From: a virus
Taxonomy: Duplodnaviria > Heunggongvirae > Uroviricota > Caudoviricetes
Length of the DNA stretch: 64,000 bases
Reading direction: 5' to 3' (one strand)
IMG/VR virus record: IMGVR_UViG_3300037471_000830
Part shown: piece after piece, positions 1 through 64,000 of the stretch
Layout of the letters: every line of letters begins with the position of its first letter
How positions within the stretch are numbered: the stretch's first letter is position 1
The notes under the pieces: model-generated
Told to the model about the DNA's origin: nothing
Database searches by the model: none
The model's input: only the letters and a program-made list of their open reading frames with translations
Made by a program: the position numbers and the translations under genes

Positions 1-32
1 CGAAGCGCCGGCTCGCGCAGGGCCAACACCCG

Positions 33-257
33 ATGACCACTGGCCGCCCCAAGTGGCTCGCCGAGCACTTCTCGGCGCTCATCGAAGCCAACGGCCAGGT
101 GGAGCGCAGCACGTTGCGTCAAGCGATGGAGCAGCGCATGCAGTGGAACAAGCAGACCGCCGACCCGCACACCTCCATGTTCGTGGCGATCGGGGTGGGC
201 CTTCGGCTGGTGGACTTCGACGGCGCAACGATAACGATCCGAAAGGACCAGGCATGA
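33..257 (+). CDS. hypothetical protein (frame is open upstream to the window edge; true start may lie outside)
   Basis: ORF track 33..257; ATGA overlap with next ORF; GC-rich coding-like composition. Confidence 0.4.
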   Translation: MTTGRPKWLAEHFSALIEANGQVERSTLRQAMEQRMQWNKQTADPHTSMFVAIGVGLRLVDFDGATITIRKDQA

Positions 258-463
258 GTCAGCCGAAACGGCCCTGGCGCAATGTGATGGGGTACGTCCG
301 CATCCCTGCGCTCTCCGGCACAGACGCCCGCGCCTACAACACCCTGGAGTGCGGCCACCGCACCGGAACATTCGTCGGCAGCGCCGCCATCGACGCCAAG
401 CACGCCAAGCGTCGGCGCTGTCCCGCGTGCGGCACCCAATCCCAAGATCAAAAGGAAACGTGA
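254..463 (+). CDS. small zinc-ribbon-like protein (Cys/His pairs CGH...CPAC)
   Basis: In-frame ATG at 254 inside ORF 53..463; start-stop coupling on both sides (ATGA). Confidence 0.4.
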   Translation: MSQPKRPWRNVMGYVRIPALSGTDARAYNTLECGHRTGTFVGSAAIDAKHAKRRRCPACGTQSQDQKET

Positions 464-3400
464 TGGAAATCTCGACCGCGCTGTCCGTGCGCAGTGACTT
501 CTCCGTGGGAGAGTCCATGCTGCAAGTGGACAAGATGGTGAGCAAGGCGCAGGAGCTGGGCCTCAAGACCCTGGGCCTGGTGGACACCAACCTGGGCGCG
601 ATGGTGGACTTCTCCAACCGCTGCAAGAAGGCGGGCATTCGTCCTGTGATTGGCTTTCGCGTCCGCGTTGCGCACGATCCGACTTACCGAAAACCCTCCA
701 AGAGCAGCGGCATCAAGCCGGTGGACAACCCGACGTGGATCGCCAAGGTCTATCTGAAGTCGGCCGCTGCGCTGGAGTCCGTGATGGCTTTGCTGACCAA
801 GGCCAACAGCCCCGAATACTTCTACTTCCACCCGCGCATCGGGCTCGATGACCTGATGACACTCAAGGACGTGGTGATCACGACCGGCGACCAGAACAGC
901 CTGTTCGCGACCAAGGACCACATGCCGGCGCTGCACCGGCTCATGGCGACCTTTGCCAACGACGTGTTCGTGGAGCTGTCGCCGGTGAACACGCCACTGC
1001 ACGACCGCATCAACCTGCTGGCGGCGCAAGCCGCGCGCTCCACGGGCCTGAACACCCTGGTGGGCTTGCCCGTGATGTACGCCAGCCGCGAAGACGCGGA
1101 CAGCCGCGACGTGCTGGCGGCCGTGACCACGAACACCAAGATGGACGCGCCGTTCCGCAGCGTGCCCTACGTCCGCGACTTCTCGCTGGAGAGCGCCAAG
1201 AAGCTCACCACGGCCGTCAAGGAGACCGTGTTGCGCCTGGGCCGGCTGGACCGTACCAACGTCGCGAAGGAGTTCGTTGAAGGACTCGCCAACATTGAGC
1301 GCGTCGTGGCGCGATGCGGCTACACCTTCGAGCGCCAGGAGGTCTCGCTGCCCAAGATGGCCGAGAACGAGTTTGACGCCTTGCAGCGCCTGTGCGTGCA
1401 GGGTTGGAACACGCGCTTCAAGCAGCCTGTGCTGGGTCACGTGCCGAGCGACCTGGGGCCGTACAAGGAGCGGCTGAAGTACGAGCTGGGCGTCCTGAAG
1501 AAGATGAACTTCTCCGGCTACTTCCTGCTGGTGGCCGACCTCGTGAAGTGGAGCAAGGACAACGGCATCCTGGTCGGCCCGGGACGCGGCTCCGTGGGCG
1601 GCTCGCTGGTGGCCTACCTGTGCGGCATCACGGACGTGGACCCGCTCCGGTTCAACCTGTTCTTCGAGCGTTTCATCAATCCTGACCGGATCGACCTGCC
1701 TGACGCCGACCTGGACTTCATGTCCTCGCGCCGGCACGAGGTCCAGGACTACCTCGTCGCCCGGTACGGGAAGGATCGCGTGGCGGGTATTTCCAACTAC
1801 GCTGCCCTGGGTCCGGCTTCCGCCATGCGTGACACCGGACGGGTGTTCGGGCTGCGCGACAGCGACCTCATGGCGACCAAGCTGGTCCCGAAGGAGCACG
1901 GCATCTCCACGCCGCTGGCGGAAGCCATCAAGGTGGTGCCGGAAATCGAGAAGTTCAGCGAGGACCATCCTGGCGTGTGGAACCACGCGCTCAAGCTTGA
2001 AGGCTCCATGCGCGCGTTTGGACGCCACGCGGCCGGCATCATCGTGGCGGGTGAGCCTGTGGTGAAGCGCGCGGTGCTGGAGACCCGCGACAAGGACGAG
2101 TCCATCCCTGCGGTGATTTGGGACAAGCGCGTGGTCGAGGATTGGGGCCTGATCAAGATGGACCTGCTGGGTCTCTCGACCCTGGACATCCTTGACATCG
2201 CCAAGCGGTACATCAAGAAGCGCCACGGGAAGGTGATCGACTACCTGCGCGTGCCGCTGGACGATCCGAAGGTGCTCGACGCCTTCGGGCGTGGCGAGAC
2301 CACCGGCGTCTTCCAGTTCGAGAGCCCTGGCATGCGCAAGCTCCTGCGCGATCTGCGCAAGGGTGGACCGCTGACCTTCGACGACATCACGGCCGCCACC
2401 GCCTTGTACCGCCCGGGTCCGATGGACTCCGGGATGATGCAGGACTTCGTGAACATCAAGCAGGGGGTGGACTCGCCGTACTACGAGCACCCCAACATGG
2501 AGCCCGCGCTGCGCGACACCTATGGCGTGATCGTGTACCAGGAACAGGTGATGCAGATCGCCCGCGACATTGCCGGCTACTCCATGTCCGGCGCTGACGC
2601 CCTGCGCAAGATCATGGGCAAGAAGGACAAGGAGAAGATGTCTGCGGAGCGCGAGACCTGGGTCAAGGGCTGTATGTCCACGTCCGGGCTCTCCGAGAGC
2701 GTGGCGGGCAACCTGTTCGACAAGATCGCCGCCTTCGCCGGCTACGGCTTCAACAAGAGCCACGCTTGCGAATACTCCATCATCTCCGTCTGGACGATGT
2801 GGCTGCGGGTGAACTACGCCGCCGAATACTTCGCCGCCTGCATGAGCATCGTGAAGGAGGAGAAGCTGCCGGGTCTGGTTTCCGACGCGCGCGAGGCGGG
2901 GATCGAAGTCCTGCCGCCCGACATCAACCTTTCAGGGGTCGAGTTCTCCATCCCCGACAGTGAGCATATCGTCGCGCCCTTCAGCGCCATGAAAGGGTGC
3001 AGCACTGCGACCGCTGCCCGAATCGTGGAGCTGCGCGAGCGCAACCGCGACTGGAAGCTGGTGCGGGTGAAGAAGAAGCGCGACGGCTCCACCGAGGACG
3101 TGTACGGCATGGACCTGGACACGCCGGTCAAGGGCCGCTTCGACTCCTTCAACGAGTTCTTGTGGACCTCCGAGCAGCCCGGCTCCAAGGTCAACGCCAA
3201 GGTGGTCGATGCTCTGCGCAAGGTGGGCGCCTTCGCGGGCGTGGACAGGAGCGAGCTGCCGGCCCGTCACCCCGACCGCCGCAAGGACCAGATGGAACTG
3301 CTGCCTGGTCTGATCATCGACACCCTGAAGGCGGATCGCACCACGGATGCCTCCGAGCCCTTCCTGCGCAAGAAGATTGTGGAGATCGTCCGCGACTACC

Positions 3401-3912
3401 GTGAATGCGATGGCTGCTCCCTGGCCGGCAATCCGCATCCATCCGTGCGCGTGAAGTCCAAGGTCAAGTTCATGGTGGTCTCGGACTGCCCGAGCTGGCC
3501 CGAGGAGAAGGCGGACAAGCTGCTGGAGGGCGACGGTGGCACCTTCGTCAAGAACGCCATCAAGAACGCAGGCTTGGAAGTCGGCGATGGCTACTACACC
3601 ACGCTGGTCAAGGCGAAGAAGACGGACAAGTTCCTCACCAACGAGCAACTCAACGGGTGCAGGAAGTTCCTCGACCGCGAGCTGGAGCTGATCAAGCCGC
3701 CCGCCATCGTGGCCCTGGGCTCCGCGTCGATACGCCGACTGCTGCCGGACGTGAAGGGCGGCACCGAGGAGCTGGCCGGCAAGGCGGTGTATGTGCCCGC
3801 TCTCGACGCCACGGTCATCTGTGGCATCAATCCGGCGCAGATCATCTTCAACGAGTCCAAGGGCGCCGTCCTGGACGCCATCTTTGAAAAGCTCGCCGAA
3901 GTCGTGCTCTGA
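463..3912 (+). CDS. dnaE: DNA polymerase III alpha-like (C-family, DnaE-type) replicative polymerase with N-terminal PHP domain and C-terminal uracil-DNA-glycosylase-like (family 4-like) domain
   Basis: PHP-like N-terminus (MEISTALSVRSDFS...), DnaE fingers motif FNKSHA..YS, GIEVLPPDIN segment, HhH-like region; last ~200 aa resemble UDG fold (VKFMVVSDCPSWPE ... CGINPAQI); start at ATG 463 with AAGGAAA RBS. Confidence 0.8.
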   Translation: MEISTALSVRSDFSVGESMLQVDKMVSKAQELGLKTLGLVDTNLGAMVDFSNRCKKAGIRPVIGFRVRVAHDPTYRKPSKSSGIKPVDNPTWIAKVYLKSAAALESVMALLTKANSPEYFYFHPRIGLDDLMTLKDVVITTGDQNSLFATKDHMPALHRLMATFANDVFVELSPVNTPLHDRINLLAAQAARSTGLNTLVGLPVMYASREDADSRDVLAAVTTNTKMDAPFRSVPYVRDFSLESAKKLTTAVKETVLRLGRLDRTNVAKEFVEGLANIERVVARCGYTFERQEVSLPKMAENEFDALQRLCVQGWNTRFKQPVLGHVPSDLGPYKERLKYELGVLKKMNFSGYFLLVADLVKWSKDNGILVGPGRGSVGGSLVAYLCGITDVDPLRFNLFFERFINPDRIDLPDADLDFMSSRRHEVQDYLVARYGKDRVAGISNYAALGPASAMRDTGRVFGLRDSDLMATKLVPKEHGISTPLAEAIKVVPEIEKFSEDHPGVWNHALKLEGSMRAFGRHAAGIIVAGEPVVKRAVLETRDKDESIPAVIWDKRVVEDWGLIKMDLLGLSTLDILDIAKRYIKKRHGKVIDYLRVPLDDPKVLDAFGRGETTGVFQFESPGMRKLLRDLRKGGPLTFDDITAATALYRPGPMDSGMMQDFVNIKQGVDSPYYEHPNMEPALRDTYGVIVYQEQVMQIARDIAGYSMSGADALRKIMGKKDKEKMSAERETWVKGCMSTSGLSESVAGNLFDKIAAFAGYGFNKSHACEYSIISVWTMWLRVNYAAEYFAACMSIVKEEKLPGLVSDAREAGIEVLPPDINLSGVEFSIPDSEHIVAPFSAMKGCSTATAARIVELRERNRDWKLVRVKKKRDGSTEDVYGMDLDTPVKGRFDSFNEFLWTSEQPGSKVNAKVVDALRKVGAFAGVDRSELPARHPDRRKDQMELLPGLIIDTLKADRTTDASEPFLRKKIVEIVRDYRECDGCSLAGNPHPSVRVKSKVKFMVVSDCPSWPEEKADKLLEGDGGTFVKNAIKNAGLEVGDGYYTTLVKAKKTDKFLTNEQLNGCRKFLDRELELIKPPAIVALGSASIRRLLPDVKGGTEELAGKAVYVPALDATVICGINPAQIIFNESKGAVLDAIFEKLAEVVL

Positions 3913-3995
3913 GGCGACTTCGCAAAACCCGTTGCGACTCCTGACCGGGGTCGCAACACTGAAAACCTGCTCACTCACCACTGAAGGAGAAACAG

Positions 3996-5006
3996 ATGAG
4001 CGAACCCACCGCAAAGGAAATTGACGACCTGATGGCGGAGCTCGAAGCCGAGCTTGACGGCCTGGACGACGGCCCCAAGCCGACCGAGCCGCAGCCCGCA
4101 CCCTCGGACGAGCACTCCGACCTCGACGTTGATCCGCCCGGTCAGGGCGCTGCCACGCCCGAACTCAAGCCCGCACCTGCCCCCGCGCCCGTGGCGGCCC
4201 GTAGCGAGCCCGTAGCGAGCCCGCCTGTGGTTGCAGCAGCACCCGCAGCAAGTGAGCCCGACGCTGACGAGCTGGCGGCCCTGGAGGCGGAACTGCGCGA
4301 GACCGAGCCCGCACCCGCTCCGGCCCCCAAGCCCACGCCGGCCGCACCGACGCTCGCCGAGAGCGCCAAGAAGCTCGCCGAAGCCCAGGTGACGGTGATC
4401 GAGGCAGTGAAGGCGGCCGACAAGCCAAAGCCCGCGCCGATCCACGACTCCGGCTTCAGCGAGGCGGAAATCGCCGACCCGGTGGGCGCACCCAAGAAAG
4501 CCGCGCTCAACTACTACGTGGACGTGGAAGCCTTCAAGCGCGAAACCGCCGTGTCCGATACGAACCTGGACGACTGCATGATCAAGCAGTCGGGCCTGCG
4601 GGCGTACTACGGCGCCCAGGCGGCTCACGCCGAAGCGCAGCATGCCCGCCTCAAGGTCCGCTTCGATGTGCTCGAAGCCAAGCTCTATGACACGCACCGC
4701 AAGCGCCTGGCCGAGACCGGCGAGAAGGTGACGGAGAAGGCGGTGGAGAACGCGGTCAAGCTCGATCCGCAGTGGCTCAAGGCCAAGAACGCGGTCATCG
4801 AGGCGGAGACCATCGCCAACGTCAACCGCAGCCTGGTGGTGTCGCTGTCCGACCGCAAGGACATGCTGGTCCAGCTCGGCGCGGATCGGCGTGAGGAGTT
4901 CAAGGGCCAACTGCGCATGGCGGGCGGCAGCGATGAAGTCGCTACCCGCAAGGCGGAATCCCTTGCAGCGAAGGCTCTGGCGGCGGCCCAGCGCGCGCAG
5001 GTTTGA
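3996..5006 (+). CDS. hypothetical protein, Ala/Pro/Glu-rich low-complexity N-terminus plus structured C-terminal domain
   Basis: ORF track; RBS GAAGGAG 8 nt upstream; follows polymerase gene. Confidence 0.6.
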   Translation: MSEPTAKEIDDLMAELEAELDGLDDGPKPTEPQPAPSDEHSDLDVDPPGQGAATPELKPAPAPAPVAARSEPVASPPVVAAAPAASEPDADELAALEAELRETEPAPAPAPKPTPAAPTLAESAKKLAEAQVTVIEAVKAADKPKPAPIHDSGFSEAEIADPVGAPKKAALNYYVDVEAFKRETAVSDTNLDDCMIKQSGLRAYYGAQAAHAEAQHARLKVRFDVLEAKLYDTHRKRLAETGEKVTEKAVENAVKLDPQWLKAKNAVIEAETIANVNRSLVVSLSDRKDMLVQLGADRREEFKGQLRMAGGSDEVATRKAESLAAKALAAAQRAQV

Positions 5007-5149
5007 TCAAAACTGCCTCAAAATAATAAGTCGCCACTGAGCTACAATAAGCCCGTGACGATGACGAGCTAAACACTCAGATTCGTCACATCCTTAGTCA
5101 CTCACAACTGACTGCTTTCATCTTCACGACAGATAGACTGGAACTTCAA

Positions 5150-5965
5150 ATGGATTTCTCCAAGCTCAAGCAGACCGCCAAGCAACAAAAGGCCGCCCTC
5201 GCCAAGCGCGAGCGCAACCTGACCCTCAAGCCGGGCAGCCAGCGCATCGTCCTGATGCCCGGCTGGAGCCCCGAACAGCGCGAGGTCTTCTTCCACGCCT
5301 ACGGTGCCCACTACGTCAAGAACGCTGCTGGTGAAGTGCAGGCTTTCCTGCCCTGCCCGAACGCCTCGTTCGGCGAGCCGTGCCCGGTGTGCGATGCCGT
5401 TGCCACCGCGATCAAGAACTCGCCGAGCGACGAGATGACCGAGATGCTCAAGGAAGCCAAGTCCGGCAAGCGTTTCCTCATCAACGTGCTGGCCCTGGAC
5501 GGCGAGGAGCCCAACACGCCCAAGACCCTGGAAGTGCCGAAGGTGGTGTTCGAGAACATCGTCGGCCTGATGGAAGATTGGGGCGAGGCGATCTTCGATC
5601 CCGAAAACCCGACCATCATCTCCATCGAGAAGACCGGCAAGGGCCTGGGCACCCGCTACACCGTGCAGGTGTCGCCGAAGAAGCACAAGCTGCCGGCCGC
5701 CGCGCTGTCGCAGATTCCGAACCTGGAAGAAGCCGTTCGCGCCTACAGCGACGAGGACATCAAGCGCGCCCTGGGTGCGGTCCACGCCGCTGCGGGTCTG
5801 CTGCCGGCCGCTGATGTGCCTCGCACCGCGTCCACCGCTCCGCGCCTGGCTCACAGCCGGCCCGCCGATGTGGAAGACGCCAAGCCGGCTGTGAAGCCCG
5901 CTGCACCGTCGCTGGACGACGACCTGGACTCGCTGCTGGGCGACGACCTCGAACTGGCCGCCTGA
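5150..5965 (+). CDS. putative ssDNA-binding protein (T4 gp32-like architecture: Cys-rich metal site, acidic DDDLDSLLGDDLELAA C-terminal tail)
   Basis: CPNASFGEPCPVCD zinc-site-like motif, RFLINVL core, acidic tail typical of SSB partner-binding tails; sits in replication module. Confidence 0.5.
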   Translation: MDFSKLKQTAKQQKAALAKRERNLTLKPGSQRIVLMPGWSPEQREVFFHAYGAHYVKNAAGEVQAFLPCPNASFGEPCPVCDAVATAIKNSPSDEMTEMLKEAKSGKRFLINVLALDGEEPNTPKTLEVPKVVFENIVGLMEDWGEAIFDPENPTIISIEKTGKGLGTRYTVQVSPKKHKLPAAALSQIPNLEEAVRAYSDEDIKRALGAVHAAAGLLPAADVPRTASTAPRLAHSRPADVEDAKPAVKPAAPSLDDDLDSLLGDDLELAA

Positions 5966-5984
5966 TCGGTCTTCAAGGCACCTG

Positions 5985-6014
5985 AAAGGGCTGGCTTCGG
6001 TCAGCCCTTTTTCA
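5985..6014 (+). terminator. rho-independent terminator hairpin (AAGGGCTG-gcttcggt-CAGCCCTT + TTTTC)
   Basis: perfect 8-bp GC stem followed by T-run immediately after CDS 5150..5965. Confidence 0.6.
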
Positions 6015-6027
6015 TCCAGGAACTTGC

Positions 6028-6936
6028 ATGAGCAAACTCGGACTCATCGACGGTAATTCGGTGGGCTACGCCTCGAATTACGCCATGAAACTCACCAGTG
6101 GCGACCAGGAGACCCAGGCGGTATTCGGGTTCCTGCGCACACTGCGAGAAGTGGCTGTGACCTACCCGGACTACGGCCTGATAACGCTGTGGGATGGTCG
6201 CGCCACCTGGCGCTTCGATATTTATCCCGACTACAAGTCCAATCGGGAAGCCGACGCCAAGAAGGTCGCCTTCAAGGACTCCTACGTGTCGCAGCGTCCG
6301 TATATCCAGCGTTGCTTGCAGCACCTGGGCGTGCGCCAAATCACTGCGATGACGCATGAGGCGGACGACATGGGTGGACTGCTGGTGAGCAATCTGTCCA
6401 AGGTTCCGGGCTCGAAGATCACGGTCTTCACCGGCGACCAGGATTGGCTGCAATTCGTCAAGGAAAACGTGAGTTGGCGCGACCTGCGCGACGACAGCCG
6501 CCAGATCAACGCCAAGAACTTCCAGGAGAAAACGGGCTACGCCAACCCAATGGCATTCCTCGAAGGGAAATGCCTGATGGGCGACACGTCGGACGTGATC
6601 CCTGGCGTGGGCGGCGTGGGCGAAAAGCGCGCGAAGGAGCTGCTGGCGGAATTCGGGTCCGTGCGCACCTTCTGGAAGAAGGTCGAAGCCGGCGAGCACG
6701 TTCCGCGTCTTGCTTGGCAGAAAAACCTTGCGACCAAGGAAGCGAAGGCTGCGTTCCTGCGCAACCTGAAGCTCATGCAACTGATGAAGGTGCCCAAGCC
6801 AAACCGTGAGGATATTCGCGACATCCGTGGCGGCTTCGATAAAGAGGCGTTCGCGAATGTCTGCGAAGAACTCGCATTCACATCCATCCTCCGCACGCTC
6901 GACAAGTTTGTCGAACCCTTCCAACCGAAACACTAG
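6028..6936 (+). CDS. 5'-3' exonuclease / flap endonuclease (RNase H-like, PIN-5'nuclease family)
   Basis: conserved acidic clusters (IDGNS..., TGDQDWLQF, MGDTSDVIPGVGGVGEKRA HhH segment) typical of Pol I 5'-exo/T4 RNase H/T5 D15. Confidence 0.8.
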   Translation: MSKLGLIDGNSVGYASNYAMKLTSGDQETQAVFGFLRTLREVAVTYPDYGLITLWDGRATWRFDIYPDYKSNREADAKKVAFKDSYVSQRPYIQRCLQHLGVRQITAMTHEADDMGGLLVSNLSKVPGSKITVFTGDQDWLQFVKENVSWRDLRDDSRQINAKNFQEKTGYANPMAFLEGKCLMGDTSDVIPGVGGVGEKRAKELLAEFGSVRTFWKKVEAGEHVPRLAWQKNLATKEAKAAFLRNLKLMQLMKVPKPNREDIRDIRGGFDKEAFANVCEELAFTSILRTLDKFVEPFQPKH

Positions 6937-6947
6937 GATAAAACATC

Positions 6948-7955
6948 GTGAGTCTCGAATCCTTCCTCAAAGAGCTGGACGAAGCAGTTGGCGAAAATGC
7001 CGACAACCAAATGGTGACGCAGTGGATTAACACCGGGAATCCGCTGCTCAACAAGATTATTTCCGGCAAGCACGACGGCGGCCTGCCCTACGGTCGGCTG
7101 CTGGAGATGTTCGGTGAGTCCAGCACGGGCAAGACGGCTCTGGCAACGCAGTGGATGGTGGAGGCGCAGCGCATGGGCGGCGTCGCTGGCTTCATTGATT
7201 GGGAGCGCAGCTTCAACGTGGAAATGGCGCGCGGCTTCGGGCTGAACGACAAGCGTCCGCACTGGTTCTACTTCAAGCCGAAGACTTGGGAGGAGGGTAA
7301 CAAGATCGCAACCAAGGCATGTCAGGCAATCCGCAAGCACAAGGGCATCCCCGACGACGCGCCGATCCTGTTCGTGTTCGACTCCATCGCCGCCGCTCTG
7401 CCCAAGTCGATGGCGGAAAAGGAGATCGACGAATACTCCATGAATGACACCACGGCGCTGGCTCGCGTGACCTCCACCACGCTCAAGGCCCAAGCGCAAT
7501 GGGCGGAAGAATTCAACGCCACCTTCCTGTACCTGAACCAGATTCGCCTGAAGCCGGGCGTGGTGTACGGCGATCCGCGGACCACCCCGGGCGGCAAGGC
7601 AATGGAGTATTACGCTTCCGCCCGCCTGGCCCTGGGTCGCCAGAAGATCATGGAGACCAAGGACGGCGAGAAGGAATTTGTGGGGCAGCAGATTTCGGTC
7701 CAATGCACCAAGTCCAAGTTCACCAAGCCGTTCAAGGAAACCAACCTGCGCATGTCCTTCAATGACGACGGCGTGGCGAGTTTCGACATGGCAACGTCCC
7801 TGCTGGAGCACGCGATCGAGCACAAGCTCCTGACCTCGGGCGGCCCGCGCGTAACCTGGACGGACGGCAAGGCGTATTTCAAGAAGCAATTGGCGCAGAA
7901 GATCAACGATGAAGGACTGATGCCTGAATTGGTCGCCATCGTGAAAGCTGCATAA
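6948..7955 (+). CDS. uvsX: RecA-family recombinase (UvsX-like)
   Basis: Walker A GESSTGKT, RecA-like core, GTG start; located between FEN and Mre11/Rad50 genes. Confidence 0.8.
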   Translation: MSLESFLKELDEAVGENADNQMVTQWINTGNPLLNKIISGKHDGGLPYGRLLEMFGESSTGKTALATQWMVEAQRMGGVAGFIDWERSFNVEMARGFGLNDKRPHWFYFKPKTWEEGNKIATKACQAIRKHKGIPDDAPILFVFDSIAAALPKSMAEKEIDEYSMNDTTALARVTSTTLKAQAQWAEEFNATFLYLNQIRLKPGVVYGDPRTTPGGKAMEYYASARLALGRQKIMETKDGEKEFVGQQISVQCTKSKFTKPFKETNLRMSFNDDGVASFDMATSLLEHAIEHKLLTSGGPRVTWTDGKAYFKKQLAQKINDEGLMPELVAIVKAA

Positions 7956-8024
7956 GCCAAGCTCCCCAAGTGCCCTTTCTGGCTATATTGACTTCATAGT
8001 CAATGTGTCAGGAGGGCACGATTC

Positions 8025-8375
8025 ATGGAGAGATACGTCATTGGTTTTGTCCCGCCTATGATTGGGTTGGACGGCGAATTCAACACGATTCGCCTGGGGA
8101 TGACTTACGCCAAGAAGCTCAATGCGGGCGACTTGGTTTTCCTTCTCGATGAGAAGGAGCGCAAGGTTTTCGGGACCGCCGAAGTGGTCTCCGTAGAAAC
8201 CGACAAATTGGGCGAGATTTGCCTGAACCACGCTGCTAAAAATCACACTGAGCTTGCGAGCACTGACGGGCACGAAGCGGAACGCCTGTTCAAGTTGCTT
8301 CAGAAGATATATGGCCCTCACATCGCCACTCCTGAGAAGAAGGCGACTGTGATTTACCTCCGTAGAACGGAATAA
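8025..8375 (+). CDS. hypothetical protein
   Basis: ORF track; RBS GGAGGG upstream. Confidence 0.5.
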   Translation: MERYVIGFVPPMIGLDGEFNTIRLGMTYAKKLNAGDLVFLLDEKERKVFGTAEVVSVETDKLGEICLNHAAKNHTELASTDGHEAERLFKLLQKIYGPHIATPEKKATVIYLRRTE

Positions 8376-8384
8376 GGAGAGAAC

Positions 8385-8870
8385 GTGAAATTTCATGGCG
8401 TCAGCGATACCGTCCCATTTGGCAAGTACAAGGGCAAGACGGTTGGCGAAGTGATGAAGGAGAACCCGAGTTACCTCGCCTGGTGGCGCCATGCGCAGAT
8501 GACCGAGAACGGCAGGCCGGCGTCCGAAGTCATGGTGCCGGAGCTGCACGTGGCGATCAACGTCGCCATCGAGCTGGACCCCAAGCTCAAAAAGAAGTTT
8601 CCGGCCGTGCCCGTGCCATCCATCCCCAACGCCGCCGACATGACTGTGGGCGAAGTTGCTGCGATGGTCGCGGCCACCGAAGTCACGCCCCCGAAAAAGG
8701 GCAGCAAAGCGGCCACGTCGGGCATCGCAAAGGGAGCCGCAGCCGCAGCAATGGCAGCCCTCAAAAGCGAATCTGAGCCCGCGCCCTGGGAAGGCAGCAG
8801 CACTACGGTCATCGCCCCGACGCAGCCCACGACGCCCGCCGAACGCTATGCGGATTGGGGTGGCTTCTGA
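8385..8870 (+). CDS. hypothetical protein with DUF3820-like N-terminus (KYKGKTVGEV...YLAWW)
   Basis: GTG start with AAGGAGAG RBS; conserved-looking N-terminal motif. Confidence 0.5.
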   Translation: MKFHGVSDTVPFGKYKGKTVGEVMKENPSYLAWWRHAQMTENGRPASEVMVPELHVAINVAIELDPKLKKKFPAVPVPSIPNAADMTVGEVAAMVAATEVTPPKKGSKAATSGIAKGAAAAAMAALKSESEPAPWEGSSTTVIAPTQPTTPAERYADWGGF

Positions 8871-9232
8871 TGCGCGTCGTGCCCGTGATCCGCGACTCCA
8901 AACCTGCGGGCGCCTTCTACCACCTGGACGACGGCCGGGTGATCTACCTGGCCCGTCGCCAGCGTCGGCACCTGATCATTCCAGGCAACGCCTGGGCCTT
9001 CGACACCATGATGCTGCGGCGCTGCGAGGCCGAAGGCGTCAGCGCCATCGGCGTGTTCGTCAAGACCGGCCGCCTGTTCTGGCTCACCCCGCTCAAGGAC
9101 ATCCGCGAATCGCCGAAGGCGTTCCGGCCCTGGGTCAAAGGCGAGCGCCTGTACGCGCTGCCAGCGGAAGCATTTCGCGTTCGCCCCTCCAAGCGGTTCG
9201 AGAACATCGAAAAAGCCATGCGCATCCGATGA
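8870..9232 (+). CDS. hypothetical protein
   Basis: ATG 8870 overlapping previous stop; ORF track 8855..9232. Confidence 0.5.
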   Translation: MRVVPVIRDSKPAGAFYHLDDGRVIYLARRQRRHLIIPGNAWAFDTMMLRRCEAEGVSAIGVFVKTGRLFWLTPLKDIRESPKAFRPWVKGERLYALPAEAFRVRPSKRFENIEKAMRIR

Positions 9233-9507
9233 CCAATCCTGAACTCATGCTGCACAATTCAAATCAGTCATCACTGAGCAACAAAGACGCAATGATCTAT
9301 TCAAAGGACAAGTCCATCAACACCACGGTGCGATGCCTGCTACGCGCGGGTTGGAGTGTGAAGTCGCGCAAGCGCCATTTAACGATCACGGACGGTCGCT
9401 ACACCGTTTCCGTGCCGACCTCGCCGAGCGACCACCGCACCGCGCTCAACTGGCACTCGCAAATCCAGCGCACGACCGGCGTGAACTTAGCCGCTCTCGG
9501 ATGCTGA
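9229..9507 (+). CDS. small hypothetical protein with weak HicA/YcfA-like pattern (GW..KRH..TVSVP)
   Basis: ATGA overlap with upstream gene; in-frame within ORF 8656..9507; family call is weak. Confidence 0.35.
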   Translation: MTNPELMLHNSNQSSLSNKDAMIYSKDKSINTTVRCLLRAGWSVKSRKRHLTITDGRYTVSVPTSPSDHRTALNWHSQIQRTTGVNLAALGC

Positions 9508-9917
9508 TCGCCACCGCTACTTTGTGCCTGGCTGTCAACGTGTACCAGGAGGCCCGTGGGGAACCCATCCCGGGCCAGTACGCGGTGGCGTTCGTGACGA
9601 TGCAGCGAGCCAAGCAGGACCGCAAGAAGGTCTGCAAGGCGGTGTTCGAGCCCTGGCAGTTCTCATGGACCGTCAAGGGCGCAAGGAAAGAGGGCATCGG
9701 CTGGCGAGTCGATACGCCCAAAGAGAAGGATGCGTGGAAAACGGCGCAGATCGTCGCCGACCAAGTGCTTGCGGGCCGGATACCGAACTGGCTGGGTCCG
9801 ATGACGCACTACCACGCGAGGGAAGTCAAGCCACGGTGGCGGCTGGCGATGACGCGCATCAAGACCATTGGCCGCCACATCTTTTACCGATCGAATCAGT
9901 CAGGAGTGACATCATGA
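9501..9917 (+). CDS. SleB/Hydrolase_2-family cell wall hydrolase (candidate endolysin)
   Basis: motif NVYQEARGEP...AVA.V..QRAKQ...WQFSWT matches SleB-type amidase signature; ATG 9501 in frame of ORF 9333..9917. Confidence 0.7.
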   Translation: MLIATATLCLAVNVYQEARGEPIPGQYAVAFVTMQRAKQDRKKVCKAVFEPWQFSWTVKGARKEGIGWRVDTPKEKDAWKTAQIVADQVLAGRIPNWLGPMTHYHAREVKPRWRLAMTRIKTIGRHIFYRSNQSGVTS

Positions 9918-10975
9918 TTTTTGGGGCTCTTTCGGACTCGCACAACCATTCGTGGTCAGCGTTCGCGTCCACCAACAAGGAGGGCGTGAATACGCGCTTG
10001 CAGGAAATCCTCGACGAGACCCTGCGCTGCGCTCAGGAGGTCAAGGACAAGGGCGGCAGGCTCATCCTGCACACGGGCGACCTGTTTCATGTGCGCGGCT
10101 CCGTCGCGCCCTCGGTCCTCAACCCGACGCTGGGCGTGTACCGCCACATCGTCAAGGACATGAGCATGGAAGTGTTCATGCTCGCCGGCAATCACGACCT
10201 GGAGGGACGCGAAGCCGAGCGCGTGGGCAACGCCATGACGGCGCTGGAGGAGGTCGGCGTGCATGTGATCCACGAGCCCTGGGCGGTCGATGCCTACGGG
10301 CTCGCGTTCATCCCGTGGATGCCGTCCGTGGCGGAGCTCAAGAAGCAGATCGAGGCGACACCGCGCCGCAAGGACGAAACGATCCTGCTGCTGCACGCGC
10401 CCATCGACGGCGTGATTCCGGGACTGCCTGACCACGGGCTCGATCCGGCCTGGCTGGCGGGCCTGGGCTTCAAGGCGATCTTCTCCGGCCATTACCACAA
10501 CCACCGCCACATGGGCGGCAATGTCTACAGCGTTGGCGCGCTCACGCACCAGACCTGGAGCGACGTGGGCAGCAAGGCGGGCTTCCTGATCGTGGACAGC
10601 GGCGCCGCTGGCGTCGATGTGACCTGGCGCTGCACCCGCGCGCCGCAGTTCGTGGACATTGGTGCGGGCATGAGCGAAGCGGACATGATGGCTGTCGCGG
10701 ACGGCAACTACGTGCGCGCCCGCATGTCCACGGGCAACAAGTCCGAAATCGAAGGGATGCGCGAGTTCCTGCTGGGCGCCGGCGCCAAGGGCGTCACGAT
10801 CCTGGCCGAGCCGCCCAAGACGACCGTGGCGCGCAGCGAGAGTGCGGTGAAGGCCGGCGCCACGATGGAGGCGTCCGTTTCCGACTACATCGACCGCAGC
10901 GCCTTCGACAGCAAGGAGAAGGTCAAGGCGCTGTGCCAGGACATCCTTCGCGAAGCGCAAGAGGTTGAGGCGTGA
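9914..10975 (+). CDS. sbcD: Mre11/SbcD-family nuclease (T4 gp47-like)
   Basis: calcineurin-like phosphoesterase motifs (SDSHN, HTGDLFH, GNHD, GHYH); directly upstream of Rad50-like gene. Confidence 0.8.
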   Translation: MIFGALSDSHNHSWSAFASTNKEGVNTRLQEILDETLRCAQEVKDKGGRLILHTGDLFHVRGSVAPSVLNPTLGVYRHIVKDMSMEVFMLAGNHDLEGREAERVGNAMTALEEVGVHVIHEPWAVDAYGLAFIPWMPSVAELKKQIEATPRRKDETILLLHAPIDGVIPGLPDHGLDPAWLAGLGFKAIFSGHYHNHRHMGGNVYSVGALTHQTWSDVGSKAGFLIVDSGAAGVDVTWRCTRAPQFVDIGAGMSEADMMAVADGNYVRARMSTGNKSEIEGMREFLLGAGAKGVTILAEPPKTTVARSESAVKAGATMEASVSDYIDRSAFDSKEKVKALCQDILREAQEVEA

Positions 10976-11388
10976 GCGGCGTCATCTGCCCCTACTGCGA
11001 GAAGCCGGCCAAGCTGGTGACTGGCGCGCAGATGTACCCGTACCGCCCGGACCTCGCCGATCTTCGCTTTTGGGACTGCCGGCCCTGCGACGCCTATGTC
11101 GGCTGTCACAAGAACGGCAGCGGTTATGGCGACGGTACGCGCCCGCTGGGGCGGCTTGCCAACGCCGAACTGCGCGATGCCAAACAAATGGCGCACCGCT
11201 TCTTCGATCAACTCTGGAAGTCTGGTGGGATGAAGCGTGGCAGCGCCTACGCCTGGTTGGCGGACGAGCTTCGTATTCCCAAGCAGGACTGTCACATTGG
11301 CATGTTCGACGTGCAGCGGTGCAAGGATGTGGTCAAGGCAGTGCAGCGTCGGTACGCAGGCATTCGAGCCAAAGGAGAACAAGCATGA
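10972..11388 (+). CDS. zinc-finger protein (CPYC...CRPC) inserted between sbcD-like and sbcC-like genes
   Basis: GTG start overlapping previous stop; Cys pairs; ORF track. Confidence 0.5.
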   Translation: MSGVICPYCEKPAKLVTGAQMYPYRPDLADLRFWDCRPCDAYVGCHKNGSGYGDGTRPLGRLANAELRDAKQMAHRFFDQLWKSGGMKRGSAYAWLADELRIPKQDCHIGMFDVQRCKDVVKAVQRRYAGIRAKGEQA

Positions 11389-13319
11389 ATTTCGAGCTGG
11401 TCAAGATCAAGAACTTCCTCACGCTGGCGGACGCCGAGCTGGGTCTGGCGGATCGCGGGCTGGTGCTCATCCAGGGCGCCAACCAGGATGACCCCAGCGC
11501 CAAGTCCAACGGGGCGGGTAAGTCGTCCATGGTGGATGCGATCTGCTGGGCGCTCTATGGCGTCACGGCCCGAGGCGTCACCGGCGACGCGGTGATCAAC
11601 AAGGTGGCGGGCAAGGGCTGCTGGGTGGAGCTGACGCTGCGCGACGACAAGACCGTGATCATGATCCGTCGCCACCGCAAAGACCCGACGCACAAGAACG
11701 CCTTGATGCTGTGGGTGGACGAGAAGGACTGCACCAAGGGCACCGACAAGGAGACCCAGGACGCCATCCTCAAGCTGGTGGGGTGCAGCCAGGATGTCTT
11801 CATGGCGAGCGTGTACGCGGGCCAAGAGCGCATGCCCGACCTGCCAGGCATGACGGACAAGCAGTTGAAGCTGCTGATCGAGGAGGCGGCCGGCGTCGAG
11901 CGGCTGGAGGCGGCCTACACCATCGCCCGCAGCAAACTCACCGTCGCCAAGAACGACCTGACGCTCAAGCAGGGCCTGCGTGCGTCACAAGCCACCACGC
12001 TGGCAAGCGAGGAGGCGTCGTTGCTCACCGCGCAGTCGAACTTCGCCGGCTTCGAGGACTCGCGCAAGGGCTTGGCCGAGAGCTACACCGGCAGCGTCAA
12101 GACGATCGGCGCCGAAGCCCTGGAGCTGGGTCGCAAGATCAAGACAGCGGACAAGCCGGCGCTGCTCAAGCGCCAGGGCGAGCTGGACACGGCTCTTGAT
12201 GGACACAAGGAGCGGGAGTGCAAGCGCGAGGAGCTGCGCGCTGCGGTTGTGGCAGCTGAGCGCGAACATGACCGGCGCACGCGCGAGGAGGAGAACTTCC
12301 TGACTTCCGCGCGTCGTCTCAAGCACGCCTATGAGCATCCCGAGGAGGCTGTGAAGGGCAACTGCGAGGCGTGCGGCAAGCCGCACGATGCGTCGGACGT
12401 GGAGAGCTACCGCACGCACATCAAGGGCCTGCTGGTCGAGGCAGTGAAGCAGGCAAAGGAGGCGAAGGCTAAGACCGCCAACGCCTACGAGGCGCTGGTG
12501 ACGGCGCAGAAGCGGCTGGACGAGTATGTCGCGGCCATGCCGGACATGAGCGCGCTGCTGGTGGAGCAGGGCGGCATTCGCACCAAGCTGGGCGAGGTCG
12601 AAAGCCTGGAGCGCAACTTCGTCCTCAAGCGCAAGGACATGGAACGCGAGAAGGCGAAGGCCGACCAGGCGCTCACCGAGCCCAATCCGCACGCCGCCAC
12701 CGTGAAGCTGCTGACCGAGCGAGTGAGCAAGATCGGCGACGCCATCACGAAGCTCAACACCGAAATCATCGAGCAGGAAGCTGCGGTCCAAGTCCACGAG
12801 CTTGCGTCCAAGGTCTTCGGGCCGGCAGGGGTGCGGGCACACATTCTGGACACCGTGACGCCCTACCTGAACGAGCGGACCAAGGAATACCTGGGCGCGC
12901 TGTCGGACGGGAACATCCACGCCACGTGGTCCACGCTCACCAAGAGCGCCAAGGGCGAGGCGAAGGAGAAGTTCTCCATCGAGGTCATCAACGAGAAGGG
13001 CGCCGAGTCCTTCGATGGTCTCAGCGGCGGGGAGAAGCGCAAGGTGCGCCTGGCGTGCGCGCTGGCCCTGCAAGACTTGGTGGCGTCCCGTGCGGCCAAG
13101 CCGATTTCCCTGTTCGTCGGCGACGAGATTGACGACGCTCTGGACGAAGCCGGTCTGGAGCGGTTGATGGGCATCCTGGAGCGCAAGGCGCGCGACCGGG
13201 GGACCGTGCTCATCATCAGCCACAACTCGCTTGCGGATTGGGTGGACCAGATCATCACCGTAACCAAGAAGGGTGGCGTGTCCACCATCGACGGCGCAAC
13301 CGGCGTGGGAGCCTGGTAA
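11385..13319 (+). CDS. sbcC: Rad50/SbcC-family ATPase (T4 gp46-like)
   Basis: N-terminal Walker A GANQDDPSAKSNGAGKSS, long coiled-coil with CxxC zinc hook (CEACGKPHD), C-terminal signature LSGGEKRKV and Walker B; ATG 11385 chosen over longer ORF. Confidence 0.85.
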   Translation: MNFELVKIKNFLTLADAELGLADRGLVLIQGANQDDPSAKSNGAGKSSMVDAICWALYGVTARGVTGDAVINKVAGKGCWVELTLRDDKTVIMIRRHRKDPTHKNALMLWVDEKDCTKGTDKETQDAILKLVGCSQDVFMASVYAGQERMPDLPGMTDKQLKLLIEEAAGVERLEAAYTIARSKLTVAKNDLTLKQGLRASQATTLASEEASLLTAQSNFAGFEDSRKGLAESYTGSVKTIGAEALELGRKIKTADKPALLKRQGELDTALDGHKERECKREELRAAVVAAEREHDRRTREEENFLTSARRLKHAYEHPEEAVKGNCEACGKPHDASDVESYRTHIKGLLVEAVKQAKEAKAKTANAYEALVTAQKRLDEYVAAMPDMSALLVEQGGIRTKLGEVESLERNFVLKRKDMEREKAKADQALTEPNPHAATVKLLTERVSKIGDAITKLNTEIIEQEAAVQVHELASKVFGPAGVRAHILDTVTPYLNERTKEYLGALSDGNIHATWSTLTKSAKGEAKEKFSIEVINEKGAESFDGLSGGEKRKVRLACALALQDLVASRAAKPISLFVGDEIDDALDEAGLERLMGILERKARDRGTVLIISHNSLADWVDQIITVTKKGGVSTIDGATGVGAW

Positions 13320-14257
13320 TGAACAAGGACGACGAGAGGATGAAGGTCTTCTCGTCGCTTGCGGTCCTCAAACCGGAAGCGGCGGGAAAGATCATCCTGA
13401 CCTCCACACCAAGCGGCGCCTCTGACCGCTTGATTCACCGCATGATGAAGGCCAAGCCGTTCGAGTTCACGCTGGACAAGCGAATGAACGAAATCGCCAA
13501 GTCGAGAAATCCCGCCTCGGAAGTGCCCATGATCACCGGGAGAACGTTCGACAAGGTGTGGATGGACGAGGCCGCCTCCATAAAGGCGGAGGACTTTGCG
13601 AAATTGTTCCTGACATCGCCCGACCTTGGCGGTTCTACAATCTCAACATCAGTCAGCACTGAAGCATCAAAGTCCGTCAGTTACGAGGACTTGATCGACC
13701 TCTCCAAGAGCCTGGAGAAGACGACGGGCAGGCACTACACGGCCAGCTCCATCAAAGACGCCACATCTGCAATGGAGGCGTTCTTTGCGCCCAAGAACAA
13801 GGATGAACCCATGACCACGCGCACCCTGGAAGACTTGCCCTGGAAGATTCAGAAGGCCGTTGCCGAAGACCATATCGCCGAACTCGACGCCGCCATTGGC
13901 ATGGGCGAGAACATCGACGTGGCCCTGTCTGGCCCGCGCAAGCTCACCGTGAAGGAGGGCAGCGGCTACAAGGTCAAGGCGCATATCGGCGGCGAGGACT
14001 TCCGACTGGTCGGTGCCTACATCGGATCGCGCAAAGGCCCGATCCTCAAATTCAAGCCGCTGAGCCCCAGCGCCTACGCTCACGCTGAAGTCCCTATCGC
14101 CGAGTGCATGGAAGCCTTCGACGGCAACTTGATGCGCCGGCTGTCGGACCTCATCGACACGAACATGGACCTGCCCGAGCCGGAACCGGCCACCGGCACG
14201 CCCGTGAAGCTCGACGCCCGGCGCGTCGCCACCTACGAAGACTTTGGATCGTTCTGA
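13319..14257 (+). CDS. hypothetical protein
   Basis: ATG 13319 overlapping previous stop (TAATG); ORF track 13238..14257. Confidence 0.55.
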   Translation: MNKDDERMKVFSSLAVLKPEAAGKIILTSTPSGASDRLIHRMMKAKPFEFTLDKRMNEIAKSRNPASEVPMITGRTFDKVWMDEAASIKAEDFAKLFLTSPDLGGSTISTSVSTEASKSVSYEDLIDLSKSLEKTTGRHYTASSIKDATSAMEAFFAPKNKDEPMTTRTLEDLPWKIQKAVAEDHIAELDAAIGMGENIDVALSGPRKLTVKEGSGYKVKAHIGGEDFRLVGAYIGSRKGPILKFKPLSPSAYAHAEVPIAECMEAFDGNLMRRLSDLIDTNMDLPEPEPATGTPVKLDARRVATYEDFGSF

Positions 14258-14260
14258 GCC

Positions 14261-14833
14261 ATGAAAATCAAGCTGGTGGGCTTTGACCCCGCAGTCCGCA
14301 ACCTGGGTATCGCCTGGGCCACTTACAACACCGACACGGGCGAACTGGATGTAGAGAAGTTGCGCCTGGTGAAGACGGAAAACCAGGCCGGCAAGACTGT
14401 GCGCAAAAGCTCCGACGATATGCGACGCGGTAGGATTCTTCACGAAGCCATGACCGATTGCTGTCGCACCGCAGCCATCGCCATCGCAGAGATACCGGAA
14501 GGCACACAGTCGGCGCGCGGCGCCATGTCCAACGGCATCTGTATCGGTGTGCTGGTGGGTTGCCCCATTCCGTTGATCGAAGTGGCGCCCAACGACACAA
14601 AGTTGGCGGCGGTAGGCATCAAGACCGCTACCAAGGGCGAGATGATTGCCTGGGCTGTAGCGAAGTACCCAGACCTCAACTGGCTGCGCCAGAAGCGCAA
14701 GGGCGTCATGGAGCTGATCAATGACAACGAGCACCTGGCCGACGCCATTGGCGTGCTGCACGCCGGCGTGAAGACCGCTGAGTTCAAGGCGGCGGTGGGC
14801 TTTTTCCGTTCCGCAGCAGTCAGTCACTCATGA
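14261..14833 (+). CDS. RuvC-like Holliday junction resolvase
   Basis: KLVGFDPAVRNLGIAWA (RuvC GIDPG.R.TG-like) and C-terminal DA.GV motif; in recombination module. Confidence 0.65.
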   Translation: MKIKLVGFDPAVRNLGIAWATYNTDTGELDVEKLRLVKTENQAGKTVRKSSDDMRRGRILHEAMTDCCRTAAIAIAEIPEGTQSARGAMSNGICIGVLVGCPIPLIEVAPNDTKLAAVGIKTATKGEMIAWAVAKYPDLNWLRQKRKGVMELINDNEHLADAIGVLHAGVKTAEFKAAVGFFRSAAVSHS

Positions 14834-15336
14834 AGAATCTCAAGGAGATAGGCGGCTGTGTCGCCGAAAAGATCGTGTCCTTCGATCTTCTGGTGGGCTC
14901 CCGGGGCGTCGAGCGTCGAGAGACCATCTTTAGGCAGGCCCAGGAAGCAGCCGCGCATCAGCTTCGGCACGACTACCTGAGCAAGCACGACGGCGACAAG
15001 GATTGTCTGGAGTGCGCTCACTGCAAGACCCGCATGGAGCAGCACGATCCCATGAGCTTTGAAGGCCCCAAGGCCCGCGCCTACATGCGGTGCGAGACTC
15101 GTGGCCCTTGCGTCAAGGAAATTCCAAGGGAAGTCTTCAGCTACCGGGACATGAAGATGACCACAACCACGGCGCCCCTGGTGGCGGACGTGCCTGACCA
15201 CGCCCTTGACGCGACCAAGTACGCCTTCGACGCCATGAAGGACAAGCTTGTCCCAGCCAAGGGCGGCTATGGTGGTCTGCCGCCACAGCCCGTAGTCAAC
15301 CGCGACTTGCCCGCGACCAGCGTGGACGCTTGGTAA
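14830..15336 (+). CDS. hypothetical Cys-rich protein
   Basis: ORF track; overlapping start-stop. Confidence 0.5.
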   Translation: MKNLKEIGGCVAEKIVSFDLLVGSRGVERRETIFRQAQEAAAHQLRHDYLSKHDGDKDCLECAHCKTRMEQHDPMSFEGPKARAYMRCETRGPCVKEIPREVFSYRDMKMTTTTAPLVADVPDHALDATKYAFDAMKDKLVPAKGGYGGLPPQPVVNRDLPATSVDAW

Positions 15337-15430
15337 GCGCAAATTTCATCTTCCGCACATAGTCAGTCACGACTGAGCTAAATTAGAATCTCGCCCCCGA
15401 TCAACCCGCAACACACTCAAGGAAGTACCT

Positions 15431-17704
15431 GTGCAAGTTTTCAAGCGCGATGGCTCTGTGGAGCCCTTCGACATGGAGAAGATCGAACGTCTGACCGAAT
15501 TCGCCACCCGCGAACTGAAAGTCGATGTCTCCAAGCTCAAGCGCGAAACCAAGCTCCTGATCTTCGACGGCATGAAGACGGAGGACATCTTCAAGGCGCA
15601 AGTCAGCGCCGCTGCTGGTCTGATTTCACAGGCTGAGCCGGACTTCACCTACGTGGCGGCCCGCTACCTCCTGTGCGACCTCTACAAGCGCGTCACGGGC
15701 AAGCCTGGCTACCACCACATCGCCACCGTGATCGACGCCGGCGTGAAGGACGGCCGCTACAGCAAGCGCATGGCGACCACCTTCGACCTGGACGCGATCA
15801 ACGCCGTCATCAAGCCCGAGCGCGACTTCCAGTTCCAATACTTCGGTCTCCAGAACGTCGTGGACCGCTACCTGATGCGGCTGACCACCGGCAAGATCAT
15901 CGAACTGCCGCAGCAGTTCCTGATGCGCGTGGCGATGGGCCTGGCGCTCAACGAAGCGGACGCGACCGGCAAGGCCATCGAGTTCTACGAACTGCTGTCC
16001 AGCTTCGACGGCATGGACTCCACGCCCACGCTGTTCAACTCCGGCACGGTGCGCAGCCAGCTCTCGTCCTGCTACCTCAACATCGTCGCCGACCAGATCA
16101 GCGCCGAAATCGAAGAAGGCGAGAACCGCTGGGCCTCCATCTACGGGACCATCGAGGAGTCGGCCCGCCTGTCCAAGTACGCGGGCGGCATCGGAACCTC
16201 GTGGAACCGCGTGCGCGGCGCGGGCTCGCTGATCAAAGGCACCAACGGCAAGTCCAGCGGCGTCATCCCGTACATCAAGGTGTGGAACGACACGGCGGTG
16301 GCGGTGAACCAGGGCGGCAAGCGCAAGGGCTCCTTTGCTCCGTACCTGGAGCCCTGGCACCCCGACTTCTGGAACTTCTGCGAGCTGAAGAAGGAGTTCG
16401 GCGACGACCGGCTGCGCGCCCATGACGTGTACCCCGCCTCCTGGCTGCCGGACCTGTTCATGCGCCGCGTGGAAGCTGGCGGCATGTGGTCCACCTTCGA
16501 CCCGCATGCTCACCCGGAGCTCCACGAGCTGTATGGCGAGGAGTTCGAGGAGCGGTACATCGAGCTGGAGAGCGAAGGCAAGTTCATGTCGCAGCGGCCG
16601 GCGATGGAGGTCTGGAAGCACATCCTGACCAACCTGTTCGAGACCGGCCATCCGTGGATCACGTTCAAGGACGAGTGCAACCGCCGCAACCCGCAGTCGC
16701 ACGCCGGCGTGGTGCATAGCTCCAACCTCTGCACGGAAATCACGCTCAACACGTCCGACGACGAAACGGCGGTGTGCAACCTGGGCAGCGTCAACCTCGC
16801 CAACCACGTCAAGGACGGCGAGATGGACTACGACAAGCTGCGCAGGACCGTCCGCACCATGGTTCGGATGCTGGACAACGTGATCGACCTCAACTACTAC
16901 CCGAGCGACCGCGCCAAGCACGCCAACCTGCGTCACCGCGCCATCGGCCTGGGCGTCATGGGCTACACCGAGGCGATGGTGGCTTGTGGCATTGATTGGG
17001 AGTCCACCGAGCACCTGGATTGGGCCGACGAACTGTTCGAGCGTTGGAGCTACTACGCCATCGAGGCGTCGTGCGACCTGGCCGCCGAGCGCGGCTCCTA
17101 CCAGACCTTCGAGGGCTCGAAGTGGAGCGAAGGCATCCTGCCTATCGACACTGCTCGCGAGCAGGACCAGACGATGCCCTGGCATGTCCTGCGCGACAAG
17201 GTGCAGCGCGTCGGGATGCGCAACTCCAACGTGATGGCCCTGGCCCCGACCGCGACCATCTCCATCATCGTCGGCACCACGCCTTGCATCGAGGCGCCGT
17301 TTGAGCTGGAGAGCATCGAGGGCAACATTTCCGGCACCTTCAAGGTCATCGACCCGTGCCTGCGCTACGGCCGTCCTGAACTGGTCAAGACCGTGTGGCA
17401 GATCGCGCCGGTGTGGGTGATCGAGGCTGCGGCGGTGCGTCAGAAGTGGATCGACCAGTCGCAGTCCGTGAACGTCTTCGCCAAGTGGGGCACCAAGGGC
17501 CGTGAGCTGGCGGAGATTTACATCCGAGCCTGGAAGCGCGGCCTGAAGACCACCTACTACCTGCGCACGCAGAGCAAGGAAGTCCAGGACTCCAAGCTCA
17601 AGGCGGTGGAGCAGCGCACCCAGCAGACCGCAGCCCCGGATGCGCTGGACCAGGCCGTCAACCTGTGCAGCATCGACAACCCTGGCTGCGAGAGCTGCCA
17701 ATAA
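15431..17704 (+). CDS. nrdA: ribonucleotide reductase class I large subunit
   Basis: N-terminal ATP cone (VFKRDGSVEPFDMEKI), catalytic motifs (SNLCTEI, CNLGS), C-terminal CESCQ tail; GTG start with AAGGAAG RBS. Confidence 0.9.
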   Translation: MQVFKRDGSVEPFDMEKIERLTEFATRELKVDVSKLKRETKLLIFDGMKTEDIFKAQVSAAAGLISQAEPDFTYVAARYLLCDLYKRVTGKPGYHHIATVIDAGVKDGRYSKRMATTFDLDAINAVIKPERDFQFQYFGLQNVVDRYLMRLTTGKIIELPQQFLMRVAMGLALNEADATGKAIEFYELLSSFDGMDSTPTLFNSGTVRSQLSSCYLNIVADQISAEIEEGENRWASIYGTIEESARLSKYAGGIGTSWNRVRGAGSLIKGTNGKSSGVIPYIKVWNDTAVAVNQGGKRKGSFAPYLEPWHPDFWNFCELKKEFGDDRLRAHDVYPASWLPDLFMRRVEAGGMWSTFDPHAHPELHELYGEEFEERYIELESEGKFMSQRPAMEVWKHILTNLFETGHPWITFKDECNRRNPQSHAGVVHSSNLCTEITLNTSDDETAVCNLGSVNLANHVKDGEMDYDKLRRTVRTMVRMLDNVIDLNYYPSDRAKHANLRHRAIGLGVMGYTEAMVACGIDWESTEHLDWADELFERWSYYAIEASCDLAAERGSYQTFEGSKWSEGILPIDTAREQDQTMPWHVLRDKVQRVGMRNSNVMALAPTATISIIVGTTPCIEAPFELESIEGNISGTFKVIDPCLRYGRPELVKTVWQIAPVWVIEAAAVRQKWIDQSQSVNVFAKWGTKGRELAEIYIRAWKRGLKTTYYLRTQSKEVQDSKLKAVEQRTQQTAAPDALDQAVNLCSIDNPGCESCQ

Positions 17705-17727
17705 TCATCAGTCACTACTGAGAAATG

Positions 17728-17752
17728 CAAAGGCCCTTCGGGGCCTTTCTCA
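17728..17752 (+). terminator. rho-independent terminator (GGCCC-TTCG-GGGCC + TTTCT)
   Basis: perfect GC hairpin with TTCG tetraloop and T-run 25 nt after nrdA stop. Confidence 0.65.
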
Positions 17753-17766
17753 ACGGAGAAGCAAGC

Positions 17767-18117
17767 ATGGCTGTGAAAACAACCGGAGTCGAGTGGAAGC
17801 GGTTCTACAACGACCAGGAGTATTGGCCCAAGGGGCGCTATCACGACGAGGAGGTCATCTATATCGACGGCGTAATGCCAGAAGAAGTCGATCTGGACAA
17901 CATCCCCGACGCCGCCGTCATGAAGATCGAAGGCGGCTATGTGGCCGACGACACGGTGGGCCAAATCAAGGACACCACCATCAACTCCCTGGAGGGCCAC
18001 TTCAAGAAGTGGCGCAAGAAGCAATCCACGGAGTCCATCGTCATCGAAGTGGACAAGTCCAAGGTCGAAGAACTCAAAGCGGCGCTCAAGAGCCTGGGCG
18101 CCAAGATCGTGAAGTAG
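17767..18117 (+). CDS. hypothetical protein (alternative upstream start at 17725 would read through the terminator hairpin)
   Basis: ATG 17767 with GGAGAAG RBS downstream of terminator; ORF track 17725..18117. Confidence 0.5.
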   Translation: MAVKTTGVEWKRFYNDQEYWPKGRYHDEEVIYIDGVMPEEVDLDNIPDAAVMKIEGGYVADDTVGQIKDTTINSLEGHFKKWRKKQSTESIVIEVDKSKVEELKAALKSLGAKIVK

Positions 18118-18131
18118 GAACGAGAGCAATC

Positions 18132-19136
18132 ATGGAATACCGCGAAATCATCAACGCCCGCCGCATCGCTTTTGGCGAGCCTGATCGCCTCATGAGCATG
18201 GCAGCCATCAAGTACAAGTGGGCGGAGGACATCTATGACGCGATGGAGAACAACACTTGGTTTCCCAAGTCCATCGCCCTGGGTGACGACAAGACCCTCT
18301 ACCGCAGCGGCGGCCTGTCCGAGCGCGAGAAGAACGCCTACGACAAGGCCCTGGCCTTCCTGTCCAACCTGGACGGCATCCAGTTCAACAACCTGATCAC
18401 CAATATCGGCCTGCACATCACGGCGCCGGAAGTCAGCCTGTGCATCGCACGTCAGGCGGCCGAGGAGGGCGTTCACGTCCGCTCGTATCAGTTCCTGGTG
18501 GAAGCGGTGTCGCTGGACCCGGAAGCCATCTACATGATGTTCCAGAAGGACGGGATGCTGGCGAAGAAGAACGCCTACATCATGCTTCAGTCCGACGTGC
18601 TGCGCGACGATCCGACGCCGGCCAACTTCGCCCGCGCCGTGGTGGGCAACATCCTGCTCGAAGGGGTCCACTTCTACGCGGGCTTCCTGGTGTTCTATGC
18701 CCTCGCGAAAGCAGGCAAGATGATCGCCAGTGCAGACATGATCAAGTACATCAACCGCGACGAGGGTGGCACTCACCTTGAGCTGTTTGCGCACATTCAC
18801 GACACCTTCCGAGCCGAGAATCCCGGGCTGTACGACCGACAGTTCTACTTGGATGCGGAGCGCATGTTCCGCGATGCGGTGGAGCTCGAAGTCGCTTGGG
18901 GCAAGTACATCATCCAAGGCGGCTTTCTGGCCCTGACCGATCAGGTCATGGAAGACCGGATCAAGTTCCTCGGCAACGAGCGGTGGAAGCTGGTGGCGCC
19001 ACATCTGCCTGCGCTGTACCCCGGCGTGAAGAATCCGTGCGCCTGGGTGGACGACTTCGCCAAGGTCAACGGCGGTCGCCAGAACTTTTTCGAGCGCAAG
19101 CCCACGGATTACGCCGTTGGCGGTCTTGACTGGTAA
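18132..19136 (+). CDS. nrdB: ribonucleotide reductase class I small subunit
   Basis: ferritin-like di-iron motifs (EEGVHVRSY, E..H), Tyr radical region, follows nrdA. Confidence 0.85.
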   Translation: MEYREIINARRIAFGEPDRLMSMAAIKYKWAEDIYDAMENNTWFPKSIALGDDKTLYRSGGLSEREKNAYDKALAFLSNLDGIQFNNLITNIGLHITAPEVSLCIARQAAEEGVHVRSYQFLVEAVSLDPEAIYMMFQKDGMLAKKNAYIMLQSDVLRDDPTPANFARAVVGNILLEGVHFYAGFLVFYALAKAGKMIASADMIKYINRDEGGTHLELFAHIHDTFRAENPGLYDRQFYLDAERMFRDAVELEVAWGKYIIQGGFLALTDQVMEDRIKFLGNERWKLVAPHLPALYPGVKNPCAWVDDFAKVNGGRQNFFERKPTDYAVGGLDW

Positions 19137-19191
19137 GTTTCCACAAAAGATCACTCATTGCTGATCTACAATAAGGGCATGCGGCTCAACA

Positions 19192-19407
19192 ATGAGCCCC
19201 GCGCCCTTAGAAGACCGCAGGGCACGTCGCCTTGCGGTTCACCTGGAGAACAACGTGCTCATCGAAATCAGTCCGCTGATCATCCTCACGATCGCGATCG
19301 TGTGCTTCCTGGCGGGACTTTTCGCTGGCTTCGTCTTTCGACTGCCCTTCATCGCCTGCGACAAGCTCCGCGCGAGCCTCCGCAAATCGCCCCAAACCGC
19401 CTCCTGA
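19192..19407 (+). CDS. small putative membrane protein
   Basis: one strong hydrophobic helix (ISPLIILTIAIVCFLAGLFAGFVF); directly upstream of SPFH gene. Confidence 0.35.
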   Translation: MSPAPLEDRRARRLAVHLENNVLIEISPLIILTIAIVCFLAGLFAGFVFRLPFIACDKLRASLRKSPQTAS

Positions 19408-19479
19408 ACTGCGGTTCTAAAGTTCAGTCATCGCTGAAGCGATAAGCGTTCAAATTTCACACACAAGGAGAAAGCGTTC

Positions 19480-20295
19480 ATGCAACTGAGCCCCAAAACC
19501 ATCGTCCGCAGCGCCATCGGTGGCGCTGCCGCCATCGTCGCGCTCAACCTCGCGATGGGCTCCTGGTTCATCACGCCGCCTGGTTATGTGTCCATCGTGA
19601 CCAACGCCGGCTCCGTGCAGTCCACGATCTACGAGGAGGGCTTGCACTTCAAGATGCCCTTCGTGGCGAAGGCTCACGACATCAACATCCAGGCGCTGAC
19701 CTACCAAAGCGCCGACGTGGATGCTGGTACGAAGGACTTGCAAGCGGTCAAGGCCAAGCTGGCGGTGCGCTACGTGGTGGACAAGCCCGACGCGCAGGAC
19801 GTGTACCGCAACTATCGCGACACGGAAACGCTGGTGTACCGCGTCCTGGGTCCGGCCGTCGAGGAGTCGTTCAAGGCCGTCGCCAGCAACTACAGCGCGG
19901 AGGAGCTGATCACCAAGCGCCAGGCCATGCGTGACGCCTTCATCGCCGCGCTGCGCACCAAGCTCAAGGACGGCTACATCAACGTGCAAGACGTGGCGGT
20001 CACGGACTTCGCGTTCGCCAAGGGCTACCAGGATGCGGTGGAAGCGAAGGTGACGGCCGAGCAGACCGCCAAGAAGGCCGAGCACGACCTCAACCGCATC
20101 CGTATCCAGGGCGAGCAGCGCGTGGCCCAGGCCGAAGCCGAAGCGAAGGCGATCAAGGCCCAGGCCGAAGCCATCACCAAGCAGGGCGGCGCGGAGTACG
20201 TCCAGCTCAAGTGGATCGAGAAGTGGAACGGCCAGCTTCCGCAGACCCAGCTCGGCGCCAACTCCAACATGCTGGTGAGCGTCGGCGCCAAGTAG
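19480..20295 (+). CDS. SPFH/band-7 (prohibitin/HflK-C-like) membrane protein
   Basis: N-terminal TM, SPFH core, long Ala/Glu/Lys coiled coil (AQAEAEAKAIKAQAEA) typical of band-7 proteins. Confidence 0.7.
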   Translation: MQLSPKTIVRSAIGGAAAIVALNLAMGSWFITPPGYVSIVTNAGSVQSTIYEEGLHFKMPFVAKAHDINIQALTYQSADVDAGTKDLQAVKAKLAVRYVVDKPDAQDVYRNYRDTETLVYRVLGPAVEESFKAVASNYSAEELITKRQAMRDAFIAALRTKLKDGYINVQDVAVTDFAFAKGYQDAVEAKVTAEQTAKKAEHDLNRIRIQGEQRVAQAEAEAKAIKAQAEAITKQGGAEYVQLKWIEKWNGQLPQTQLGANSNMLVSVGAK

Positions 20296-20411
20296 TAAGT
20301 CACGACTGAGAGCTAGGGCTTCGGCCCCGACTTTATCACGCAAGTCACAGTCCAACGACCGAGACTTCATGACGAAACCCTTTTCCAACCACAACAGAGG
20401 ATCACTCGCAA

Positions 20412-20846
20412 ATGGCTGACTTCAAGAAGATCACTGGCTTCCAGACCCCCGATGGCGTTGTCCACGACACCGAGAAGCAGGCGACGGAGCACGTCAAGAA
20501 CATCAAGATCAAGGCGGCTCTGAAGGACTTCGCCGAGACCGCCGATCTGCCCGGCGTCGAGGGTCACGATGCGGTTCACAGCGCCGACCTGGCCGAGTTC
20601 CTGTTCGCCAACAAGGACGCCATCGCCGCTGCCTTCAACCCCGAAATCCGCACGCGCGCGCCGCGCAAGGACAAGGGCGCCAAGCGCACGAAGAAGGACA
20701 CGCCGACGACCACGGACGTGACCGAAACCGCCACGCCGGAAGTGCCCACCGAGCCCGTGCCCACCGAGACCACGGCGCCGGCCGCCACCGAGGTCGATGA
20801 GCTGGACGCCCTGGCCGCCGAACTCGACAGCGCCATCGCCGGCTAG
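20412..20846 (+). CDS. hypothetical acidic protein
   Basis: ORF track; motif palindrome upstream. Confidence 0.5.
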   Translation: MADFKKITGFQTPDGVVHDTEKQATEHVKNIKIKAALKDFAETADLPGVEGHDAVHSADLAEFLFANKDAIAAAFNPEIRTRAPRKDKGAKRTKKDTPTTTDVTETATPEVPTEPVPTETTAPAATEVDELDALAAELDSAIAG

Positions 20847-20910
20847 TCCCTTCCGTCAACCGTCAAGGGCGCCGAGATGGCGCCCCTTCAAGTAGCTCCT
20901 GGAGAGAGTT

Positions 20911-21174
20911 TTGGAATACGCCAACCTGCAAGCCCGCGTCCTGACCTCGGACGAGAACGATCCTGAAATCAAGCTCACGGATCGCGGGTTGCAACAAGTC
21001 GCCATCACGGGCGGCTCCGAAGGAAACATCCACCTGCACCTGGACACCATCGCCATCGAGGGCGTGAAGTTCAACGCCACGCTCCAGATCAACGTGCTGG
21101 AGCTGATGGGTGTGCTGCTGGACGTGAAGAACATGAGCGGCGTCAAGGCGCTGCTGGAGGAAGACAAGCAATGA
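20911..21174 (+). CDS. hypothetical protein
   Basis: ORF track; ATGA coupling to thyX. Confidence 0.45.
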   Translation: MEYANLQARVLTSDENDPEIKLTDRGLQQVAITGGSEGNIHLHLDTIAIEGVKFNATLQINVLELMGVLLDVKNMSGVKALLEEDKQ

Positions 21175-22010
21175 GCGGCTTCCAAGCCATCGTCATCGAG
21201 GACAGCGTGAGCGAGCAGGGCGCTCGTCTGACCACGCTGCAACTGCGGTATCCCCGCTTCATCCATGCGGAGTTCATGACGCATCGGGTCTTTTCCCGAA
21301 ACGCCAGCTCCAGCCGCGCCATCCCGGTCGCCAAGATGATCGAGCAAGTGCGCAACGAGCCCGCCATGCCGGTGCATTGGGGCAAGAACATGCCCGGGAT
21401 GCAGGCGAAGGAGGAGCTGGACGGTCTGCCATTGGCGCTGGTCAAGGACGCCTGGTTCGCTGCTGCGCAAAACGCGGCGAACGCGGCCGAGTTCCTGATG
21501 AACCGAGGCGCTCACAAGCAGATCGCCAACCGGCTGCTGGAAAGTTTTCAGTGGATCAGCGTGGTCGTGACGGCGACGGAGTGGGCCAACTTCTTCGAGC
21601 TCCGAGACCACCCCGACGCGCAGCCGGAAATCCAGCACCTTGCCAAGCTCATGCGCGCGGCGATGGACGGCAGCAAGCCCGCTCTGCGCAAGCGTGACCG
21701 GCTCAACGCCTTCGCTTGGCACCTGCCCTACGTGTCACTGGAGGAGCGCATCGCCTTCATGGAGAAGCCGCCGCTGCTCGCCAAAGCCAGTGCCGCGCGC
21801 TCTGCCCGCGTGTCCTACCTGAAGCACGACGGCACCAATCCGAGCATCGAGGACGACCTGAAGCTCTACGAGCGCCTGGTTGGCAGCCGTCCGCTGCACG
21901 CCAGCCCGGTCGAGCACCAGGGCTATCCGCTGCCGCTGGCGAACCAGTGGGACAAGAACTTCAAGGGCTGGCGTCAGCACCGCAGCCTGGTTGAACAGGA
22001 GATTTTCTGA
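21171..22010 (+). CDS. thyX: flavin-dependent thymidylate synthase
   Basis: ThyX signature RHR....S.SSR (MTHRVFSRNASSSRAIP) and overall ThyX-like length. Confidence 0.8.
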   Translation: MSGFQAIVIEDSVSEQGARLTTLQLRYPRFIHAEFMTHRVFSRNASSSRAIPVAKMIEQVRNEPAMPVHWGKNMPGMQAKEELDGLPLALVKDAWFAAAQNAANAAEFLMNRGAHKQIANRLLESFQWISVVVTATEWANFFELRDHPDAQPEIQHLAKLMRAAMDGSKPALRKRDRLNAFAWHLPYVSLEERIAFMEKPPLLAKASAARSARVSYLKHDGTNPSIEDDLKLYERLVGSRPLHASPVEHQGYPLPLANQWDKNFKGWRQHRSLVEQEIF

Positions 22011-22195
22011 TGCCTAAGCTCCGCGTCACCATCACCGCCGTCGTCGAGTACGACGCAGATGCCAAGAATTACCCGGGCTGCGTCACGCCCGAGGAAATGC
22101 TGGCTGCGGACCTGAAGAACGCCGACGAGGACACCTTCACCTTTCTGGGAGGCGCGACCGAGTGGAAGATCGCCGGCGAGGTCGTGAAGGACTGA
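22010..22195 (+). CDS. hypothetical small protein
   Basis: ORF track; ATGA coupling both sides. Confidence 0.45.
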   Translation: MPKLRVTITAVVEYDADAKNYPGCVTPEEMLAADLKNADEDTFTFLGGATEWKIAGEVVKD

Positions 22196-22455
22196 TGAGC
22201 ATGGACCTGCTTCTCCAGATCAACACCTTCGTCACGCTGGCGATCACGGGCATGTGGATCGTCTTCCTGGTGCTCAACAACGACAGCATCGAGGACCGCG
22301 CCGTGGCTTGGCTGCTGTTCCTGTGCGTCATGCCGGTGGTCAACGCCTTCTTCCTGGCGGGCACGCTCGCCCTCCTGGGCTGGGGCATTTGGCACGAAGC
22401 CAGCCACAAGCTGCGCCTGTGGCATCTGCGGCGCAAGCAGCGCAAAGCCGCCTGA
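22195..22455 (+). CDS. small membrane protein (2-3 TM helices)
   Basis: hydrophobic helices; ATG 22195 overlapping previous stop. Confidence 0.5.
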   Translation: MSMDLLLQINTFVTLAITGMWIVFLVLNNDSIEDRAVAWLLFLCVMPVVNAFFLAGTLALLGWGIWHEASHKLRLWHLRRKQRKAA

Positions 22456-22531
22456 TTTCTTTCCTGAGTAGGTCAGTCAATGCTGACCTACTCTTAAACC
22501 ATCGCAACCAATAGCCGAGAGGACACAAACC

Positions 22532-23227
22532 ATGAACTTCAACGACTTCCAGCCGCTCGCGCTGAAGACCGAATCCAAGCCCGAGACCATCAAGGCCGCG
22601 CCGGCGACGCTGCTGACGCTGCTGGGCGTGGCGGTGTCCGCCGCCAACATGCTTGACCTCGCCAAGAAGGCGATCTTCTACGGCAAGCCCTTCAAGGCGG
22701 AGGAGTTCGGCGCACACGTCCTGGGCTCGGCCAACGCCCTGTACTTCCTGGCCGACATCGCCAACAAGGCGACCAGCGAGGAAGCTATGGGCGACTTCCT
22801 CACCGACCGCCAGTTCGAGGACGCGCTGCTCGCGGACATGAAGGGTAAGGAGGGCCACAACCAGCAGGGCATCGCGTTTCTTCAGACCCTGGACCCCTCC
22901 AAGCTCAATGTGCGGCTGCTGCATGCAGCCATCGGCAAGGTCACGGAGTCCGGCGAGTTCCTGGACGCGATCATGAAGGCGTGGATTCAGGGCGTGGAGC
23001 CGGATCGCGTCAACCTGGGCGAAGAAATCGCCGATGGGTCCTGGTACGACGCCATCGCCTGCGACGAACTGAAGCTGGACATGGGCACGCTGCTGGACAC
23101 CGTGATCGCCAAGCTCAAGGCCCGCTACGGCGACAAGTTCGACTCCGACAAGTCGGAACAGCGCAACCTGGACGCCGAGCGCGCGGTGCTGGAAGCCGGC
23201 ATCGAGGCAAAGGCGGAGGTTCTGTGA
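22532..23227 (+). CDS. mazG: MazG-like nucleoside triphosphate pyrophosphohydrolase
   Basis: all-alpha NTP-PPase motif EEIADGSWYDAIAC..L..V..KL..RY; typical phage auxiliary gene. Confidence 0.6.
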   Translation: MNFNDFQPLALKTESKPETIKAAPATLLTLLGVAVSAANMLDLAKKAIFYGKPFKAEEFGAHVLGSANALYFLADIANKATSEEAMGDFLTDRQFEDALLADMKGKEGHNQQGIAFLQTLDPSKLNVRLLHAAIGKVTESGEFLDAIMKAWIQGVEPDRVNLGEEIADGSWYDAIACDELKLDMGTLLDTVIAKLKARYGDKFDSDKSEQRNLDAERAVLEAGIEAKAEVL

Positions 23228-23484
23228 TGTTTGCCGACCCCACCTTTACCGTCGCCTGTGTCCTGGCGCTGATCGCGCTGGTCCTGCACACCATCGCCAT
23301 GAGCAGTTATCGCCGGCGCATCAAGCACTGGAGCGAGCGATTGGACCGTGCCCACCGGATGCTGGACGAGTCCCGTGCCCGCGAGGGCGTCTGGAAAGGC
23401 ATCTGCAAGGACGCGCTGGCTATCCTGCGCGAGTCCAACGACAACCTGGCTGCACTGGCCGCTGGCAAGGGGAAGCAGCAATGA
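23227..23484 (+). CDS. small membrane-anchored protein
   Basis: N-terminal TM (FTVACVLALIALVLHTIAM); start-stop coupling. Confidence 0.45.
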   Translation: MFADPTFTVACVLALIALVLHTIAMSSYRRRIKHWSERLDRAHRMLDESRAREGVWKGICKDALAILRESNDNLAALAAGKGKQQ

Positions 23485-24110
23485 TGGTCGCCCTGGCAGG
23501 CGCGCACCGCACGGGCAAGACCACACTGGCCCGTGAGTACGCAGCCAAGCACGGGGCGAGGTTCATGGAGACCCCGGTCTCCTTGATCTTCAAGGAGCTT
23601 GGCTACGACCCAGCGCAGAAGTTCGACTTCCCGACCCGCCTGATGATCCAGGAGGAAATCCTCAAGCGCCTGGACGCCATGTACCGCGATGTGGACCCGC
23701 GCGTGCTGACGATCACTGACCGCTCGCCACTCGACATGCTCGCGTACACCCTGGGCGAGTGCAGTGGCGCTGCTGTGGGCGATTCTGAGCAGTCCCGACT
23801 GCGGTCCTACATCGACCGCTGCTTCGAGGTCTGCAACATGCGCTTCTCCACGGTGGTTGTGGTGCAGCCTGGTATCGAGCTGGTGGAGCAGGAGGGCAAG
23901 GCCGTCGCCAACCCCGCCTACATCGAGCAGTTGAACACGCTCATCCTCGGTCTGACGGTGGGTGGTCGCCTGAAGGTCGCCCACTACTACGTTCCACGGC
24001 GCGTCACGTCGCTGGCGGATCGCATCAAGACCCTGGACTACGCCATCGGCAAGACCCGGTTCGACGCCCAGCAGGCGATGCTTTGCGACCGCGAGGTCGT
24101 CATCCAGTAA
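23481..24110 (+). CDS. P-loop nucleoside/nucleotide kinase-like protein (putative dNMP kinase)
   Basis: Walker A AGAHRTGKTTLA, DRSPLD motif reminiscent of dNK/dNMP kinase family; in nucleotide metabolism block. Confidence 0.5.
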   Translation: MMVALAGAHRTGKTTLAREYAAKHGARFMETPVSLIFKELGYDPAQKFDFPTRLMIQEEILKRLDAMYRDVDPRVLTITDRSPLDMLAYTLGECSGAAVGDSEQSRLRSYIDRCFEVCNMRFSTVVVVQPGIELVEQEGKAVANPAYIEQLNTLILGLTVGGRLKVAHYYVPRRVTSLADRIKTLDYAIGKTRFDAQQAMLCDREVVIQ

Positions 24111-24212
24111 GTCTGGAAAGGGGGTCAGGCAACCAGTTCGGAGCGACTGGTTTGTCCTGATCCCGGTGCTGACAATTCATGTCAGCGGGCAGGTCGCCCA
24201 CATGGAGAACAC

Positions 24213-24617
24213 ATGCCGGATTTTCCGAGTCTGCGGGAAGAACTGGACCGCAAGTCGTCCGAAGCGATGGAATGGCTGATCGGTTCCTGCGAGAAGGGAT
24301 TGATTTCTGAGGCGCAGTTTTCGACCGGCGTCGATGTGCTTTGGCTGGCCCTGGCGGGGCTGGTCAAAAAGGAATTTGTGGAGCTTGTCACCCAGGCAAC
24401 GGAATTGGCCCTGGACGCAGACAAGCGAGTATCCAAGACCCTGGTCAACGCAACGGGCAGCACGCTTCTGGTCGTTCGCTGGACGCCCGGTCAGGCGAAC
24501 GTGGAAATCATCACCGCAGACAAGTCCAAGACCGTGACTGCGGACCCCCATCAAGTTTTGGCAACGGTGAAGGGCCTGCTGGACCGCTTCACCGCTGCTG
24601 GCTACAAGGAAGTCTAG
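24213..24617 (+). CDS. hypothetical protein
   Basis: ORF track. Confidence 0.5.
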   Translation: MPDFPSLREELDRKSSEAMEWLIGSCEKGLISEAQFSTGVDVLWLALAGLVKKEFVELVTQATELALDADKRVSKTLVNATGSTLLVVRWTPGQANVEIITADKSKTVTADPHQVLATVKGLLDRFTAAGYKEV

Positions 24618-24655
24618 GAACTTCCGAAACATCACTCACTACTGAAGGAAAGAGA

Positions 24656-25492
24656 ATGAGCAAAGTCCAATGCCCCGTGGTTCGCGTGACCGCCGAGCGC
24701 GCCCGCTATCCCGGCTGGGCGACCGTGGAGGTTGGCGCCCTGGGCAAAGCCTTTGAAGCAGTCACTGGCACGTTCAAGGTCGGCGACCTGGCGGTGTACG
24801 TCCCCAGCGGCCAGGCAATCGGGCTGGGCAAGGGCGTGAGCCGCGAAATCATCGGCACCCAGGGTACGGCGACGGATCGCTTCTTGGTGCCGGGCCTGAC
24901 CACCGAGGGCGGGCTGATCCTGTCCAAGATGATCCAGATCGCGCCTGACTTCTCGGCGGGCTCGCTGGCCCACTTCGCGGAAGGCGACGACGCCGGCGAG
25001 TTCCTGGGCATCGCGACGAAGGAGCGGTTCACCGAGAAGGCGGTCAAGGCCGCGGTCCAGGCCACCGCCGACTGGCCGTTCCCGACCGACCGCAAGACCA
25101 AGGCTGACACGCCCAAGCCGCCCGCGAACGAGGACGCCAACAAGGTCGCCGCCATGCCGCTGGCTCAGGAGCTCAAGGAGATTGCGGCCAAAGCCGATCG
25201 CGAGAAAGAGGAGCTGATCAACAAGAACTGGAAGGTGACGGTCGAGAAGCTTGCCGACATCCTGCGCATGGCCGCTCAGCGCCAGCAGAGCCTGGTGTCG
25301 GTGGATGTCGCCGGCGCGCGTGTTCTCAGCCGCCTCAGCGATTGGGCCAAGAGCCAGGGCTTGATGACCTCCACGTCCGCAAGCAGCGTCTGGAAAGGTG
25401 GTGCGCTGGTGTGCCTGACGTGGAACATCGGCGGCATTCTCGGCACGCCGGCCACTTCGATTCGCATCACCGAAGAAGGTCGCCTGATCTGA
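24656..25492 (+). CDS. hypothetical protein
   Basis: ATG 24656 following CACTCACTACTGAAGGA motif plus RBS; ORF track 24341..25492. Confidence 0.55.
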   Translation: MSKVQCPVVRVTAERARYPGWATVEVGALGKAFEAVTGTFKVGDLAVYVPSGQAIGLGKGVSREIIGTQGTATDRFLVPGLTTEGGLILSKMIQIAPDFSAGSLAHFAEGDDAGEFLGIATKERFTEKAVKAAVQATADWPFPTDRKTKADTPKPPANEDANKVAAMPLAQELKEIAAKADREKEELINKNWKVTVEKLADILRMAAQRQQSLVSVDVAGARVLSRLSDWAKSQGLMTSTSASSVWKGGALVCLTWNIGGILGTPATSIRITEEGRLI

Positions 25493-25555
25493 CCCTTGCA
25501 TATCCTATCGTCAGTGCTGACAATCAGTCAGTGCTGACGATCTATAAGGAGCATC

Positions 25556-26092
25556 ATGAAAATCGCAGGGCTCGACCTGGAAACCACCGGGTTCGACGCA
25601 TCCACCGGGGACCGCATCGTCGAAGTGGCACTGGTCACTTGCACGATGGACGAGCATGGCCGCCTTACGCCGGTCGATGAGTACGTCCGGCGCGTGAACC
25701 CCGAGCGTCCCATTCCCGCCGAAGCCACCAACGTCCACGGGATCACCTACGAGCAGGTTGCCGCCTGTCCGAAGTGGATCGCGGTAGCGCCCGAGGTCCA
25801 GCGCCGGCTGCGGGGCCTCGACAAGATCATCATCCACAACGAGGACTTCGACGCCCCGTTCCTGGCGCATGAGCTGTTGCGGATGGAACTGGAGCTGCCC
25901 GAGGTCCAGACCTACTGCACGATGAAGAACGCCAGGTGGGCCACCTACGATGGCAAGTTCCCCAACCTTGGTGAGCTGGCTTTCGCCCTGGGCGTGGAGT
26001 TCGACCCGAGCAAGGCGCACGGTGCGGAGTACGACGTTCTGAAAATGCTGGAGTGCTACGCAGAAGGGCGGCGGAGGGGCTTCTATGAATGA
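25556..26092 (+). CDS. dnaQ: DnaQ-like 3'-5' proofreading exonuclease (DEDDh)
   Basis: Exo I LDLETTG, Exo II HNEDFDAPFL, Exo III HGAEYD motifs. Confidence 0.8.
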   Translation: MKIAGLDLETTGFDASTGDRIVEVALVTCTMDEHGRLTPVDEYVRRVNPERPIPAEATNVHGITYEQVAACPKWIAVAPEVQRRLRGLDKIIIHNEDFDAPFLAHELLRMELELPEVQTYCTMKNARWATYDGKFPNLGELAFALGVEFDPSKAHGAEYDVLKMLECYAEGRRRGFYE

Positions 26093-26444
26093 GAACCAGG
26101 CGCCGATTACGGTGGAGCTCGAACTGAAGCGGGCGTGGTTTCCGCACGAAGGCGGCATGGTCCTGGAGAAGACCTTCGTCAATCCCAATCGCCTGCATTC
26201 GCTGTGGCTGGGCCTGACCTTCCCGATCATCCATCTGCCGTTCGCGTTGTGGCACATGCTCTTGGTGCCGCTGTTCTTCCTGGTCCTGAACCTGCTGCTG
26301 TGGATGCCGAACTTCTGGCTCTATGGACTGGCGGGTTGGGCGCATGGTTGGAAGAACCCGGACGGCATCAACCTGAACGACCCGCAGTCCATCGCTGAGT
26401 GGGCGCAGAAAAAGGCGGCAGAGAAGCAAGGCGACGCTTCCTAA
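26085..26444 (+). CDS. hypothetical membrane protein
   Basis: hydrophobic helices; ATGA overlap with dnaQ-like gene. Confidence 0.5.
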   Translation: MNENQAPITVELELKRAWFPHEGGMVLEKTFVNPNRLHSLWLGLTFPIIHLPFALWHMLLVPLFFLVLNLLLWMPNFWLYGLAGWAHGWKNPDGINLNDPQSIAEWAQKKAAEKQGDAS

Positions 26445-26514
26445 ACTCAGTCAATAGTGAGATACTTGCATGGCGGTCAGGATGGTCGCCATGCCTCAAA
26501 ACAGGAGATGAACC

Positions 26515-26727
26515 ATGCCTAAGTACGAAGCCTGGAAGACAAGCGGTGGCCGTGAAGGCGTTCAGCGCACGCTGGATTCCAGTGACGCCGCAGACCGCGC
26601 CTTTCTTGAGAGTATGTCCGAAGCCGCCGCAATGTTTGGCGGCGAGCCTGTGTCGGCAGAGAAGGCCAACCGCATTGGAATTCGTCGCGTGATCAGCTCT
26701 AAGAACATTTGCGTGGAGCGCGAGTGA
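26515..26727 (+). CDS. hypothetical small protein
   Basis: ORF track; RBS AGGAGATG. Confidence 0.4.
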   Translation: MPKYEAWKTSGGREGVQRTLDSSDAADRAFLESMSEAAAMFGGEPVSAEKANRIGIRRVISSKNICVERE

Positions 26728-26975
26728 TGTTTTGGCCGTTCAGGAGCAAGCCGAAACAGACGTTCGAGGAAATGATCGCCGACAAGCCTGAGCCTGCTTG
26801 CGGAAAGAAAGTGTTCCATTACGAGTGGACAGAGTTGCAAGGCATGAGTTGCCCGATCTGCCACGCTCGTAAGGAAAAGGAACGCAAGGACCGCGAGCGA
26901 GAAGTCCTGGCAGAAACAATCGCCAGCGCTGTTATTCGCAAGCTCCAGGAAAAGAACCAGGATTTGCGACCGTAA
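26727..26975 (+). CDS. hypothetical small protein with CxxC...CxxC
   Basis: ATG 26727 coupled to previous stop; ORF 26709..26975. Confidence 0.4.
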   Translation: MFWPFRSKPKQTFEEMIADKPEPACGKKVFHYEWTELQGMSCPICHARKEKERKDREREVLAETIASAVIRKLQEKNQDLRP

Positions 26976-27038
26976 ACTAAGTCACTCCTGAGTTCTGGTG
27001 TGACCATTCAAGGGTTGAATCTGCTTTGAGAGGAGATT

Positions 27039-27227
27039 GTGAGCGAAGCCCCCGTCCTGACATTGCAACAGGAGCGCGAAATGCGCTACCACGAGGCGGC
27101 AATTGCCGTTGAGGAAGCAAGAAAAGCTTTGGATGAGGCCAAAGACTCATCCGTAGAAAAGAACAACGCGGCCCGAGAAGCCTATTTGAAGGCTGTGACC
27201 GCATATCACCGCACCAGGATTTACTAG
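27039..27227 (+). CDS. hypothetical small protein
   Basis: ORF track; GTG start. Confidence 0.35.
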   Translation: MSEAPVLTLQQEREMRYHEAAIAVEEARKALDEAKDSSVEKNNAAREAYLKAVTAYHRTRIY

Positions 27228-27241
27228 AGAAGGAGAAACGC

Positions 27242-27487
27242 ATGGAAGTGTTCAAGAAAGCCTATTCGCGTGCCCGCGCCCATATCCGTCGCGCCGAGTG
27301 GATTCAGCGCAATTTCAAGGCGCTCATTTGGCACGTCGGCACGGTGGCTGCGCTGCTGATGATGATCGTGGCGCTCAAGAACAAGGAATGGGAACTGGCG
27401 GGCGCCTACGGCTGGGCGATGACGCTGGAATATATCTGGACCGAATCGCGCCGTCCGAAGTCCGTCATCAAGGTCGTGGAGGTCTGA
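27242..27487 (+). CDS. small membrane protein
   Basis: ORF track; RBS GGAGAAACGCATG. Confidence 0.45.
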   Translation: MEVFKKAYSRARAHIRRAEWIQRNFKALIWHVGTVAALLMMIVALKNKEWELAGAYGWAMTLEYIWTESRRPKSVIKVVEV

Positions 27488-27488
27488 C

Positions 27489-28220
27489 GTGGCTGGTCCG
27501 AAACCCATCCCGCCGACCGTGACCGAGGAAGTCGGCTATGGCGGCACGACGCGCCAGGAGCTGAATCATCCCGCCTTCGGCAACATCATGGTCACGAAGC
27601 CGCAGGGCAACATTGGTGTGCTGCACGGCAGCGAGCTGAGGCACAGCTCCTGCGTGAAGATCACCATCTCCAACGCCAAGCTGGTGCGCGACCTGAGCAC
27701 CGACTGGCACCACTCGACGGACACGATCGTGGAAGTGGAGATGTCCGAAGCGCAGTGGGCAACCTTCATTTCCTCTATGGGCTATGGCGGTGGCGTGCCC
27801 TGCACGTTGGTCCACAAGCCGGAGGATGGCTTCAAGCTCCAGTGGGTGCCGTCCATCGAGCGCGTGGAGACCAGCCACGAGAAGTTCAGCCGCGAGATGC
27901 GCCGTGCCGTCCATGAGCGCCAGCAGGCCGTCAAGGACGGCGTGAAGCGCCTGCGCACGCTGCTGGAGACCGGCAAGCCCTCCATCAAGGAGCTGCGCGA
28001 AATCCTCAAGGCCCTGGAGAACAACCTGGACGGGATGCCGGGCACAGCGGCGTTCGTCATGGACTGCTTCCAGGAGGTCGTCGAGAAGGAGACCGAAGCG
28101 GCCAAGGTCGAGATTGAGGCGTTCGTCACCAACATGGCAATGCGTACCGGCATCAAGGCGCTGGCTGACGGGCACATGAACCTGCTGCCTGGCCCTGCGA
28201 AGAAGGAAGGTGAGAAATGA
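27489..28220 (+). CDS. hypothetical protein
   Basis: ORF track; GTG start 2 nt after previous stop. Confidence 0.55.
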   Translation: MAGPKPIPPTVTEEVGYGGTTRQELNHPAFGNIMVTKPQGNIGVLHGSELRHSSCVKITISNAKLVRDLSTDWHHSTDTIVEVEMSEAQWATFISSMGYGGGVPCTLVHKPEDGFKLQWVPSIERVETSHEKFSREMRRAVHERQQAVKDGVKRLRTLLETGKPSIKELREILKALENNLDGMPGTAAFVMDCFQEVVEKETEAAKVEIEAFVTNMAMRTGIKALADGHMNLLPGPAKKEGEK

Positions 28221-28567
28221 TCGAGAGCTTCATGGACGTGAAGGAGGGCGACGTTCTCGCTGAGGATCGTGGCCCTGGTCTTGGCGCCGCCCGGTGGGTG
28301 GAAGTCAGGGTAGTGAAAGTCACCGCCACGCAGATCAACTGCGGCCCGTATTCCAAGTTCCGTCGCAAGGACGGTTGGCAGCTTGGCGGTGGCTTGAATC
28401 CGCGCCGCCTGGCGCGGATCACCCCCGAGATTCGCCAGGCGCTCGATGACGAAAAGCTGCGCCTTTGGGGCAAGTACGGCGCGCAGCGTGACCTGGAGAA
28501 GCTGTCGCTGGAAGGGCTGAGAAAGGTCCGCGCCTTCGTGGAAGAACTGATCAAGGAGGAATCATGA
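28217..28567 (+). CDS. hypothetical protein
   Basis: ORF track; ATGA coupling. Confidence 0.5.
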   Translation: MIESFMDVKEGDVLAEDRGPGLGAARWVEVRVVKVTATQINCGPYSKFRRKDGWQLGGGLNPRRLARITPEIRQALDDEKLRLWGKYGAQRDLEKLSLEGLRKVRAFVEELIKEES

Positions 28568-28803
28568 AACGTCCTATTCACAAGGCGGGTGACACCGTTG
28601 TCCTCAACGACAAGGGCTTGGAGAACATCTTCGGCTCCAGCGTTGGCAAGAGCCATATGAAGACGCTGGAAATGAAGTTGACCTTCGTCGATCCAACTTC
28701 CATGACTGCCCCGGAGCCTTCGCATGTCGTGGAAGTGGACAACGAGGAAATCAACCAGTTCCTGCTCCATCACTGGTGTTTCGACGTGGTGAGGTCCGCA
28801 TGA
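28564..28803 (+). CDS. hypothetical protein
   Basis: ORF track; ATGA coupling. Confidence 0.45.
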   Translation: MKRPIHKAGDTVVLNDKGLENIFGSSVGKSHMKTLEMKLTFVDPTSMTAPEPSHVVEVDNEEINQFLLHHWCFDVVRSA

Positions 28804-29303
28804 GCCAGCTCTGGAGCATCACCGCTGTCCGGCCGCTCAAGAATCGCGAGCGCGTGCATACGACGGTCCACCTTGTTGCCCTGGGCGACACCGCAGACGA
28901 AGCCCTGGCGCGCGTCAAAGAGCACGACGACGGGCGTTCCTGCTGGTTCAGCAAGCCGTCACCGTGCGGCCCGGTGCAGACCACGGTCTATGGCACCTGG
29001 ACGCCGGCGCAGCTTGCGCAGGCCCGTGGCGAGCCGCTGCCCGAAGCCAAGCCCAAGAAGGAGCCCAAGCTCAGCACCAGGCCCCTTGGCGCTGCGCAGC
29101 GCGGCGTTCTGGAAGCCCTCAAGCGCAACGGCGGCAAGTGGCCCGCTGGCTGGGTATGGGATACCGAGTCCGGCACCTGCCGAGTCCTTGAGGGCTTGGC
29201 GCAGCGTTGCCTGGTGGACCGCGTGGACCGTGGCCCGAATGTTTGGCCGCTGTTCACCATCAACGCCAACGGCCTGGCCGAGCTGGAGAAGGGCAATGCC
29301 TGA
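28800..29303 (+). CDS. hypothetical protein
   Basis: ATG 28800 coupled to previous stop; ORF 28776..29303. Confidence 0.5.
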   Translation: MSQLWSITAVRPLKNRERVHTTVHLVALGDTADEALARVKEHDDGRSCWFSKPSPCGPVQTTVYGTWTPAQLAQARGEPLPEAKPKKEPKLSTRPLGAAQRGVLEALKRNGGKWPAGWVWDTESGTCRVLEGLAQRCLVDRVDRGPNVWPLFTINANGLAELEKGNA

Positions 29304-29478
29304 AGGCTGGCGGTTTCGCAGTGGCTTTAGCGGCACGCTGGTTCTTCAATGCGCCGACAGAAACACCTACGAGCCAACGATGGACGAGTGGCCGTGGATC
29401 AACTGGCATGACGCCAAGGTGGAAGACATGCATCGCTTTTTCGAGGCGTGTCAGGCGCTCAAAGGAGAAAAGTCATGA
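29296..29478 (+). CDS. hypothetical small protein
   Basis: in-frame ATG 29296 in ORF 28873..29478. Confidence 0.35.
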   Translation: MPEGWRFRSGFSGTLVLQCADRNTYEPTMDEWPWINWHDAKVEDMHRFFEACQALKGEKS

Positions 29479-29663
29479 ATCTGCATTTCGACGCCTGGTT
29501 CGGCTTCTGGATTTTCATGGCGGTGTTCATCGCTTGTGAATCCTGGCTCTACAGCAAGGGCCATGAGACCTTCTTTCACAAGCACAAGACGCCTGAAGAA
29601 AAGGAAATTCAGCGCGCATTGATCGAGCGCCTGAAAACTCGCCGAACCGAATCCGAAACCTGA
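29475..29663 (+). CDS. small membrane protein
   Basis: ATG 29475 with AAAGGAGAAAAG RBS; hydrophobic helix. Confidence 0.45.
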   Translation: MNLHFDAWFGFWIFMAVFIACESWLYSKGHETFFHKHKTPEEKEIQRALIERLKTRRTESET

Positions 29664-29725
29664 TCGCAACAATTCAACCCGTGCCCTGAGAAGCACATTG
29701 CAAACCTGAAACTCAGAGGATCAAT

Positions 29726-30811
29726 ATGACCACTGCCATTGTCTCCGCTCAAACTGTTTTCTTCCAAAAGGGCACCACCTTCACGCTGGGCGACGCCTCC
29801 GCCATGAACGCGAAGGAGAAGCTGCCGGGCGGCGTCTACACCGTGGACTTCAATCCGCTGCTGGGCGGCTACCACCTCCAGCAAGGCGAGAGCTTCATCC
29901 TGCCGTCCAAGCTGTACGGCGACACCACCAAGCATGCCGCGCGCATCTTCGACACCTTCGAGGATCGTCCGTTCGGGACCGGCGTGCTGCTCGCGGGCCT
30001 GGCTGGCAGTGGCAAGACGATGCTGTCCAAGAAGCTCGGCATGATGGCGGTCGAGAACCACATGCCTGTCCTGCTGGTCAACAACGCCTACTGCGACGAC
30101 GCCTTCTTCCGCTTCATCCAGTCCATCGCACAGCCGAAGGTCGTGTTCTTCGACGAGTTCGAGAAGGTCTACGACGCCGATGACCAGTCCAAGATGCTGA
30201 CGCTGCTGGACGGCAACTACCCGTCCAAGACGCTGTATCTGCTGACCTGCAACGACAAGTGGCGCATCAACTCCTACATGCGCAACCGTCCTGGCCGGCT
30301 GTACTACTGCCTGGACTTCTCGGGTCTGGATCAGGCGTTCGTCACGGAATACTGTCTGGACAACCTCAAGAACAAGCTCCACATCGACAGCGTGTGTCGC
30401 GTGGCCGCCGCCTTCGCGGAGTTCAACTTCGACATGCTCAAGGCGATCGTCGAGGAAATGAACCGCTACGGCGAAACCGCGCAGGAAGTGCTCAAGATGC
30501 TGAACGTCAAGCCGGCCTATGAGGACGACTCCAACTTCGACGTGGCGGTGTTCAAGAACGGCAAGCCGTATGGCGACAAGCTGTCGCCCTCCGTCGTCAA
30601 CAAGAACCCGCTGATGGACCCGAGCCAGCATGTCGCCGTGTACTTCAAGCACAAGGAGACCGGCCGCATGCACGACTGCCAGGAGCTCAGCTTCGAGCAG
30701 GAGCACATGCTGCCCCTGGACCCGAAGGCTGGCGAGTTCCGCTACAAGATGGGCGACGTGGAGCTGGTTCTGACGCGCGCCAAGTCAAAGATGCTGGATT
30801 TCGCCTTCTAA
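29726..30811 (+). CDS. AAA+ ATPase (classical AAA clade: Walker A GLAGSGKT, Walker B VVFFDEFE, second region of homology NRPGRL)
   Basis: motifs read directly from translation. Confidence 0.7.
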   Translation: MTTAIVSAQTVFFQKGTTFTLGDASAMNAKEKLPGGVYTVDFNPLLGGYHLQQGESFILPSKLYGDTTKHAARIFDTFEDRPFGTGVLLAGLAGSGKTMLSKKLGMMAVENHMPVLLVNNAYCDDAFFRFIQSIAQPKVVFFDEFEKVYDADDQSKMLTLLDGNYPSKTLYLLTCNDKWRINSYMRNRPGRLYYCLDFSGLDQAFVTEYCLDNLKNKLHIDSVCRVAAAFAEFNFDMLKAIVEEMNRYGETAQEVLKMLNVKPAYEDDSNFDVAVFKNGKPYGDKLSPSVVNKNPLMDPSQHVAVYFKHKETGRMHDCQELSFEQEHMLPLDPKAGEFRYKMGDVELVLTRAKSKMLDFAF

Positions 30812-30932
30812 CAGAAGTAAGTCAGAGCTGACATCCTGTGAGCTTGCCTGGGTCAGAACCGCAAAGTCCTGACCTGGGCTTTCATCATTTGCTCTATAGC
30901 AAGCCCACCACTCACAAGAAAGGAGATTTGGC

Positions 30933-31490
30933 ATGAGCCCGAAATTCTTTGACCCGCTCGGACGGGAATGCAGTTTTGAAGCTTGGCGCGAATGGAAGGA
31001 ACGCTCGGACCTGAAGATCGTGCGCGAGTTCACCGGCGAGCCGATGATCGCCGAAGGTCTTGGCACCGGCTACCGCGTGCGACTGCTTTGGAACGACGAG
31101 CCCCATCAGGTGTTCGCCGAGCCCAAGGTGTTCATGCTGGAGGTCTGTCGCCAGGACGCGGCCGGCAACATGAACATCGACGCGGTGGAGTCCAGCAAGG
31201 GCTGGAAGCGCCTGTCCGACGCCATCGACGGCTACCAGGACACGCTGGTCAGCCTGGGTCTCGCAGAGCGGCGCGTGGACGGCACGCTGGACGAGTCCAG
31301 CAACCAGTCCGAGCCCACCACGCACGAGCTGGAGTTCACCGTCATCGACGCTGAGGAAGCTGAGGAAGAAACCGGTGTGGACTTCGACATGCCGGCGCTC
31401 ACCGCCGCAGTGAAGGAGGAGATGGCCCTGCACACCGACAAGGTGGGCGTGGACTTCAAGAACATGCCGGACGGCAACGATGCCTGGTGA
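30933..31490 (+). CDS. hypothetical acidic protein
   Basis: ORF track; RBS AAAGGAGA. Confidence 0.5.
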   Translation: MSPKFFDPLGRECSFEAWREWKERSDLKIVREFTGEPMIAEGLGTGYRVRLLWNDEPHQVFAEPKVFMLEVCRQDAAGNMNIDAVESSKGWKRLSDAIDGYQDTLVSLGLAERRVDGTLDESSNQSEPTTHELEFTVIDAEEAEEETGVDFDMPALTAAVKEEMALHTDKVGVDFKNMPDGNDAW

Positions 31491-31758
31491 AAGCTCCTGC
31501 CCCGACTGTGAGCGATCCAATCAGGTCGCTCGCGCGCAGACCGCCAAGCTGATGGCGATGTTGGACAAGCCCGGCGCTCTGGAGCATCTGAGCGACGTGC
31601 TGACCGCCGCTCACAAAATGAGTCCTCCTGTGGGCTGGATGATCAAGCGCGGCGATGTGATTTTGGACATGGTTTGGAATAAGAAGCTTGCCGAAACCAT
31701 CAAGTCGCACCACCAAAATAACTACATCGTGGAGTTACACGAAGGCAAGCGCCTTTAA
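31480..31758 (+). CDS. hypothetical protein
   Basis: ORF track. Confidence 0.45.
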   Translation: MPGESSCPDCERSNQVARAQTAKLMAMLDKPGALEHLSDVLTAAHKMSPPVGWMIKRGDVILDMVWNKKLAETIKSHHQNNYIVELHEGKRL

Positions 31759-31785
31759 GTACGGCGCCAATCCTGGATTGATTCG

Positions 31786-31814
31786 GAAGCCGCCCGTGGG
31801 CGGCTTTCTTTTGG
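31786..31814 (+). terminator. rho-independent terminator (AAGCCGCCC-gtg-GGCGGCTT + TCTTTTG)
   Basis: 9-bp GC stem plus T-run after CDS 31480..31758. Confidence 0.6.
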
Positions 31815-31822
31815 AGAAAGAC

Positions 31823-32023
31823 ATGGACAAATTCCAATACGAGGCTGAGGCAAAGGATGCCCGGACTCTGGACGAGAAGCGCCAATATGGCGACAAACTG
31901 GAGCGCCTTGGAGTATGGACGGATGGACTGTCCATATCCAGTGAATATGAGCCTGGCTGGGCGCCTGCTTTCCGATTCAAGAAAGGTGAGAAATACAGGA
32001 TTACCATCGAGAAAGTGAAGTAG
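31823..32023 (+). CDS. hypothetical small protein
   Basis: ATG 31823 just after terminator with GGAGAAAG RBS. Confidence 0.4.
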   Translation: MDKFQYEAEAKDARTLDEKRQYGDKLERLGVWTDGLSISSEYEPGWAPAFRFKKGEKYRITIEKVK

Positions 32024-32104
32024 CCAACGAATCGCCTGCTCCCGGTTGTGATTATTCGTCTGTCGCGAATTGATCGTGACACCGATTCAACCCGTGGAGC
32101 TTGC

Positions 32105-32506
32105 ATGAAAGCCGTTATTCGCATCCAAAAGTCTCGTCGCCCGCAGTCTGGTGAAATCAAGGGTTTGCGCCTGCAAGCCTGCGTTCCCAACAAGCAAGGT
32201 CGCAAGTCCAAAGCGAATTTCAACGCGCTTGGAGAAGTGAATAACTTCTACGTCACGAACGAGGAGATTCCTTCTTTCAAGAAGCCCTACCTGATTTTGG
32301 AAACGGGCGACCTGTACGAAGTGGACAAGTTCTATTTCCAGCGATTCGTCCAGAACCTCAAGTGGGAGGGCTACACGGAGCTGGAGTTCTACGGTGAGGA
32401 GTGGGAGGACGTGGACTTCGACCTCACGCCCTGGGGTGGTCCTGTCACCGAAGCCGCCCTGATCGCCATGCAGCCCTCGATCCAAGCCGCGCGCATCGCG
32501 GGCTGA
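32105..32506 (+). CDS. hypothetical protein
   Basis: in-frame ATG in ORF 32048..32506. Confidence 0.45.
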   Translation: MKAVIRIQKSRRPQSGEIKGLRLQACVPNKQGRKSKANFNALGEVNNFYVTNEEIPSFKKPYLILETGDLYEVDKFYFQRFVQNLKWEGYTELEFYGEEWEDVDFDLTPWGGPVTEAALIAMQPSIQAARIAG

Positions 32507-32674
32507 CAGGAGGCGCGCGATGGACACCGGCCTGATCTTTCGCGCGCTGGAAATCTACCGCTCCCTGGGCACCAGGCGGGCGGCGGGTTTCCTGCGCAAC
32601 CGAGGCGTGCCCGTGGAGGCCGCGGTTCGACTACTGGCCGTTCGGCCGCACAAGGAATGCAGGAGGAAGGCGGC

Positions 32675-33193
32675 ATGAGCGCCAAAGCGAACTGGAACTA
32701 CTTCAGGCGGCCCAAGGTGGTGGACCGCTGCGTGCGTGCGGTGATCCAGGCCCGTGACGAGGCGCTGCTGCATCAGGACGTTGGCGACGCGCCCATGACG
32801 GCCGCAGCCGCCTATGACCTGGGTCGCGAGGGTGGCGCCTACGAGATGCGGCGCGTGCGGCGCTGGCTTCAGGCGGCGCCCACCAATCCGGCCCTGCCCA
32901 CCGACTGCATCCGTGCCTACGACGCCGGCCTGGCCCTGGACGAGAAGGACAGGGAGGAAGACAGGCGGCGCGACGAGTGGGACGACTGGAGCGAGCGCCA
33001 GTGGGAAATCGAGCATGGCGACCCTTTGCGCTACCCGCAGGCGACCCACGCCAGCGTGGAGTGGGAGCAGATGCTTCAAGAGGAGAGCCAGCGCAACGCC
33101 GCCTGGCAGCGGCACGAGGAAGGCTTCGAGGAGCCGCCCCTATTCATGATCCGCGTCGGCAAGGAGTACGGCGCGGACTTCGCGTCCTGGTGA
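32675..33193 (+). CDS. hypothetical protein (Trp/Arg-rich)
   Basis: ATG 32675 with AGGAGGAAGG RBS; ORF 32657..33193. Confidence 0.5.
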   Translation: MSAKANWNYFRRPKVVDRCVRAVIQARDEALLHQDVGDAPMTAAAAYDLGREGGAYEMRRVRRWLQAAPTNPALPTDCIRAYDAGLALDEKDREEDRRRDEWDDWSERQWEIEHGDPLRYPQATHASVEWEQMLQEESQRNAAWQRHEEGFEEPPLFMIRVGKEYGADFASW

Positions 33194-33224
33194 CGCGCAA
33201 CCAAGAAAGGCAAAAGGTAATCCA

Positions 33225-33404
33225 GTGACCATCAAGCACGACCTGACCATCACCGAGGACGAGATGGCGACGCTTGTCAGTGCGCTTTCTCAGGCCGCGA
33301 ATCAGCTTCAGCATGTCCCATTTTTGGCGGACGAGTACGCTAAGGTGGTCGCCTTGCTCAACAAGCTGGAGAAGGAGCAAGCCAACGGGTACGACGCGCC
33401 ATGA
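33225..33404 (+). CDS. hypothetical small protein
   Basis: GTG 33225, 59 codons, ATGA-type coupling to next ORF. Confidence 0.3.
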   Translation: MTIKHDLTITEDEMATLVSALSQAANQLQHVPFLADEYAKVVALLNKLEKEQANGYDAP

Positions 33405-33655
33405 TCCACCACACCGTAGGCGTCTATCCGAACGACGAGCACGGATGCGGACGCAAGCACAACGGCGTCACCTCCGAGAACCTGGCTCGCCACATCAAGT
33501 ACAACCTGGACTTCCGACCTGGCCGCAGCTTGTTCGTCGATGGCTGGTGCATCTACACCGGCATTGGCCGCACCCGGGAGCGGGACGAGGCGGTCGAGAA
33601 GGAACTTCAGGCGAACCCCAGGACGATGGAGCGCGACACCGCGCCATACCAATGA
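33401..33655 (+). CDS. hypothetical protein
   Basis: ORF track; followed by terminator. Confidence 0.45.
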   Translation: MIHHTVGVYPNDEHGCGRKHNGVTSENLARHIKYNLDFRPGRSLFVDGWCIYTGIGRTRERDEAVEKELQANPRTMERDTAPYQ

Positions 33656-33658
33656 TCC

Positions 33659-33682
33659 AGGAGCCTACGGGCTCCTTTTCTT
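33659..33682 (+). terminator. rho-independent terminator (GGAGCC-tacg-GGCTCC + TTTTCTT)
   Basis: perfect hairpin plus T-run. Confidence 0.6.
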
Positions 33683-33711
33683 CGACCACCACACCATCCT
33701 AGGAACACATC

Positions 33712-34089
33712 ATGAAGATCAAGACCGCCGAACTGACTGGCGTTGCGCTGGACTTTGCAGTGGCTCAGTGCGAGGGCTCGCTGCCTGCGAGCTTTGACGA
33801 TTGGAAGCAGACCTGGCCCCGCTACTCCGCCAACTGGAGCCAAGGCGGCCCGATCATCGAACAGCAAAGCCTGTGGGTGCGTGAGTCGGCAGTTGCCTCA
33901 CCTGCGGTTGCGCACCTTGTCACTCCAGACAAGAAGTGGTTCGCTTACGCGCAACGCAGCCACGATGGAACTGCGGCCAAGTGCTATTACGGCGCGACCT
34001 TCCTCATCGCCGCCATGCGCTGCTATGTCGCCAGCCGCCTCGGCGATGAAGTGAAAGTTCCTGACGAGCTTGCCAACTACGTCGCCTGA
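33712..34089 (+). CDS. hypothetical protein
   Basis: ORF track; RBS-like AGGAACACATCATG. Confidence 0.5.
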   Translation: MKIKTAELTGVALDFAVAQCEGSLPASFDDWKQTWPRYSANWSQGGPIIEQQSLWVRESAVASPAVAHLVTPDKKWFAYAQRSHDGTAAKCYYGATFLIAAMRCYVASRLGDEVKVPDELANYVA

Positions 34090-34288
34090 CCAAGCCCTTG
34101 TGGGCCTACCGAACTACGCTATAGTTCAGTCATCGCTGAGCGACACAAGACGAACAGCGCCGACGCCAAGCAGAGTGAAGATAGCCAAGCAAGACGCTTG
34201 CGAGTCCGAAGGTCGGTTGCGATAGTTCAGTCATCGCTGAAGCGATACCCGCAAACTGGAACGCGCAATGTTGCGCAAGGAGAAAGCA

Positions 34289-35161
34289 ATGAGCGAAGCC
34301 CAATCCACCGTCATCGAGTCCATCGACCCCGCGATCATCACCACTGTGCCTGCGTCCGACGTGAGCGCCGACGTGCTGGCCCTGGACGCGATGCTGGGCG
34401 ACGAGCTGGACCTGGACAGCGCCCTGAGCATGGATGTGCTGGGTGGCGAGGGCGAAATCCTCGAAGCGCCGGTCGATGACCTGGACGCCGCCCTGGGCGA
34501 AGTGACCATCGCCGAAGCGAAGATGGAGCTCTACCAGCAGCAAAGCGAGGAGCTGGAGAAGCGCGACGCCGAAGAAGCCGCGAAGGATGCGCCCAAGACC
34601 GACGCCGACGCGGTGGTCGTCGAAGGCGAAGCCAAGCCCAAGAAGGAGCGCAAGTCCGCTGCGCCGAAAGAGAAGAAGGAGCCGCGTCCGACCTTCGTGA
34701 CGCACGACAAGTCGGAAATCCTCCTGCACCGCGTCGGCGAGAAGCGCGAACTGCTCAACCTGGAACTCACCGACTTCGCCTTGCCTCCTGAAGAACAGCT
34801 CGCCAAGCAGAAGGCGCTGCTGGAGGACATCGACAAGAACACCGCCAAGAAGGTCGCGGAGAAGGCGCTCATGGTGTTCGCTGGCAAGTCGTCCACGCAG
34901 ACCGTGATCAAGATCGCCTTCGAGACCCTGGCCCGCGATGGCTACCTCACGTCCGGCAATGAGGGCAACTTGCACAAGGCGCTGCTTGCCAAGCCCTTCT
35001 CGCAGGGCACCGCAGCAAGCCAGGGGAACCAGATTTTCTGCCTGTTCCCGCTGCTGAAGATCGCGCACAAGTCCAAGGGTCGGCTCGATCCGAACCCCAA
35101 CAGCACGATCCTGGCGCAGACCCTGACGGAAATGGGCCTGACCCTCAAGACCGCCGAGTAA
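34289..35161 (+). CDS. hypothetical protein, acidic N-terminal half
   Basis: ATG 34289 with AAGGAGAAAG RBS; two upstream TTCAGTCATCGCTGA motif copies. Confidence 0.55.
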   Translation: MSEAQSTVIESIDPAIITTVPASDVSADVLALDAMLGDELDLDSALSMDVLGGEGEILEAPVDDLDAALGEVTIAEAKMELYQQQSEELEKRDAEEAAKDAPKTDADAVVVEGEAKPKKERKSAAPKEKKEPRPTFVTHDKSEILLHRVGEKRELLNLELTDFALPPEEQLAKQKALLEDIDKNTAKKVAEKALMVFAGKSSTQTVIKIAFETLARDGYLTSGNEGNLHKALLAKPFSQGTAASQGNQIFCLFPLLKIAHKSKGRLDPNPNSTILAQTLTEMGLTLKTAE

Positions 35162-35216
35162 CACGGTTTGGGCGGCTTCGTCCGCCCTGAACGATCATTC
35201 ACTACTGAGGAACCAA

Positions 35217-35651
35217 ATGAGCTTGGATACCTGGAAGCAGGAGTTCTACCCGGTGGCGGCCGTTGAATGCCCGGGAAACGTCGTCGATGCCATTGCCCAC
35301 TCCATCAGGAAGTGGACGGGGTTGACGAAGGAAAACTTGGAGCGGCACGGACTGAGAAAGGTCAGTGCCGACGGTATCGGCGAGGGCGATGAGCCATCTG
35401 TTAGCGATGGCACCAAGTTCTATACCTGCTCTTTCTCCTGCGCCCTCTGCGTGCATTTCTCCTGCGCCGCTTGCCCTTTGGCGCAGGCTCGCGGAGGCGA
35501 TGGTGATGGGCGCGGTCACGTGCCTTGCGACTCTCCAAGAAGCGACGAGAGCCTGATTCTGACGCCCTGGAGGTCGTGGACCGATAAGGCCGACCCACAA
35601 CCCATGCTGACCTGGCTGCGCAAGGCCGCTGACGCTAATACCCCTATCTGA
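35217..35651 (+). CDS. hypothetical Cys-rich protein
   Basis: ORF track; motif plus GAGGAACCAAATG upstream. Confidence 0.5.
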   Translation: MSLDTWKQEFYPVAAVECPGNVVDAIAHSIRKWTGLTKENLERHGLRKVSADGIGEGDEPSVSDGTKFYTCSFSCALCVHFSCAACPLAQARGGDGDGRGHVPCDSPRSDESLILTPWRSWTDKADPQPMLTWLRKAADANTPI

Positions 35652-35668
35652 TCCGACAAGGAAAACAA

Positions 35669-36103
35669 ATGCCCTGGAACAACGAGCTGGCGATCGCCTA
35701 CGAAATTCTGAGCGGGATTCCCGAGAACCGCTTCAACTTGGACCGCATCGTCCAAGTCAGCAGCTATCGCTCCAAGACGCCGAATCCCGCTTCGTGCGGA
35801 ACCATTGGCTGTGGTATTGGTTGGCTGCTTATGCACCCGCGATACAAGGCGCGTGGCTTCAAACTGACCGAAACGGCTGAAGAAACCTTGATGAAGTCGC
35901 CGAGTCGGCGGGCGCAAATGAGCCCGGGAGAATATCGTTTCATAGGCGCCGATATGTTCAATATCGACGTTGATGTGGCGCAGGATTTGTTCGCCAGCCG
36001 CGACTCTGGCAATCGCCGTTTCGACCCGCCTCGCAAGGAGTATGACCAGATGTCCGACAAGCAAATCCTCCTGCATCGGATCAAGACCTGTCTGTACCAG
36101 TAG
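35669..36103 (+). CDS. hypothetical protein
   Basis: ORF track. Confidence 0.5.
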   Translation: MPWNNELAIAYEILSGIPENRFNLDRIVQVSSYRSKTPNPASCGTIGCGIGWLLMHPRYKARGFKLTETAEETLMKSPSRRAQMSPGEYRFIGADMFNIDVDVAQDLFASRDSGNRRFDPPRKEYDQMSDKQILLHRIKTCLYQ

Positions 36104-36201
36104 GCGTGAATGACGCGGGCATTTCGCCCGCGTCCAAACCATAGCGGCCAGGAATAGGCCAGGCCGCTGCGTTTTGGATTCAACCGAAGGAGTAAGCCGA
36201 A

Positions 36202-36684
36202 ATGGCGAAAATTGGATACGACGACGTGAAGGACATGGATGTGGCGGACCTGTACGCCCTCAACAAGTCCATCGTGGAGCTCATCAAGGTCAAGAATCGC
36301 GAGCGCGAACTCCGCGCCGGCGCCGACTTCAGCACGGGCGACGTTGCCAAGTTCGATTCTGCGAAGGCGGGCCGCACGGTCTATATCGTCGTGGACACGG
36401 TGCTGCCGAAGTCGTTGCACGGCTTGGAGCTGCTGGCGGACGGAAGCAAAGGCACGCTCAAGTGGCGCGTGTCGCCCTCCATCTGCGTCAAGACCACGAA
36501 GGCGGACGCGATGGACGCGATGAAGCCCAAGGTCGTCACGCCACCGCCTTCTGTCCTCTCCACCGCGCCCTACATGGAGGAGGACGAGGAGGAAGAAAAG
36601 CCGGTCGCCAAGCCGGCCGTGCCGGAACCTGTGGCGGAGCCTGGTAGCGATCGTCCTTCGACCGACTACGGCAGCGACTGGTGA
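36202..36684 (+). CDS. hypothetical protein
   Basis: ORF track; RBS GAAGGAGTAAG. Confidence 0.5.
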   Translation: MAKIGYDDVKDMDVADLYALNKSIVELIKVKNRERELRAGADFSTGDVAKFDSAKAGRTVYIVVDTVLPKSLHGLELLADGSKGTLKWRVSPSICVKTTKADAMDAMKPKVVTPPPSVLSTAPYMEEDEEEEKPVAKPAVPEPVAEPGSDRPSTDYGSDW

Positions 36685-36712
36685 GCGCCTGAAACAGAAC
36701 TATTGCGGGATT

Positions 36713-36738
36713 GGCGGGGCTCCGGCCCCGTCCTTTTA
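36713..36738 (+). terminator. rho-independent terminator (GGCGGGGC-tcc-GGCCCCG + TCCTTTTA)
   Basis: GC hairpin plus T-run after CDS 36202..36684. Confidence 0.5.
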
Positions 36739-37017
36739 GGCCACAGTCAGTCCTAGGCAAGACCGATTTAAAGGGCTTGGCCTATGGGTTTGAATTTCTA
36801 GGTGTGCAGGTATCTGCCCACTTAGGCAAACCCCGTGTAGCGGGTTTTAGACCGTAGGCCAGGGTTGGCATATCTGCGGGCTGGTGAGGTATTTTGAGAT
36901 TGCAGGATGCGGTCCCTTGGTCCTAGGCAGTGTTCTAGGAAAATTGATTTCCAATGTGCGCTTCCTGAATTCGGTCGCGACACTGTATTTGTCGCAACTG
37001 ACAAGGGTATTTAAATC

Positions 37018-37218
37018 GTGTCCAGTCCTAAGTTTCTGAACGATCCCGAGGACGTACAGTGGCTGTTCGCCACGCACCTGAAGGACAAGAGCAATCCTGG
37101 TGTTCAGTCATTTCTGATCTATGGGAACGAGGACGCGCCGGAGCGGGTGATCGGCTTCGCGTCCAACGATCCCCTCCTGAGCGACGTGCCCGTCCTTGAC
37201 GTGGTGCTCGCCGCGTAA
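37018..37218 (+). CDS. hypothetical small protein
   Basis: GTG start preceded by TATTTAAAT; ORF track. Confidence 0.35.
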   Translation: MSSPKFLNDPEDVQWLFATHLKDKSNPGVQSFLIYGNEDAPERVIGFASNDPLLSDVPVLDVVLAA

Positions 37219-37315
37219 TCCGCCACACGGTCTTTCGGAGACCCACAGCTATGATCGTGAAGTTCACTCAGTACCGCCTGCGTTTGTAGGCATCTAAACA
37301 TTCGAGGGAGTCCCT

Positions 37316-37591
37316 ATGAAGTCCATCGCCATCGCTTTCGTATCCGCAGTCGTTCTGGCTGCCTGTGCTCCGATGCCGCCGCAGCCAAGGATCATGGCCG
37401 GCGAGCCCGTGGTGGACCTCAAAGGTGACTTCAAGCGCCGCAACCAGGAGCAACTGGACGCGGACCTGATGGAATGTCGTGATCTGGCTGCCCAGGTGGC
37501 GGCCAAGAATCAAGGGATTCCAGGCATCAACACCGAAGGCTTTGCCTTGAGGCAATGCCTGGCAGGGCGGGGCTGGAAAGTCCTTGGATGA
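37316..37591 (+). CDS. small lipoprotein (signal peptide plus lipobox VLAAC)
   Basis: MKSIAIAFVSAVVLAAC N-terminus; RBS GAGGGAG. Confidence 0.55.
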   Translation: MKSIAIAFVSAVVLAACAPMPPQPRIMAGEPVVDLKGDFKRRNQEQLDADLMECRDLAAQVAAKNQGIPGINTEGFALRQCLAGRGWKVLG

Positions 37592-37796
37592 GAAAATGCT
37601 GAAGGTTCTTCAGAACATCGAGCGCCAATTGCTTGAGTTGGCAAAGAGGCTCAACGACCCGGAGAATGAGGTCGCATTTGTAGGCGTGATGGACATTCAC
37701 GCCTATGTGGAGAAGGAGATTGTTCTGCTTCAAAACGAACAAGCGACCGGCTCCACTGTTGACGAAGCCTTGGAGAATTTGAAGCGCGTTGGCTGA
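37584..37796 (+). CDS. hypothetical small protein
   Basis: ORF track. Confidence 0.4.
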   Translation: MDEKMLKVLQNIERQLLELAKRLNDPENEVAFVGVMDIHAYVEKEIVLLQNEQATGSTVDEALENLKRVG

Positions 37797-37881
37797 GATA
37801 TTGGCGCGCTGAGATTCCTAGCCACGTTGTCTGATTCCTAAAATCACAATTCTCTCTGTCGCAACATGACAGGGACGAATT

Positions 37882-38262
37882 GTGAAGAACGAGGATTTTG
37901 TGCTGGTCTATCGGATCGAAAACAAAAATGGCTATGGCGCTTATCAAGTGGGCGCCAACTGGAGTTGGTCCGGCATGGTTGGCCCATACGACAACGCCCA
38001 ACACCCTCAGCCTGAAACCGATTCGGCGCTCGCCCCCTTTTGGAAAGAGCTGACCAATCGGATCGACTGGTATTTTGGCTTCGCTTCCAAAGAGCAAATG
38101 CGCGCCTGGTTTTACGCAGACGAATGGCTCCAGGCTCTGAAGGACGCCGGTGCCAGGTTGTCCATTTATAAAGTCCACAAAGCCCGATTCCATGCGGGCC
38201 ACACCCAGGCAATCTTCAAAAAGGGCCAAGCTGAATTGGTCGAAGTCGCCGATTTAATTTGA
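37882..38262 (+). CDS. hypothetical protein
   Basis: GTG start; ORF track. Confidence 0.45.
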   Translation: MKNEDFVLVYRIENKNGYGAYQVGANWSWSGMVGPYDNAQHPQPETDSALAPFWKELTNRIDWYFGFASKEQMRAWFYADEWLQALKDAGARLSIYKVHKARFHAGHTQAIFKKGQAELVEVADLI

Positions 38263-38320
38263 CTCAATCCTAAGTCAGCACTGAATAATCAATTCATCGC
38301 AACGAAGCGAGAACCCGCAA

Positions 38321-38728
38321 ATGGAAACCAACGTGATCAGCCTGCACACGCAGGGCAAGTTCCTCAAGCAATTCAGCGTCGGTGAGCACGCCTTCGCGGT
38401 CGTGTCCGACCCTGACATGCCCAGCACCCATTGGATCGAATGCACGGTCGGCAACGAGCCGGGCGCGGTCATCCTGCAATTCGAGAACGTGGGCCGGATG
38501 TGTGCGGTGCGCAAGATTTCCACCGCATCCAACCCGCGCGTGGGCTACCTGGAGGAACAGGCGCGCACTTGGATCGCTATCGAGCATCCGATTGTGACGC
38601 GCGTGGACTTGGGGCCGGACCTCGACTGCATCGACGCAGAGATCGCCTACGCCAAGAAGTTCATCGACGGCTTCGGCTTCCTGTCCAGCCGCTACGCGCT
38701 GGCGGACGAAGGCAATAGCGCGGACTGA
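38321..38728 (+). CDS. hypothetical protein
   Basis: ORF track. Confidence 0.5.
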   Translation: METNVISLHTQGKFLKQFSVGEHAFAVVSDPDMPSTHWIECTVGNEPGAVILQFENVGRMCAVRKISTASNPRVGYLEEQARTWIAIEHPIVTRVDLGPDLDCIDAEIAYAKKFIDGFGFLSSRYALADEGNSAD

Positions 38729-38732
38729 AGCC

Positions 38733-38957
38733 ATGCCGACCGTCATCAACGCCAACAGGCAGGTTTCGGTCGTCCTGACCGAGACCGGCGCCAACGCCAT
38801 GAACGCGATCTACGCCGAGTACGGACTCGCTCGGCGCTGGAGCGCGGGCGACGTACTCAAGGACCAACTGTGGAGCGTCATGCAGACGCTCGGCTCGGCT
38901 TTCGTGATGGGTGGCGAGCCGCCCGTCAAGGACTGCGAAATCACTTTGGAGGATTGA
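38733..38957 (+). CDS. hypothetical small protein
   Basis: ORF track. Confidence 0.45.
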   Translation: MPTVINANRQVSVVLTETGANAMNAIYAEYGLARRWSAGDVLKDQLWSVMQTLGSAFVMGGEPPVKDCEITLED

Positions 38958-38959
38958 AC

Positions 38960-39355
38960 ATGGACAAGATCAAGATCAAGCGGATCACGTTGATCCGTGC
39001 CGAGGGTCCGACCTACCAGTGCGGTCAGGTCCACGCGGTCGAAAACTGGACGCAAGCCAACTCGCTGCTGCTGGGCTGGAGCGACACGGCGCCCAAGGGT
39101 GGCGCGGCCGACAAGGTGGACTACCGCATCCGCTTCGCGGACGGCTTTGAATGCCCTGGCACCTACGCGCTCAGGCATTGGGAGGACGAGCGTCCCGACC
39201 TCCAGGGCCGGCTGCGCTCCATCGCCGACTTCTACATGGGCAAGCGATGCCCCGAAGGCTGGAGCATGGACCGCTTCAGACAGCATCTGGAGCAGCCCTA
39301 CACCCGGCGCCTGGCTGAAGCATACGGCGAGCTGCTGCACGCCTACGACATCTGA
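38960..39355 (+). CDS. hypothetical protein
   Basis: ATG 38960 in ORF 38870..39355. Confidence 0.5.
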   Translation: MDKIKIKRITLIRAEGPTYQCGQVHAVENWTQANSLLLGWSDTAPKGGAADKVDYRIRFADGFECPGTYALRHWEDERPDLQGRLRSIADFYMGKRCPEGWSMDRFRQHLEQPYTRRLAEAYGELLHAYDI

Positions 39356-39366
39356 GGAGGACTGCC

Positions 39367-39645
39367 ATGATCACCAGAACCGTGGAAGAAGTGCGCGAGC
39401 GCATGGCGCAGCTCCAGGTGCAAATCCAGACCAGCCAGGACTACACCCGGCAACTGGAGCAGGAGCAGCAAGAGCTCCAAAAGCTCATGGAGCCGGGCGA
39501 GGTCCGCGACGCAACCGACGAGGAAATTGACCTGGCCCGACAAGCCATCGTCTGCGACGAAATCCAGGTGGACAACTTCGCCAAAGCCTTCGACGACGGC
39601 TGCGTGTGGGTCTCGGCGTGGATTCGCATCAAGAAGGAGGACTGA
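39367..39645 (+). CDS. hypothetical protein
   Basis: ORF track; RBS GAGGAGGACTGCCATG. Confidence 0.5.
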   Translation: MITRTVEEVRERMAQLQVQIQTSQDYTRQLEQEQQELQKLMEPGEVRDATDEEIDLARQAIVCDEIQVDNFAKAFDDGCVWVSAWIRIKKED

Positions 39646-39647
39646 CG

Positions 39648-39830
39648 ATGCTCACGTCTAAGCAGATCAAGGCCCTGAAGTGGGCCGTCAAGGAGGCCGA
39701 AGCCTGGCGCGGCTCCCTCACCGGCGGCTTTGAGGGCGATCTCAGGAACTTCGACAAGAACGTCGCGGACGCCAAAGAGGCGCTGAAGGAAGTCCAGGCG
39801 ATGAACAAGCGGGAGAAGCAAGGTGCCTAA
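39648..39830 (+). CDS. hypothetical small protein
   Basis: ATG 39648 with AAGGAGGACTGACG upstream. Confidence 0.4.
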   Translation: MLTSKQIKALKWAVKEAEAWRGSLTGGFEGDLRNFDKNVADAKEALKEVQAMNKREKQGA

Positions 39831-40248
39831 GCTCACCCACGAATTCATGGCGACGGCCAAGCTGCCGTTGCTCGCCTACGAGACCACCTACACCTGGAGC
39901 AGCTCCGACATCAGCGATGCCCGCCTGGTGGGCGGTCAGGTTCGCTCGGTCCTGATCACGCGCTACGGCATTTCTCCGGGATGCAGCGCCCCGTCCATCG
40001 ACTTCAAGGACAGCGATCGGCGCCTGGCTCGCGGCTCGGCGGAAATGTTCTACCAGGACGAGGCGTCGGCCCAGGCGGAAATCGACGAGGCGATGAAGAA
40101 CGCAAAGGAGAACCCGCCCTACAAGGACTTGAAGGCGGAGCGCGATACCTACCGTGAGGCGCTGGAGCTGCTCGCCAACGGCCCGAACGGCTACATCCAC
40201 ATCAGTCTGCGCAAGATCGCCAGCGAAGCCCTGGAGAAGTTCAAGTGA
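39823..40248 (+). CDS. hypothetical protein
   Basis: ORF track. Confidence 0.5.
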   Translation: MPKLTHEFMATAKLPLLAYETTYTWSSSDISDARLVGGQVRSVLITRYGISPGCSAPSIDFKDSDRRLARGSAEMFYQDEASAQAEIDEAMKNAKENPPYKDLKAERDTYREALELLANGPNGYIHISLRKIASEALEKFK

Positions 40249-40436
40249 GCGCCGGCCAGCTCTACCAACTGGCGTCCAAGCGCCAGCTCCAGAAAGGCGA
40301 CTACGTGGCGGTGAACGGACCCTGGGACCGCTTCGGCGTGGTCTGGAAGTCCGAGCCGCAGCCCGATGGCGGCTTCCTCAACCTGATCCGTGGTGTGGCT
40401 GCGCGCCGCTTCACAAAGCCCGTGATGGAGTTCTGA
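40245..40436 (+). CDS. hypothetical small protein
   Basis: ORF track; start-stop coupling. Confidence 0.4.
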   Translation: MSAGQLYQLASKRQLQKGDYVAVNGPWDRFGVVWKSEPQPDGGFLNLIRGVAARRFTKPVMEF

Positions 40437-40664
40437 ATGAGCTTGCTCGCCATCGCCCTGGGCGGATACCCGCCAGGCTCCGTGATCACGCCGGCGATGC
40501 AGCAGGACATGCACGCGCGCCAGGAGGAAAACGGCTACCGGCCAATCTCCCACGCCGAGCAAGTCGCCAAGGTCCGGCCGGCGCGCTCCTGCACCAGCCA
40601 CGACTACTTCCTGGTCCAAGAAGGAATGCAGTGCGCCAACTGCCTGTGGGTGGAGCGGCGATGA
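40437..40664 (+). CDS. hypothetical small protein
   Basis: ORF track. Confidence 0.4.
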   Translation: MSLLAIALGGYPPGSVITPAMQQDMHARQEENGYRPISHAEQVAKVRPARSCTSHDYFLVQEGMQCANCLWVERR

Positions 40665-40954
40665 CCACACCCACCCAGGAAGCAGCCATCCAGGCGATGT
40701 ACGCCGCTGTGGACGAAGAAATCCGCGAGGACTTGGGCGCGGCGCTTGATTGGGCCAGGACCACGTTGACCAACCACGAAGGCGCCGGCCACATCTTCAA
40801 CGTCCTGCCCTACCTGACACTGAATCGGAAGTTCAAAGGACTGAGCTGCGAGTTTTCCAAGCCCGAGTGGTCAGGTTCGCACGCCAGCCGCCCGATGGCG
40901 ACCGCCTCTGAGGCTATGGTCATGGCGGTGTGCGAATACCTCAACGGAGCCTGA
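40661..40954 (+). CDS. hypothetical protein
   Basis: ATG 40661 overlapping previous stop in ORF 40154..40954. Confidence 0.45.
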   Translation: MTTPTQEAAIQAMYAAVDEEIREDLGAALDWARTTLTNHEGAGHIFNVLPYLTLNRKFKGLSCEFSKPEWSGSHASRPMATASEAMVMAVCEYLNGA

Positions 40955-40955
40955 A

Positions 40956-41162
40956 ATGGCTATGAGACCCAACATTCAACTGGACGAAAGCCACTTCCTG
41001 ACCGACAGCGGAATAGGCGACTACGAGCTGGTTTGCCGAGTCGCTGGACAACGCTATTTCGTGCCTCGCGTGGGAGAAAAGGCGTTCATCAGAAAGGAGC
41101 GCAGTTGTCCGCTGTGTTATCGGCGATTCCAACCTGAAAGCTCCGGCAAGGACAGCCCATGA
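40956..41162 (+). CDS. hypothetical small protein
   Basis: ORF track. Confidence 0.4.
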   Translation: MAMRPNIQLDESHFLTDSGIGDYELVCRVAGQRYFVPRVGEKAFIRKERSCPLCYRRFQPESSGKDSP

Positions 41163-41476
41163 CCACCTACGAGAACGCCAAGGCCAAGATCATCCACCGT
41201 CACGCCACAACCAAGGCGGACACCAGGAACGAGTTCTTCGGCTCCGTGCGCGAGGCGGTCTTGGCCGCCATCGCCATCACGGACAAGCCGGACAGGGAGC
41301 TGCGCACTGTGGCCCTGGAGCCGTTCGAGGACGACAAGGTGTCGCTCGGCAAGGGCGCCTTGTGGGACTACAAGTTCGACGACACGGAAAGTCTGTTCAA
41401 GCTCCTGGACAAGTTCGACGACATGCCGCCACCGCCGACCAACCCGGACAACTACAGCGCCTGGGGAGAGTTCTGA
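41159..41476 (+). CDS. hypothetical protein, paralog 1 of WGEF-tail family
   Basis: C-terminus ...NYSAWGEF; ATGA coupling. Confidence 0.55.
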   Translation: MTTYENAKAKIIHRHATTKADTRNEFFGSVREAVLAAIAITDKPDRELRTVALEPFEDDKVSLGKGALWDYKFDDTESLFKLLDKFDDMPPPPTNPDNYSAWGEF

Positions 41477-41784
41477 TGGTCGCCAAGGTCATGGTCCGCA
41501 ACCACGATTGGGGCGGCAAGGTCGAGTGGATCGAGCGCAACGACCCGAAGGACGCCATCCAGGCGGCTATCGGAATGCTGGATGCCTTCCGCACCACCAA
41601 CGGCAAGGTCGAGCCGATCCGGGTGTTCCTGAACTGGAACAGGGAGCAAACCAACTATGCGGATTGGGCTGAGGACGTGGACGGTCGAGACAAGCTGATC
41701 GAGCTGCTCGTGGAGCGCGGTGGTGAGTTCGTTCCATCGCCTAAGCAGCCGGCGCCCACCTATCCATCCTGGGGAGAGTTCTGA
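41476..41784 (+). CDS. hypothetical protein, paralog 2 of WGEF-tail family
   Basis: C-terminus ...YPSWGEF; ATG 41476 coupled to previous stop. Confidence 0.55.
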   Translation: MVAKVMVRNHDWGGKVEWIERNDPKDAIQAAIGMLDAFRTTNGKVEPIRVFLNWNREQTNYADWAEDVDGRDKLIELLVERGGEFVPSPKQPAPTYPSWGEF

Positions 41785-42050
41785 TGCCGACGCTGATCGT
41801 CCACGACCGGGTGTCATGCAAGATTCGTGAGTTCGCCTACAAGGACAAACGCACGGTCTTGGAGGCGGCGCTCGCCCTCATGGACAAGCCCGAGCCCCGG
41901 CTGGAGCCCAGGGCTATCTTCCTCACCAAAGGCGGTGGCAGAGATTGGGTCGCCGACATCGAGGGCAGGGAAGGGCTGCTGAGGATGCTGGCGGAACTGG
42001 ATAAGCCCCCGCAGCAGGCTACGAACTACGAAGCCTGGGGAGAATTCTGA
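41784..42050 (+). CDS. hypothetical protein, paralog 3 of WGEF-tail family
   Basis: C-terminus ...NYEAWGEF. Confidence 0.55.
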   Translation: MPTLIVHDRVSCKIREFAYKDKRTVLEAALALMDKPEPRLEPRAIFLTKGGGRDWVADIEGREGLLRMLAELDKPPQQATNYEAWGEF

Positions 42051-42071
42051 TTTCGTCCAACGTGACAGGAG

Positions 42072-42407
42072 ATGCCAATGCGATCCAAGAAGCAAGACGA
42101 CCCTGCGGCTAAATCCGTGGACCTCATTCGCGTCACGGTCGCGGAAATGCCCGACGAAGATATTTCTGCACAGGTGACGATTTGGCCCGCCGCCTTGGCC
42201 GTCAAGCGCAGTGATGGCAAGGTGGAGATGCACGAGTGGGGCGTCGTGATGGCAGACATCGTGCGCTATCTCGCCAACGGCGCGCAGCAGGAGCTCGGCA
42301 AGCCCGAAGCGGAGACCATCAACGAGGTCGTGGAGACCATGCTGCGCGAGCTTCGCGCCCCTGCGACGGACGCCGCAATGCATGTGATGGGCGATCCGAT
42401 GCACTGA
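42072..42407 (+). CDS. hypothetical protein
   Basis: ORF track. Confidence 0.45.
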   Translation: MPMRSKKQDDPAAKSVDLIRVTVAEMPDEDISAQVTIWPAALAVKRSDGKVEMHEWGVVMADIVRYLANGAQQELGKPEAETINEVVETMLRELRAPATDAAMHVMGDPMH

Positions 42408-42454
42408 CCTAGATCGCCGAACCAGCGCCTGAGACCCGTTCGCACAATGCTCTT

Positions 42455-42736
42455 GTGCAGATCGAATACGACCCCGCCAAACGCCAAGCGACCTTGACTC
42501 ACCGTCAGTTGGACTTCAACGACGCGCCCAAGGTCTTCTCCAGTGCCGCTACCGTGGAATTGGAGGACGACCGCATGGATTACGGAGAGCGGCGCATCAT
42601 CACGTATGGACCGCTGAACGGGCGTCTGGTCATGATCGTCTGGACCCAACGCGGCGCCTTTCGCCGCATCATCTCAATGAGGTACGCCAATGATCGAGAA
42701 GTTGCCAGATACCGCACCCGCCTGGGTGGACCCTGA
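42455..42736 (+). CDS. brnT: BrnT-family (DUF497) ribonuclease toxin
   Basis: IEYDPAKRQATL..HRQLDF..APKVF and RRIITYG...GRLVMIVWTQRG...RRIISMRYAN..E match the DUF497/BrnT pattern (feWD.aK...N..KHGvsFeeA..vF ... RIISARkA). Confidence 0.7.
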   Translation: MQIEYDPAKRQATLTHRQLDFNDAPKVFSSAATVELEDDRMDYGERRIITYGPLNGRLVMIVWTQRGAFRRIISMRYANDREVARYRTRLGGP

Positions 42737-42926
42737 CGAGGCCCCGGAACTCACCGAGGAGGCGCTGGACGAGCTGTTCAAGAACGGCGTCTGGAGAGTC
42801 GAAGGACGCATCGTGAGCAAGGAGGAGGGGATAGCCGCCATGCGTCAGGCTCTTGCGAAAGACCCCTCCAGCCGGCCGCAGGACTTCGCCAAGCCGACGA
42901 ACTTCTCCAAGAAATACCGCCTCTGA
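42690..42926 (+). CDS. brnA: BrnA-like (DUF4415) antitoxin
   Basis: immediately downstream of and overlapping BrnT gene; DEAPELTEEALDE resembles DUF4415 N-terminal motif; alternative GTG start at 42726. Confidence 0.5.
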   Translation: MIEKLPDTAPAWVDPDEAPELTEEALDELFKNGVWRVEGRIVSKEEGIAAMRQALAKDPSSRPQDFAKPTNFSKKYRL

Positions 42927-42941
42927 GGGCGCCACAAAGCA

Positions 42942-42971
42942 AGGGCCAGGATCACCACCTGGCCCTTTTCT
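42942..42971 (+). terminator. rho-independent terminator (AGGGCCAGG-atcaccac-CTGGCCCT + TTTCT)
   Basis: 9-bp stem and T-run directly after brnA-like stop. Confidence 0.6.
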
Positions 42972-43856
42972 ATTGCACAAGCGGAATTGCATAAGCCCAC
43001 CCACCAGGCCAAGGACAAATTCCAAGTCCTGACAGCCACTTAGAGCAATCCGCATCCAGAATTCTGCTCAAAACCGCAGTTCTGAATCAGACCAGAACCC
43101 GCAGCGAAGCCCTCAGAAAATCACACCCCAGCAAAGCCCATAGAACCGGGCTACAAGCGCGCCAAAACGCCCGGGAGTACCACGACAGCACCGAACCCGG
43201 CAAATCGCGCATAGAGCGTTTAAAGGGCTCGTCTCCAAAAGCCCAGGCGGGACCGAACTTCCCGCGATCTTCTTCCACCAAGGAAAGCTTCAAAGCCAAG
43301 GCTGCTTCCCCAAGCCGTCGCCGTAAAGATCAAAAGCTCTTACCTTCTTCTCTATATCTATATCTTTACGCTGAGGGGTGGATTCCCCAAGTCCCAAACT
43401 TCCACGCCAAGAAGGAAGACCTCACCGGAATCAGGAACCAACGCCTCAGCTGGATCGGCCAGGAAAACCGTAAGCGAGAAGACCTCGGCGGAATCCAACA
43501 CGGAGAAGGACACGGAGAGAAGACTGGACAGGCATGGAGAGAAGATCACCGGAGAGAAGGATCAACCCATAGGCTCAATGTAGGGAGAGAAGGCTGGATA
43601 GATCAGGAAGCCCATGTGTTCGGCTGTAGAGCTGGATATGCCTAGGAATGCGCCTGACCGTTCTCTTTGGCTTTTCGCCTCTCTGCCCTGTTCACCCGTT
43701 TTCCACCTCTCCGCCCTGTTTTCCATCCCTTCACCCGTTTTCCATTGGGTTGCCTATCCTGAAAAACCTCACATCGCCGCCAATCCTTGCACAGCCTCAC
43801 CCCGCGCCAAGGAAAGCCAAGGACTGCCTACACTCAGCAGCCAGAGGGAGAAAGCC

Positions 43857-44141
43857 ATGAACAATCCAAAGCCCGCCACATTCGTCCTGGTGATGCTCCG
43901 GGAGCTTGGCCGCGCCGAGATGTTCCTGACCACCGCCGAGGACGAACTTGCCCGCCACCAGATCATCTATGCCTTCTCTCCAAGGACGGAAGGCACCGGC
44001 TTTCAGATTCGCATCCGGCGTGAGTTCCTGGAGCCGGCCAACCTCATGGATGAGGAAAGCCTAGGCGCGGTGGAGCGCGCCATCGAGGCGGAGCTTCTGA
44101 CGCTGTTGACGCTCCACAGGGCCAAAGCCAAGGCTGCCTGA
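43857..44141 (+). CDS. hypothetical protein
   Basis: ATG 43857 with AGGGAGAAAGCC RBS inside ORF 43614..44141. Confidence 0.45.
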   Translation: MNNPKPATFVLVMLRELGRAEMFLTTAEDELARHQIIYAFSPRTEGTGFQIRIRREFLEPANLMDEESLGAVERAIEAELLTLLTLHRAKAKAA

Positions 44142-44275
44142 TTCATTCCTTCTTCTCTCCTGGGCCAAGGAAAGCCTAGGCGGGGTTGCAGGCGACGCAG
44201 CTCTCCTGTCTCTATCTCCTGAGTGCGGTCGGTGAAATACACCCATCGACAACAACGACACGGAGAGAAGAAGGA

Positions 44276-44578
44276 ATGCCCAAGATCATCCAAATCAAAG
44301 GTTTCTACGAAGGCGATCACATCGAGCACATCTTGGGCGAGCAGGCTGCGGAGCCAAGGGAGGACTGGAAGCGCATCCAGCGCGTTCCGCTCGTCGAGGG
44401 CCAGCCCTGGTTCAACGCCTACCCGATGACGGGTGGCGCGGTGATCGTCCAGCAGCACCGGATCGTGGAAGTGCGTGAGGCGACGCTGGACGACTTGGAG
44501 AAGGTCAAGCTGTGCATGCCCTTCAATCCTGCGTACCAGCGCGTCCTGGCGCTGTTCCAGGCTGAGGCGCCGGCATAG
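44276..44578 (+). CDS. hypothetical protein
   Basis: ATG 44276 with GGAGAGAAGAAGGA RBS; followed by terminator. Confidence 0.5.
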   Translation: MPKIIQIKGFYEGDHIEHILGEQAAEPREDWKRIQRVPLVEGQPWFNAYPMTGGAVIVQQHRIVEVREATLDDLEKVKLCMPFNPAYQRVLALFQAEAPA

Positions 44579-44602
44579 TCCTGGATGTGACCGGAGAGAA
44601 GG

Positions 44603-44622
44603 AGAGGGCTTCGGCCCTTTCA
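44603..44622 (+). terminator. terminator hairpin (AGGGC-TTCG-GCCCT + TTC)
   Basis: same GGGC-TTCG-GCCC core as other terminators in window. Confidence 0.5.
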
Positions 44623-44906
44623 TGAGCACGTCAGGGCCTAGGCATACGGCGGCGAGGCTGAAAATCCTTGGCTTCGAGGCCGGAAGCCGCCGTAGAGCTG
44701 CCGGAGTCCATGGAAAGCCTAGGCGCGGTTTTCCTATAAGACACTAGATGTAGTGTCCAGTCATGCCAAAAACTCGGGTTTTATGACTCCGTGGACACTA
44801 GATGTAGTGTTTGGCTGGTTCACAGGCGGCGTGCAGCGCCAGCGTGGCCTGCCTGGGGCTGACGGGCGTAATGAGGGCTCCCGAAACACGACCTGAGCCC
44901 GATTCC

Positions 44907-45152
44907 ATGAACATCCAGTTCGCGATCAATTCCACCCTGCATGCCGCTGCCTGTGGTCTCGATATGTCCGACTGCTGCGCAATAGGCATCCACGACAGCG
45001 AGGGCTGCATCCTGGCCCATGACGTGCTCCACCCCGAGACCCTGGAACGGCTGGTCTCGGCGGGCGTTCGCATCCTGCGCGGTCACGTCGCCATCCTGAG
45101 CTTGTGCGGTGTGGACTACGTGACGGTCAAGGCAGAGGTCACGGAGCTGTAA
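44907..45152 (+). CDS. hypothetical Cys-rich small protein
   Basis: in-frame ATG in ORF 44811..45152; followed by terminator. Confidence 0.4.
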   Translation: MNIQFAINSTLHAAACGLDMSDCCAIGIHDSEGCILAHDVLHPETLERLVSAGVRILRGHVAILSLCGVDYVTVKAEVTEL

Positions 45153-45155
45153 TCC

Positions 45156-45177
45156 GAGGGCTTCGGCCCTTTTGGGA
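45156..45177 (+). terminator. terminator hairpin (GAGGGC-TTCG-GCCCTT + TTGG)
   Basis: GC stem with TTCG loop and T-run. Confidence 0.5.
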
Positions 45178-45243
45178 ATCGACGCCATGGAAAGCCTAGG
45201 CGTGATGGTGTGCAAAAGAAAAGGAGCCGAAGCTCCTGGTCCT

Positions 45244-45468
45244 TCAGCCCGCCATTTCGGCGTGATACCGGGCGTCTGCCTGACGCTCGCGGTATATGGA
45301 AGCGTACTGTCCGATTTTCTTGATGGCGCCTTCCTTGGTTCGGCACTTCAGAATCACCTCCTCAATCTCCTTGTCCTCCCACGCTTCGACGATCACGTCC
45401 CAGCCTTCCTCGTAATGAGCGTTGGCGTGATCGCGGACGGCTTGGATCATTTCGTGCATCGGAACCAT
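45244..45468 (-). CDS. hypothetical small acidic protein (only minus-strand ORF in repeat region)
   Basis: ORF track; amino-acid composition more protein-like than overlapping + strand ORF 45172..45612. Confidence 0.45.
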   Translation of the reverse strand: MVPMHEMIQAVRDHANAHYEEGWDVIVEAWEDKEIEEVILKCRTKEGAIKKIGQYASIYRERQADARYHAEMAG

Positions 45469-45738
45469 GATGAATTTCGGTGTCGGTTGTTTCGGGAGCC
45501 CTCAGTATCTGAAGTGGGCGCAGGATCGTGGCGCTCCAAATTCAGGTTGCCTCAGAGGTCGCCGATGCCGGCAAGAAAGCCTAGGCATCTAAGCCCCAGC
45601 GCCAGGCTCTAAGCCGCTGTCCTAGGCTTTCCATGGCGCGCTTGCATGCCTGCGCAGCTTGCCTGGGGTCCGCCTGAAGCGGGCTTGCATAGTTCAGTCA
45701 TCGCTGAACTACAGCACAAACCAGACCGAGGAGTGATC

Positions 45739-45912
45739 CATGCAAGCCCTGAAGCCTTCCATCCTGCCCGCGCTGCCCATTGACGCCGACGCCCACGACG
45801 ACGAGCACTACGCCTACGAGCTGATGCAGGAGGAGCTGGAGATTCAGGAGCTGCGCAGCAAGCGCCAGCGCATCGCCCGTCCGCACTTTGCTGCCGGCAT
45901 GGAGCGCCACTG
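45739..45912 (+). CDS. hypothetical small acidic protein (57 aa)
   Basis: ATG 45739 preceded by GAGGAGTGATCC and the AGTTCAGTCATCGCTGAACT palindrome; translation read manually. Confidence 0.3.
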
Positions 45913-45914
45913 AA

Positions 45915-46130
45915 ATGCCGCGCTACTGGATTTTCAACGCCGACTACAAGCGCATCGCCGAAACCGACAGCCTGGCCGAAGCGCGCTTCTTCGCCGGCTT
46001 GGTGAGCTTCCACCCTGGCACGTCTATGGAGCGTCGCGTGTACGAGGCGGTGGACATGAAGACCACGCGCTGCATCCAGGCCCAGCCGCTGCTGCCTTTG
46101 GTGATGGCGGAGATGCTGGACAAGCAGTGA
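45915..46130 (+). CDS. hypothetical small protein
   Basis: ATG 45915 in ORF 45888..46130; followed by terminator. Confidence 0.4.
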   Translation: MPRYWIFNADYKRIAETDSLAEARFFAGLVSFHPGTSMERRVYEAVDMKTTRCIQAQPLLPLVMAEMLDKQ

Positions 46131-46140
46131 TCGCGCGACG

Positions 46141-46162
46141 GGAGCCTGTGGGCTCCTTCTCT
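46141..46162 (+). terminator. rho-independent terminator (GGAGCC-tgtg-GGCTCC + TTCTCT)
   Basis: perfect 6-bp GC stem plus T-rich tail. Confidence 0.55.
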
Positions 46163-46799
46163 ATGGGCCAGAGAACGCCTAGGACCGTCTGCCAGCGCCT
46201 TGGAGCGCGGCGGCATGGCTGGATTCCTTTGGCTTTGGAGAGCGCGGCGGCGCTGTAGAGGGCTCTGGAGAGGCTGCTGGTGCCTTGGAAAGCCGGCAAT
46301 GCCATGGAAAGCCTAGGCGTTGCTGGAGATGGATTTGGAGCTCTGGATTTCGGAGTACGGCGGACTGGCTGGAAATCCTTGGATTTTTGTGTACGGCGGC
46401 GAGGCTGGAAACGTTAGGAGTAATATCGCGCGGCGGGGCAGGGCGGTCGCTCAAAACCGCAGGTCGCCTTTTCGAGCGCGAGCGGCCGAATCCACGACAG
46501 AAGCCAAAATCCGCGTCAGAAGTCATTTCCACTGGAAATGCGAAAAACCGCAGGAGTCGCGGTTTTCACCGGAAAAGCGAATATGCGCAGGAGTCGCAGT
46601 TATTGCGACTGACGCGGGTTCCATGGGTTTTACGGGTCCACCAGTCTTTACGCTTTTTGGGTTTATTCCAGAAAGTTCGTTCCGCGTTGAATGGGGGCAT
46701 GCATAAGTCAGCAGTGAGTGCATAATGGGCACCAGTTCGCAGCACGGTGCAGCGAACGAAGCAGAGCAAAGTTGCTCAGTCACTAGTGAAAGGTTTCAC

Positions 46800-47703
46800 C
46801 ATGAACGCTCAAGCCGCAAAGCCCGCCCGCAAGACTGCTTCCCGCAAGACCGCAGCGCGCAAGCAAGAGCAAGCCGCAGTTGCTCCCTCGTTCGCCCTTG
46901 TCGTTGCGGGCGAACTGGTGCAGCACGTTAACGGTGATGACGTGTACGCAGCAAAGCAAGCCCTCGCACTGCCCGCACCGCAACCCTTGATTATTGACGG
47001 TGCAGACCTTGTGCGGGAAGTTGCAGACACGTTGCAAGCCGCTGAGATTGAATCGCCCGCTGACTTCACGACTACCGAAACCATCGCCCCCGCTACCGTT
47101 GAAACCACTACCGAAGCCGCACCTATGAGCACTGAAAACACTTTCACCGCGCGCATGCTGCACGCCCTTGCTGCACGCCCGCAAGCAAGCAAAGATATTG
47201 ATCTCACTGTCAGCGCAATCAAAAAGGGCGAGCGCGCGCTAAATATGCTCGCTGCTCGCCCTGAGTGGTCAGATGTCTGTGAATCGCTTGTGAAGCGCGC
47301 AAGCGTTGCAGACAAGGGCAATAGCGGCTTTGTCGCGGTGAAAGCATGGGTAAAGATCATTCACGCAATGACGGGCATAAGCGCGGGCATCAAGGGCTAT
47401 TTTGACCCGTATTCCCGCACCATCATTGCGAACCTTGCAGCGGGCGTGAATCTCACGAACAAGGGCGCGCTGGTCTCGCTGAGTAAGTCAATTGAATTCA
47501 CTGCGCTTGACACTGAGCAAGCCCTTAAAGCCCGCTATAACTGCGGTGCGAGCACTGCAACCACTCAAGCAAGCAGCACGCGCATGATGCTGCAAGCCCT
47601 GGGTTTGTACGCGGTGCAAAAGGGCAAGGTCGGTGACGTTATCACCCCGCTTGAGAATGCGCGCACTGCGGCTTTGGTTGCAATGTTCAAAACGGGCGAG
47701 TAA
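46800..47703 (+). CDS. hypothetical protein in lower-GC island
   Basis: ATG 46800 in ORF 46747..47703; local GC visibly lower than genome average. Confidence 0.5.
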
Positions 47704-47774
47704 ATAATAAGTCAGTGGTGACTGTTTCACGTGAAACGGTCACCCCGCAAGTAAATCAGCAAAGCACTCAGATC

Positions 47775-48032
47775 ATGAACCACAGCACTCCCGAAACCCG
47801 CGCGCTGCGCGCTTTCTACTCCCTGCGTCACAGTGCAAAGCGCGTGCGTAAAGCGCATGGGTCTAAGCATCTTGCTTATCGTTTGCTGCTTGCGCATCAA
47901 GGGCATGCTGCTTATCACGCGCTGCCCACCTGTGAAGCCCGCGCGGTGCAAGGTATTGGGCGATACATCATGAACCCGCTTCACTCCCTTGCAATGCGCA
48001 CCATGCGCGCCCATTTTCCCGCTGGGTACTGA
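47775..48032 (+). CDS. hypothetical His/Arg-rich small protein
   Basis: in-frame ATG in ORF 47715..48032; weak. Confidence 0.25.
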   Translation: MNHSTPETRALRAFYSLRHSAKRVRKAHGSKHLAYRLLLAHQGHAAYHALPTCEARAVQGIGRYIMNPLHSLAMRTMRAHFPAGY

Positions 48033-48307
48033 CCGCCCGGGTCTGTCAAGCGAAACCCGAAGTCTTAGCGGGTTTCGTGCCGCTTGGCTCCCTTGCCTTC
48101 CTCATTCCAGGTCAAAACCCACCCTCCTTATACAGCCTGGCCAGGCACCGAATATCCGGTCCTTATAGAGCCAATCCCGGGCTGTCCAATATCCCATCCT
48201 TACAGAGCCAGGACTCCACAGTCCAATTTCCCAGGCTCCAATTTCCCAAAGTCCACTCTCCAACAGCCGAAACTCCAGGCTGGGATAATTCAGGCGTGAA
48301 TGTTCAC

Positions 48308-48637
48308 ATGCCCAAAGGAGATACGACGTTGTTCCAACACAAGCTCACGCGCGAGGAACAAGGCTGGGAGAAACCCACCGCCCCTGCGAGCAAGGAGTCG
48401 ATGCGTGCCCGCATCGCAGAGTTGAAAGCCGAGCTGGAGCCGCTGGAGCGCCAACTGGCCGAAGTCGAGGATCAGGAGCGCCTGGAGGCGATCGTCAGAA
48501 TCAGAAACCTCATGCGTGGCTTCGAGCTGTCCTGGGCTGACATCCTCCCGAAGAAAAAGCGCCGTGGACGCCCCAGGAAGGTCGAGAGCGCCGCCAACGA
48601 CGCTGTGATGGGTGACGCGAGCACGTCCGAGGCGTGA
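48308..48637 (+). CDS. coiled-coil plus AT-hook (KKKRRGRPRK) DNA-binding protein, H-NS/xenogeneic-silencer-like architecture
   Basis: N-terminal coiled coil (RARIAELKAELEPLERQLAEVED), C-terminal RGRP AT-hook; ATG 48308 with AAAGGAGATACGACG. Confidence 0.45.
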   Translation: MPKGDTTLFQHKLTREEQGWEKPTAPASKESMRARIAELKAELEPLERQLAEVEDQERLEAIVRIRNLMRGFELSWADILPKKKRRGRPRKVESAANDAVMGDASTSEA

Positions 48638-48671
48638 GTTCGGCGGCGCTTGATGCGCCACTGAGAGGTGG

Positions 48672-48851
48672 TCAGGTGCTCTTGCTCTGCCACGCCTTGC
48701 GCAGCAGTTCTTCCAGCTCAGCCAGCTTGCGCTTGCCAAGGTCGGCCCCGGAGTTGGTCTCCCACCAGCCGCCTTCGGGCTCGTCCATCTCCGTGCGGTC
48801 GATGCCGTCGAGCGTCTCCCTGACGCTGGCGATGAGCGTGTCGATGTCCAT
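48672..48851 (-). CDS. hypothetical small protein (last gene of minus-strand operon)
   Basis: ATG at 48851 overlapping upstream stop; part of ORF 48672..49106(-). Confidence 0.4.
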   Translation of the reverse strand: MDIDTLIASVRETLDGIDRTEMDEPEGGWWETNSGADLGKRKLAELEELLRKAWQSKST

Positions 48852-49180
48852 CACCGGCGAGCCTTGCGGCCCTTGACCTTGAGAATGGCCTCCACGAAGG
48901 CGAAGTCCGCTTCGTCCATGCCGGCGAACTGATTCAGCGCCTTCTTCTGCGCCCGCTCGATGACCTTCTTCCTGCGCGTCTCCTCGATCGCGGCTTGCAG
49001 GGCCTTCTCGTCCTTCGTGGCGAGCTGCATGAGGGCATCCAGCACGTCGGCGATGCTCAGGTTGTTCTCGCGGCACCAGCGCACGATGCGGTAGTAGTGC
49101 CGCCACTTGGCCTCGATGGTGGTGCGGACGAGTTCGTCCGAGTCGGCCATCTTGGGGTCGAGGGTCATGCGGCGGGGCAT
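48851..49180 (-). CDS. hypothetical protein
   Basis: ORF track minus strand; 2 nt after helicase stop. Confidence 0.5.
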   Translation of the reverse strand: MPRRMTLDPKMADSDELVRTTIEAKWRHYYRIVRWCRENNLSIADVLDALMQLATKDEKALQAAIEETRRKKVIERAQKKALNQFAGMDEADFAFVEAILKVKGRKARR

Positions 49181-49182
49181 GG

Positions 49183-50796
49183 TCAGGCCGCCTTCTTCAG
49201 GTCGGGGAAGCCTTCGGCGTCGTAATCGAAGTCCGCGCCGCCCAACAGGATGCCTTCGGCAAAGCCTGGGGTGTTGGACACGATCTCTCGGCGCTGCTTG
49301 GCGTGCTTCATCAGGTTCTCGTTGAAGCGGTCCTCGAAGTCCACGATGAAGCAGGTGTTCGGCCCCGCCTTCTTCGCCCGCAGGCCGCGACCGACACGCT
49401 GACGCAGCGCGACCTCGGCCTTGCCGCCACCGGCCAGGATCACCATCCCCACAGCCGGCACGTCCACACCCACATCCAGGATGGTCGTGCCAATGAGCAC
49501 GTCGAGCTTGCCGCTGCTCAGGGCTTGCAGCGCCCGCTTGCGCCCGACCTGATCGTCCTCACCCTGGATAAAGCTCGCCCGCAGACCCCGAGCCTCCAGC
49601 AGCTCCATCAGCCGCTCGCCGTGCTTCTTGTGCTGAACCAGCGCCATGACGGTGAGGCCACGGCCGACCGCGCGGTGAGCCTCGAAGGCAATCGCCTGGT
49701 TGCGCTCCTCGTTCTGCACGATGCCCAGCCGGTAAGCCGCCTGCCAGGCGGTGTTGCGCATCAGGTGCTCGGGCTTGGTGTGGAGCTGCACGAACTTGAA
49801 GATCGGGCGGGCCAGGATGCCGCGCTCGATGAGGGTCTGCTCCGAGACACGGATGGCGATCGGGCCGGAGGACGCCATCAGCCGCATGTTGGCTTCTTCG
49901 TCGCTGCGCATGAACGGCGTGGCGGTCAGCGCCAGCCGGTAGTGCGCGTTGATGCAGTGGCGCAGGATGTCGTAGTACGAGTTGCCGCCCGCCTCGTGGG
50001 CTTCCTCCAGGATCACGAACTCGAACTTGGACAGCAGGTTGATGGTCTGCTCGCGCAGCAGGGCTTGCTGACGCTGCTTTTCCGGCGTGTCCTTCGGGTC
50101 AGGCTCTGCCAGGCGAGCCACCAGGGTCTGCACCATGCCCACGGACATTTTCTTGATCGCGCTGCGCTCACGGCCATCGGCACCGACGATGGTGTGACCA
50201 AACTGGCCGTCGCCGAGCACGGACACCGACTGCTTCAAGTCCTTCTCGAACGTGTCCTTCATTTGGTACATGAGGACCGAGCGCGTGGTCAGGAACAGGG
50301 TGGGGCGGTTGATGCGGGCGAATGCCAGGCGGGCGATGCGTGATTTGCCGCCACCCGTGGCGACCTGGGCAATGATTTGGCCGTGCTTCACCAGCCGGCG
50401 CACAACTTCGGGCTGATAGTCGTAGCGCGGGTCTTCCGGGAACTCATCGACCACGGGATTCTCGGGACCAAGTGGCGCGGGCATGGGCTTTCTGACAAGC
50501 CGCACTTCGTAGCCATCGCGCTTCAGGTGCGCAGTGACGAAATGCACGAACCCGGCAGGGAAGGTGCCCTTTTTGAAATCGAGAAAACTGGATTTGCCAT
50601 CCCAGCGGCCGGTCTTAAACAGCATCGTGTTTTCGTGACCGGCCACGGTGTACGAAAGCGCGGTCTGGACCAGCAATTTGGCGTCGCGGTCGGGCTCGTG
50701 CAACTTGGCCGTGACGGCATTGGCAAGAATGGTGATCGTCTTCATTTTGGCTGTGGCTTGACCGCGCTCCATAAGGACATTATTATAAGTCATCAC
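49183..50796 (-). CDS. SF2 DEAD/DEAH-box DNA helicase (UvsW-like)
   Basis: motif I ATGGGKS, motif II ILEEAH, motif III LTATP, motif VI QRVGRGLR; alternative start at 50745 (MKTITIL). Confidence 0.8.
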   Translation of the reverse strand: MMTYNNVLMERGQATAKMKTITILANAVTAKLHEPDRDAKLLVQTALSYTVAGHENTMLFKTGRWDGKSSFLDFKKGTFPAGFVHFVTAHLKRDGYEVRLVRKPMPAPLGPENPVVDEFPEDPRYDYQPEVVRRLVKHGQIIAQVATGGGKSRIARLAFARINRPTLFLTTRSVLMYQMKDTFEKDLKQSVSVLGDGQFGHTIVGADGRERSAIKKMSVGMVQTLVARLAEPDPKDTPEKQRQQALLREQTINLLSKFEFVILEEAHEAGGNSYYDILRHCINAHYRLALTATPFMRSDEEANMRLMASSGPIAIRVSEQTLIERGILARPIFKFVQLHTKPEHLMRNTAWQAAYRLGIVQNEERNQAIAFEAHRAVGRGLTVMALVQHKKHGERLMELLEARGLRASFIQGEDDQVGRKRALQALSSGKLDVLIGTTILDVGVDVPAVGMVILAGGGKAEVALRQRVGRGLRAKKAGPNTCFIVDFEDRFNENLMKHAKQRREIVSNTPGFAEGILLGGADFDYDAEGFPDLKKAA

Positions 50797-50810
50797 TGAC
50801 TTCTATAAGC

Positions 50811-51470
50811 ATGTCCAGACTCAAGATCGAATATGGGCCGCCGACGCGGCTCGTGGCGAACGACTACAACGTCAATGTCGTCAGCCCGGAGAACCAGGCG
50901 AAGATCGACGCTTCCGTGTCGAGGTTTGGTTTCTTCAAGCCGATCCTCTGTCGGGAACTGCCTGACGGTCGGCTTGAAATCATCGGCGGCGAACACCGAT
51001 GGCAGGCCGCGCAACGCCTGGGCATTGCCGAGGTTCCCTTCATCAATCTCGGACCCCTGAGCGACGCGAAGGCCAAGGAAATTGGCATCGTGGACAACGG
51101 CCGCTATGGCGCCGACGACACGCTGCGCATGGCGGAATTGCTGGAGAGCATTGGTCTGGATGCCGATGAACTCGCCTCCTTCATGCCGTATTCCGAGAGC
51201 GACTTCAACGCGATCTTCTCGTCAGTCACTATAGAACTCGACGAGTTGGATCTTGACGAGGACGAGGCGAAGAAGCCCGAGTCGCCTCGCGAAAAGCCTG
51301 CCCAAACCGCCCAGGTGCTGCGTTTCAAGGTCGGCTTGGAAGACGCCGACTGGATTTCCAAGCTTGTGACCCGAACCATGAAGACGCAGGGCTTCAAGGA
51401 GGCCGACGAGCTGACCAACGCCGGCGACGCGCTGGTTCATCTGCTGCGAGGGATCAAGGATGCCGCGTGA
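50811..51470 (+). CDS. ParB N-terminal-domain (ParB/Srx) nuclease-like protein
   Basis: IIGGEHRWQAAQRLG matches ParB GxxRxxA box. Confidence 0.6.
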   Translation: MSRLKIEYGPPTRLVANDYNVNVVSPENQAKIDASVSRFGFFKPILCRELPDGRLEIIGGEHRWQAAQRLGIAEVPFINLGPLSDAKAKEIGIVDNGRYGADDTLRMAELLESIGLDADELASFMPYSESDFNAIFSSVTIELDELDLDEDEAKKPESPREKPAQTAQVLRFKVGLEDADWISKLVTRTMKTQGFKEADELTNAGDALVHLLRGIKDAA

Positions 51471-51651
51471 GAAAGCCCATGGCCCGCGCGGCTTCGCCGA
51501 GTGCCGCCGCTGCATGAACGCCGAGTACGACCCCTTCGCCTGCAATGGCTGCGCGAACGGGTCGGCCTTTGAAGCCTACGAGGAGGAGCAAGACGCCGAG
51601 GACTTCTCGCTGTCCGAGTTCATCTCCACCTACCGCGAGGAGCTGTCGTGA
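51460..51651 (+). CDS. hypothetical small Cys-containing protein
   Basis: ORF track. Confidence 0.4.
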   Translation: MPREKAHGPRGFAECRRCMNAEYDPFACNGCANGSAFEAYEEEQDAEDFSLSEFISTYREELS

Positions 51652-51803
51652 AGCTGGTTGTCCGCATGAACGACGGCAGCGTCCAGAAATTCGAGGACGA
51701 GCTGCTGGATCAGGTCTTCGAGGAGTCTGGTCCTGCCTCCGCCATCGGCCTGATCAAGCGCGAGCTGATCGACGCCGCCACCGTGCTCCTGCGCATCAAG
51801 TAA
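51648..51803 (+). CDS. hypothetical small protein (51 aa)
   Basis: GTG 51648 overlapping previous stop; manual translation. Confidence 0.25.
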   Translation: MKLVVRMNDGSVQKFEDELLDQVFEESGPASAIGLIKRELIDAATVLLRIK

Positions 51804-51810
51804 GAAGCCC

Positions 51811-52017
51811 ATGGCTACCACGACCATCAAGTATTTCTCCTACGCCCATTTGCCGCCGTTCTTGCAAATGGTGAGCAAGCCCTTTCACGAGTTGGCGCAC
51901 CAGCTCGAAGCCATGCTTCCTGACGGCCCGGAAAAGAGCGCCGGCCTGCGCAAGCTGCTGGAAGCCAAGGACTGCATGGTGCGCGCCACCCTCGACGCCA
52001 TGGAGACCAAGAAGTGA
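51811..52017 (+). CDS. hypothetical small protein
   Basis: ORF track. Confidence 0.45.
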   Translation: MATTTIKYFSYAHLPPFLQMVSKPFHELAHQLEAMLPDGPEKSAGLRKLLEAKDCMVRATLDAMETKK

Positions 52018-52406
52018 GACTTCCCCGACTGTTCCTGATGACCGCCGCGCTGGCGGCTTCCCTGAGCCTGACCGCCTGCCAGCCTGAAGTGGTGGCCGCC
52101 GCGCCGGCTGCTTCCGCGCCCCAGGTGGTTCCCGTACCCCAGGCGGCCGACAGCTTCGACACCGGCGACGCGGCCCTGGGTGCCGTGGCCGGCGCTGCGG
52201 CGGGCTACATGCTGGGCAAGGCCGCCTCGCCGAGCTACGCCCACCCGCCCCAACCGCAGACCGTGGTGGTGCATCAGCCGCCCCCGCAGAGCGCCTACTA
52301 CGGCCAGCGCAACGCCTACACGACCACGACGACCACCGTGCGCCGCAGCGGCTTCGGCGGCAAGACCGTGACCACCACGCGCACCGTGACGAGGGGCCGG
52401 CGATGA
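52014..52406 (+). CDS. lipoprotein with glycine-zipper (lipobox SLTAC; GAVAGAAAGYMLG) and Thr-rich C-terminus
   Basis: signal peptide plus LTAC lipobox read from translation. Confidence 0.55.
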   Translation: MRLPRLFLMTAALAASLSLTACQPEVVAAAPAASAPQVVPVPQAADSFDTGDAALGAVAGAAAGYMLGKAASPSYAHPPQPQTVVVHQPPPQSAYYGQRNAYTTTTTTVRRSGFGGKTVTTTRTVTRGRR

Positions 52407-53044
52407 AACCCAACATCCAAGTCTGGTCCGTCGAGGACGTGAAGCCCTACGAGGCCAACGCCAAGAAGCACCCACCCGAGCAGATTCGTCGCATCGCCAA
52501 GTCGATCAAGGAGTTCGGCTGGACGCAGGCCATCTCCGTGGACAAGGACGGCGTGATCATCGCCGGCCACGGCCGCCGCCTGGCTGCGATGGAGCTGGGG
52601 CTGAAGCAAGTGCCGGTGTGGGTGCGTGACGACCTCACGCCGGAGCAGGTCCGCGCCGCGCGGCTGGCCGACAACCGCGTGGCCGAGTCCGAGATCGACA
52701 CCAACCTCCTGCAAGCCGAGCTTCGCGCGTTGGACTTCGACCTCTCTGGCATCTTCGACGACAAGGAGCTGGCCTTCCTGGATGCCGACTTGGCCGAGCT
52801 CAACGCCGACGCCTTCGTCGCTGATCTGGACGCCGAAGTGGAGCGCCAGGCCGAGGAGACCCGCGCCAAGATCAAGGAAGTGGACGAGCGCACGATCCGG
52901 CTGGACCAGGCGTTCGGCTTCAAGAGCATCAAGGGCGCCGATGAGCGGGCGATTGCCATGTTCATGGCGCAGATCGAGAGCGAGACCGGCAAGGAGGGCG
53001 CCGAGGCCCTGGTCGAGCACGTCAAAACCTACCGCGGAAAGTAA
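52403..53044 (+). CDS. ParB N-terminal-domain nuclease-like protein (second copy)
   Basis: VIIAGHGRRLAAMELG ParB box. Confidence 0.6.
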   Translation: MKPNIQVWSVEDVKPYEANAKKHPPEQIRRIAKSIKEFGWTQAISVDKDGVIIAGHGRRLAAMELGLKQVPVWVRDDLTPEQVRAARLADNRVAESEIDTNLLQAELRALDFDLSGIFDDKELAFLDADLAELNADAFVADLDAEVERQAEETRAKIKEVDERTIRLDQAFGFKSIKGADERAIAMFMAQIESETGKEGAEALVEHVKTYRGK

Positions 53045-53051
53045 GTCATAA

Positions 53052-53459
53052 ATGACTGCCAAAAAAGTTGCCGCCAAGACCGAGGCCGTTGCCGCTACGA
53101 CGCGCGGCCTCATTACCGACGAGCAGGTTTATGCCGCCATGCCGCGCGTCGTGAAGGTCGGCTGCTATGACTTCACCATCGAGGTCATGGACGAAATCGA
53201 GGGCAACGCCAGCGATGCCTTTGGCTACTGCTATCCCGGCAAGCAGACGATTCGTCTCCTGTCTGGACTCAAGCGCCAAAAGCTCGCCAACGTCTTCCTG
53301 CACGAAGTCCTGCACGGCATCCACTGGTTTCACGGCCTGGGTGACGAGAACAACGAGGAGGACTTCACCCTGCTGGGCGCCAACGGCATGTGCGCCTTCT
53401 TCCAGGACAACCCGGACGCCGCGGCCTGGTTCATGGCGGCCAACAAGGGGGCGCGATGA
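53052..53459 (+). CDS. small HExxH zinc metallopeptidase-like protein (SprT-like)
   Basis: FLHEVLHGIHW motif with upstream GY.YPG..IRL pattern reminiscent of SprT/WLM family. Confidence 0.45.
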   Translation: MTAKKVAAKTEAVAATTRGLITDEQVYAAMPRVVKVGCYDFTIEVMDEIEGNASDAFGYCYPGKQTIRLLSGLKRQKLANVFLHEVLHGIHWFHGLGDENNEEDFTLLGANGMCAFFQDNPDAAAWFMAANKGAR

Positions 53460-53587
53460 CCATCGCCTTTGCCCTGCCCGAGTGGCTGGTGTGGCTGCTG
53501 CTGGGCTGGAGCCTGGTCTGCGGCGTGGGCGTCCTGTGGTTCGGCTACCAGCTCTACCGGATGTTCTGGAAGGGGGACCGCGCGTGA
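53456..53587 (+). CDS. very small membrane protein (43 aa)
   Basis: ATG 53456 overlapping previous stop; single TM helix. Confidence 0.3.
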   Translation: MTIAFALPEWLVWLLLGWSLVCGVGVLWFGYQLYRMFWKGDRA

Positions 53588-54258
53588 CCACCTACGTCAT
53601 CAACAAGCGGTTCTCCACCCACGTCCAGCGCAGCGACCGCGTGCTGGAGATCGCCGAGGCGTTCGGGCTGGGCCTGGACGACAAGGAGTTCGTCGTTTAC
53701 GACAACCTGGCGCTGGAGGTTCGCCGAGGCGACGTGGTTTACATCACGGGCCAGAGCGGCAGCGGCAAGTCCACGATCCTGCGTGAGCTGATCGGCGCCA
53801 TGAAGGCCGAGGGCCTGCTGGTGGCCGACATCGACCGCGTGGAGCTGCGTGAAGTGCCGCTGATCGACCAGATCGGCGACACCACCCAGCGCGGCCTGGA
53901 ACTGCTGTCCATCGCCGGCATGAACGACGCCAACCTGTTCGTGCGCAAGCCCAGTGAGCTTTCGGACGGCCAGCGGTATCGCTTCCGGCTTGCCAAGGTC
54001 ATCGAGTCCGGCGCCCAGGTGTGGGCGGCCGACGAGTTCATGGCCGTGCTGGACCGCGACACCGCCAAGGTCATCGCCTACGCCATCCAGAAGTGCGCCC
54101 GAAAGATGGGCGCAACGCTCATGGTCGCCACCACGCACACCGACATGGTGGCCGACCTGGCGCCCTCCATCACCATCACCAAGAAGTACCGCGAGAAGGT
54201 CCACATCGAGAGCGTGTGGGTCAAGGAACACAACGAAGAAAGCAAGGAAGCGCAATGA
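53584..54258 (+). CDS. minimal ABC-type ATPase (nucleotide-binding domain only, 224 aa)
   Basis: Walker A GQSGSGKST, Q-loop, signature LSDGQRYR, Walker B VWAADEFMAVLD, H-loop ATTH; GTG start overlapping previous stop. Confidence 0.7.
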   Translation: MTTYVINKRFSTHVQRSDRVLEIAEAFGLGLDDKEFVVYDNLALEVRRGDVVYITGQSGSGKSTILRELIGAMKAEGLLVADIDRVELREVPLIDQIGDTTQRGLELLSIAGMNDANLFVRKPSELSDGQRYRFRLAKVIESGAQVWAADEFMAVLDRDTAKVIAYAIQKCARKMGATLMVATTHTDMVADLAPSITITKKYREKVHIESVWVKEHNEESKEAQ

Positions 54259-54716
54259 CGCACCGCTACATCGGAACGAAAGAAATCATGGCCTGGCCGA
54301 CCGAAAAAGACGGCAAGCCAGGCTACAGCGTCAAGTACGCAGATGGCTACATAAGCTGGAGTCCGGCTTCCGCGTTCGAGCCGGCCTACCGTCGCGCTGA
54401 AGGCGGAGACCAGCGCCTGACCTTTGGCGATGCGCTGCACTTCCTGAAGCTGGGGCGACGCGTCGCCCGCGCTGGCTGGAATGGCAAGGGCATGTGGTTG
54501 GCCTATACGCCTGGCAGCCATATCGGGCGCGAATGCGTCAAGCCCGGCCACGCATTGAGCCAGGTTGCGGTCGATCTGCCTGAGCGCGACCTGTTCCGCA
54601 TTGAAGCGCACATCGACATGCGGACCTCTGACGGCTCGCTGATGGTCGGCTGGACGCCAAACACACTGGACGTGCTGGCCGAGGACTGGATGGTCATCGC
54701 GGAGGGCGCGCAATGA
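54255..54716 (+). CDS. DUF2829-family protein (Thoeris anti-defense Tad2-like fold) with N-terminal extension
   Basis: FGDAL.FLK.GRRVARAGWNGKGMWL and HIDMRTSDGSLM.GW..N..D.LAEDWMVI resemble the DUF2829 signature. Confidence 0.55.
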   Translation: MTHRYIGTKEIMAWPTEKDGKPGYSVKYADGYISWSPASAFEPAYRRAEGGDQRLTFGDALHFLKLGRRVARAGWNGKGMWLAYTPGSHIGRECVKPGHALSQVAVDLPERDLFRIEAHIDMRTSDGSLMVGWTPNTLDVLAEDWMVIAEGAQ

Positions 54717-55048
54717 TCGAAGTCACCTCCACCCGCCAATTCACCGAGCAAGCCATCACGGCTTCGCACCATGCCGCTGTGGTCGTGCTGTTCGGTGCGC
54801 CCTGGTGCGGCCCGTGCAAGAGCTACAAGCCGCTGCTTGCGCGCCTTTGCGACGAGCGCGGGGTCAAGCTGTACTACGTCGATGCGGACGCGCTGCGCGA
54901 GCTTGCCGGGCTGTACGGCGTGCGCGCGGTGCCCACCACCGTCGTCCTCAAGGGCGGTGGCGAGCTGGGCCGGCAGTCGGGCGGCCTGGCCGAAGCCGCC
55001 GTGAAGCACCTGTTCGCCAAGCACGGCGTTCCGATGCTGGAGTTCTGA
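54713..55048 (+). CDS. thioredoxin
   Basis: active site WCGPC in VVLFGAPWCGPCKSY context. Confidence 0.85.
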   Translation: MIEVTSTRQFTEQAITASHHAAVVVLFGAPWCGPCKSYKPLLARLCDERGVKLYYVDADALRELAGLYGVRAVPTTVVLKGGGELGRQSGGLAEAAVKHLFAKHGVPMLEF

Positions 55049-55050
55049 GC

Positions 55051-55248
55051 GTGCCGACGATCATCGAACGCGGCGAACTGCCGGAAGCAAAGGTCCACGA
55101 GGCCCGCTGCACCCGCTGCAAGACGCTGTTCAGCTTCAAGACGGCCGAGGCGCGGGCGAGCAATGACCCGCGCGATGGCGCGCTGCTGGTGATCCGCTGC
55201 CCGCTGCCTGGCTGCAACAACGAGGTTTGGCACGATGCGCGCCGCTGA
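55051..55248 (+). CDS. small zinc-ribbon protein (CTRC...CPLPGC)
   Basis: GTG start 2 nt after trx stop; ORF 54805..55248 frame. Confidence 0.4.
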   Translation: MPTIIERGELPEAKVHEARCTRCKTLFSFKTAEARASNDPRDGALLVIRCPLPGCNNEVWHDARR

Positions 55249-56170
55249 AGTCCTGCTGGACAACGAGGAGCTGCGCGTCGAGCGCCGGGAGGTTCCCAAG
55301 GACCACCGGCTCTCGCTGCTGTCGCGCTGCTACATCGAGGCGGGCACCAAGGACGATTGGAACCTGCTGCACGAGCTCCACTACAAGGCGGAGCGGCTGG
55401 GCATCGGCCCGCGCTACTGGCGCTGCGTCATGGACGGGCAGACCATCGGCGTGGGCGTCATGACCGTGCCCAAGATGCTCCTGTCCGGGCGCAACAAGGC
55501 GTTCAAGCACCTGAAGCCCAACCAGGGTGGCGGGCGCGACACCAAGCTCATGAACCGCCACCGCGCCGTGTGGATGAACGAGGTCATCTGCACCAACTCG
55601 CGCCTGGTCCTGGACACCATGTATCGCGGCGCCGGCCTGGCGTACCGGATGCAGAACCTGATGATGCGCATGACGGGCTGCCAGAGCATCGAGTTCCAGT
55701 CCTCGATGTCCAAGTTCAACCCGTTTGCAGAACGGGCTGGCATGCGCTTCACCAAGCCGTCGCGCGCTCAACACTACGAGCGGGGCCTGAAATGGTTCCG
55801 CCGCTGGTTCGAGTGCAACCCGTCCGACTTCGTGGGCCTGATGGACGAGCTGCAAGCCATGCCGGAGCGAGCCAGAGACAAGTGCGTCGCCGAGATGCGC
55901 CATCTTTATTACGCATGCTCTGCCATGGAGAAGTCCGGCGACAACCGCATGAACGGCACTTCGCGGGTGGATGGCATGTCCGTGCCTTACCTGATCAAGT
56001 CCTTGCAGCAGTTGATCCTCGCCAGCCCGCTTTATGGCGTGTACCTCAACCCTGATTTCGGCCGCGAGCTGCCTGATCGCATTCCTGTGCTCGCCTTTGA
56101 TCTCCAGGCCGTCGATCAACCGCTGAACCTTGAGGGCGTAAATCGCCTGAGCGCCGAAATAAATCAGTGA
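55235..56170 (+). CDS. hypothetical protein with GNAT-like motif A (LDTMYRGAGLAYRM)
   Basis: ORF track; GNAT call is weak, single-motif based. Confidence 0.5.
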   Translation: MRAAEVLLDNEELRVERREVPKDHRLSLLSRCYIEAGTKDDWNLLHELHYKAERLGIGPRYWRCVMDGQTIGVGVMTVPKMLLSGRNKAFKHLKPNQGGGRDTKLMNRHRAVWMNEVICTNSRLVLDTMYRGAGLAYRMQNLMMRMTGCQSIEFQSSMSKFNPFAERAGMRFTKPSRAQHYERGLKWFRRWFECNPSDFVGLMDELQAMPERARDKCVAEMRHLYYACSAMEKSGDNRMNGTSRVDGMSVPYLIKSLQQLILASPLYGVYLNPDFGRELPDRIPVLAFDLQAVDQPLNLEGVNRLSAEINQ

Positions 56171-56535
56171 CCGCCGTGACTAGCTCCGCAGACCTCTACC
56201 TGACCACCAAGCAGATTCAGCTTATCTCCGTGGTGGGCCAGCGTAATGACGATGGTTCCGCCATCGACCTTGACGAGTTGCTCGAAAGGCTGCCGTACCA
56301 GCCCTCCAAGCAGAGCGTGCAGTTCAGCCTCAGAGCCCTGGTCAAGCGCGGACTGCTCGCCAAGTCCGAGGCCACGGAGCTGCGGCGCGGCCGCAAACGC
56401 CGGCTCCTGGAGCTGACCGAGGCCGGCAAGACCTTCCTTGGAAGCCGCGCCCGCTCCCATTCCGCGACTTCCTTCATGGTTGCGGCTGACGAAGACGAGG
56501 GCTTGGAAGCCCTTGAGGCGCTGAAAATTGGTTGA
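56167..56535 (+). CDS. winged-helix (PadR/MarR-like) DNA-binding protein
   Basis: QFSLRALVKRGLLAKSE...RRGRKRRLLELTEAGK helix-wing pattern. Confidence 0.45.
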   Translation: MTAVTSSADLYLTTKQIQLISVVGQRNDDGSAIDLDELLERLPYQPSKQSVQFSLRALVKRGLLAKSEATELRRGRKRRLLELTEAGKTFLGSRARSHSATSFMVAADEDEGLEALEALKIG

Positions 56536-56822
56536 CTTCGACAACTTGTTTTTTTACCCCCTCAGCGTAAATATATATAGATAAGAAGAAGAACAGAGAA
56601 AGCTAAAACGTTTACGCTGAGCGAGGCGAAAAACAAGTCCAAGCTAAGTCAACGCTGACAGGGCGGAACGGAAAACGCAGCCCCAAAGAAGCCGCCAACA
56701 TGACCCGAAGCTACCCACGCCGCCCCTCACCGGATTGGCGGTCTCCCAAGCCCCTCAAAACGCGCCGGAACGTGACCGCGCTCGCGGTGCTCGCCCCGGT
56801 CTTCTCGTTGCATCAAAGATCA

Positions 56823-56863
56823 GTCAGCACTGACTTGACAAACGCCAAGGCATCGGTTATCTT
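56823..56863 (+). promoter_or_regulatory. sigma70-like promoter (TTGACA - 17 nt - TATCTT) overlapped by GTCAGCACTGAC palindrome, upstream of terS
   Basis: TTGACA 56835..56840; -10-like 56858..56863. Confidence 0.4.
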
Positions 56864-56932
56864 TGGCGCTCCTTTCAAAGTCATATCCCAGGGCGCCTTC
56901 TCCAGCGCCCATTTTTTTGCCCATTCGAGCCC

Positions 56933-57565
56933 ATGAGCGAAACGCCCGCCAAGAAGCCGCTGACGCCGCGCCTCAAGGCGATTGCGGAAGCCCTGTGGAA
57001 GACCGGCGAGTTCAAGAGCCGCCGCGAGCTGGCAAAGCACCTGGAGGTCAGCGAGAGCGCCCTGGCCGCCTTCATCAAGATCGAGGACAAGGGCAAGGCC
57101 GTCGAGAAGGTCAAGGAGGCGGTCGAGGAGGCTGCGGTCGAGGCTGCGGTCGAGGAGCTGACGCTGCACCAGCGCCGCGTCCAGGACACCAAGGAGCAGC
57201 ACTACAAGATGGCCGAGCACATCGCCGGCTTCGTGTGGAAGGAGCTGCTCAAGGCCAAGTCCGAAGGCATCCCGTTCGGCGTGGTTGCGCCCAACATCAA
57301 GGCGCTGCACGAGGCGATGGCCGTGCTCAACAAGGCACGTGTCGAACGCTACGCGACCTTGGGCATCTCCGAGGACGACGTGGGCGAGGAGGAAGTGCCG
57401 GAGCTGTTCATCTCCGAGCTGACCCAGGAGCAGGTCGAGGAAATGCGCCTGGCTCAAGAAGATGACGACTCGGTAGGCGAAATGCCCGATCCCGAGGAAG
57501 ACCCTGGCAAGGGCGTCGTGGACACCACCGACGACGAGGACGACGGCGTGGAGGAGCTGTCCTGA
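56933..57565 (+). CDS. terS: terminase small subunit (putative)
   Basis: N-terminal HTH-like segment, highly acidic C-terminus, immediately upstream of and coupled to terL (ATGA). Confidence 0.55.
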   Translation: MSETPAKKPLTPRLKAIAEALWKTGEFKSRRELAKHLEVSESALAAFIKIEDKGKAVEKVKEAVEEAAVEAAVEELTLHQRRVQDTKEQHYKMAEHIAGFVWKELLKAKSEGIPFGVVAPNIKALHEAMAVLNKARVERYATLGISEDDVGEEEVPELFISELTQEQVEEMRLAQEDDDSVGEMPDPEEDPGKGVVDTTDDEDDGVEELS

Positions 57566-58839
57566 TGGCTGTCATGCGTCGTCGCTTCGACCTGCGTCTG
57601 CACGCCAAGCAGATGGAGGTCTTCCGTTGCAAGGCGCGCTTTCGGGTTGTGGTCGCCGGCCGACGCTGGGGCAAGACGGCCCTGTCGCGCGTGCTCATGA
57701 TCAAGGCCGCGCAGAAGCCGCGCCAGAAAATCTGGTACATCGCGCCGACCTACCGGATGGCAAAGCAGATCATGTGGACCGATCTGCTGGAAGCCATCCC
57801 GAAGAAGTGGATCGCCAAGGTCAACGAGACCACGCTGATGATCCGCCTGATCAACGGGTCGCGGATCGAGCTCAAGGGCGCCGACAAGTCCGACACGCTG
57901 CGCGGCGTGGGCATTCACTTCCTCGTGCTCGACGAGTTCCAGGACATGACGCCCGACACCTGGACCAAGGTGCTGCGCCCGACCCTGGCCGACACCCAGG
58001 GCGACGCCATCTTCATCGGCACCCCCAAGGCGTACAACTACCTCTACGAGCTTTACAAGCTCGGCCAGCGCGGCGACTTCTACACGGACAACAAGGGCAA
58101 GGTCCGCAAGAACCACTGGATGAGCTGGCAGTTCATGACTGCCACGAGCCCCTTCATTCCGCTGTCGGAGCTGGAGGCGGCCAAGCGCGACATGGACGAG
58201 AAGTCCTACAAGCAGGAGTTCGAGGCGTCCTTCGAGACCATGAGCGGCCGGGTGTACTACCCGTTCGACCGCAACGTCCACGTCGGCAGCTACGCCTTCA
58301 ACCCCAAGCTGCCGATTTGGGTGGGCATGGACTTCAACATCGACCCCATGTCGGCCGTGATCCTGCAAAAGCAGCCGGACGGCGCACTGTGGGCGGTGGA
58401 TGAGGTTGTGCTGGGCAGCTCCAACACCGAGGAGGTCTGCGAGGAGCTGGAGAAGCGGTACTGGCGCCACCAGGACCACACCGTCATCTACCCCGACCCC
58501 GCAGGCGGCCAGCGCCAGCACGCGCGAGGCGAGACCGACATCGACATCCTGCGCGAGAAAGGCTTTCGCAAGGTCAAGTACCGCCGCAAGCACCCCGCCG
58601 TCGCCGATCGCGTCAACGCCGTCAACCGCATGCTGCGCGCTGCGGACGGCTCCGTGCGCATGTTCGTCAACGAGAAGTGCAAGCACTTCATCGGCGCGCT
58701 GGAGCAGACCATCTACAAGAAGGGCTCCCGCGACGTGGACAAGGACGCCGGCGTGGAACACGCAGCGGACGCGGCCGGCTACTGCATCGAGCTGGAATTC
58801 CCGCTGCGCAAGATCGCTATCGCTGGCCTTTCGCGCTGA
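57565..58839 (+). CDS. terL: terminase large subunit
   Basis: Walker A VVVAGRRWGKT, Walker B/DE (FLVLDEFQDM), C-terminal RNaseH-like nuclease acidic residues; size 424 aa. Confidence 0.85.
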   Translation: MAVMRRRFDLRLHAKQMEVFRCKARFRVVVAGRRWGKTALSRVLMIKAAQKPRQKIWYIAPTYRMAKQIMWTDLLEAIPKKWIAKVNETTLMIRLINGSRIELKGADKSDTLRGVGIHFLVLDEFQDMTPDTWTKVLRPTLADTQGDAIFIGTPKAYNYLYELYKLGQRGDFYTDNKGKVRKNHWMSWQFMTATSPFIPLSELEAAKRDMDEKSYKQEFEASFETMSGRVYYPFDRNVHVGSYAFNPKLPIWVGMDFNIDPMSAVILQKQPDGALWAVDEVVLGSSNTEEVCEELEKRYWRHQDHTVIYPDPAGGQRQHARGETDIDILREKGFRKVKYRRKHPAVADRVNAVNRMLRAADGSVRMFVNEKCKHFIGALEQTIYKKGSRDVDKDAGVEHAADAAGYCIELEFPLRKIAIAGLSR

Positions 58840-58870
58840 CGCCTTTGTAAGTCATCACTGAGCTACAATC

Positions 58871-60520
58871 ATGGACGTGAAGAATCTCAAGCCCGGCGAA
58901 AGCGTCGTCGTCGATCTGACCAAGCTCTCTGCGGAGCAGGAACGCCTGCTCACCGGCGAGCAAAAGCGCCTGCGCCGGCTGATCGAGCGTCGCCACCCCG
59001 AGTACAAAAACAGCCTGTCGCACTGGCGCTTCCTTGAAGCCACCTATGAGGGCGGCCGAGACTGGTTCGACCGCAACGTCTTCAAGTTCTACAAGGAAGG
59101 CAAGGACGAGTTCGGCGATCGTGTTGCGCGGGCCTACCGCTTCAATCACACGAAGGAGGTTGTGGACTTGCTGAACAAGTACCTGTTCAAGCAGGCCATC
59201 GACCGAAACGACACTGCCCCGGAGAGTCTTCGGGCGTTCTGGAAGCGCGCCACGCGCAAGGGCCTGTCGATGACGGAGCTCGCGCGCCAAGTGAGCAAGC
59301 TCACGTCCATCGGCGGGCGCGTGGGCATCGTCGTGGACCGACCCAACACGTCCGCGCTGTCCGTGGCCGAGGCCAAGAAGGTCGAGAACCAGCCCTACGC
59401 CTATGTGGTCACGCAGCAGCAGTTGCTGGACTACTCGTTCGCCGAGGACGGCAAGCTCAATTGGGTGCTGATCCTGGAGTGCAAGCGCGACGACGAAGAC
59501 CCGATGGAGTCCGGTGGCGACGTGAAGGAGCGGTATCGCCTTTGGACCCGCAGTGGCTGGGAACTCTACGAGGAGCGCACCGAGGGCCGCAGGAAGAAGG
59601 TGGTCCTGATCGACAGCGGCGATCACAGCCTGGGCGAAGTGCCCGTCATCCTGGCCGACCACATCATCGGCGATGACGACTACGAGGCCCCGTCCCTGAT
59701 CGACGACATCGCCTACCTGGACCGCGCGGTCGCCAACTACCTCAGCAACCTGGACGCGATCATCCAGGACCAGACCTTCAGCCAGCTCGCCATGCCGGCG
59801 CAGAACCTGCTGCCTGGCGAGGAGGCGGCCAACAAGGTGATGGAGATGTCCACCAAGCGAGTCTTCCTCTACGACGGCGAGAACGGCGGCAAGCCCGAGT
59901 ACCTGTCGCCCGATCCGAAGCAGGCCGAGCTGATCCTGGCGGTGATCAACAAGATCATCTCCGAGATTTACCACACGGTCGGCCTCGCCGGCGAGCGCAC
60001 CAAGCAGGACAACGCCGTGGGCATCGACAACTCCAGCGGCGTGGCGAAGGCGTTCGACTTCGAGCGCGTGAACGCGCTGCTGGCGTCCAAGGCCGACGCG
60101 CTGGAGCTGGTGGAGAACCAGATCGCGCGCCTGGTGTGCCTGTGGAACGGCGAGAAGTACGAGGAAGACCTCGTGTCCTACGCCGACAACTTCGACACCC
60201 GCGATCTGTACGACGAATTCGACATCGCCAGCCGCCTGGTGCTCGTGGAGGCCCCGGACGCCGTGCGCCGCGTGCAGATGGCGACCCTGGTGGACAAGCT
60301 GTTCCCGCAGCTCAAGGCCGACATTCGCAAGGAGTTCGAGAAGGAGCTCAAGGACTGGCCGGCTGACCCCATGGAGGAAGCCATGAAGCTGGCCCAGGCC
60401 GCAGGCAAGGCTCCTACGGGCAGCATCAGCGCCAGCAAGGGCGGTGACAGTGCCAAGCCTGCGGCCGGATCGCCCAAGACCCCGACCCGCCAGGGTCAGG
60501 TCACGAAGGACACCAAGTAA
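58871..60520 (+). CDS. portal protein (putative)
   Basis: 549-aa protein immediately after terL and before scaffold/MCP; synteny-based. Confidence 0.6.
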   Translation: MDVKNLKPGESVVVDLTKLSAEQERLLTGEQKRLRRLIERRHPEYKNSLSHWRFLEATYEGGRDWFDRNVFKFYKEGKDEFGDRVARAYRFNHTKEVVDLLNKYLFKQAIDRNDTAPESLRAFWKRATRKGLSMTELARQVSKLTSIGGRVGIVVDRPNTSALSVAEAKKVENQPYAYVVTQQQLLDYSFAEDGKLNWVLILECKRDDEDPMESGGDVKERYRLWTRSGWELYEERTEGRRKKVVLIDSGDHSLGEVPVILADHIIGDDDYEAPSLIDDIAYLDRAVANYLSNLDAIIQDQTFSQLAMPAQNLLPGEEAANKVMEMSTKRVFLYDGENGGKPEYLSPDPKQAELILAVINKIISEIYHTVGLAGERTKQDNAVGIDNSSGVAKAFDFERVNALLASKADALELVENQIARLVCLWNGEKYEEDLVSYADNFDTRDLYDEFDIASRLVLVEAPDAVRRVQMATLVDKLFPQLKADIRKEFEKELKDWPADPMEEAMKLAQAAGKAPTGSISASKGGDSAKPAAGSPKTPTRQGQVTKDTK

Positions 60521-60589
60521 TCAATACCCGGCCGAGAGAGCGGCCGGTCTTCAACCCCCAACGACCGAGAGAAAGGTCAAGGAGTAAAC

Positions 60590-61426
60590 ATGCCTCTGTG
60601 GAAACAAGCCCTTCTGGCTCGCCTGAAGATGAACAAGGCCGACGACGGCCTGGGTGGCGGTGGTGGCGGTGGCGGCACCGACGACAAGGGCGGCGCTGAC
60701 AAGACCCCGCCCGAAGACAAGGGCGGCGACAAGAAGCCCACGGACGAGGAGGCCAAGCTGATCAAGGAGGTCATGAAGCGCAAGGAGGAAGCCCAGGCGC
60801 TCAAGGCCCAGCTCGACCAGGCCAATGGTCTCAAGGCTCAGCTCGACGCCCTGGGCGGCCTGGAGGCGCTGCAAGCACTGGTCAAGGAGCGCCAGGATGC
60901 CGAGACCAAGGCCCTGGAAGCCAAGGGCGACTACGAGCGCCTGAAGGGCAAGATGGCCGAGGCTCACGCCAAGGAAATCGACACCCTCAAGGCTCAGGTT
61001 GCCGAAGCCGGCAAGGCCGTCGAGGGTCTGAAGGCGCAGCTCATGGAAGCCACCGTGGGCAGCGAGTTCGGTCAGTCCTCGTTCATCAAGGACGAGCTGC
61101 TGCTGACGCCCTCCAAGACGCGCGCCCTGTACGGCTCGCATTTCGACTTCGTGGACGGCAAGGTGGTGGGCTATGACAAGCCGCGTGGTGCCGCCAGTCG
61201 CACGCCGCTGGTCGATGGTGCGGGCGTGCCCGTGAGTTTCGACGCCGCGATGAAGGCGATCATCGAAGCCGATCCCGAAAAGGATCACGTGCTCAAGAGC
61301 AAGGCCAAGCCTGGCGCCGGTAGCGATTCCAATCGCGGCGGCTCAACGCCGAAGAAGCCGGAATACTCCAGCGGCCTGGATCGTATTTCTGCAGGCCTGG
61401 CCCAATTGACCAAGGGCCAGAAGTAA
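60590..61426 (+). CDS. scaffolding protein (putative)
   Basis: Gly-run then long Ala/Lys/Glu coiled coil, located between portal and MCP. Confidence 0.55.
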   Translation: MPLWKQALLARLKMNKADDGLGGGGGGGGTDDKGGADKTPPEDKGGDKKPTDEEAKLIKEVMKRKEEAQALKAQLDQANGLKAQLDALGGLEALQALVKERQDAETKALEAKGDYERLKGKMAEAHAKEIDTLKAQVAEAGKAVEGLKAQLMEATVGSEFGQSSFIKDELLLTPSKTRALYGSHFDFVDGKVVGYDKPRGAASRTPLVDGAGVPVSFDAAMKAIIEADPEKDHVLKSKAKPGAGSDSNRGGSTPKKPEYSSGLDRISAGLAQLTKGQK

Positions 61427-61458
61427 TTCTGATCGCTGCCTTAATAAGTCACTGATGA

Positions 61459-61488
61459 CTTGACAATTTGGCATTGTCCATGTTATAT
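61459..61488 (+). promoter_or_regulatory. sigma70-like promoter (TTGACA - 17 nt - TTATAT) flanked by two copies of the AAGTCA-N4-TGACTT palindrome
   Basis: -35 TTGACA 61459..61464, -10 TTATAT 61482..61487; palindrome 61445..61460 overlaps -35, second palindrome 61491..61507. Confidence 0.55.
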
Positions 61489-61561
61489 TGTCAGTCATCG
61501 GTGACTAAGAGCGACGTTAGCCTCCGAAGCAATCCACCCCAATCTGTAGAAGGACACTGAG

Positions 61562-62479
61562 ATGCCTTTGCTTCGTGCTGTGGCTGACAAGCTCAGCGAG
61601 AACGATCTGGTTGCTGGCGTGATCACCGAGATCATCGACCGCGACGAACTGTTTGCCCTGGTGCCGTTCACCAAGACCAGCGGCAAGGCTTACGTTTACA
61701 ACCGTGAGCACCCCGACAACCTGGCGAACGAGATGTCCGGCTTCATCGCTTCCGGCGATGAGATCCAGGAGTCGAGCGCCGACTTCAACACCGTCACGAG
61801 CCTGCTCAAGATTCTGGCTGGCGACGTGGACGTGGACAAGTTCTCGATGGAAGTCGAGAGCGACGTGAACGACCAACTGGCGATCCAGATCGCCCTGAAG
61901 GCCAAGTACGTCGCCCGCAAGTTCCGCGAGAAGCTGATCAACGGCGACAGCGCGGTGAACCCGCTGGAGTTCGACGGCCTGAAGAAGTACGTGTCGCAGA
62001 CCGGCCGCGAGTTCGCTGCCGGTGCCAACGGCGCGGCTCTGAGCCTGGGCATGCTGGACGAGCTGGTGGACATGGTGCCGGCTGGCGTCGATGCGCTGAT
62101 GATGAACGGCCGCACGATCCGCAAGTACCGCGCCCTGCTGCGCGCCACGGGCGGCAACGACGCGGCGATGATGGAAATCCCCAACTTCGGCGTGCCGGTG
62201 CTGGGCTTCAACGGCATTCCCATCATCCGCAACGACTTCATCGCCACCAACGAGGCCCAGGGCACCGCGAACGACGCCACGTCGATCTACGCGCTGCGCC
62301 TGAACGAGCTGGACGGCTTCCATGCCCTGTTCGGCGGCGACGCTGCCGGCCTGCGCATCGAGTCGATCGGCACGGTGCAGAACAAGGACGCGCTGCGCAC
62401 CCGCGTGAAGTGGTACTGCGGCACCGCGCTGAAGTCCACGCTGAGCCTGGCCCGCCTGAAGGGCGTGACCGCTGCCTGA
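61562..62479 (+). CDS. major capsid protein (HK97-fold, putative)
   Basis: 305 aa, follows scaffold, strong promoter and RBS (GAAGGACACTGAGATG), strong terminator downstream; HK97-like composition. Confidence 0.65.
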   Translation: MPLLRAVADKLSENDLVAGVITEIIDRDELFALVPFTKTSGKAYVYNREHPDNLANEMSGFIASGDEIQESSADFNTVTSLLKILAGDVDVDKFSMEVESDVNDQLAIQIALKAKYVARKFREKLINGDSAVNPLEFDGLKKYVSQTGREFAAGANGAALSLGMLDELVDMVPAGVDALMMNGRTIRKYRALLRATGGNDAAMMEIPNFGVPVLGFNGIPIIRNDFIATNEAQGTANDATSIYALRLNELDGFHALFGGDAAGLRIESIGTVQNKDALRTRVKWYCGTALKSTLSLARLKGVTAA

Positions 62480-62505
62480 TAATAAGTCAGCACTGACGTA
62501 AAATA

Positions 62506-62533
62506 GGGCGTGAGGCAACTCACGCCCTTTTTC
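62506..62533 (+). terminator. rho-independent terminator (GGGCGTGAG-gcaac-CTCACGCCC + TTTTTC)
   Basis: perfect 9-bp stem plus T-run right after capsid gene. Confidence 0.7.
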
Positions 62534-62547
62534 ATGGAGCATACGAA

Positions 62548-63033
62548 ATGAAGCTGCGAGTCCCTGGCAACTACACCGGCGAATACGGCACGGTTCCCTT
62601 TGAAAACGGCGTGAGCACGCGCCTGGTGAGCCCGCGCGAGGCCAACCTGCTGCGCGCCATCATGACCGGCGTGGAGGTGCTGCAAGACGACGGCGAGACC
62701 GTGGACGAAGTGCTCAACGCCATGTTCCCGATCCTGCCGCTGGGCAACTACCTGGACGCCGGCACGGAGCCGCCCAGCCCCTATCTGACGCAGTGGGACG
62801 GCACCTATCCGCCCAAGCCTGACGCCGAAGCCATCGAGGCTGTCGTGCAGGCCGCGCCCGAAGCGCAGAAGCAGGTCGTGGCAGCCGGCGCCTGGACCCG
62901 CGAAGCCCTGGAGGCTGTGGCGGACGAGAAGGGCATCAACGGTTTGCGCGCCATTGGCGAGCCAGTGGGCGTCAAGGGTCGCTCCATCCCGGACCTGATC
63001 ACCGCGATCCTGGAAGCGCAGGCGAAGGGCTGA
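62548..63033 (+). CDS. hypothetical structural-module protein
   Basis: ORF track; RBS GGAGCATACGAAATG. Confidence 0.5.
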   Translation: MKLRVPGNYTGEYGTVPFENGVSTRLVSPREANLLRAIMTGVEVLQDDGETVDEVLNAMFPILPLGNYLDAGTEPPSPYLTQWDGTYPPKPDAEAIEAVVQAAPEAQKQVVAAGAWTREALEAVADEKGINGLRAIGEPVGVKGRSIPDLITAILEAQAKG

Positions 63034-63037
63034 TGCC

Positions 63038-63826
63038 ATGAACGTGATCCTTGCAGGAACCCCGTGCGAAGTCGCCAAGTCGTTCGAGGACAGCGCGGGG
63101 AACACGTTCAGCGTCCAGGCCGTGCGCTGGAGTGTGGTCAACGAGGAAGGTGTCGCGCTGACTGCCGTGACCGCGCTGGGCAGCTTCGTGGCGGGGTCGG
63201 CGGACGTGACGGTGACGGTGCCGGCAGAGGTCAATGCCCTGGCGGCGGGTGTCCCCAAGGGCTTGCGCGTGGTGCGCTTCGAGTGCCAGCTTGACAGTGG
63301 CGAGTGGGTCACGTTCGAGGAGGGCTATGTCGTCCAGGCCGCGCAGGCGCTCATCGTGGGGGTGAACTCGTTCCAGACCTACGCGCACGCGCAGATGACG
63401 GCGCTGGACCTGTCCCGCCTCAAGATGTGGGAGGGCGCCACCGAGGCACAGCGCGTAGCGGCCTTGAGCGAAGCCTTCCGCCGCCTGCGTCAGTACCGCT
63501 ACTACGTGGAGGTCGGACCCGCGCAAAACCGCCTGGCCGATACCTTCCAGGGCATGCTCGACGAGCTACTGCCAAGCGAATACCAAGCCCTGCCGGAAGT
63601 CTTCAAGCGCGCCCTGCGGCTGGCACAGGTGGCTGAAGCCGATGCAATCCTGGCCGGTCCAGACGAGACCGAGGAAAAGCGCGACGCCGGCATGACGATG
63701 GATTCCATCGACACCGTGAAGCAGATGTTCCGCTCCACGGTCAAGGTGCGGACCTATGTCTCCAAGGCTGCGCTGATGTGCGTGGGCCGCTACATCGACT
63801 ACTCCGTGAGGACTACCCGAGGATGA
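63038..63826 (+). CDS. hypothetical structural-module protein (head completion/connector candidate)
   Basis: ORF track. Confidence 0.5.
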   Translation: MNVILAGTPCEVAKSFEDSAGNTFSVQAVRWSVVNEEGVALTAVTALGSFVAGSADVTVTVPAEVNALAAGVPKGLRVVRFECQLDSGEWVTFEEGYVVQAAQALIVGVNSFQTYAHAQMTALDLSRLKMWEGATEAQRVAALSEAFRRLRQYRYYVEVGPAQNRLADTFQGMLDELLPSEYQALPEVFKRALRLAQVAEADAILAGPDETEEKRDAGMTMDSIDTVKQMFRSTVKVRTYVSKAALMCVGRYIDYSVRTTRG

Positions 63827-64000
63827 GCCCGCACCGTCAAGCCGCCATGGCGGCCCTTGCCACCTATCGGATGTTCCTCAGCGGGCTGCACGGCCGCGTG
63901 TTGGCACACCTGCCCAACGGCCAGGTCACGATGGCGGGGCTGCGCCAGCTCAACGCCGAGGCCATCGCCATGACGGGCACCTTGGTTCACGGGCTGACAG
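63823..64000 (+). CDS. hypothetical protein, 3' truncated by window end
   Basis: ATG 63823 overlapping previous stop (GGATGA); open to window end. Confidence 0.4.
   Translation, partial: MSPHRQAAMAALATYRMFLSGLHGRVLAHLPNGQVTMAGLRQLNAEAIAMTGTLVHGLT

Follow-up and report, generated by a model that had tools for sequence, protein, structure and literature searches.

A paired inverted-repeat element with an AT-rich core upstream of the terminase genes of an SSU5/nickie-type phage, and its possible role in packaging

The element analyzed here has a layout that resembles lambda cosB, P1 pac and the herpesvirus elements pac1 and pac2. In lambda cosB (R3-I1-R2-R1, bound by gpNu1), sites for a helix-turn-helix (HTH) small terminase are inverted around a bendable AT-rich segment, with the small-terminase gene a few hundred bp downstream. 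In P1 pac (hexamer repeats, 4+3) and SPP1 pacL/pacC/pacR, repeats for the small subunit flank a central region in or near which the DNA is cut, packaging is headful and the single site lies inside or at terS. Herpesvirus pac1 and pac2 are two related cis elements with an A/T-rich core between G+C-rich motifs. They direct terminase cuts at a distance, are associated with terminal repeats and lie within about 0.2 kb at the concatemer junction.

The genomes of T7 and T5 end at fixed positions and carry direct terminal repeats. An inverted repeat next to the terminal repeat of T7 may fold back and thereby prime duplication of that terminal repeat. The long terminal repeat of T5 contains a repeat- and palindrome-rich non-coding region, and T5 is not known to require a site beside terS. 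AT-rich cores are also a feature of replication origins: HSV oriS/oriL, SPP1 oriL/oriR and T4 oriF/oriG have inverted initiator sites or a promoter around such a core and occur in several copies.

Here we describe an element, element B, in a 64-kb stretch of phage DNA (the window; 64,000 nucleotides). The element appears to be undescribed. We found no description of it in the searchable literature on SSU5, pHCM2, pMT1, Nickievirus and Rhizobium phages, and the full-text literature that we searched on SSU5-type phages contained nothing on DNA-end formation or on the location of the lytic origin. What we say about function rests on comparative inference.

Structure and surroundings of element B

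Sequence reading and an independent repeat search agree on two arms of 28 nt (56544-56571 and 56611-56638) that are 82% complementary and 39 nt apart. They form the longest inverted repeat in the window with arms at most 120 nt apart. The arms are nested. The left outer arm ACTTGTTTTT (56544-56553) matches the right outer arm AAAAACAAGT (56629-56638) at 10 of 10 positions. The left inner arm (CCCC)CTCAGCGTAAA (56557-56571) pairs through CTCAGCGTAAA (56561-56571) with the right inner arm TTTACGCTGAG (56611-56621) at 11 of 11 positions, and the inner arms are 50 bp apart from centre to centre. In the folds a third, outermost pair surrounds the element, GACTT (56534-56538) and AAGTC (56646-56650). 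Its left half-site, TGACTT (56533-56538), overlaps the stop codon of the upstream gene; its right half-site, AAGTCAACGCTGACAG (56646-56661), is also a degenerate copy of a phage-wide palindrome, AAGTCA-N4-TGACTT. The 39-nt AT-rich core (56572-56610) has a TATA-rich left end and is purine-rich on the + strand (AGAAGAAG...). It overlaps the lowest-GC 40-mer of the window (56568-56607), with 22.5% GC against a window mean of 61.7%.

Sequence reading, repeat search and folds thus all bear out the nested inverted repeats around a 39-nt AT-rich loop that an earlier note on this DNA had described. The outer arms that it gave do pair, with 10 of 12 left outer-arm bases complementary, but ending the element at 56635 clips 3 nt. 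Its figure of 64% GC for the genome was too high for the window.

Element B folds well both as DNA (z -4.95) and as RNA (z -3.9 on the + strand and -5.6 on the - strand); 200 shuffles in each case gave no equally good fold. One could argue that it acts at the RNA level, stabilising 3' ends, being processed by RNase III or serving the upstream operon as an unusual terminator. The strong fold on both strands would fit, as would the start of the element 9 nt past the stop codon of the upstream gene and the stems of its relatives, which are long enough for RNase III. We nevertheless consider this reading very unlikely, for the following reasons. First, neither strand has a U-tract after the stem, and loops in the family measure 21-70 nt; element B, with its 39-nt loop and no T-run on either strand, lacks the features of an intrinsic terminator and is absent from the terminator scan. 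Second, Rfam gives no match (the best, mir-320, reaches 18.8 bits of the 55.5 needed, E 0.31), and no tRNA or tmRNA was found. Third, the second copies described below drop the stem and retain one arm and the core, and the one in the window is inverted and lies in non-coding DNA. The loss of the stem makes a conserved hairpin, of RNA or DNA, unlikely as the functional unit. Fourth, the conserved AT-richness and loop motifs would have no role.

According to a GC3 analysis, the genes around element B are all on the + strand. Two genes for proteins with a ParB N-terminal domain (50811-51470 and 52403-53044, from a domain search) are followed by those for an ABC-type ATPase, a Tad2/DUF2829 protein, a thioredoxin and a phrog_886 protein, in that order. 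The operon from the ParB-like genes through the phrog_886 gene ends with a gene for a PadR/MarR-like winged-helix (wHTH) protein of 122 aa (56167-56535, phrog_900), which is one candidate binder of the element. Searches of the neighbouring proteins against PDB, NCBIfam and Pfam gave no more than 'winged helix' and 'ParB N-terminal domain'.

Element B lies in the 397-nt gap between the wHTH gene and a small-terminase-like gene (56933-57565, phrog_867), whose product has an N-terminal HTH and is a candidate binder of the arms. The counterpart of this protein in Cyrano is annotated 'Terminase small subunit', and its gene is called terS hereafter. From the element to the terS ATG (56933) there are 295 nt, in line with the roughly 300 bp reported before. 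The stop codon of terS overlaps the start of the large-terminase gene terL (57565-58839), and portal and scaffold genes lie downstream of terL.

The ParB-domain genes upstream, together with the phage-plasmids in the family (see below), could suggest a plasmid-prophage centromere like P1 parS, in which repeats flank an AT region bent by IHF. The architecture of element B resembles P1 parS. Still, we regard a centromere as highly improbable. The element is kept in apparently virulent Nickieviruses, a canonical parS is already present elsewhere in the window (47720-47734) while the 16-bp parS palindrome TGTTNCACGTGAAACA is absent from element B, and inspection by eye found no IHF consensus in the core.

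Between element B and terS, and separate from the element, stands a late promoter unit (56821-56917, + strand). In it the palindrome AGTCAGCACTGACT overlaps TTGACA-17-TATCTT (56835-56863), and a terminator-like hairpin (56891-56910) with a T-run follows. The sigma70-like promoter noted previously at 56835 is the sole match of our promoter scan, which found none inside element B. The same layout of promoter and hairpin precedes terS in L015 (one of the relatives collected below), nickie and SSU5. Because of this separate unit, element B is not required to explain transcription of the late operon.

Counterparts in related phages and a second copy

The window is a phage of the SSU5/nickie/RHEph10 type. 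Its portal protein is 50-55% identical to those of SSU5 and of Klebsiella and E. coli phage-plasmids, as well as to those of Rhizobium RHEph10-type, Pseudomonas nickie-type and Xanthomonas/Stenotrophomonas phages, all of which are 100-120 kb in size. The closest terL genes, at 73-77% identity, are in Massilia, Paraburkholderia and other betaproteobacterial contigs. INPHARED holds no near-identical DNA relatives, and scans of metagenome and viral contigs for the exact inner-arm pattern gave unrelated matches only. We collected the loci of relatives by terL alignment; a single-protein query with terS gave one viral locus and no genome locus.

The position of the AT-rich core is conserved throughout the family. 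Among 48 relatives with a locus GC of 41-67%, all 48 have the lowest-GC 40-mer of the 2.2 kb preceding terL in the gap before terS, at a distance of 755-1244 nt from terL. The order of the flanking genes is kept in nickie, RHph_N1_10, JGB6, BUCTxx99, SSU5 and B1VFA. Inverted repeats spanning the AT core are also far more frequent than at random positions: repeats with a score of at least 10 occur in 48% of 50 loci versus 1%, and those with a score of at least 15 in 22% versus 0.2%. Examples are arms of 35 nt around a 36-nt spacer (L020), 25 nt around 26 nt (L026), a perfect 21 nt around 41 nt (L101), 21 nt around 21 nt (SSU5-like) and 20 nt plus an outer 8 nt around 44 nt (B1VFA). The DNA folds of these relatives have z values of -8 to -13.

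Loci without a long repeat carry short motifs on both sides of the core instead, two on each side and spaced by about one helical turn, much like the sets of repeats to which small terminase subunits are known to bind. ACTTGGG occurs twice to the left and CCCAAGT twice to the right of the core in L009-L013, L087 and L111, and ACTTATGCTCG occurs twice in tandem in L017. The nickie counterpart, AACTACTTGT-16-ACAAGTTGTT, contains ACTTGT. The outer arms in the window, ACTTG and CAAGT, fit the same series, with ACTTG(G/T) as the shared motif. The cores themselves cannot be aligned between lineages. All are AT-rich, most begin with TATA, and TAAGTA-type motifs are frequent. Betaproteobacterial cores have TATA at one edge and are rich in purines on the terS-sense strand, and the cores of SSU5 and L280 begin with TATATATAAATA. 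Two promoter types were considered for these cores and rejected: a T7/SP6-like promoter (TATAG, then purines), since we saw no single-subunit RNA polymerase in the ORFs that were scanned, and a T4-late promoter (TATAAATA), whose motif occurs in SSU5, L012, L017 and L280 and is absent from the window.

Element B had been thought to be the only strongly AT-rich patch of the genome. This is not the case: the second-lowest-GC 40-mer of the window (43324-43363, 27.5% GC) belongs to a homologous second copy, A' (43310-43395, - strand, inverted relative to B), 13.2 kb upstream. The 40-mer is the AT core of A', which also keeps AGAAGAAG; next to the core, ACTTG-N9-CCCCTCAGCGTAAA lies at 43364-43392 (+ strand). 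The inner-arm 11-mer of element B has its third occurrence here (43365-43375), and the CCCCTCAGCGTAAA of the left inner arm recurs unchanged. When element B (+ strand) is aligned with 43290-43400 (- strand), the common unit spans about 55 nt and reads ACTTG - N9 - CCCCTCAGCGTAAA - (T/G)ATATAGATA - AGAAGAAG ... TTTACG. The other arm of A' is degenerate (CGTAAAGAT at 43322-43330 and ATCTTTACG at 43361-43369) and its DNA fold is not significant (z -1.3). A' is located in a 0.9-kb non-coding stretch (42926-43857) with iteron-like repeats, namely four copies of GGAGAGAAG and three of CCCGTTTTCCA at 22-bp spacing.

Second copies are also found in relatives. In SSU5-like elements the second copy lies 22-26 kb upstream of the first; in SSU5 it is at 78,270-78,400, where genes 088 and 089 are separated by just 200 nt and iterons are absent. 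In B1VFA and V1VFA-S it lies about 14 kb upstream within a non-coding stretch of 1.2-1.5 kb, which in B1VFA (1.5 kb) carries CCTTTACA repeats. Five further lineages (L232, L244, L247, L273 and L280) have a second copy 11-15 kb upstream, each at a local AT minimum. The two copies are inverted relative to each other in the window, L232, L247 and L273, and direct in SSU5, B1VFA, L244 and L280. No second copy was detected in the closest relatives, L213-L225 (9-18 kb upstream examined per locus), nor in the 12 kb of nickie examined, at the record ends. Each copy lies at the 3' end of a long block of co-directional genes, and the variable region lies between the two.

In every two-copy case the copies within a genome have common arm sequences, which differ from the arms of other genomes. 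The common arms are CCCCTCAGCGTAAA plus ACTTG at an identical 9-nt spacing in the window, AGA(G/A)CCTGCTTCCGTATATAT in SSU5 and GGACGGGAATGAAGA in B1VFA. Since arms covary within a genome and diverge between genomes, the site is probably coevolving with a specific DNA-binding protein. Second copies often retain one arm and the core alone and fail to fold significantly. Hence, the conserved unit would be a binding site beside a meltable core.

Such a unit could also be a replication origin, with arms that bind a phage initiator and an AT core that serves as unwinding element. In a variant modelled on T4 oriF/oriG, a transcript from the TATA-rich left edge would form a purine-rich RNA-DNA hybrid and prime synthesis. 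The two copies would be two origins, as in SPP1 oriL/oriR or HSV oriL/oriS. A good deal of what we observe fits: the two 40-mers lowest in GC in the 64 kb are those of B and A', the conserved unit places an AT core beside binding repeats, the betaproteobacterial cores are strand-asymmetric (a TATA edge, then a purine-rich stretch), and both A' and the second copy of B1VFA lie among repeats in non-coding DNA. Furthermore, the phage encodes T4-like gp32, UvsX/RecA, UvsW, Mre11/Rad50 and a 5'-3' exonuclease. However, no initiator was recognised among the ORFs scanned, the second copy of SSU5 has no iterons beside it, and the plasmid replication gene of B1VFA, repC, is separated from the nearer copy by about 52 kb. 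Cumulative GC skew has no turning point at either site, which is uninformative. An origin leaves unexplained the fixed position before terS, the ends of the SSU5 record and the closeness of a B1VFA copy to the terminal repeat (see below). We consider an origin possible, though doubtful.

The location at the ends of gene blocks raises another question, whether the element controls transcription or loads a clamp at the boundaries between modules. In that case the arms would be operators for a phage regulator, either the upstream winged-helix protein or one of the two ParB-family proteins of its operon, acting like KorB or as at the dispersed N15 SopB sites. As insulators or switches, the sites would act on the late operon and on the block beside the second copy, and the core might hold a promoter. 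Both copies do bracket the variable region, and element B is the terminal site of the ParB-like/ATPase/wHTH operon. The TAAGTA-type motifs in the cores of many relatives resemble the promoter-associated palindrome of B1VFA, and the TATATATAAATA opening of the SSU5 and L280 cores could be counted on the same side. On the other hand, the promoter-associated palindrome of the window phage, AAGTCA-N4-TGACTT, has at least 20 copies in the phage and none in the core of element B, and the late promoter is 200 nt downstream. No -10/-35 geometry is conserved across the cores of the lineages, in addition to the negative sigma70 scan of the element. Perfect arms of 21-35 bp exceed the usual length of an operator, there are two copies per genome only, and the association with ends would go unexplained. 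Overall, we consider regulation unlikely.

Genome ends and a possible role in packaging

The first, indirect indication of a link with DNA ends comes from SSU5. Its linear record ends with ...GCCTGCTTCCGTATATATAAATACTAAGTGACTTATTA (also quoted as ...CCGTATATATAAATACTAAGTGACTTATTA) and starts with AATATATACGGAAGCAGGTTCT... (also AATATATACGGAAGCAGG...). The record was opened within the 21-nt core of the terS-proximal copy, one base short of the right arm. Plasmid forms are continuous across this junction, with nothing duplicated or lost. The probability of a random opening inside the core is about 2 in 10,000. Two draft contigs end at the element as well, L099 (Photobacterium, 148 kb) and L105 (a Sphingomonas MAG, 119 kb). 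Assembly or sequencing that broke off at an AT-rich palindrome could account for all of these ends. Of the IMG/VR contigs that terminate up to about 2 kb upstream of terL, 0 end at the element.

Several apparent ends were set aside. The start of Cyrano was not counted as independent evidence, its position being the same as that of SSU5. The record starts of B1VFA and V1VFA-S are not homologous, the Nican01 record opens at the terL ATG, and the boundary of locus L197 inside the core is not a contig end.

A second indication, likewise indirect, comes from published termini. B1VFA has fixed termini with a direct terminal repeat (DTR) of 3,605 bp, determined by PhageTerm, and V1VFA-S a terminal repeat of 3,939 bp, derived from coverage; both sizes are given without coordinates (PMC12509600). 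The Nickievirus Nican01 is listed with 'DTR (long)' (PMC11256456), and the terL of nickie-like psageB1 groups with 3'-cos phages, by tree only (PMC8537276). To place the repeat we rebuilt the genomes of B1VFA and V1VFA-S and asked, genome-wide, where 3,605 bp of B1VFA map onto 3,939 +/- 3 bp of V1VFA-S. There is a single placement, with the left boundary in B1VFA at 39,631-39,808 and the right boundary at 43,236-43,413, which presumes that both published sizes are exact and that the boundaries are homologous.

The second copy of B1VFA (about 40,040-40,100) would then fall within the repeat, 230-470 bp from its left boundary. About 11 kb separate the inferred repeat from the terS-proximal copy (about 54,260-54,340); a boundary at this copy was rejected, as there is no 334-bp indel relative to V1VFA-S anywhere in 44.3-62 kb. 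Hence, the record end of SSU5 is at the terS-proximal copy and the inferred end of B1VFA near the distal one, both within 0-0.5 kb of a copy. Under a random model, the chance of an end landing so near either of two small sites is about 3% for B1VFA and less than 0.1% for SSU5. The idea that the interval between the copies is itself the terminal repeat (13.2 kb here) does not hold, given an interval of 14 kb in B1VFA against a measured repeat of 3.6 kb, and 22-26 kb in SSU5-like elements.

In our best explanation, to which we give somewhat less than even confidence, element B is a terminase-recognition, end-associated site that is used in pairs. It would be a double-stranded DNA site in which two or three nested sets of inverted arms are bound sequence-specifically by protein, with an AT-rich core between them that is easily melted or bent. 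Element B would be the terS-proximal member of a homologous pair. The HTH small terminase, encoded 295 nt downstream, may bind the repeats on both sides of the core, possibly with help from the ParB-like or winged-helix proteins encoded upstream. With the AT core bent or opened, cutting by the large terminase in or near one of the two sites might give the virion chromosome fixed ends with long direct terminal repeats. Either copy may mark an end in this phage.

We favour a packaging role because the element is associated with ends, has a fixed position before terS and shows a repeat-core-repeat layout; the terS-like and terL genes directly downstream support it. It is weakened because the ends of the two lineages point to different copies, because the relative orientation of the copies is not conserved, because a phage with long DTRs need not have a site beside terS, as in T5, and because the AT-rich cores are unlike known cos overhangs. 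The earlier note had suggested a pac or cos-associated packaging site or an origin. The position before terS and the SSU5 ends speak for the packaging part of that suggestion. Simple pac/cos cleavage at element B fares less well, because there is a second copy 13.2 kb upstream, because members of the family have long direct terminal repeats rather than cos ends and because the inferred B1VFA/V1VFA-S repeat adjoins the second copy. The same note had named genome termini elsewhere as evidence against its proposal, and in B1VFA/V1VFA-S the termini do appear to lie elsewhere, about 11 kb from the terS-proximal copy.

SSU5-type phage-plasmids (pHCM2, pMT1, pKpn and others) and their virulent cousins are widespread in Enterobacterales, Pseudomonas, Rhizobium, Stenotrophomonas and many uncultured hosts. 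A conserved and easily recognised pair of cis sites is a target for mapping virion ends, for predicting which DNA can be transduced and for engineering.

Comparison with known packaging sites and origins

The origins of HSV, SPP1 and T4 share with element B the AT-rich core between inverted sites or beside a promoter, as well as the presence of several copies, and the T4 accessory proteins UvsW, gp32 and UvsX have T4-like counterparts in our phage. Unlike these origins, element B comes without a recognised initiator or skew signal and its position is tied to terS.

T7 and T5 resemble the element B family in their fixed ends with direct terminal repeats, and the repeat- and palindrome-rich region within the T5 terminal repeat is a further likeness. 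In B1VFA, however, the terS-proximal copy is far from the inferred repeat.

Lambda cosB is close to element B in both layout and distance from the small-terminase gene. The 50-bp spacing of the inner arms also resembles the R3-R2 spacing of lambda. The differences are as follows. No 12-nt cohesive end is seen for element B, whose relatives have direct terminal repeats of 3.6-3.9 kb. The family has a second copy 11-26 kb away and arms nested in two or three layers, and no IHF consensus was seen in the core of element B. A cos site is expected to be a single site beside terS, whereas two homologous copies are found in the window, SSU5-like elements, B1VFA/V1VFA-S and five further lineages. In addition, the SSU5 record is cut inside the core without redundancy, whereas B1VFA, V1VFA-S and Nican01 have long DTRs.

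The pac sites of P1 and SPP1, with small-subunit repeats on both sides of a central cutting region, are laid out like element B. These phages package by the headful mechanism from one site inside or at terS, whereas the ends in the element B family appear fixed and the site is intergenic and duplicated. The published PhageTerm termini of relatives are likewise fixed with DTRs and not permuted, which does not fit a headful pac site.

The herpesvirus elements pac1 and pac2 are like the element B family in being two related cis elements with an A/T-rich core between G+C-rich motifs. Terminase cuts directed at a distance and associated terminal repeats are also what we suggest for element B. They differ in spacing, about 0.2 kb in herpesviruses against 11-26 kb between the copies here, and similarity in sequence would not be expected. 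One could go further and propose that the two homologous sites are a paired cis-acting system, the phage counterpart of pac1/pac2, a more specific idea that we think is quite unlikely. One copy would lie beside the terminase genes and the other just inside the terminal repeat. Together they would direct the terminase, perhaps with the conserved ParB-family nucleases encoded upstream, to make fixed ends, and the multi-kb terminal repeat of SSU5/nickie-type phages and phage-plasmids would be duplicated. The AT cores could also prime replication and so couple replication to packaging. If this were true, long terminal repeats would be specified in a new way, by a pair of sites.

A non-coding, repeat-rich stretch and possible genome ends

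The window holds a long stretch without coding sequence at 42926-44280 that is rich in repeats. It carries four copies of GGAGAGAAG (43514-43592), three CCCGTTTTCCA repeats at a spacing of 22 bp (43660-43745), and an inverted repeat with perfectly matching 17-bp arms (44144-44160 / 44262-44278), the right one of which extends into the start codon at 44276. The stretch looks like an iteron-type region. In the Rhizobium phage B1VFA, a 1.5-kb non-coding stretch combines CCTTTACA-type repeats (six copies at L204 5110-5330, about 39.1-39.3 kb of B1VFA), a second copy of the nested inverted-repeat element, and the putative left end of the terminal repeat. By analogy, 42926-44280 is a candidate region for the ends of the virion DNA.

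The record of the Pseudomonas phage nickie opens (L171 1-250) within a divergent intergenic gap; next come a gene on the + strand and tRNA-Met/tRNA-Asn. Since the same gene order recurs around the position at which the terminal repeat of B1VFA would have its right boundary (L204 9160-9470), the start of the nickie record may be a physical end.

Replication genes, sigma factor and parS

At 349-3912, 5150-13319 and 49183-50796, the window encodes a DNA polymerase III alpha that carries a uracil-DNA-glycosylase domain at its C-terminus, together with a T4-like set. This set comprises a gp32-like SSB, a 5'-3' exonuclease, RecA/UvsX-like and Mre11/Rad50-like proteins, and a UvsW-like helicase, the gene of which lies on the opposite strand. 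In relatives, a gene for a sigma factor of the sigma-70 family lies two genes 5' of the one for DNA polymerase III alpha (L283 36760-37404, that is B1VFA 98,760-99,404; L286 36869-37513). In our phage the equivalent gene would be expected immediately to the left of position 1.

At 47717-47744 there is a canonical parS of the chromosomal type, TGTTTCACGTGAAAC, which is contained in a 17-bp palindrome and comes immediately after a 318-aa ORF (46747-47703) for which no family match was found.

A recurrent palindrome and the region before terS

The 16-bp palindrome AAGTCA-N4-TGACTT occurs in at least 20 intergenic copies in the window, for example at 5028, 15364, 20297, 22474, 25525, 30819, 38272, 46705, 47709, 50787, 53043, 56821, 58849, 61446, 61492 and 62484. 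Copies are placed directly 5' of TAcAAT-like -10 boxes or overlap TTGACA; the palindrome is probably a promoter or regulator motif of the phage itself. Its B1VFA counterpart, AATAAGTAAGTGCTTACTT, is found 5' of terS, the portal gene and the capsid gene.

Directly 5' of the terS start codon, at 56821-56917, there is a sigma70-like promoter and, no more than about 30 nt downstream of it, a terminator-like hairpin with a T-run. This layout before terS is kept in relatives (L015 1-110, L002 2840-2940, L166 60-133). A promoter and hairpin arranged in this way before the late operon resemble an antitermination switch of the lambda PR'-tR' type.

Follow-up and report, generated by a model that had tools for sequence, protein, structure and literature searches.

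Control of the major capsid gene

The major capsid gene in this window (the whole stretch of DNA analysed, 64 kb in length) raises the question of which polymerase transcribes it, and of what governs that transcription. A preliminary description had placed a host-type promoter, hereafter P_mcp, between two palindrome copies upstream of the gene, and all of the elements that it described were found in place. As a single promoter with operators, P_mcp is a familiar kind of finding. In the literature searched, no lysis-lysogeny or late-gene control circuit is described for SSU5-type phage-plasmids, and our searches on SSU5-like phage-plasmids found no described motif or regulator.

A conserved sigma70-type promoter upstream of the capsid gene

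The promoter and the gene downstream of it comprise the following features.

61460-61465, + strand: -35 hexamer TTGACA (in relatives TTGACA, TTGCAA or TGTTCA at the same position)
61481-61489, + strand: extended -10, consisting of TG (61481-61482), one base and TATATT (61484-61489); relatives' consensus tTgtGgTAt.gT
61496-61497, + strand: predicted transcription start, the C/A of (T)CA directly before TCGG, 7-8 nt past the -10 hexamer
61550-61554, + strand: Shine-Dalgarno sequence AAGGA, shared by the relatives and separated by 7 nt from the capsid start codon (ATG, 61562)
61562-62479, + strand: major capsid protein gene

The promoter had been described as TTGACA, a 17-nt spacer and TTATAT (61483-61488), which is a valid reading, but an 18-nt spacer followed by TATATT (61484-61489) reads better. 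In this form, TTGACA (61460-61465), the 18-nt spacer and TGtTATATT (61481-61489) score 11/12 with an extended -10, and P_mcp shows the properties of a sigma70 promoter, namely hexamers near consensus, a spacing of 17 ± 1 and the optional TGn. When the window was simulated 200 times with an order-2 Markov model, 3.5% of the runs produced a site of 11/12 or better, and no run produced one that also had the TG. Sigma70-like matches as a class totalled seven in the window, not above shuffled sequence (~9).

At least 44 distinct relatives, whose capsid proteins are 50-60% identical and whose hosts span 39-68% G+C, have the P_mcp layout 5' of their capsid gene. The consensus TTGaca ... tTgtGgTAt.gT across 44 distinct relatives shows that both the elements and their spacing are conserved at orthologous positions. 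The proposed host-type promoter of the capsid gene is a real one of sigma70 type, conserved across relatives, and the gene downstream (61562-62479) does encode the major capsid protein. Dependence on the host RNA polymerase, as had been suggested, fits the absence of a phage RNA polymerase or sigma factor among the ~80 window proteins scanned. A CA or TA dinucleotide just 5' of TCGG is conserved in relatives, and we infer from the sequence that the P_mcp transcript starts at about A61497. A bidirectional promoter at P_mcp was considered and rejected, the reverse strand offering only CTGACA...CAAATT-type elements.

The relatives with this layout belong to the SSU5/pHCM2/Acinetobacter-type phage-plasmid family. 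Their capsid family occurs on ~950 plasmids in PLSDB (Klebsiella, E. coli, Acinetobacter, Yersinia and Salmonella), as well as on many environmental elements. A scan of genome contigs returned no close relative, capsid identity being at most 60%. SSU5 itself has no P_mcp, with a scaffold-capsid gap of only 26 nt, and the intergenic region of phage nickie is different.

The flanking palindromes are copies of a dispersed, oriented motif

Two motif copies enclose P_mcp.

61445-61460, + strand: upstream copy TAAGTCA-CTGA-TGACT, its position conserved in 44 relatives
61491-61506, + strand: downstream copy TCAGTCA-TCGG-TGACT, centred at ~+3.5 and spanning the predicted start site

Their palindromic cores, AGTCACTGATGACT (61447-61460; AGTCA-CTGA-TGACT) and AGTCATCGGTGACT (61493-61506; AGTCA-TCGG-TGACT), are mutually reverse complementary at 13 of 14 positions. 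The reported overlap of the upstream palindrome with the -35 box amounts to one base, its final T being the first T of the hexamer (61460). The centre of this copy (61453.5) falls at about -41.5 to -43.5, according to the start site chosen; a centre near -42 is also the classic class II activator position, an observation that counts against reading the site as one of repression. The downstream copy covers the predicted start, as claimed, but the string originally given for it (GTCAGTCATCGGTGAC) is the true site shifted by 3 nt. In relatives, its right half (GGTGACT) is nearly invariant and its left half (nTCA) is present in ~60%.

Both copies are instances of T(A/C)AGTCA-N4-TGA, which occurs 29 times in the 64-kb window against ~1 expected, a ~30-fold enrichment.

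9264-62498, + strand: 29 oriented motif copies (29 on the + strand, 0 on the - strand)
9266, 9898, 13651, 14822, 15365, 17710, 19426, 20298, 22475, 25526, + strand: A of AGTCA, copies 1-10
26449, 26980, 30820, 34128, 34229, 37106, 38273, 45696, 46706, 46778, + strand: A of AGTCA, copies 11-20
47710, 50788, 53044, 56647, 56822, 58850, 61447, 61493, 62485, + strand: A of AGTCA, copies 21-29

All 29 copies are co-oriented with the genes, and T(A/C)AGTCA alone is found 31 times on the gene strand versus once on the opposite strand. By our own approximate gene calls, 27 of 29 lie outside coding sequence, many just past stop codons and some within promoters. An unbiased enumeration of palindromes ranked the motif first in this window and also in a syntenic Acinetobacter plasmid of 112 kb. 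Perfect palindromes (AGTCA-N4-TGACT) make up six of the 29 copies where 0.03 would be expected, which places them far beyond chance. Within the window, the left half of the motif is invariant and the right half degenerate past TGA; this asymmetry, together with the single-strand orientation, is not what a symmetric dimeric repressor predicts. Two palindrome registers, TCAG...CTGA and AGTCA...TGACT, are represented among the copies.

The three best sigma70-like sites in the window (61460, 56835 and 50758) each abut a perfect motif copy. Besides P_mcp, the motif-bearing promoters and promoter-like sites are:

56820-56918, + strand: P_terS, a second late promoter with the same fused geometry, 5' of a small-terminase-like gene (ATG 56933)
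50758-50801, + strand: promoter scoring 10/12 (TTGACC-17-TATTAT), its start site covered by a perfect motif copy (50786-50801)
62476-62533, + strand: post-capsid cassette, consisting of promoter-like CTGATA...TAAAAT (62476-62504) and then a terminator

P_terS consists of the motif TCAGTCAGCACTGACT (56820-56835), TTGACA (56835-56840) and TATCTT (56858-56863), followed by a leader terminator (56891-56910 plus T7) ahead of the first gene, an arrangement conserved in relatives from Acinetobacter, Massilia and Paraburkholderia. P_mcp and P_terS share an identical TGACTTGACA fusion, in which the motif runs into the -35 hexamer as TGACT/TGACA, and the upstream copy is centred at ~-42 in both. The promoter at 50758 lies directly 5' of a gene for a ParB/Noc-like protein (50811-51470) and is syntenic in the Acinetobacter plasmid and SSU5. 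In the post-capsid cassette, a motif copy (62483-62498) sits within the spacer of the promoter-like site, and an intrinsic terminator (62505-62528 plus a T run) follows directly; the cassette occupies the same place in relatives, including the Acinetobacter plasmid.

The relatives supplied 171 motif instances. Of these, 56 have a TAnnnT hexamer beginning exactly at motif position +14 and 27 have one at +36, and 22 have TTG at +13; the motif has fixed registers, either inside the spacer or fused to the -35. Overall, its registers relative to promoters in relatives are ~-42, ~-19 and ~+3. Synteny of the motif sites was seen for TerS, portal, MCP and post-MCP. The Acinetobacter plasmid carries 28 copies, 23 of them perfect, and in this relative the symmetry of the motif extends into its A/T flanks, giving a palindrome of 18-28 bp. 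The motif varies by lineage, with AGTCA-AAAC in a Paraburkholderia element, GTAC/CTAC in Acinetobacter, TAAGT...ACTTA in SSU5 and AATCA...TGATT in Rhizobium phages. Such lineage-specific half-sites and N4 lead us to expect a co-evolving phage protein, not a universal host factor, and the motif most likely serves as the binding site for a regulator that the phage itself encodes.

Probable repression by a putative multi-site DNA-binding protein

We hold with moderate confidence that P_mcp is a late promoter for the host RNA polymerase that is controlled, probably repressed, by a putative phage multi-site DNA-binding protein, much as with P1 C1, the L5 stoperators or KorB, and that RNA-level signals for processing or stability are layered on top. 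Repression is favoured over activation by 1) the varied registers of the motif, 2) its placement in the spacer, at the start site or at the -35 edge, which are positions that would occlude RNA polymerase, 3) the good quality of the -35 and -10 elements at motif promoters, which stand 17-18 nt apart, and 4) the presence of the start-site copy alone at P_mcp in some relatives (L005, L007 and L014). Counting against this reading, numerous copies in the early and middle regions lack a recognisable -35 hexamer.

In the proposed mechanism, P_mcp would act as a strong sigma70-type promoter in the late (packaging and head) block of a ~110 kb phage-plasmid and give the capsid gene its own transcript. 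The putative protein would occupy the two copies at P_mcp and ~27 others and keep their promoters off, in the service of plasmid-prophage silencing or temporal control, and P_mcp would fire upon loss of this protein. The transcript would mostly end at the terminator at 62505-62528.

Predicted RNA structures at the promoter and in the leader

The locus also has the potential to act as RNA, through two structures.

61498-61527, + strand: conserved 5'-terminal leader hairpin (minimum-free-energy fold; conservation)
61447-61506, + strand: imperfect ~60-nt palindrome enclosing the promoter, with the two motif copies as outer arms and 61461-61474/61480-61493 as inner arms

The leader hairpin has an outer stem UCGG/CCGA, an inner stem CUAA/UUAG and the loop GAGCGACG. 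RNAalifold predicted no pairs from a plain MAFFT alignment, in which the 3' arm of the leaders was misaligned; an alignment anchored on the invariant loop took its place. In relatives, the inner helix is paired in 83%, versus 4-61% with a slid partner, through CG, UA and UG pairs; the stem reads CTAA/TTAG here and CTTA/TAAG in relative L026. The stability of the hairpin is ordinary (z = +1.0), so it is its conservation that supports it. Reading the leader as a direct repeat GACTTAG-N3-GACTTAG (a protein site with 10-bp phasing) was rejected, the variants being complementary and not identical. A blastn search for the leader in GenBank phages gave no meaningful match, and the loop sequence AGAGCGAC shows no enrichment elsewhere in the window.

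The near-invariance of GGTGACT in relatives is explained by its second role as the 5' arm of this conserved hairpin, and the RNA hairpin alone can account fully for it. The earlier claim that the palindromes are regulatory holds in that both belong to a motif that recurs across the genome in association with promoters, the pattern that regulator sites show; it needs correction for the downstream copy, which appears to be only partly an operator, its GGTGACT doubling as a leader arm.

Together with the motif pair, the second inverted repeat (61461-61474/61480-61493) turns the whole of 61447-61506 into a single imperfect palindrome. For the read-through RNA (61427-61565), the predicted folding energy is -44 kcal/mol (z = -4.1), and the whole promoter folds as one hairpin in ~30 of 42 relatives (z from -5 to -10). 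Without the motif arms, the inner part still has a mean z of -1.75, with sequences that differ among relatives. The upstream N4 variants CCGA, CCGG, CTGA and CTGG all pair with the downstream UCGG, half of them via G.U, which suggests that selection acts on the two copies jointly at the RNA level. In silico, it has the form of an RNase III-type hairpin, an imperfect intercistronic duplex of at least ~20 bp that is structurally conserved; P_terS has a weaker version of the same promoter-in-hairpin design. An intrinsic terminator at 61447-61506 was rejected, since no T run follows 61506 and the terminator scan reports nothing there. Rfam 15 gave nothing at the gathering threshold over the whole window, and locally only generic hairpin (miRNA-like) matches far below threshold; no tRNA or tmRNA was found in the window.

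These structures raise the best-surviving alternative, namely that the copies at P_mcp are chiefly the arms of the ~60-nt read-through hairpin (e.g., an RNase III-type site between the scaffold and capsid cistrons), with the downstream copy serving as the 5' arm of the leader, the promoter constitutive, and no protein using either copy as an operator. The folding of the read-through RNA, its recurrence in relatives, the excess stability of the inner part despite differing sequences, the retained N4 pairing, the covariation in the inner leader helix and the P_terS version all speak for it. The motif elsewhere, however, shows no hairpin-preserving pattern (opposite G1 stand C 12, G 9, A 7 and T 1 in the window), and the invariant left and degenerate right halves, together with the two palindrome registers, indicate that linear sequence is conserved rather than structure. 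Moreover, the fixed registers relative to -35 and -10 and the lineage-specific N4 are DNA-level features, and the left half would be untranscribed where copies overlap a start site. We judge this account unlikely.

Under the favoured reading of repression, the RNA signals would instead accompany the operators. The P_mcp transcript would begin at about A61497 with the stem-loop at 61498-61527, which probably serves mRNA stability or as a protein handle. In read-through from the upstream late promoter, the ~60-nt hairpin, probably a processing or stability site, would form by pairing of the two motif copies with each other and of the -35 region with the -10 region.

Candidate regulators and further alternatives

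Pfam and PHROG scans of the ~80 window proteins detected no RNA polymerase, sigma factor, Mor/C, Q or classical HTH repressor, and no CRP/FNR-like or RNAP-modifying protein was detected among them. The only candidate multi-site DNA binder in the window is the ParB/Noc-like protein (50811-51470), which has a ParB_N domain (E = 9e-12), Noc/ParB as best PDB matches and a paralog at 52403-53044. No HTH, KorB or KorB_C domain is recognisable in it; its arginine-patch motif is GGEHR rather than GERR, and its C-terminus looks different. Comparing its beta-strand-like C-terminal segment across motif variants was uninformative. A homolog is also present in nickie-like phages, where the motif was not seen. 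A cI-like HTH gene occurs in the Acinetobacter relative (the protein in relatives is WP_001107553.1), and its counterpart would fall outside the 64-kb window. The window begins at dnaE, and a homolog of the immunity region would be expected ~6 kb further upstream. In a more specific and quite improbable version of the repression reading, the ParB/Noc-like protein would load onto DNA at the dispersed motif and be a KorB-like, possibly nucleotide-switched, global silencer of essentially all lytic promoters in phage-plasmids of the SSU5/pHCM2/Acinetobacter type. In the same proposal, the 60 nt at the capsid gene would be dual-coded, as promoter and operators in DNA and as a processing or stability hairpin in RNA.

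A positive factor could use the motif instead, either as a class II-type activator (as FNR/CRP at -41.5 or Mu Mor/C at -43.5) or as a DNA-loaded, lambda Q-like antiterminator at late promoters. The common TGACTTGACA fusion at ~-42 in P_mcp and P_terS would suit it, as would the decay of the -35 to TGTTCA in some relatives that keep the motif position, the conserved leader terminator between P_terS and the first gene, reminiscent of lambda pR'-tR', and the strong terminator 3' of the capsid gene. Nevertheless, a perfect TTGACA with an extended -10 needs no activator, the motif is found, too, within spacers of 17-18 nt and across start sites, places from which activators do not work, and ~25 copies are outside the late region. 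None of the Mor/C, Q, CRP/FNR or sigma-like proteins was found among the window proteins, and the initially transcribed region has no clear -10-like pause element. We consider a positive factor quite improbable.

It is very unlikely that the motif is itself a start element, read by a host RNA polymerase modified by a putative phage factor, in which case the capsid gene would have up to three tandem starts and the palindromy would be incidental. Such an element would explain why 29 of 29 copies are co-oriented with genes, and why an A/T-rich, -10-like hexamer ending in an invariant T (position -2) precedes many of them (e.g., TATAGT-TC-AGTCA, TAAACT-A-AGTCA and GATAAT-A-AGTCA), 15 of the 29 having A at position -6 while the G+C content of the genome is 61%. 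It would also accommodate the lack of an upstream -35 consensus at most copies. Against it stand the symmetric 18-28 bp palindrome of the Acinetobacter relative and the frequent location of the motif in relatives between a good -35 and -10, or 5' of the -35. Furthermore, conservation peaks in the would-be discriminator and not in the -10, unlike in known sigma-dependent promoters, and no sigma factor or RNAP-modifying protein was detected. Finally, a functionless chance resemblance, with which the unexceptional number of sigma70-like matches would agree, is practically excluded by the rarity of the 11/12 site with TG in simulations and the enrichment of the motif, conservation of the layout across hosts of such different G+C having effectively refuted it already.

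One short motif on most promoters, with lineage variants, would give a handle on silencing and induction in SSU5-type phage-plasmids, its variants would offer a prediction of immunity groups among them, and its regulon would be easily mapped by DAP-seq or ChIP. A promoter inside a hairpin with operator copies as arms would be an unusual sharing of bases by DNA and RNA signals.

Comparison with known systems

A lambda Q-type antitermination module comprises a binding element at the late promoter, a sigma-dependent pause element in the initially transcribed region, a downstream terminator and a Q gene. Terminators occur here in the P_terS leader (56891) and after the capsid gene (62505); no Q-like protein and no clear -10-like pause element were found in the window, which covers part of the genome. 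Class II activator sites include TTGAT-N4-ATCAA for FNR, at -41.5, and the dyad of Mu Mor/C, at -43.5. P_mcp resembles them in its 5-N4-5 dyad centred at ~-42 and touching the -35 region; it differs in having a perfect rather than a missing -35, and in a motif that occupies several registers, also within spacers and over start sites.

Phage T7 has intercistronic RNase III sites, and 5' stabilising stem-loops are found in the T7 gene 10 leader and in the 5' hairpin of ompA. Similarly, a long imperfect hairpin lies here between late cistrons just 5' of the capsid gene, and a stem-loop is predicted to begin within 1-2 nt of the capsid mRNA 5' end. In contrast to T7, the hairpin is built from the promoter itself, with the -35 region pairing with the -10 region and the operator copies with each other, and its cleavage or stabilising role is hypothetical.

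P1 is a plasmid prophage whose C1 repressor holds lytic functions off via a repeated, genome-wide operator. The C1 operators are asymmetric 17-mers and are not known from late promoters, which have a conserved inverted repeat beside the -10 hexamer, no -35, and a requirement for the activator Lpa. The element studied here is likewise a phage-plasmid with a repeated operator-like motif scattered over its genome, but one and the same motif is found at its early, middle and late promoters alike, the late ones having a good -35.

KorB, a ParB-family protein of plasmid RK2, recognises the short OB palindrome, of which the replicon has about a dozen copies or more, some just 5' of the -35 hexamer of promoters that it represses; Noc also has binding sites. 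The parallels are a ParB/Noc-like protein whose own promoter bears a perfect motif copy, and palindromes directly at the -35 of P_mcp and P_terS (TGACT/TGACA). The difference is that this protein has no recognisable KorB, HTH or KorB_C domain, and its binding to DNA is putative.

In cluster A mycobacteriophages (L5, Bxb1), some repressor sites lie within promoters and most between genes, and the consensus of L5-type sites varies between related phages, tracking their repressors (PMC6550527). The phage family and hosts are unrelated to those studied here, where the operator role is predicted from sequence only. The L5 sites are 13-14 bp long, without dyad symmetry and bound by a monomeric repressor, whereas the motif has a dyad that is partial in the window (six of 29 perfect) and perfect in the Acinetobacter relative (23 of 28). 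Like the L5 stoperators, however, the 29 sites in 64 kb occur on the gene strand only, are mostly intergenic and have lineage-specific variants.

The capsid-gene promoter and its flanking palindromes

The tailed-phage genome containing the window has a G+C content of 61%, and its genes for large terminase, portal, scaffold-like protein and major capsid protein (MCP) all lie near the window end:

57565-58839, + strand, large terminase (TerL)
58871-60520, + strand, portal
60590-61426, + strand, scaffold-like DUF6651 protein
61562-62479, + strand, MCP

The gap preceding the MCP gene is 135 nt long and reads ...TAAT-A-AGTCACTGATGACT-TGACA-ATTTGGCATTGTCCATGT-TATATT-GTC-AGTCATCGGTGACT-AAGAGCGACGTTAGCC... 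A consensus scan identified here a sigma70-type promoter (P_mcp), TTGACA (61460-65), 18 nt and TATATT (61484-89), matching at 11/12 positions and carrying the TG of an extended -10 at 61481-82. The 17-nt spacer and TTATAT of the preliminary description denote the identical site with a 1-base shift, and the promoter does lie where it was placed. Sites of at least 11/12 arose in 3.5% of 200 order-2 Markov simulations of the window, and with TG in 0. The two palindromes reported to flank it were also recovered, as AGTCA-N4-TGACT at 61447-60 (upstream copy) and 61493-506 (downstream copy), which are reverse complements of each other at 13/14 positions. The proposal that a host-type promoter is gated by a phage factor is partly supported: the promoter proved conserved and the motif genome-wide, and the gating is what these sequence patterns suggest. 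It can be sharpened by viewing P_mcp as a conserved promoter-operator-leader module that would belong to a regulon-like, genome-wide motif of a large phage-plasmid family, with a predicted RNA hairpin superimposed.

Conservation of the promoter layout

More than 200 MCP relatives are present in IMG/VR, many on 100-118 kb contigs, and this MCP occurs on 953 PLSDB plasmids (Klebsiella, E. coli, Acinetobacter, Enterobacter, Yersinia, Salmonella) and on contigs from Massilia, Paraburkholderia, Faunimonas and others. The window element is a member of the SSU5/pHCM2/Acinetobacter-type phage-plasmid family. No relative exceeds 75% MCP identity, except one short contig identical across the capsid gene. 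Alignment of the MCP-upstream regions of 44 distinct relatives (MCP identity about 50-60%; G+C of hosts 39-68%) gave the consensus aaTaAGTCAccg.TGAcTTGaca-(about 12 nt)-tTgtGgTAt.gT-(7-9 nt)-ATCGGTGAC(T)TAGAGcGACtTAggccc...AAGGA...ATG. The -35 hexamer varies among relatives (TTGACA, TTGCAA, TGTTCA), whereas neither the TGn-extended -10 nor the placing of the upstream palindrome changes. In a separate group of relatives (L005, L007, L014), a motif variant overlies the start site immediately 3' of TTGTAA-17-TA(T/A)AGT. A motif-bearing capsid-gene promoter is thus long-standing in this family.

A dispersed, co-oriented motif

A search of the window found many more palindrome copies than expected. 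T(A/C)AGTCA-N4-TGA occurs 29 times on the + strand, where ~1 is expected, and 0 times on the - strand, with positions -2 (T) and -1 (A or C) invariant in 29/29 copies; for the 7-mer T[AC]AGTCA the counts are 31 (+ strand) and 1 (- strand). Perfect AGTCA-N4-TGACT is present in 6 copies (0.03 expected), and 27/29 motif copies are non-coding by approximate gene calls in a window that is ~80% coding. When every palindrome with 5-nt arms was counted without bias, AGTCA-N4-TGACT ranked first in the window and also in NZ_CP031445.1, a complete 112-kb A. baumannii plasmid syntenic with the window, which holds 23 perfect copies (consensus aTCAGTCA(G/C)TACTGACTGAt). SSU5 carries the variant TAAGT...ACTTA and Rhizobium phage RHph_N1_10 the variant AATCA-N4-TGATT. 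The N4 spacer is uniform inside one element and different among elements (Paraburkholderia AAAC; Faunimonas ACAT/ATTT; Acinetobacter GTAC/CTAC; window nnRC). Conservation in kind combined with variation among lineages suggests that the motif's cognate is a protein encoded by the phage and co-evolving with it, rather than a universal host factor.

In the Acinetobacter element the site forms a perfect dyad of 18 bp. Window copies, by contrast, share an invariant left half but a degenerate right half, and every one points the way the genes do. Such a pattern is not expected of a symmetric dimer; oriented (stoperator-like) action or an overlapping start-site constraint might fit it. Many copies are preceded by an A/T-rich -10-like hexamer whose last base is the invariant T. 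Two tandem copies, CGTCAGTGCTGACA and AGTCAGTGCTGACG, lie 17 bp apart at 25509-25539, just 5' of an RNase T-like 3'-5' exonuclease gene (25556-26092).

Motif registers and other motif-linked promoters

The whole window contains 7 sigma70-like sites, a number not above that of shuffled sequence. Each of the top three (at least 10/12; 61460, 56835, 50758) adjoins a perfect motif copy, and two of the four weaker ones, 62476 and 15360, are motif-linked. Across 171 distinct motif instances from the window and relatives, TAnnnT starts exactly at motif position +14 (56 instances) or +36 (27 instances), and TTG starts at +13 (22 instances). Given these fixed hexamer offsets, the motif therefore sits at discrete registers:

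Spacer register, within spacers of 17-18 nt, centre about -19
-35 register, joined to the hexamer, centre about -42
Start-site register, centre about +3: 50788, 61493 and the xATAGT-TC-AGTCA group (19426, 34128, 34229, 45696)

Motif sites of the late region are syntenic across the window, relatives in IMG/VR, the Acinetobacter plasmid and the Massilia and Paraburkholderia contigs. One is fused to the -35 before TerS, one occupies the spacer at the TerL-portal junction, one precedes MCP, and one comes straight after the MCP stop codon. At the last of these (62476-62533), the motif lies inside the spacer of a promoter-like site with an intrinsic terminator immediately 3'. In the window no gap separates the -10-like hexamer from the terminator stem, and in relatives the gap is 2-5 nt; a restart transcript would therefore begin within the stem. 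Relatives carry the same cassette, and the Acinetobacter plasmid has it at several gene ends.

At P_terS (56835-56932), the promoter before the small-terminase-like gene, a terminator-like hairpin with T7 (56891-56918) precedes ATG 56933. Acinetobacter, Massilia and Paraburkholderia relatives have this leader terminator too, which could serve the packaging and head operon as a checkpoint for attenuation or antitermination. In relatives (L089:10200, L092:10236, L094:10196), another late gene, whose product starts MASD/MASN, lies roughly 4 kb 3' of the capsid gene. Before it come a -10-like hexamer, a motif copy and a conserved palindrome, CTTTGCAAAGGAG, overlapping its ribosome-binding site. 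The matching region falls past the window end.

Proposed mode of control and candidate binding proteins

The motif-linked promoters have good -35 and -10 hexamers with optimal spacers, and from the positions of the motif (spacer, start site, -35 edge) a bound protein would block access of RNA polymerase. Motif-marked promoters occur in both replication and late regions, and a search of ~80 window proteins turned up no RNA polymerase, sigma factor, Mor/C-like or Q-like protein. For these reasons we favour the motif as the site of a predicted multi-site repressor. We keep as a rival a class II activator, which the -42 position of the upstream copy would fit if taken alone, or Q-like antitermination, which would suit the conserved terminator in the P_terS leader.

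Among the window's proteins, the sole candidate binder is ParB/Noc-like and 219 aa long (50811-51470; ParB_N domain E = 9e-12; best PDB match Noc, 2e-10; GGEHR motif). Its gene's own strong promoter has a perfect motif copy over the start site, an arrangement kept in the Acinetobacter plasmid and in SSU5 (with the SSU5 variant). No recognisable HTH was found in this protein, whose conserved C-terminal segment (QVLRFKV...NAGDALVHLL) resembles a strand-helix-helix, and nickie-like phages, in which the dispersed motif was not seen, also have homologs. The Acinetobacter plasmid encodes a cI-like HTH gene, divergent, beside integrase and ParA and with motif copies nearby; from synteny, the window element's homolog would be expected ~6 kb upstream of the first gene (dnaE), outside the window.

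Predicted RNA structures over the promoter and leader

Read-through RNA from the scaffold gene is predicted to fold 61447-61506 into a single long hairpin, in which the two motif copies pair together and GACAAT of the -35 region pairs with ATTGTC of the -10/discriminator region. Segment 61427-61565 folds at -44 kcal/mol (z = -4.1), and the same promoter-enclosing fold occurs in about 30/42 relatives, with z of -5 to -10 against mononucleotide shuffles; the inner part without motif arms, whose sequences differ among relatives, has a mean z of -1.75 against dinucleotide shuffles. P_terS has a weaker form of this design. The hairpin would act as an RNA-level processing or stability site in read-through late transcripts, layered over the DNA signals.

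Hairpin formation could instead be the main reason why the two copies are inverted images, and the upstream N4 variants CCGA, CCGG, CTGA and CTGG all pair with downstream UCGG, half of them via G.U. Such an explanation cannot, however, account for the dispersed motif generally: elsewhere the right half degenerates without wobble-pair preference (opposite G1, the window's copies have C 12, G 9, A 7, T 1), and in start-site-overlapping copies the left half would stay untranscribed.

The right half of the downstream copy and the following stretch, ATCGGTGAC(T)TAGAGCGACTTAGGCCCGAA, form the most conserved part of the region in relatives, whereas the left half (nTCA) is kept in only ~60%. With transcription probably starting at A61497 of the conserved CA|TCGG, the transcript would begin with a predicted stem-loop at 61498-61527 (outer stem UCGG/CCGA, inner stem CUAA/UUAG, loop GAGCGACG), the minimum-free-energy fold in the window and 27/29 relatives. 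The loop is strictly conserved, and in an alignment anchored solely on it the inner helix is 83% paired, against 4-61% with a slid partner. One pair is CG14/UA5/UG5 and another UA22/AU1 (AU being the window). G.U pairs are frequent and A.C pairs rare, which favours an RNA element on the + strand. Its stability is ordinary (z = +1.0). Hairpins starting at +2 are a classic 5'-end-protecting stabiliser design, which would suit a very abundant late mRNA; the capsid mRNA would end at the strong terminator 62505-62528. The segment 28217-28567 weakly matches the phage ProQ C-terminal-like domain (the E value of 3e-4 does not pass the Pfam cut-off), and the Acinetobacter relative L086 has an annotated Hfq-like gene (9706-10245); such products could be RNA-binding readers of the loop.

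Putative partition and maintenance regions, and the replication region

At 47723-47738, TGTTTCACGTGAAACG matches the chromosomal ParB parS consensus (TGTTNCACGTGAAACA) at 15/16 positions and directly adjoins a perfect motif copy (47710-47723). For its partition the plasmid prophage may thus rely on a site of the ParABS type, possibly the host's. Nine GGAAAGCCTAGGC copies (up to 2 mismatches; 1.7 expected) lie at 43811-46323, within a largely non-coding stretch of 42.9-46.8 kb with few convincing genes, and resemble iterons or a plasmid-maintenance region. A 17-mer with a palindromic core, GACACTAGATGTAGTGT, occurs in two exact copies at 54 bp spacing (44740-44756, 44794-44810), near oppositely oriented small genes (44907-45152, + strand; 45244-45468, - strand), and looks like an operator pair of the classical type for a different regulator. 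At 460-25492 lies a large set of replication and repair genes, which is syntenic with the Acinetobacter plasmid and encodes a DNA polymerase III alpha-like protein, SSB, 5'-3' exonuclease, UvsX-like recombinase, SbcCD, class I ribonucleotide reductase, ThyX and an SPFH protein.

Comparison with known systems

The proposed control is of a known kind, and this form of it appears undescribed in the literature searched. The logic of a multi-site repressor resembles that of the P1 C1 repressor and the KorB operators of RK2; closest is the operator/stoperator system of L5. There, 20-30 sites are oriented with transcription, some within promoters, and consensus sequences differ among related phages (PMC6550527). 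Stoperators are without dyad symmetry, whereas the window motif has a dyad and so departs from them in one defining feature.
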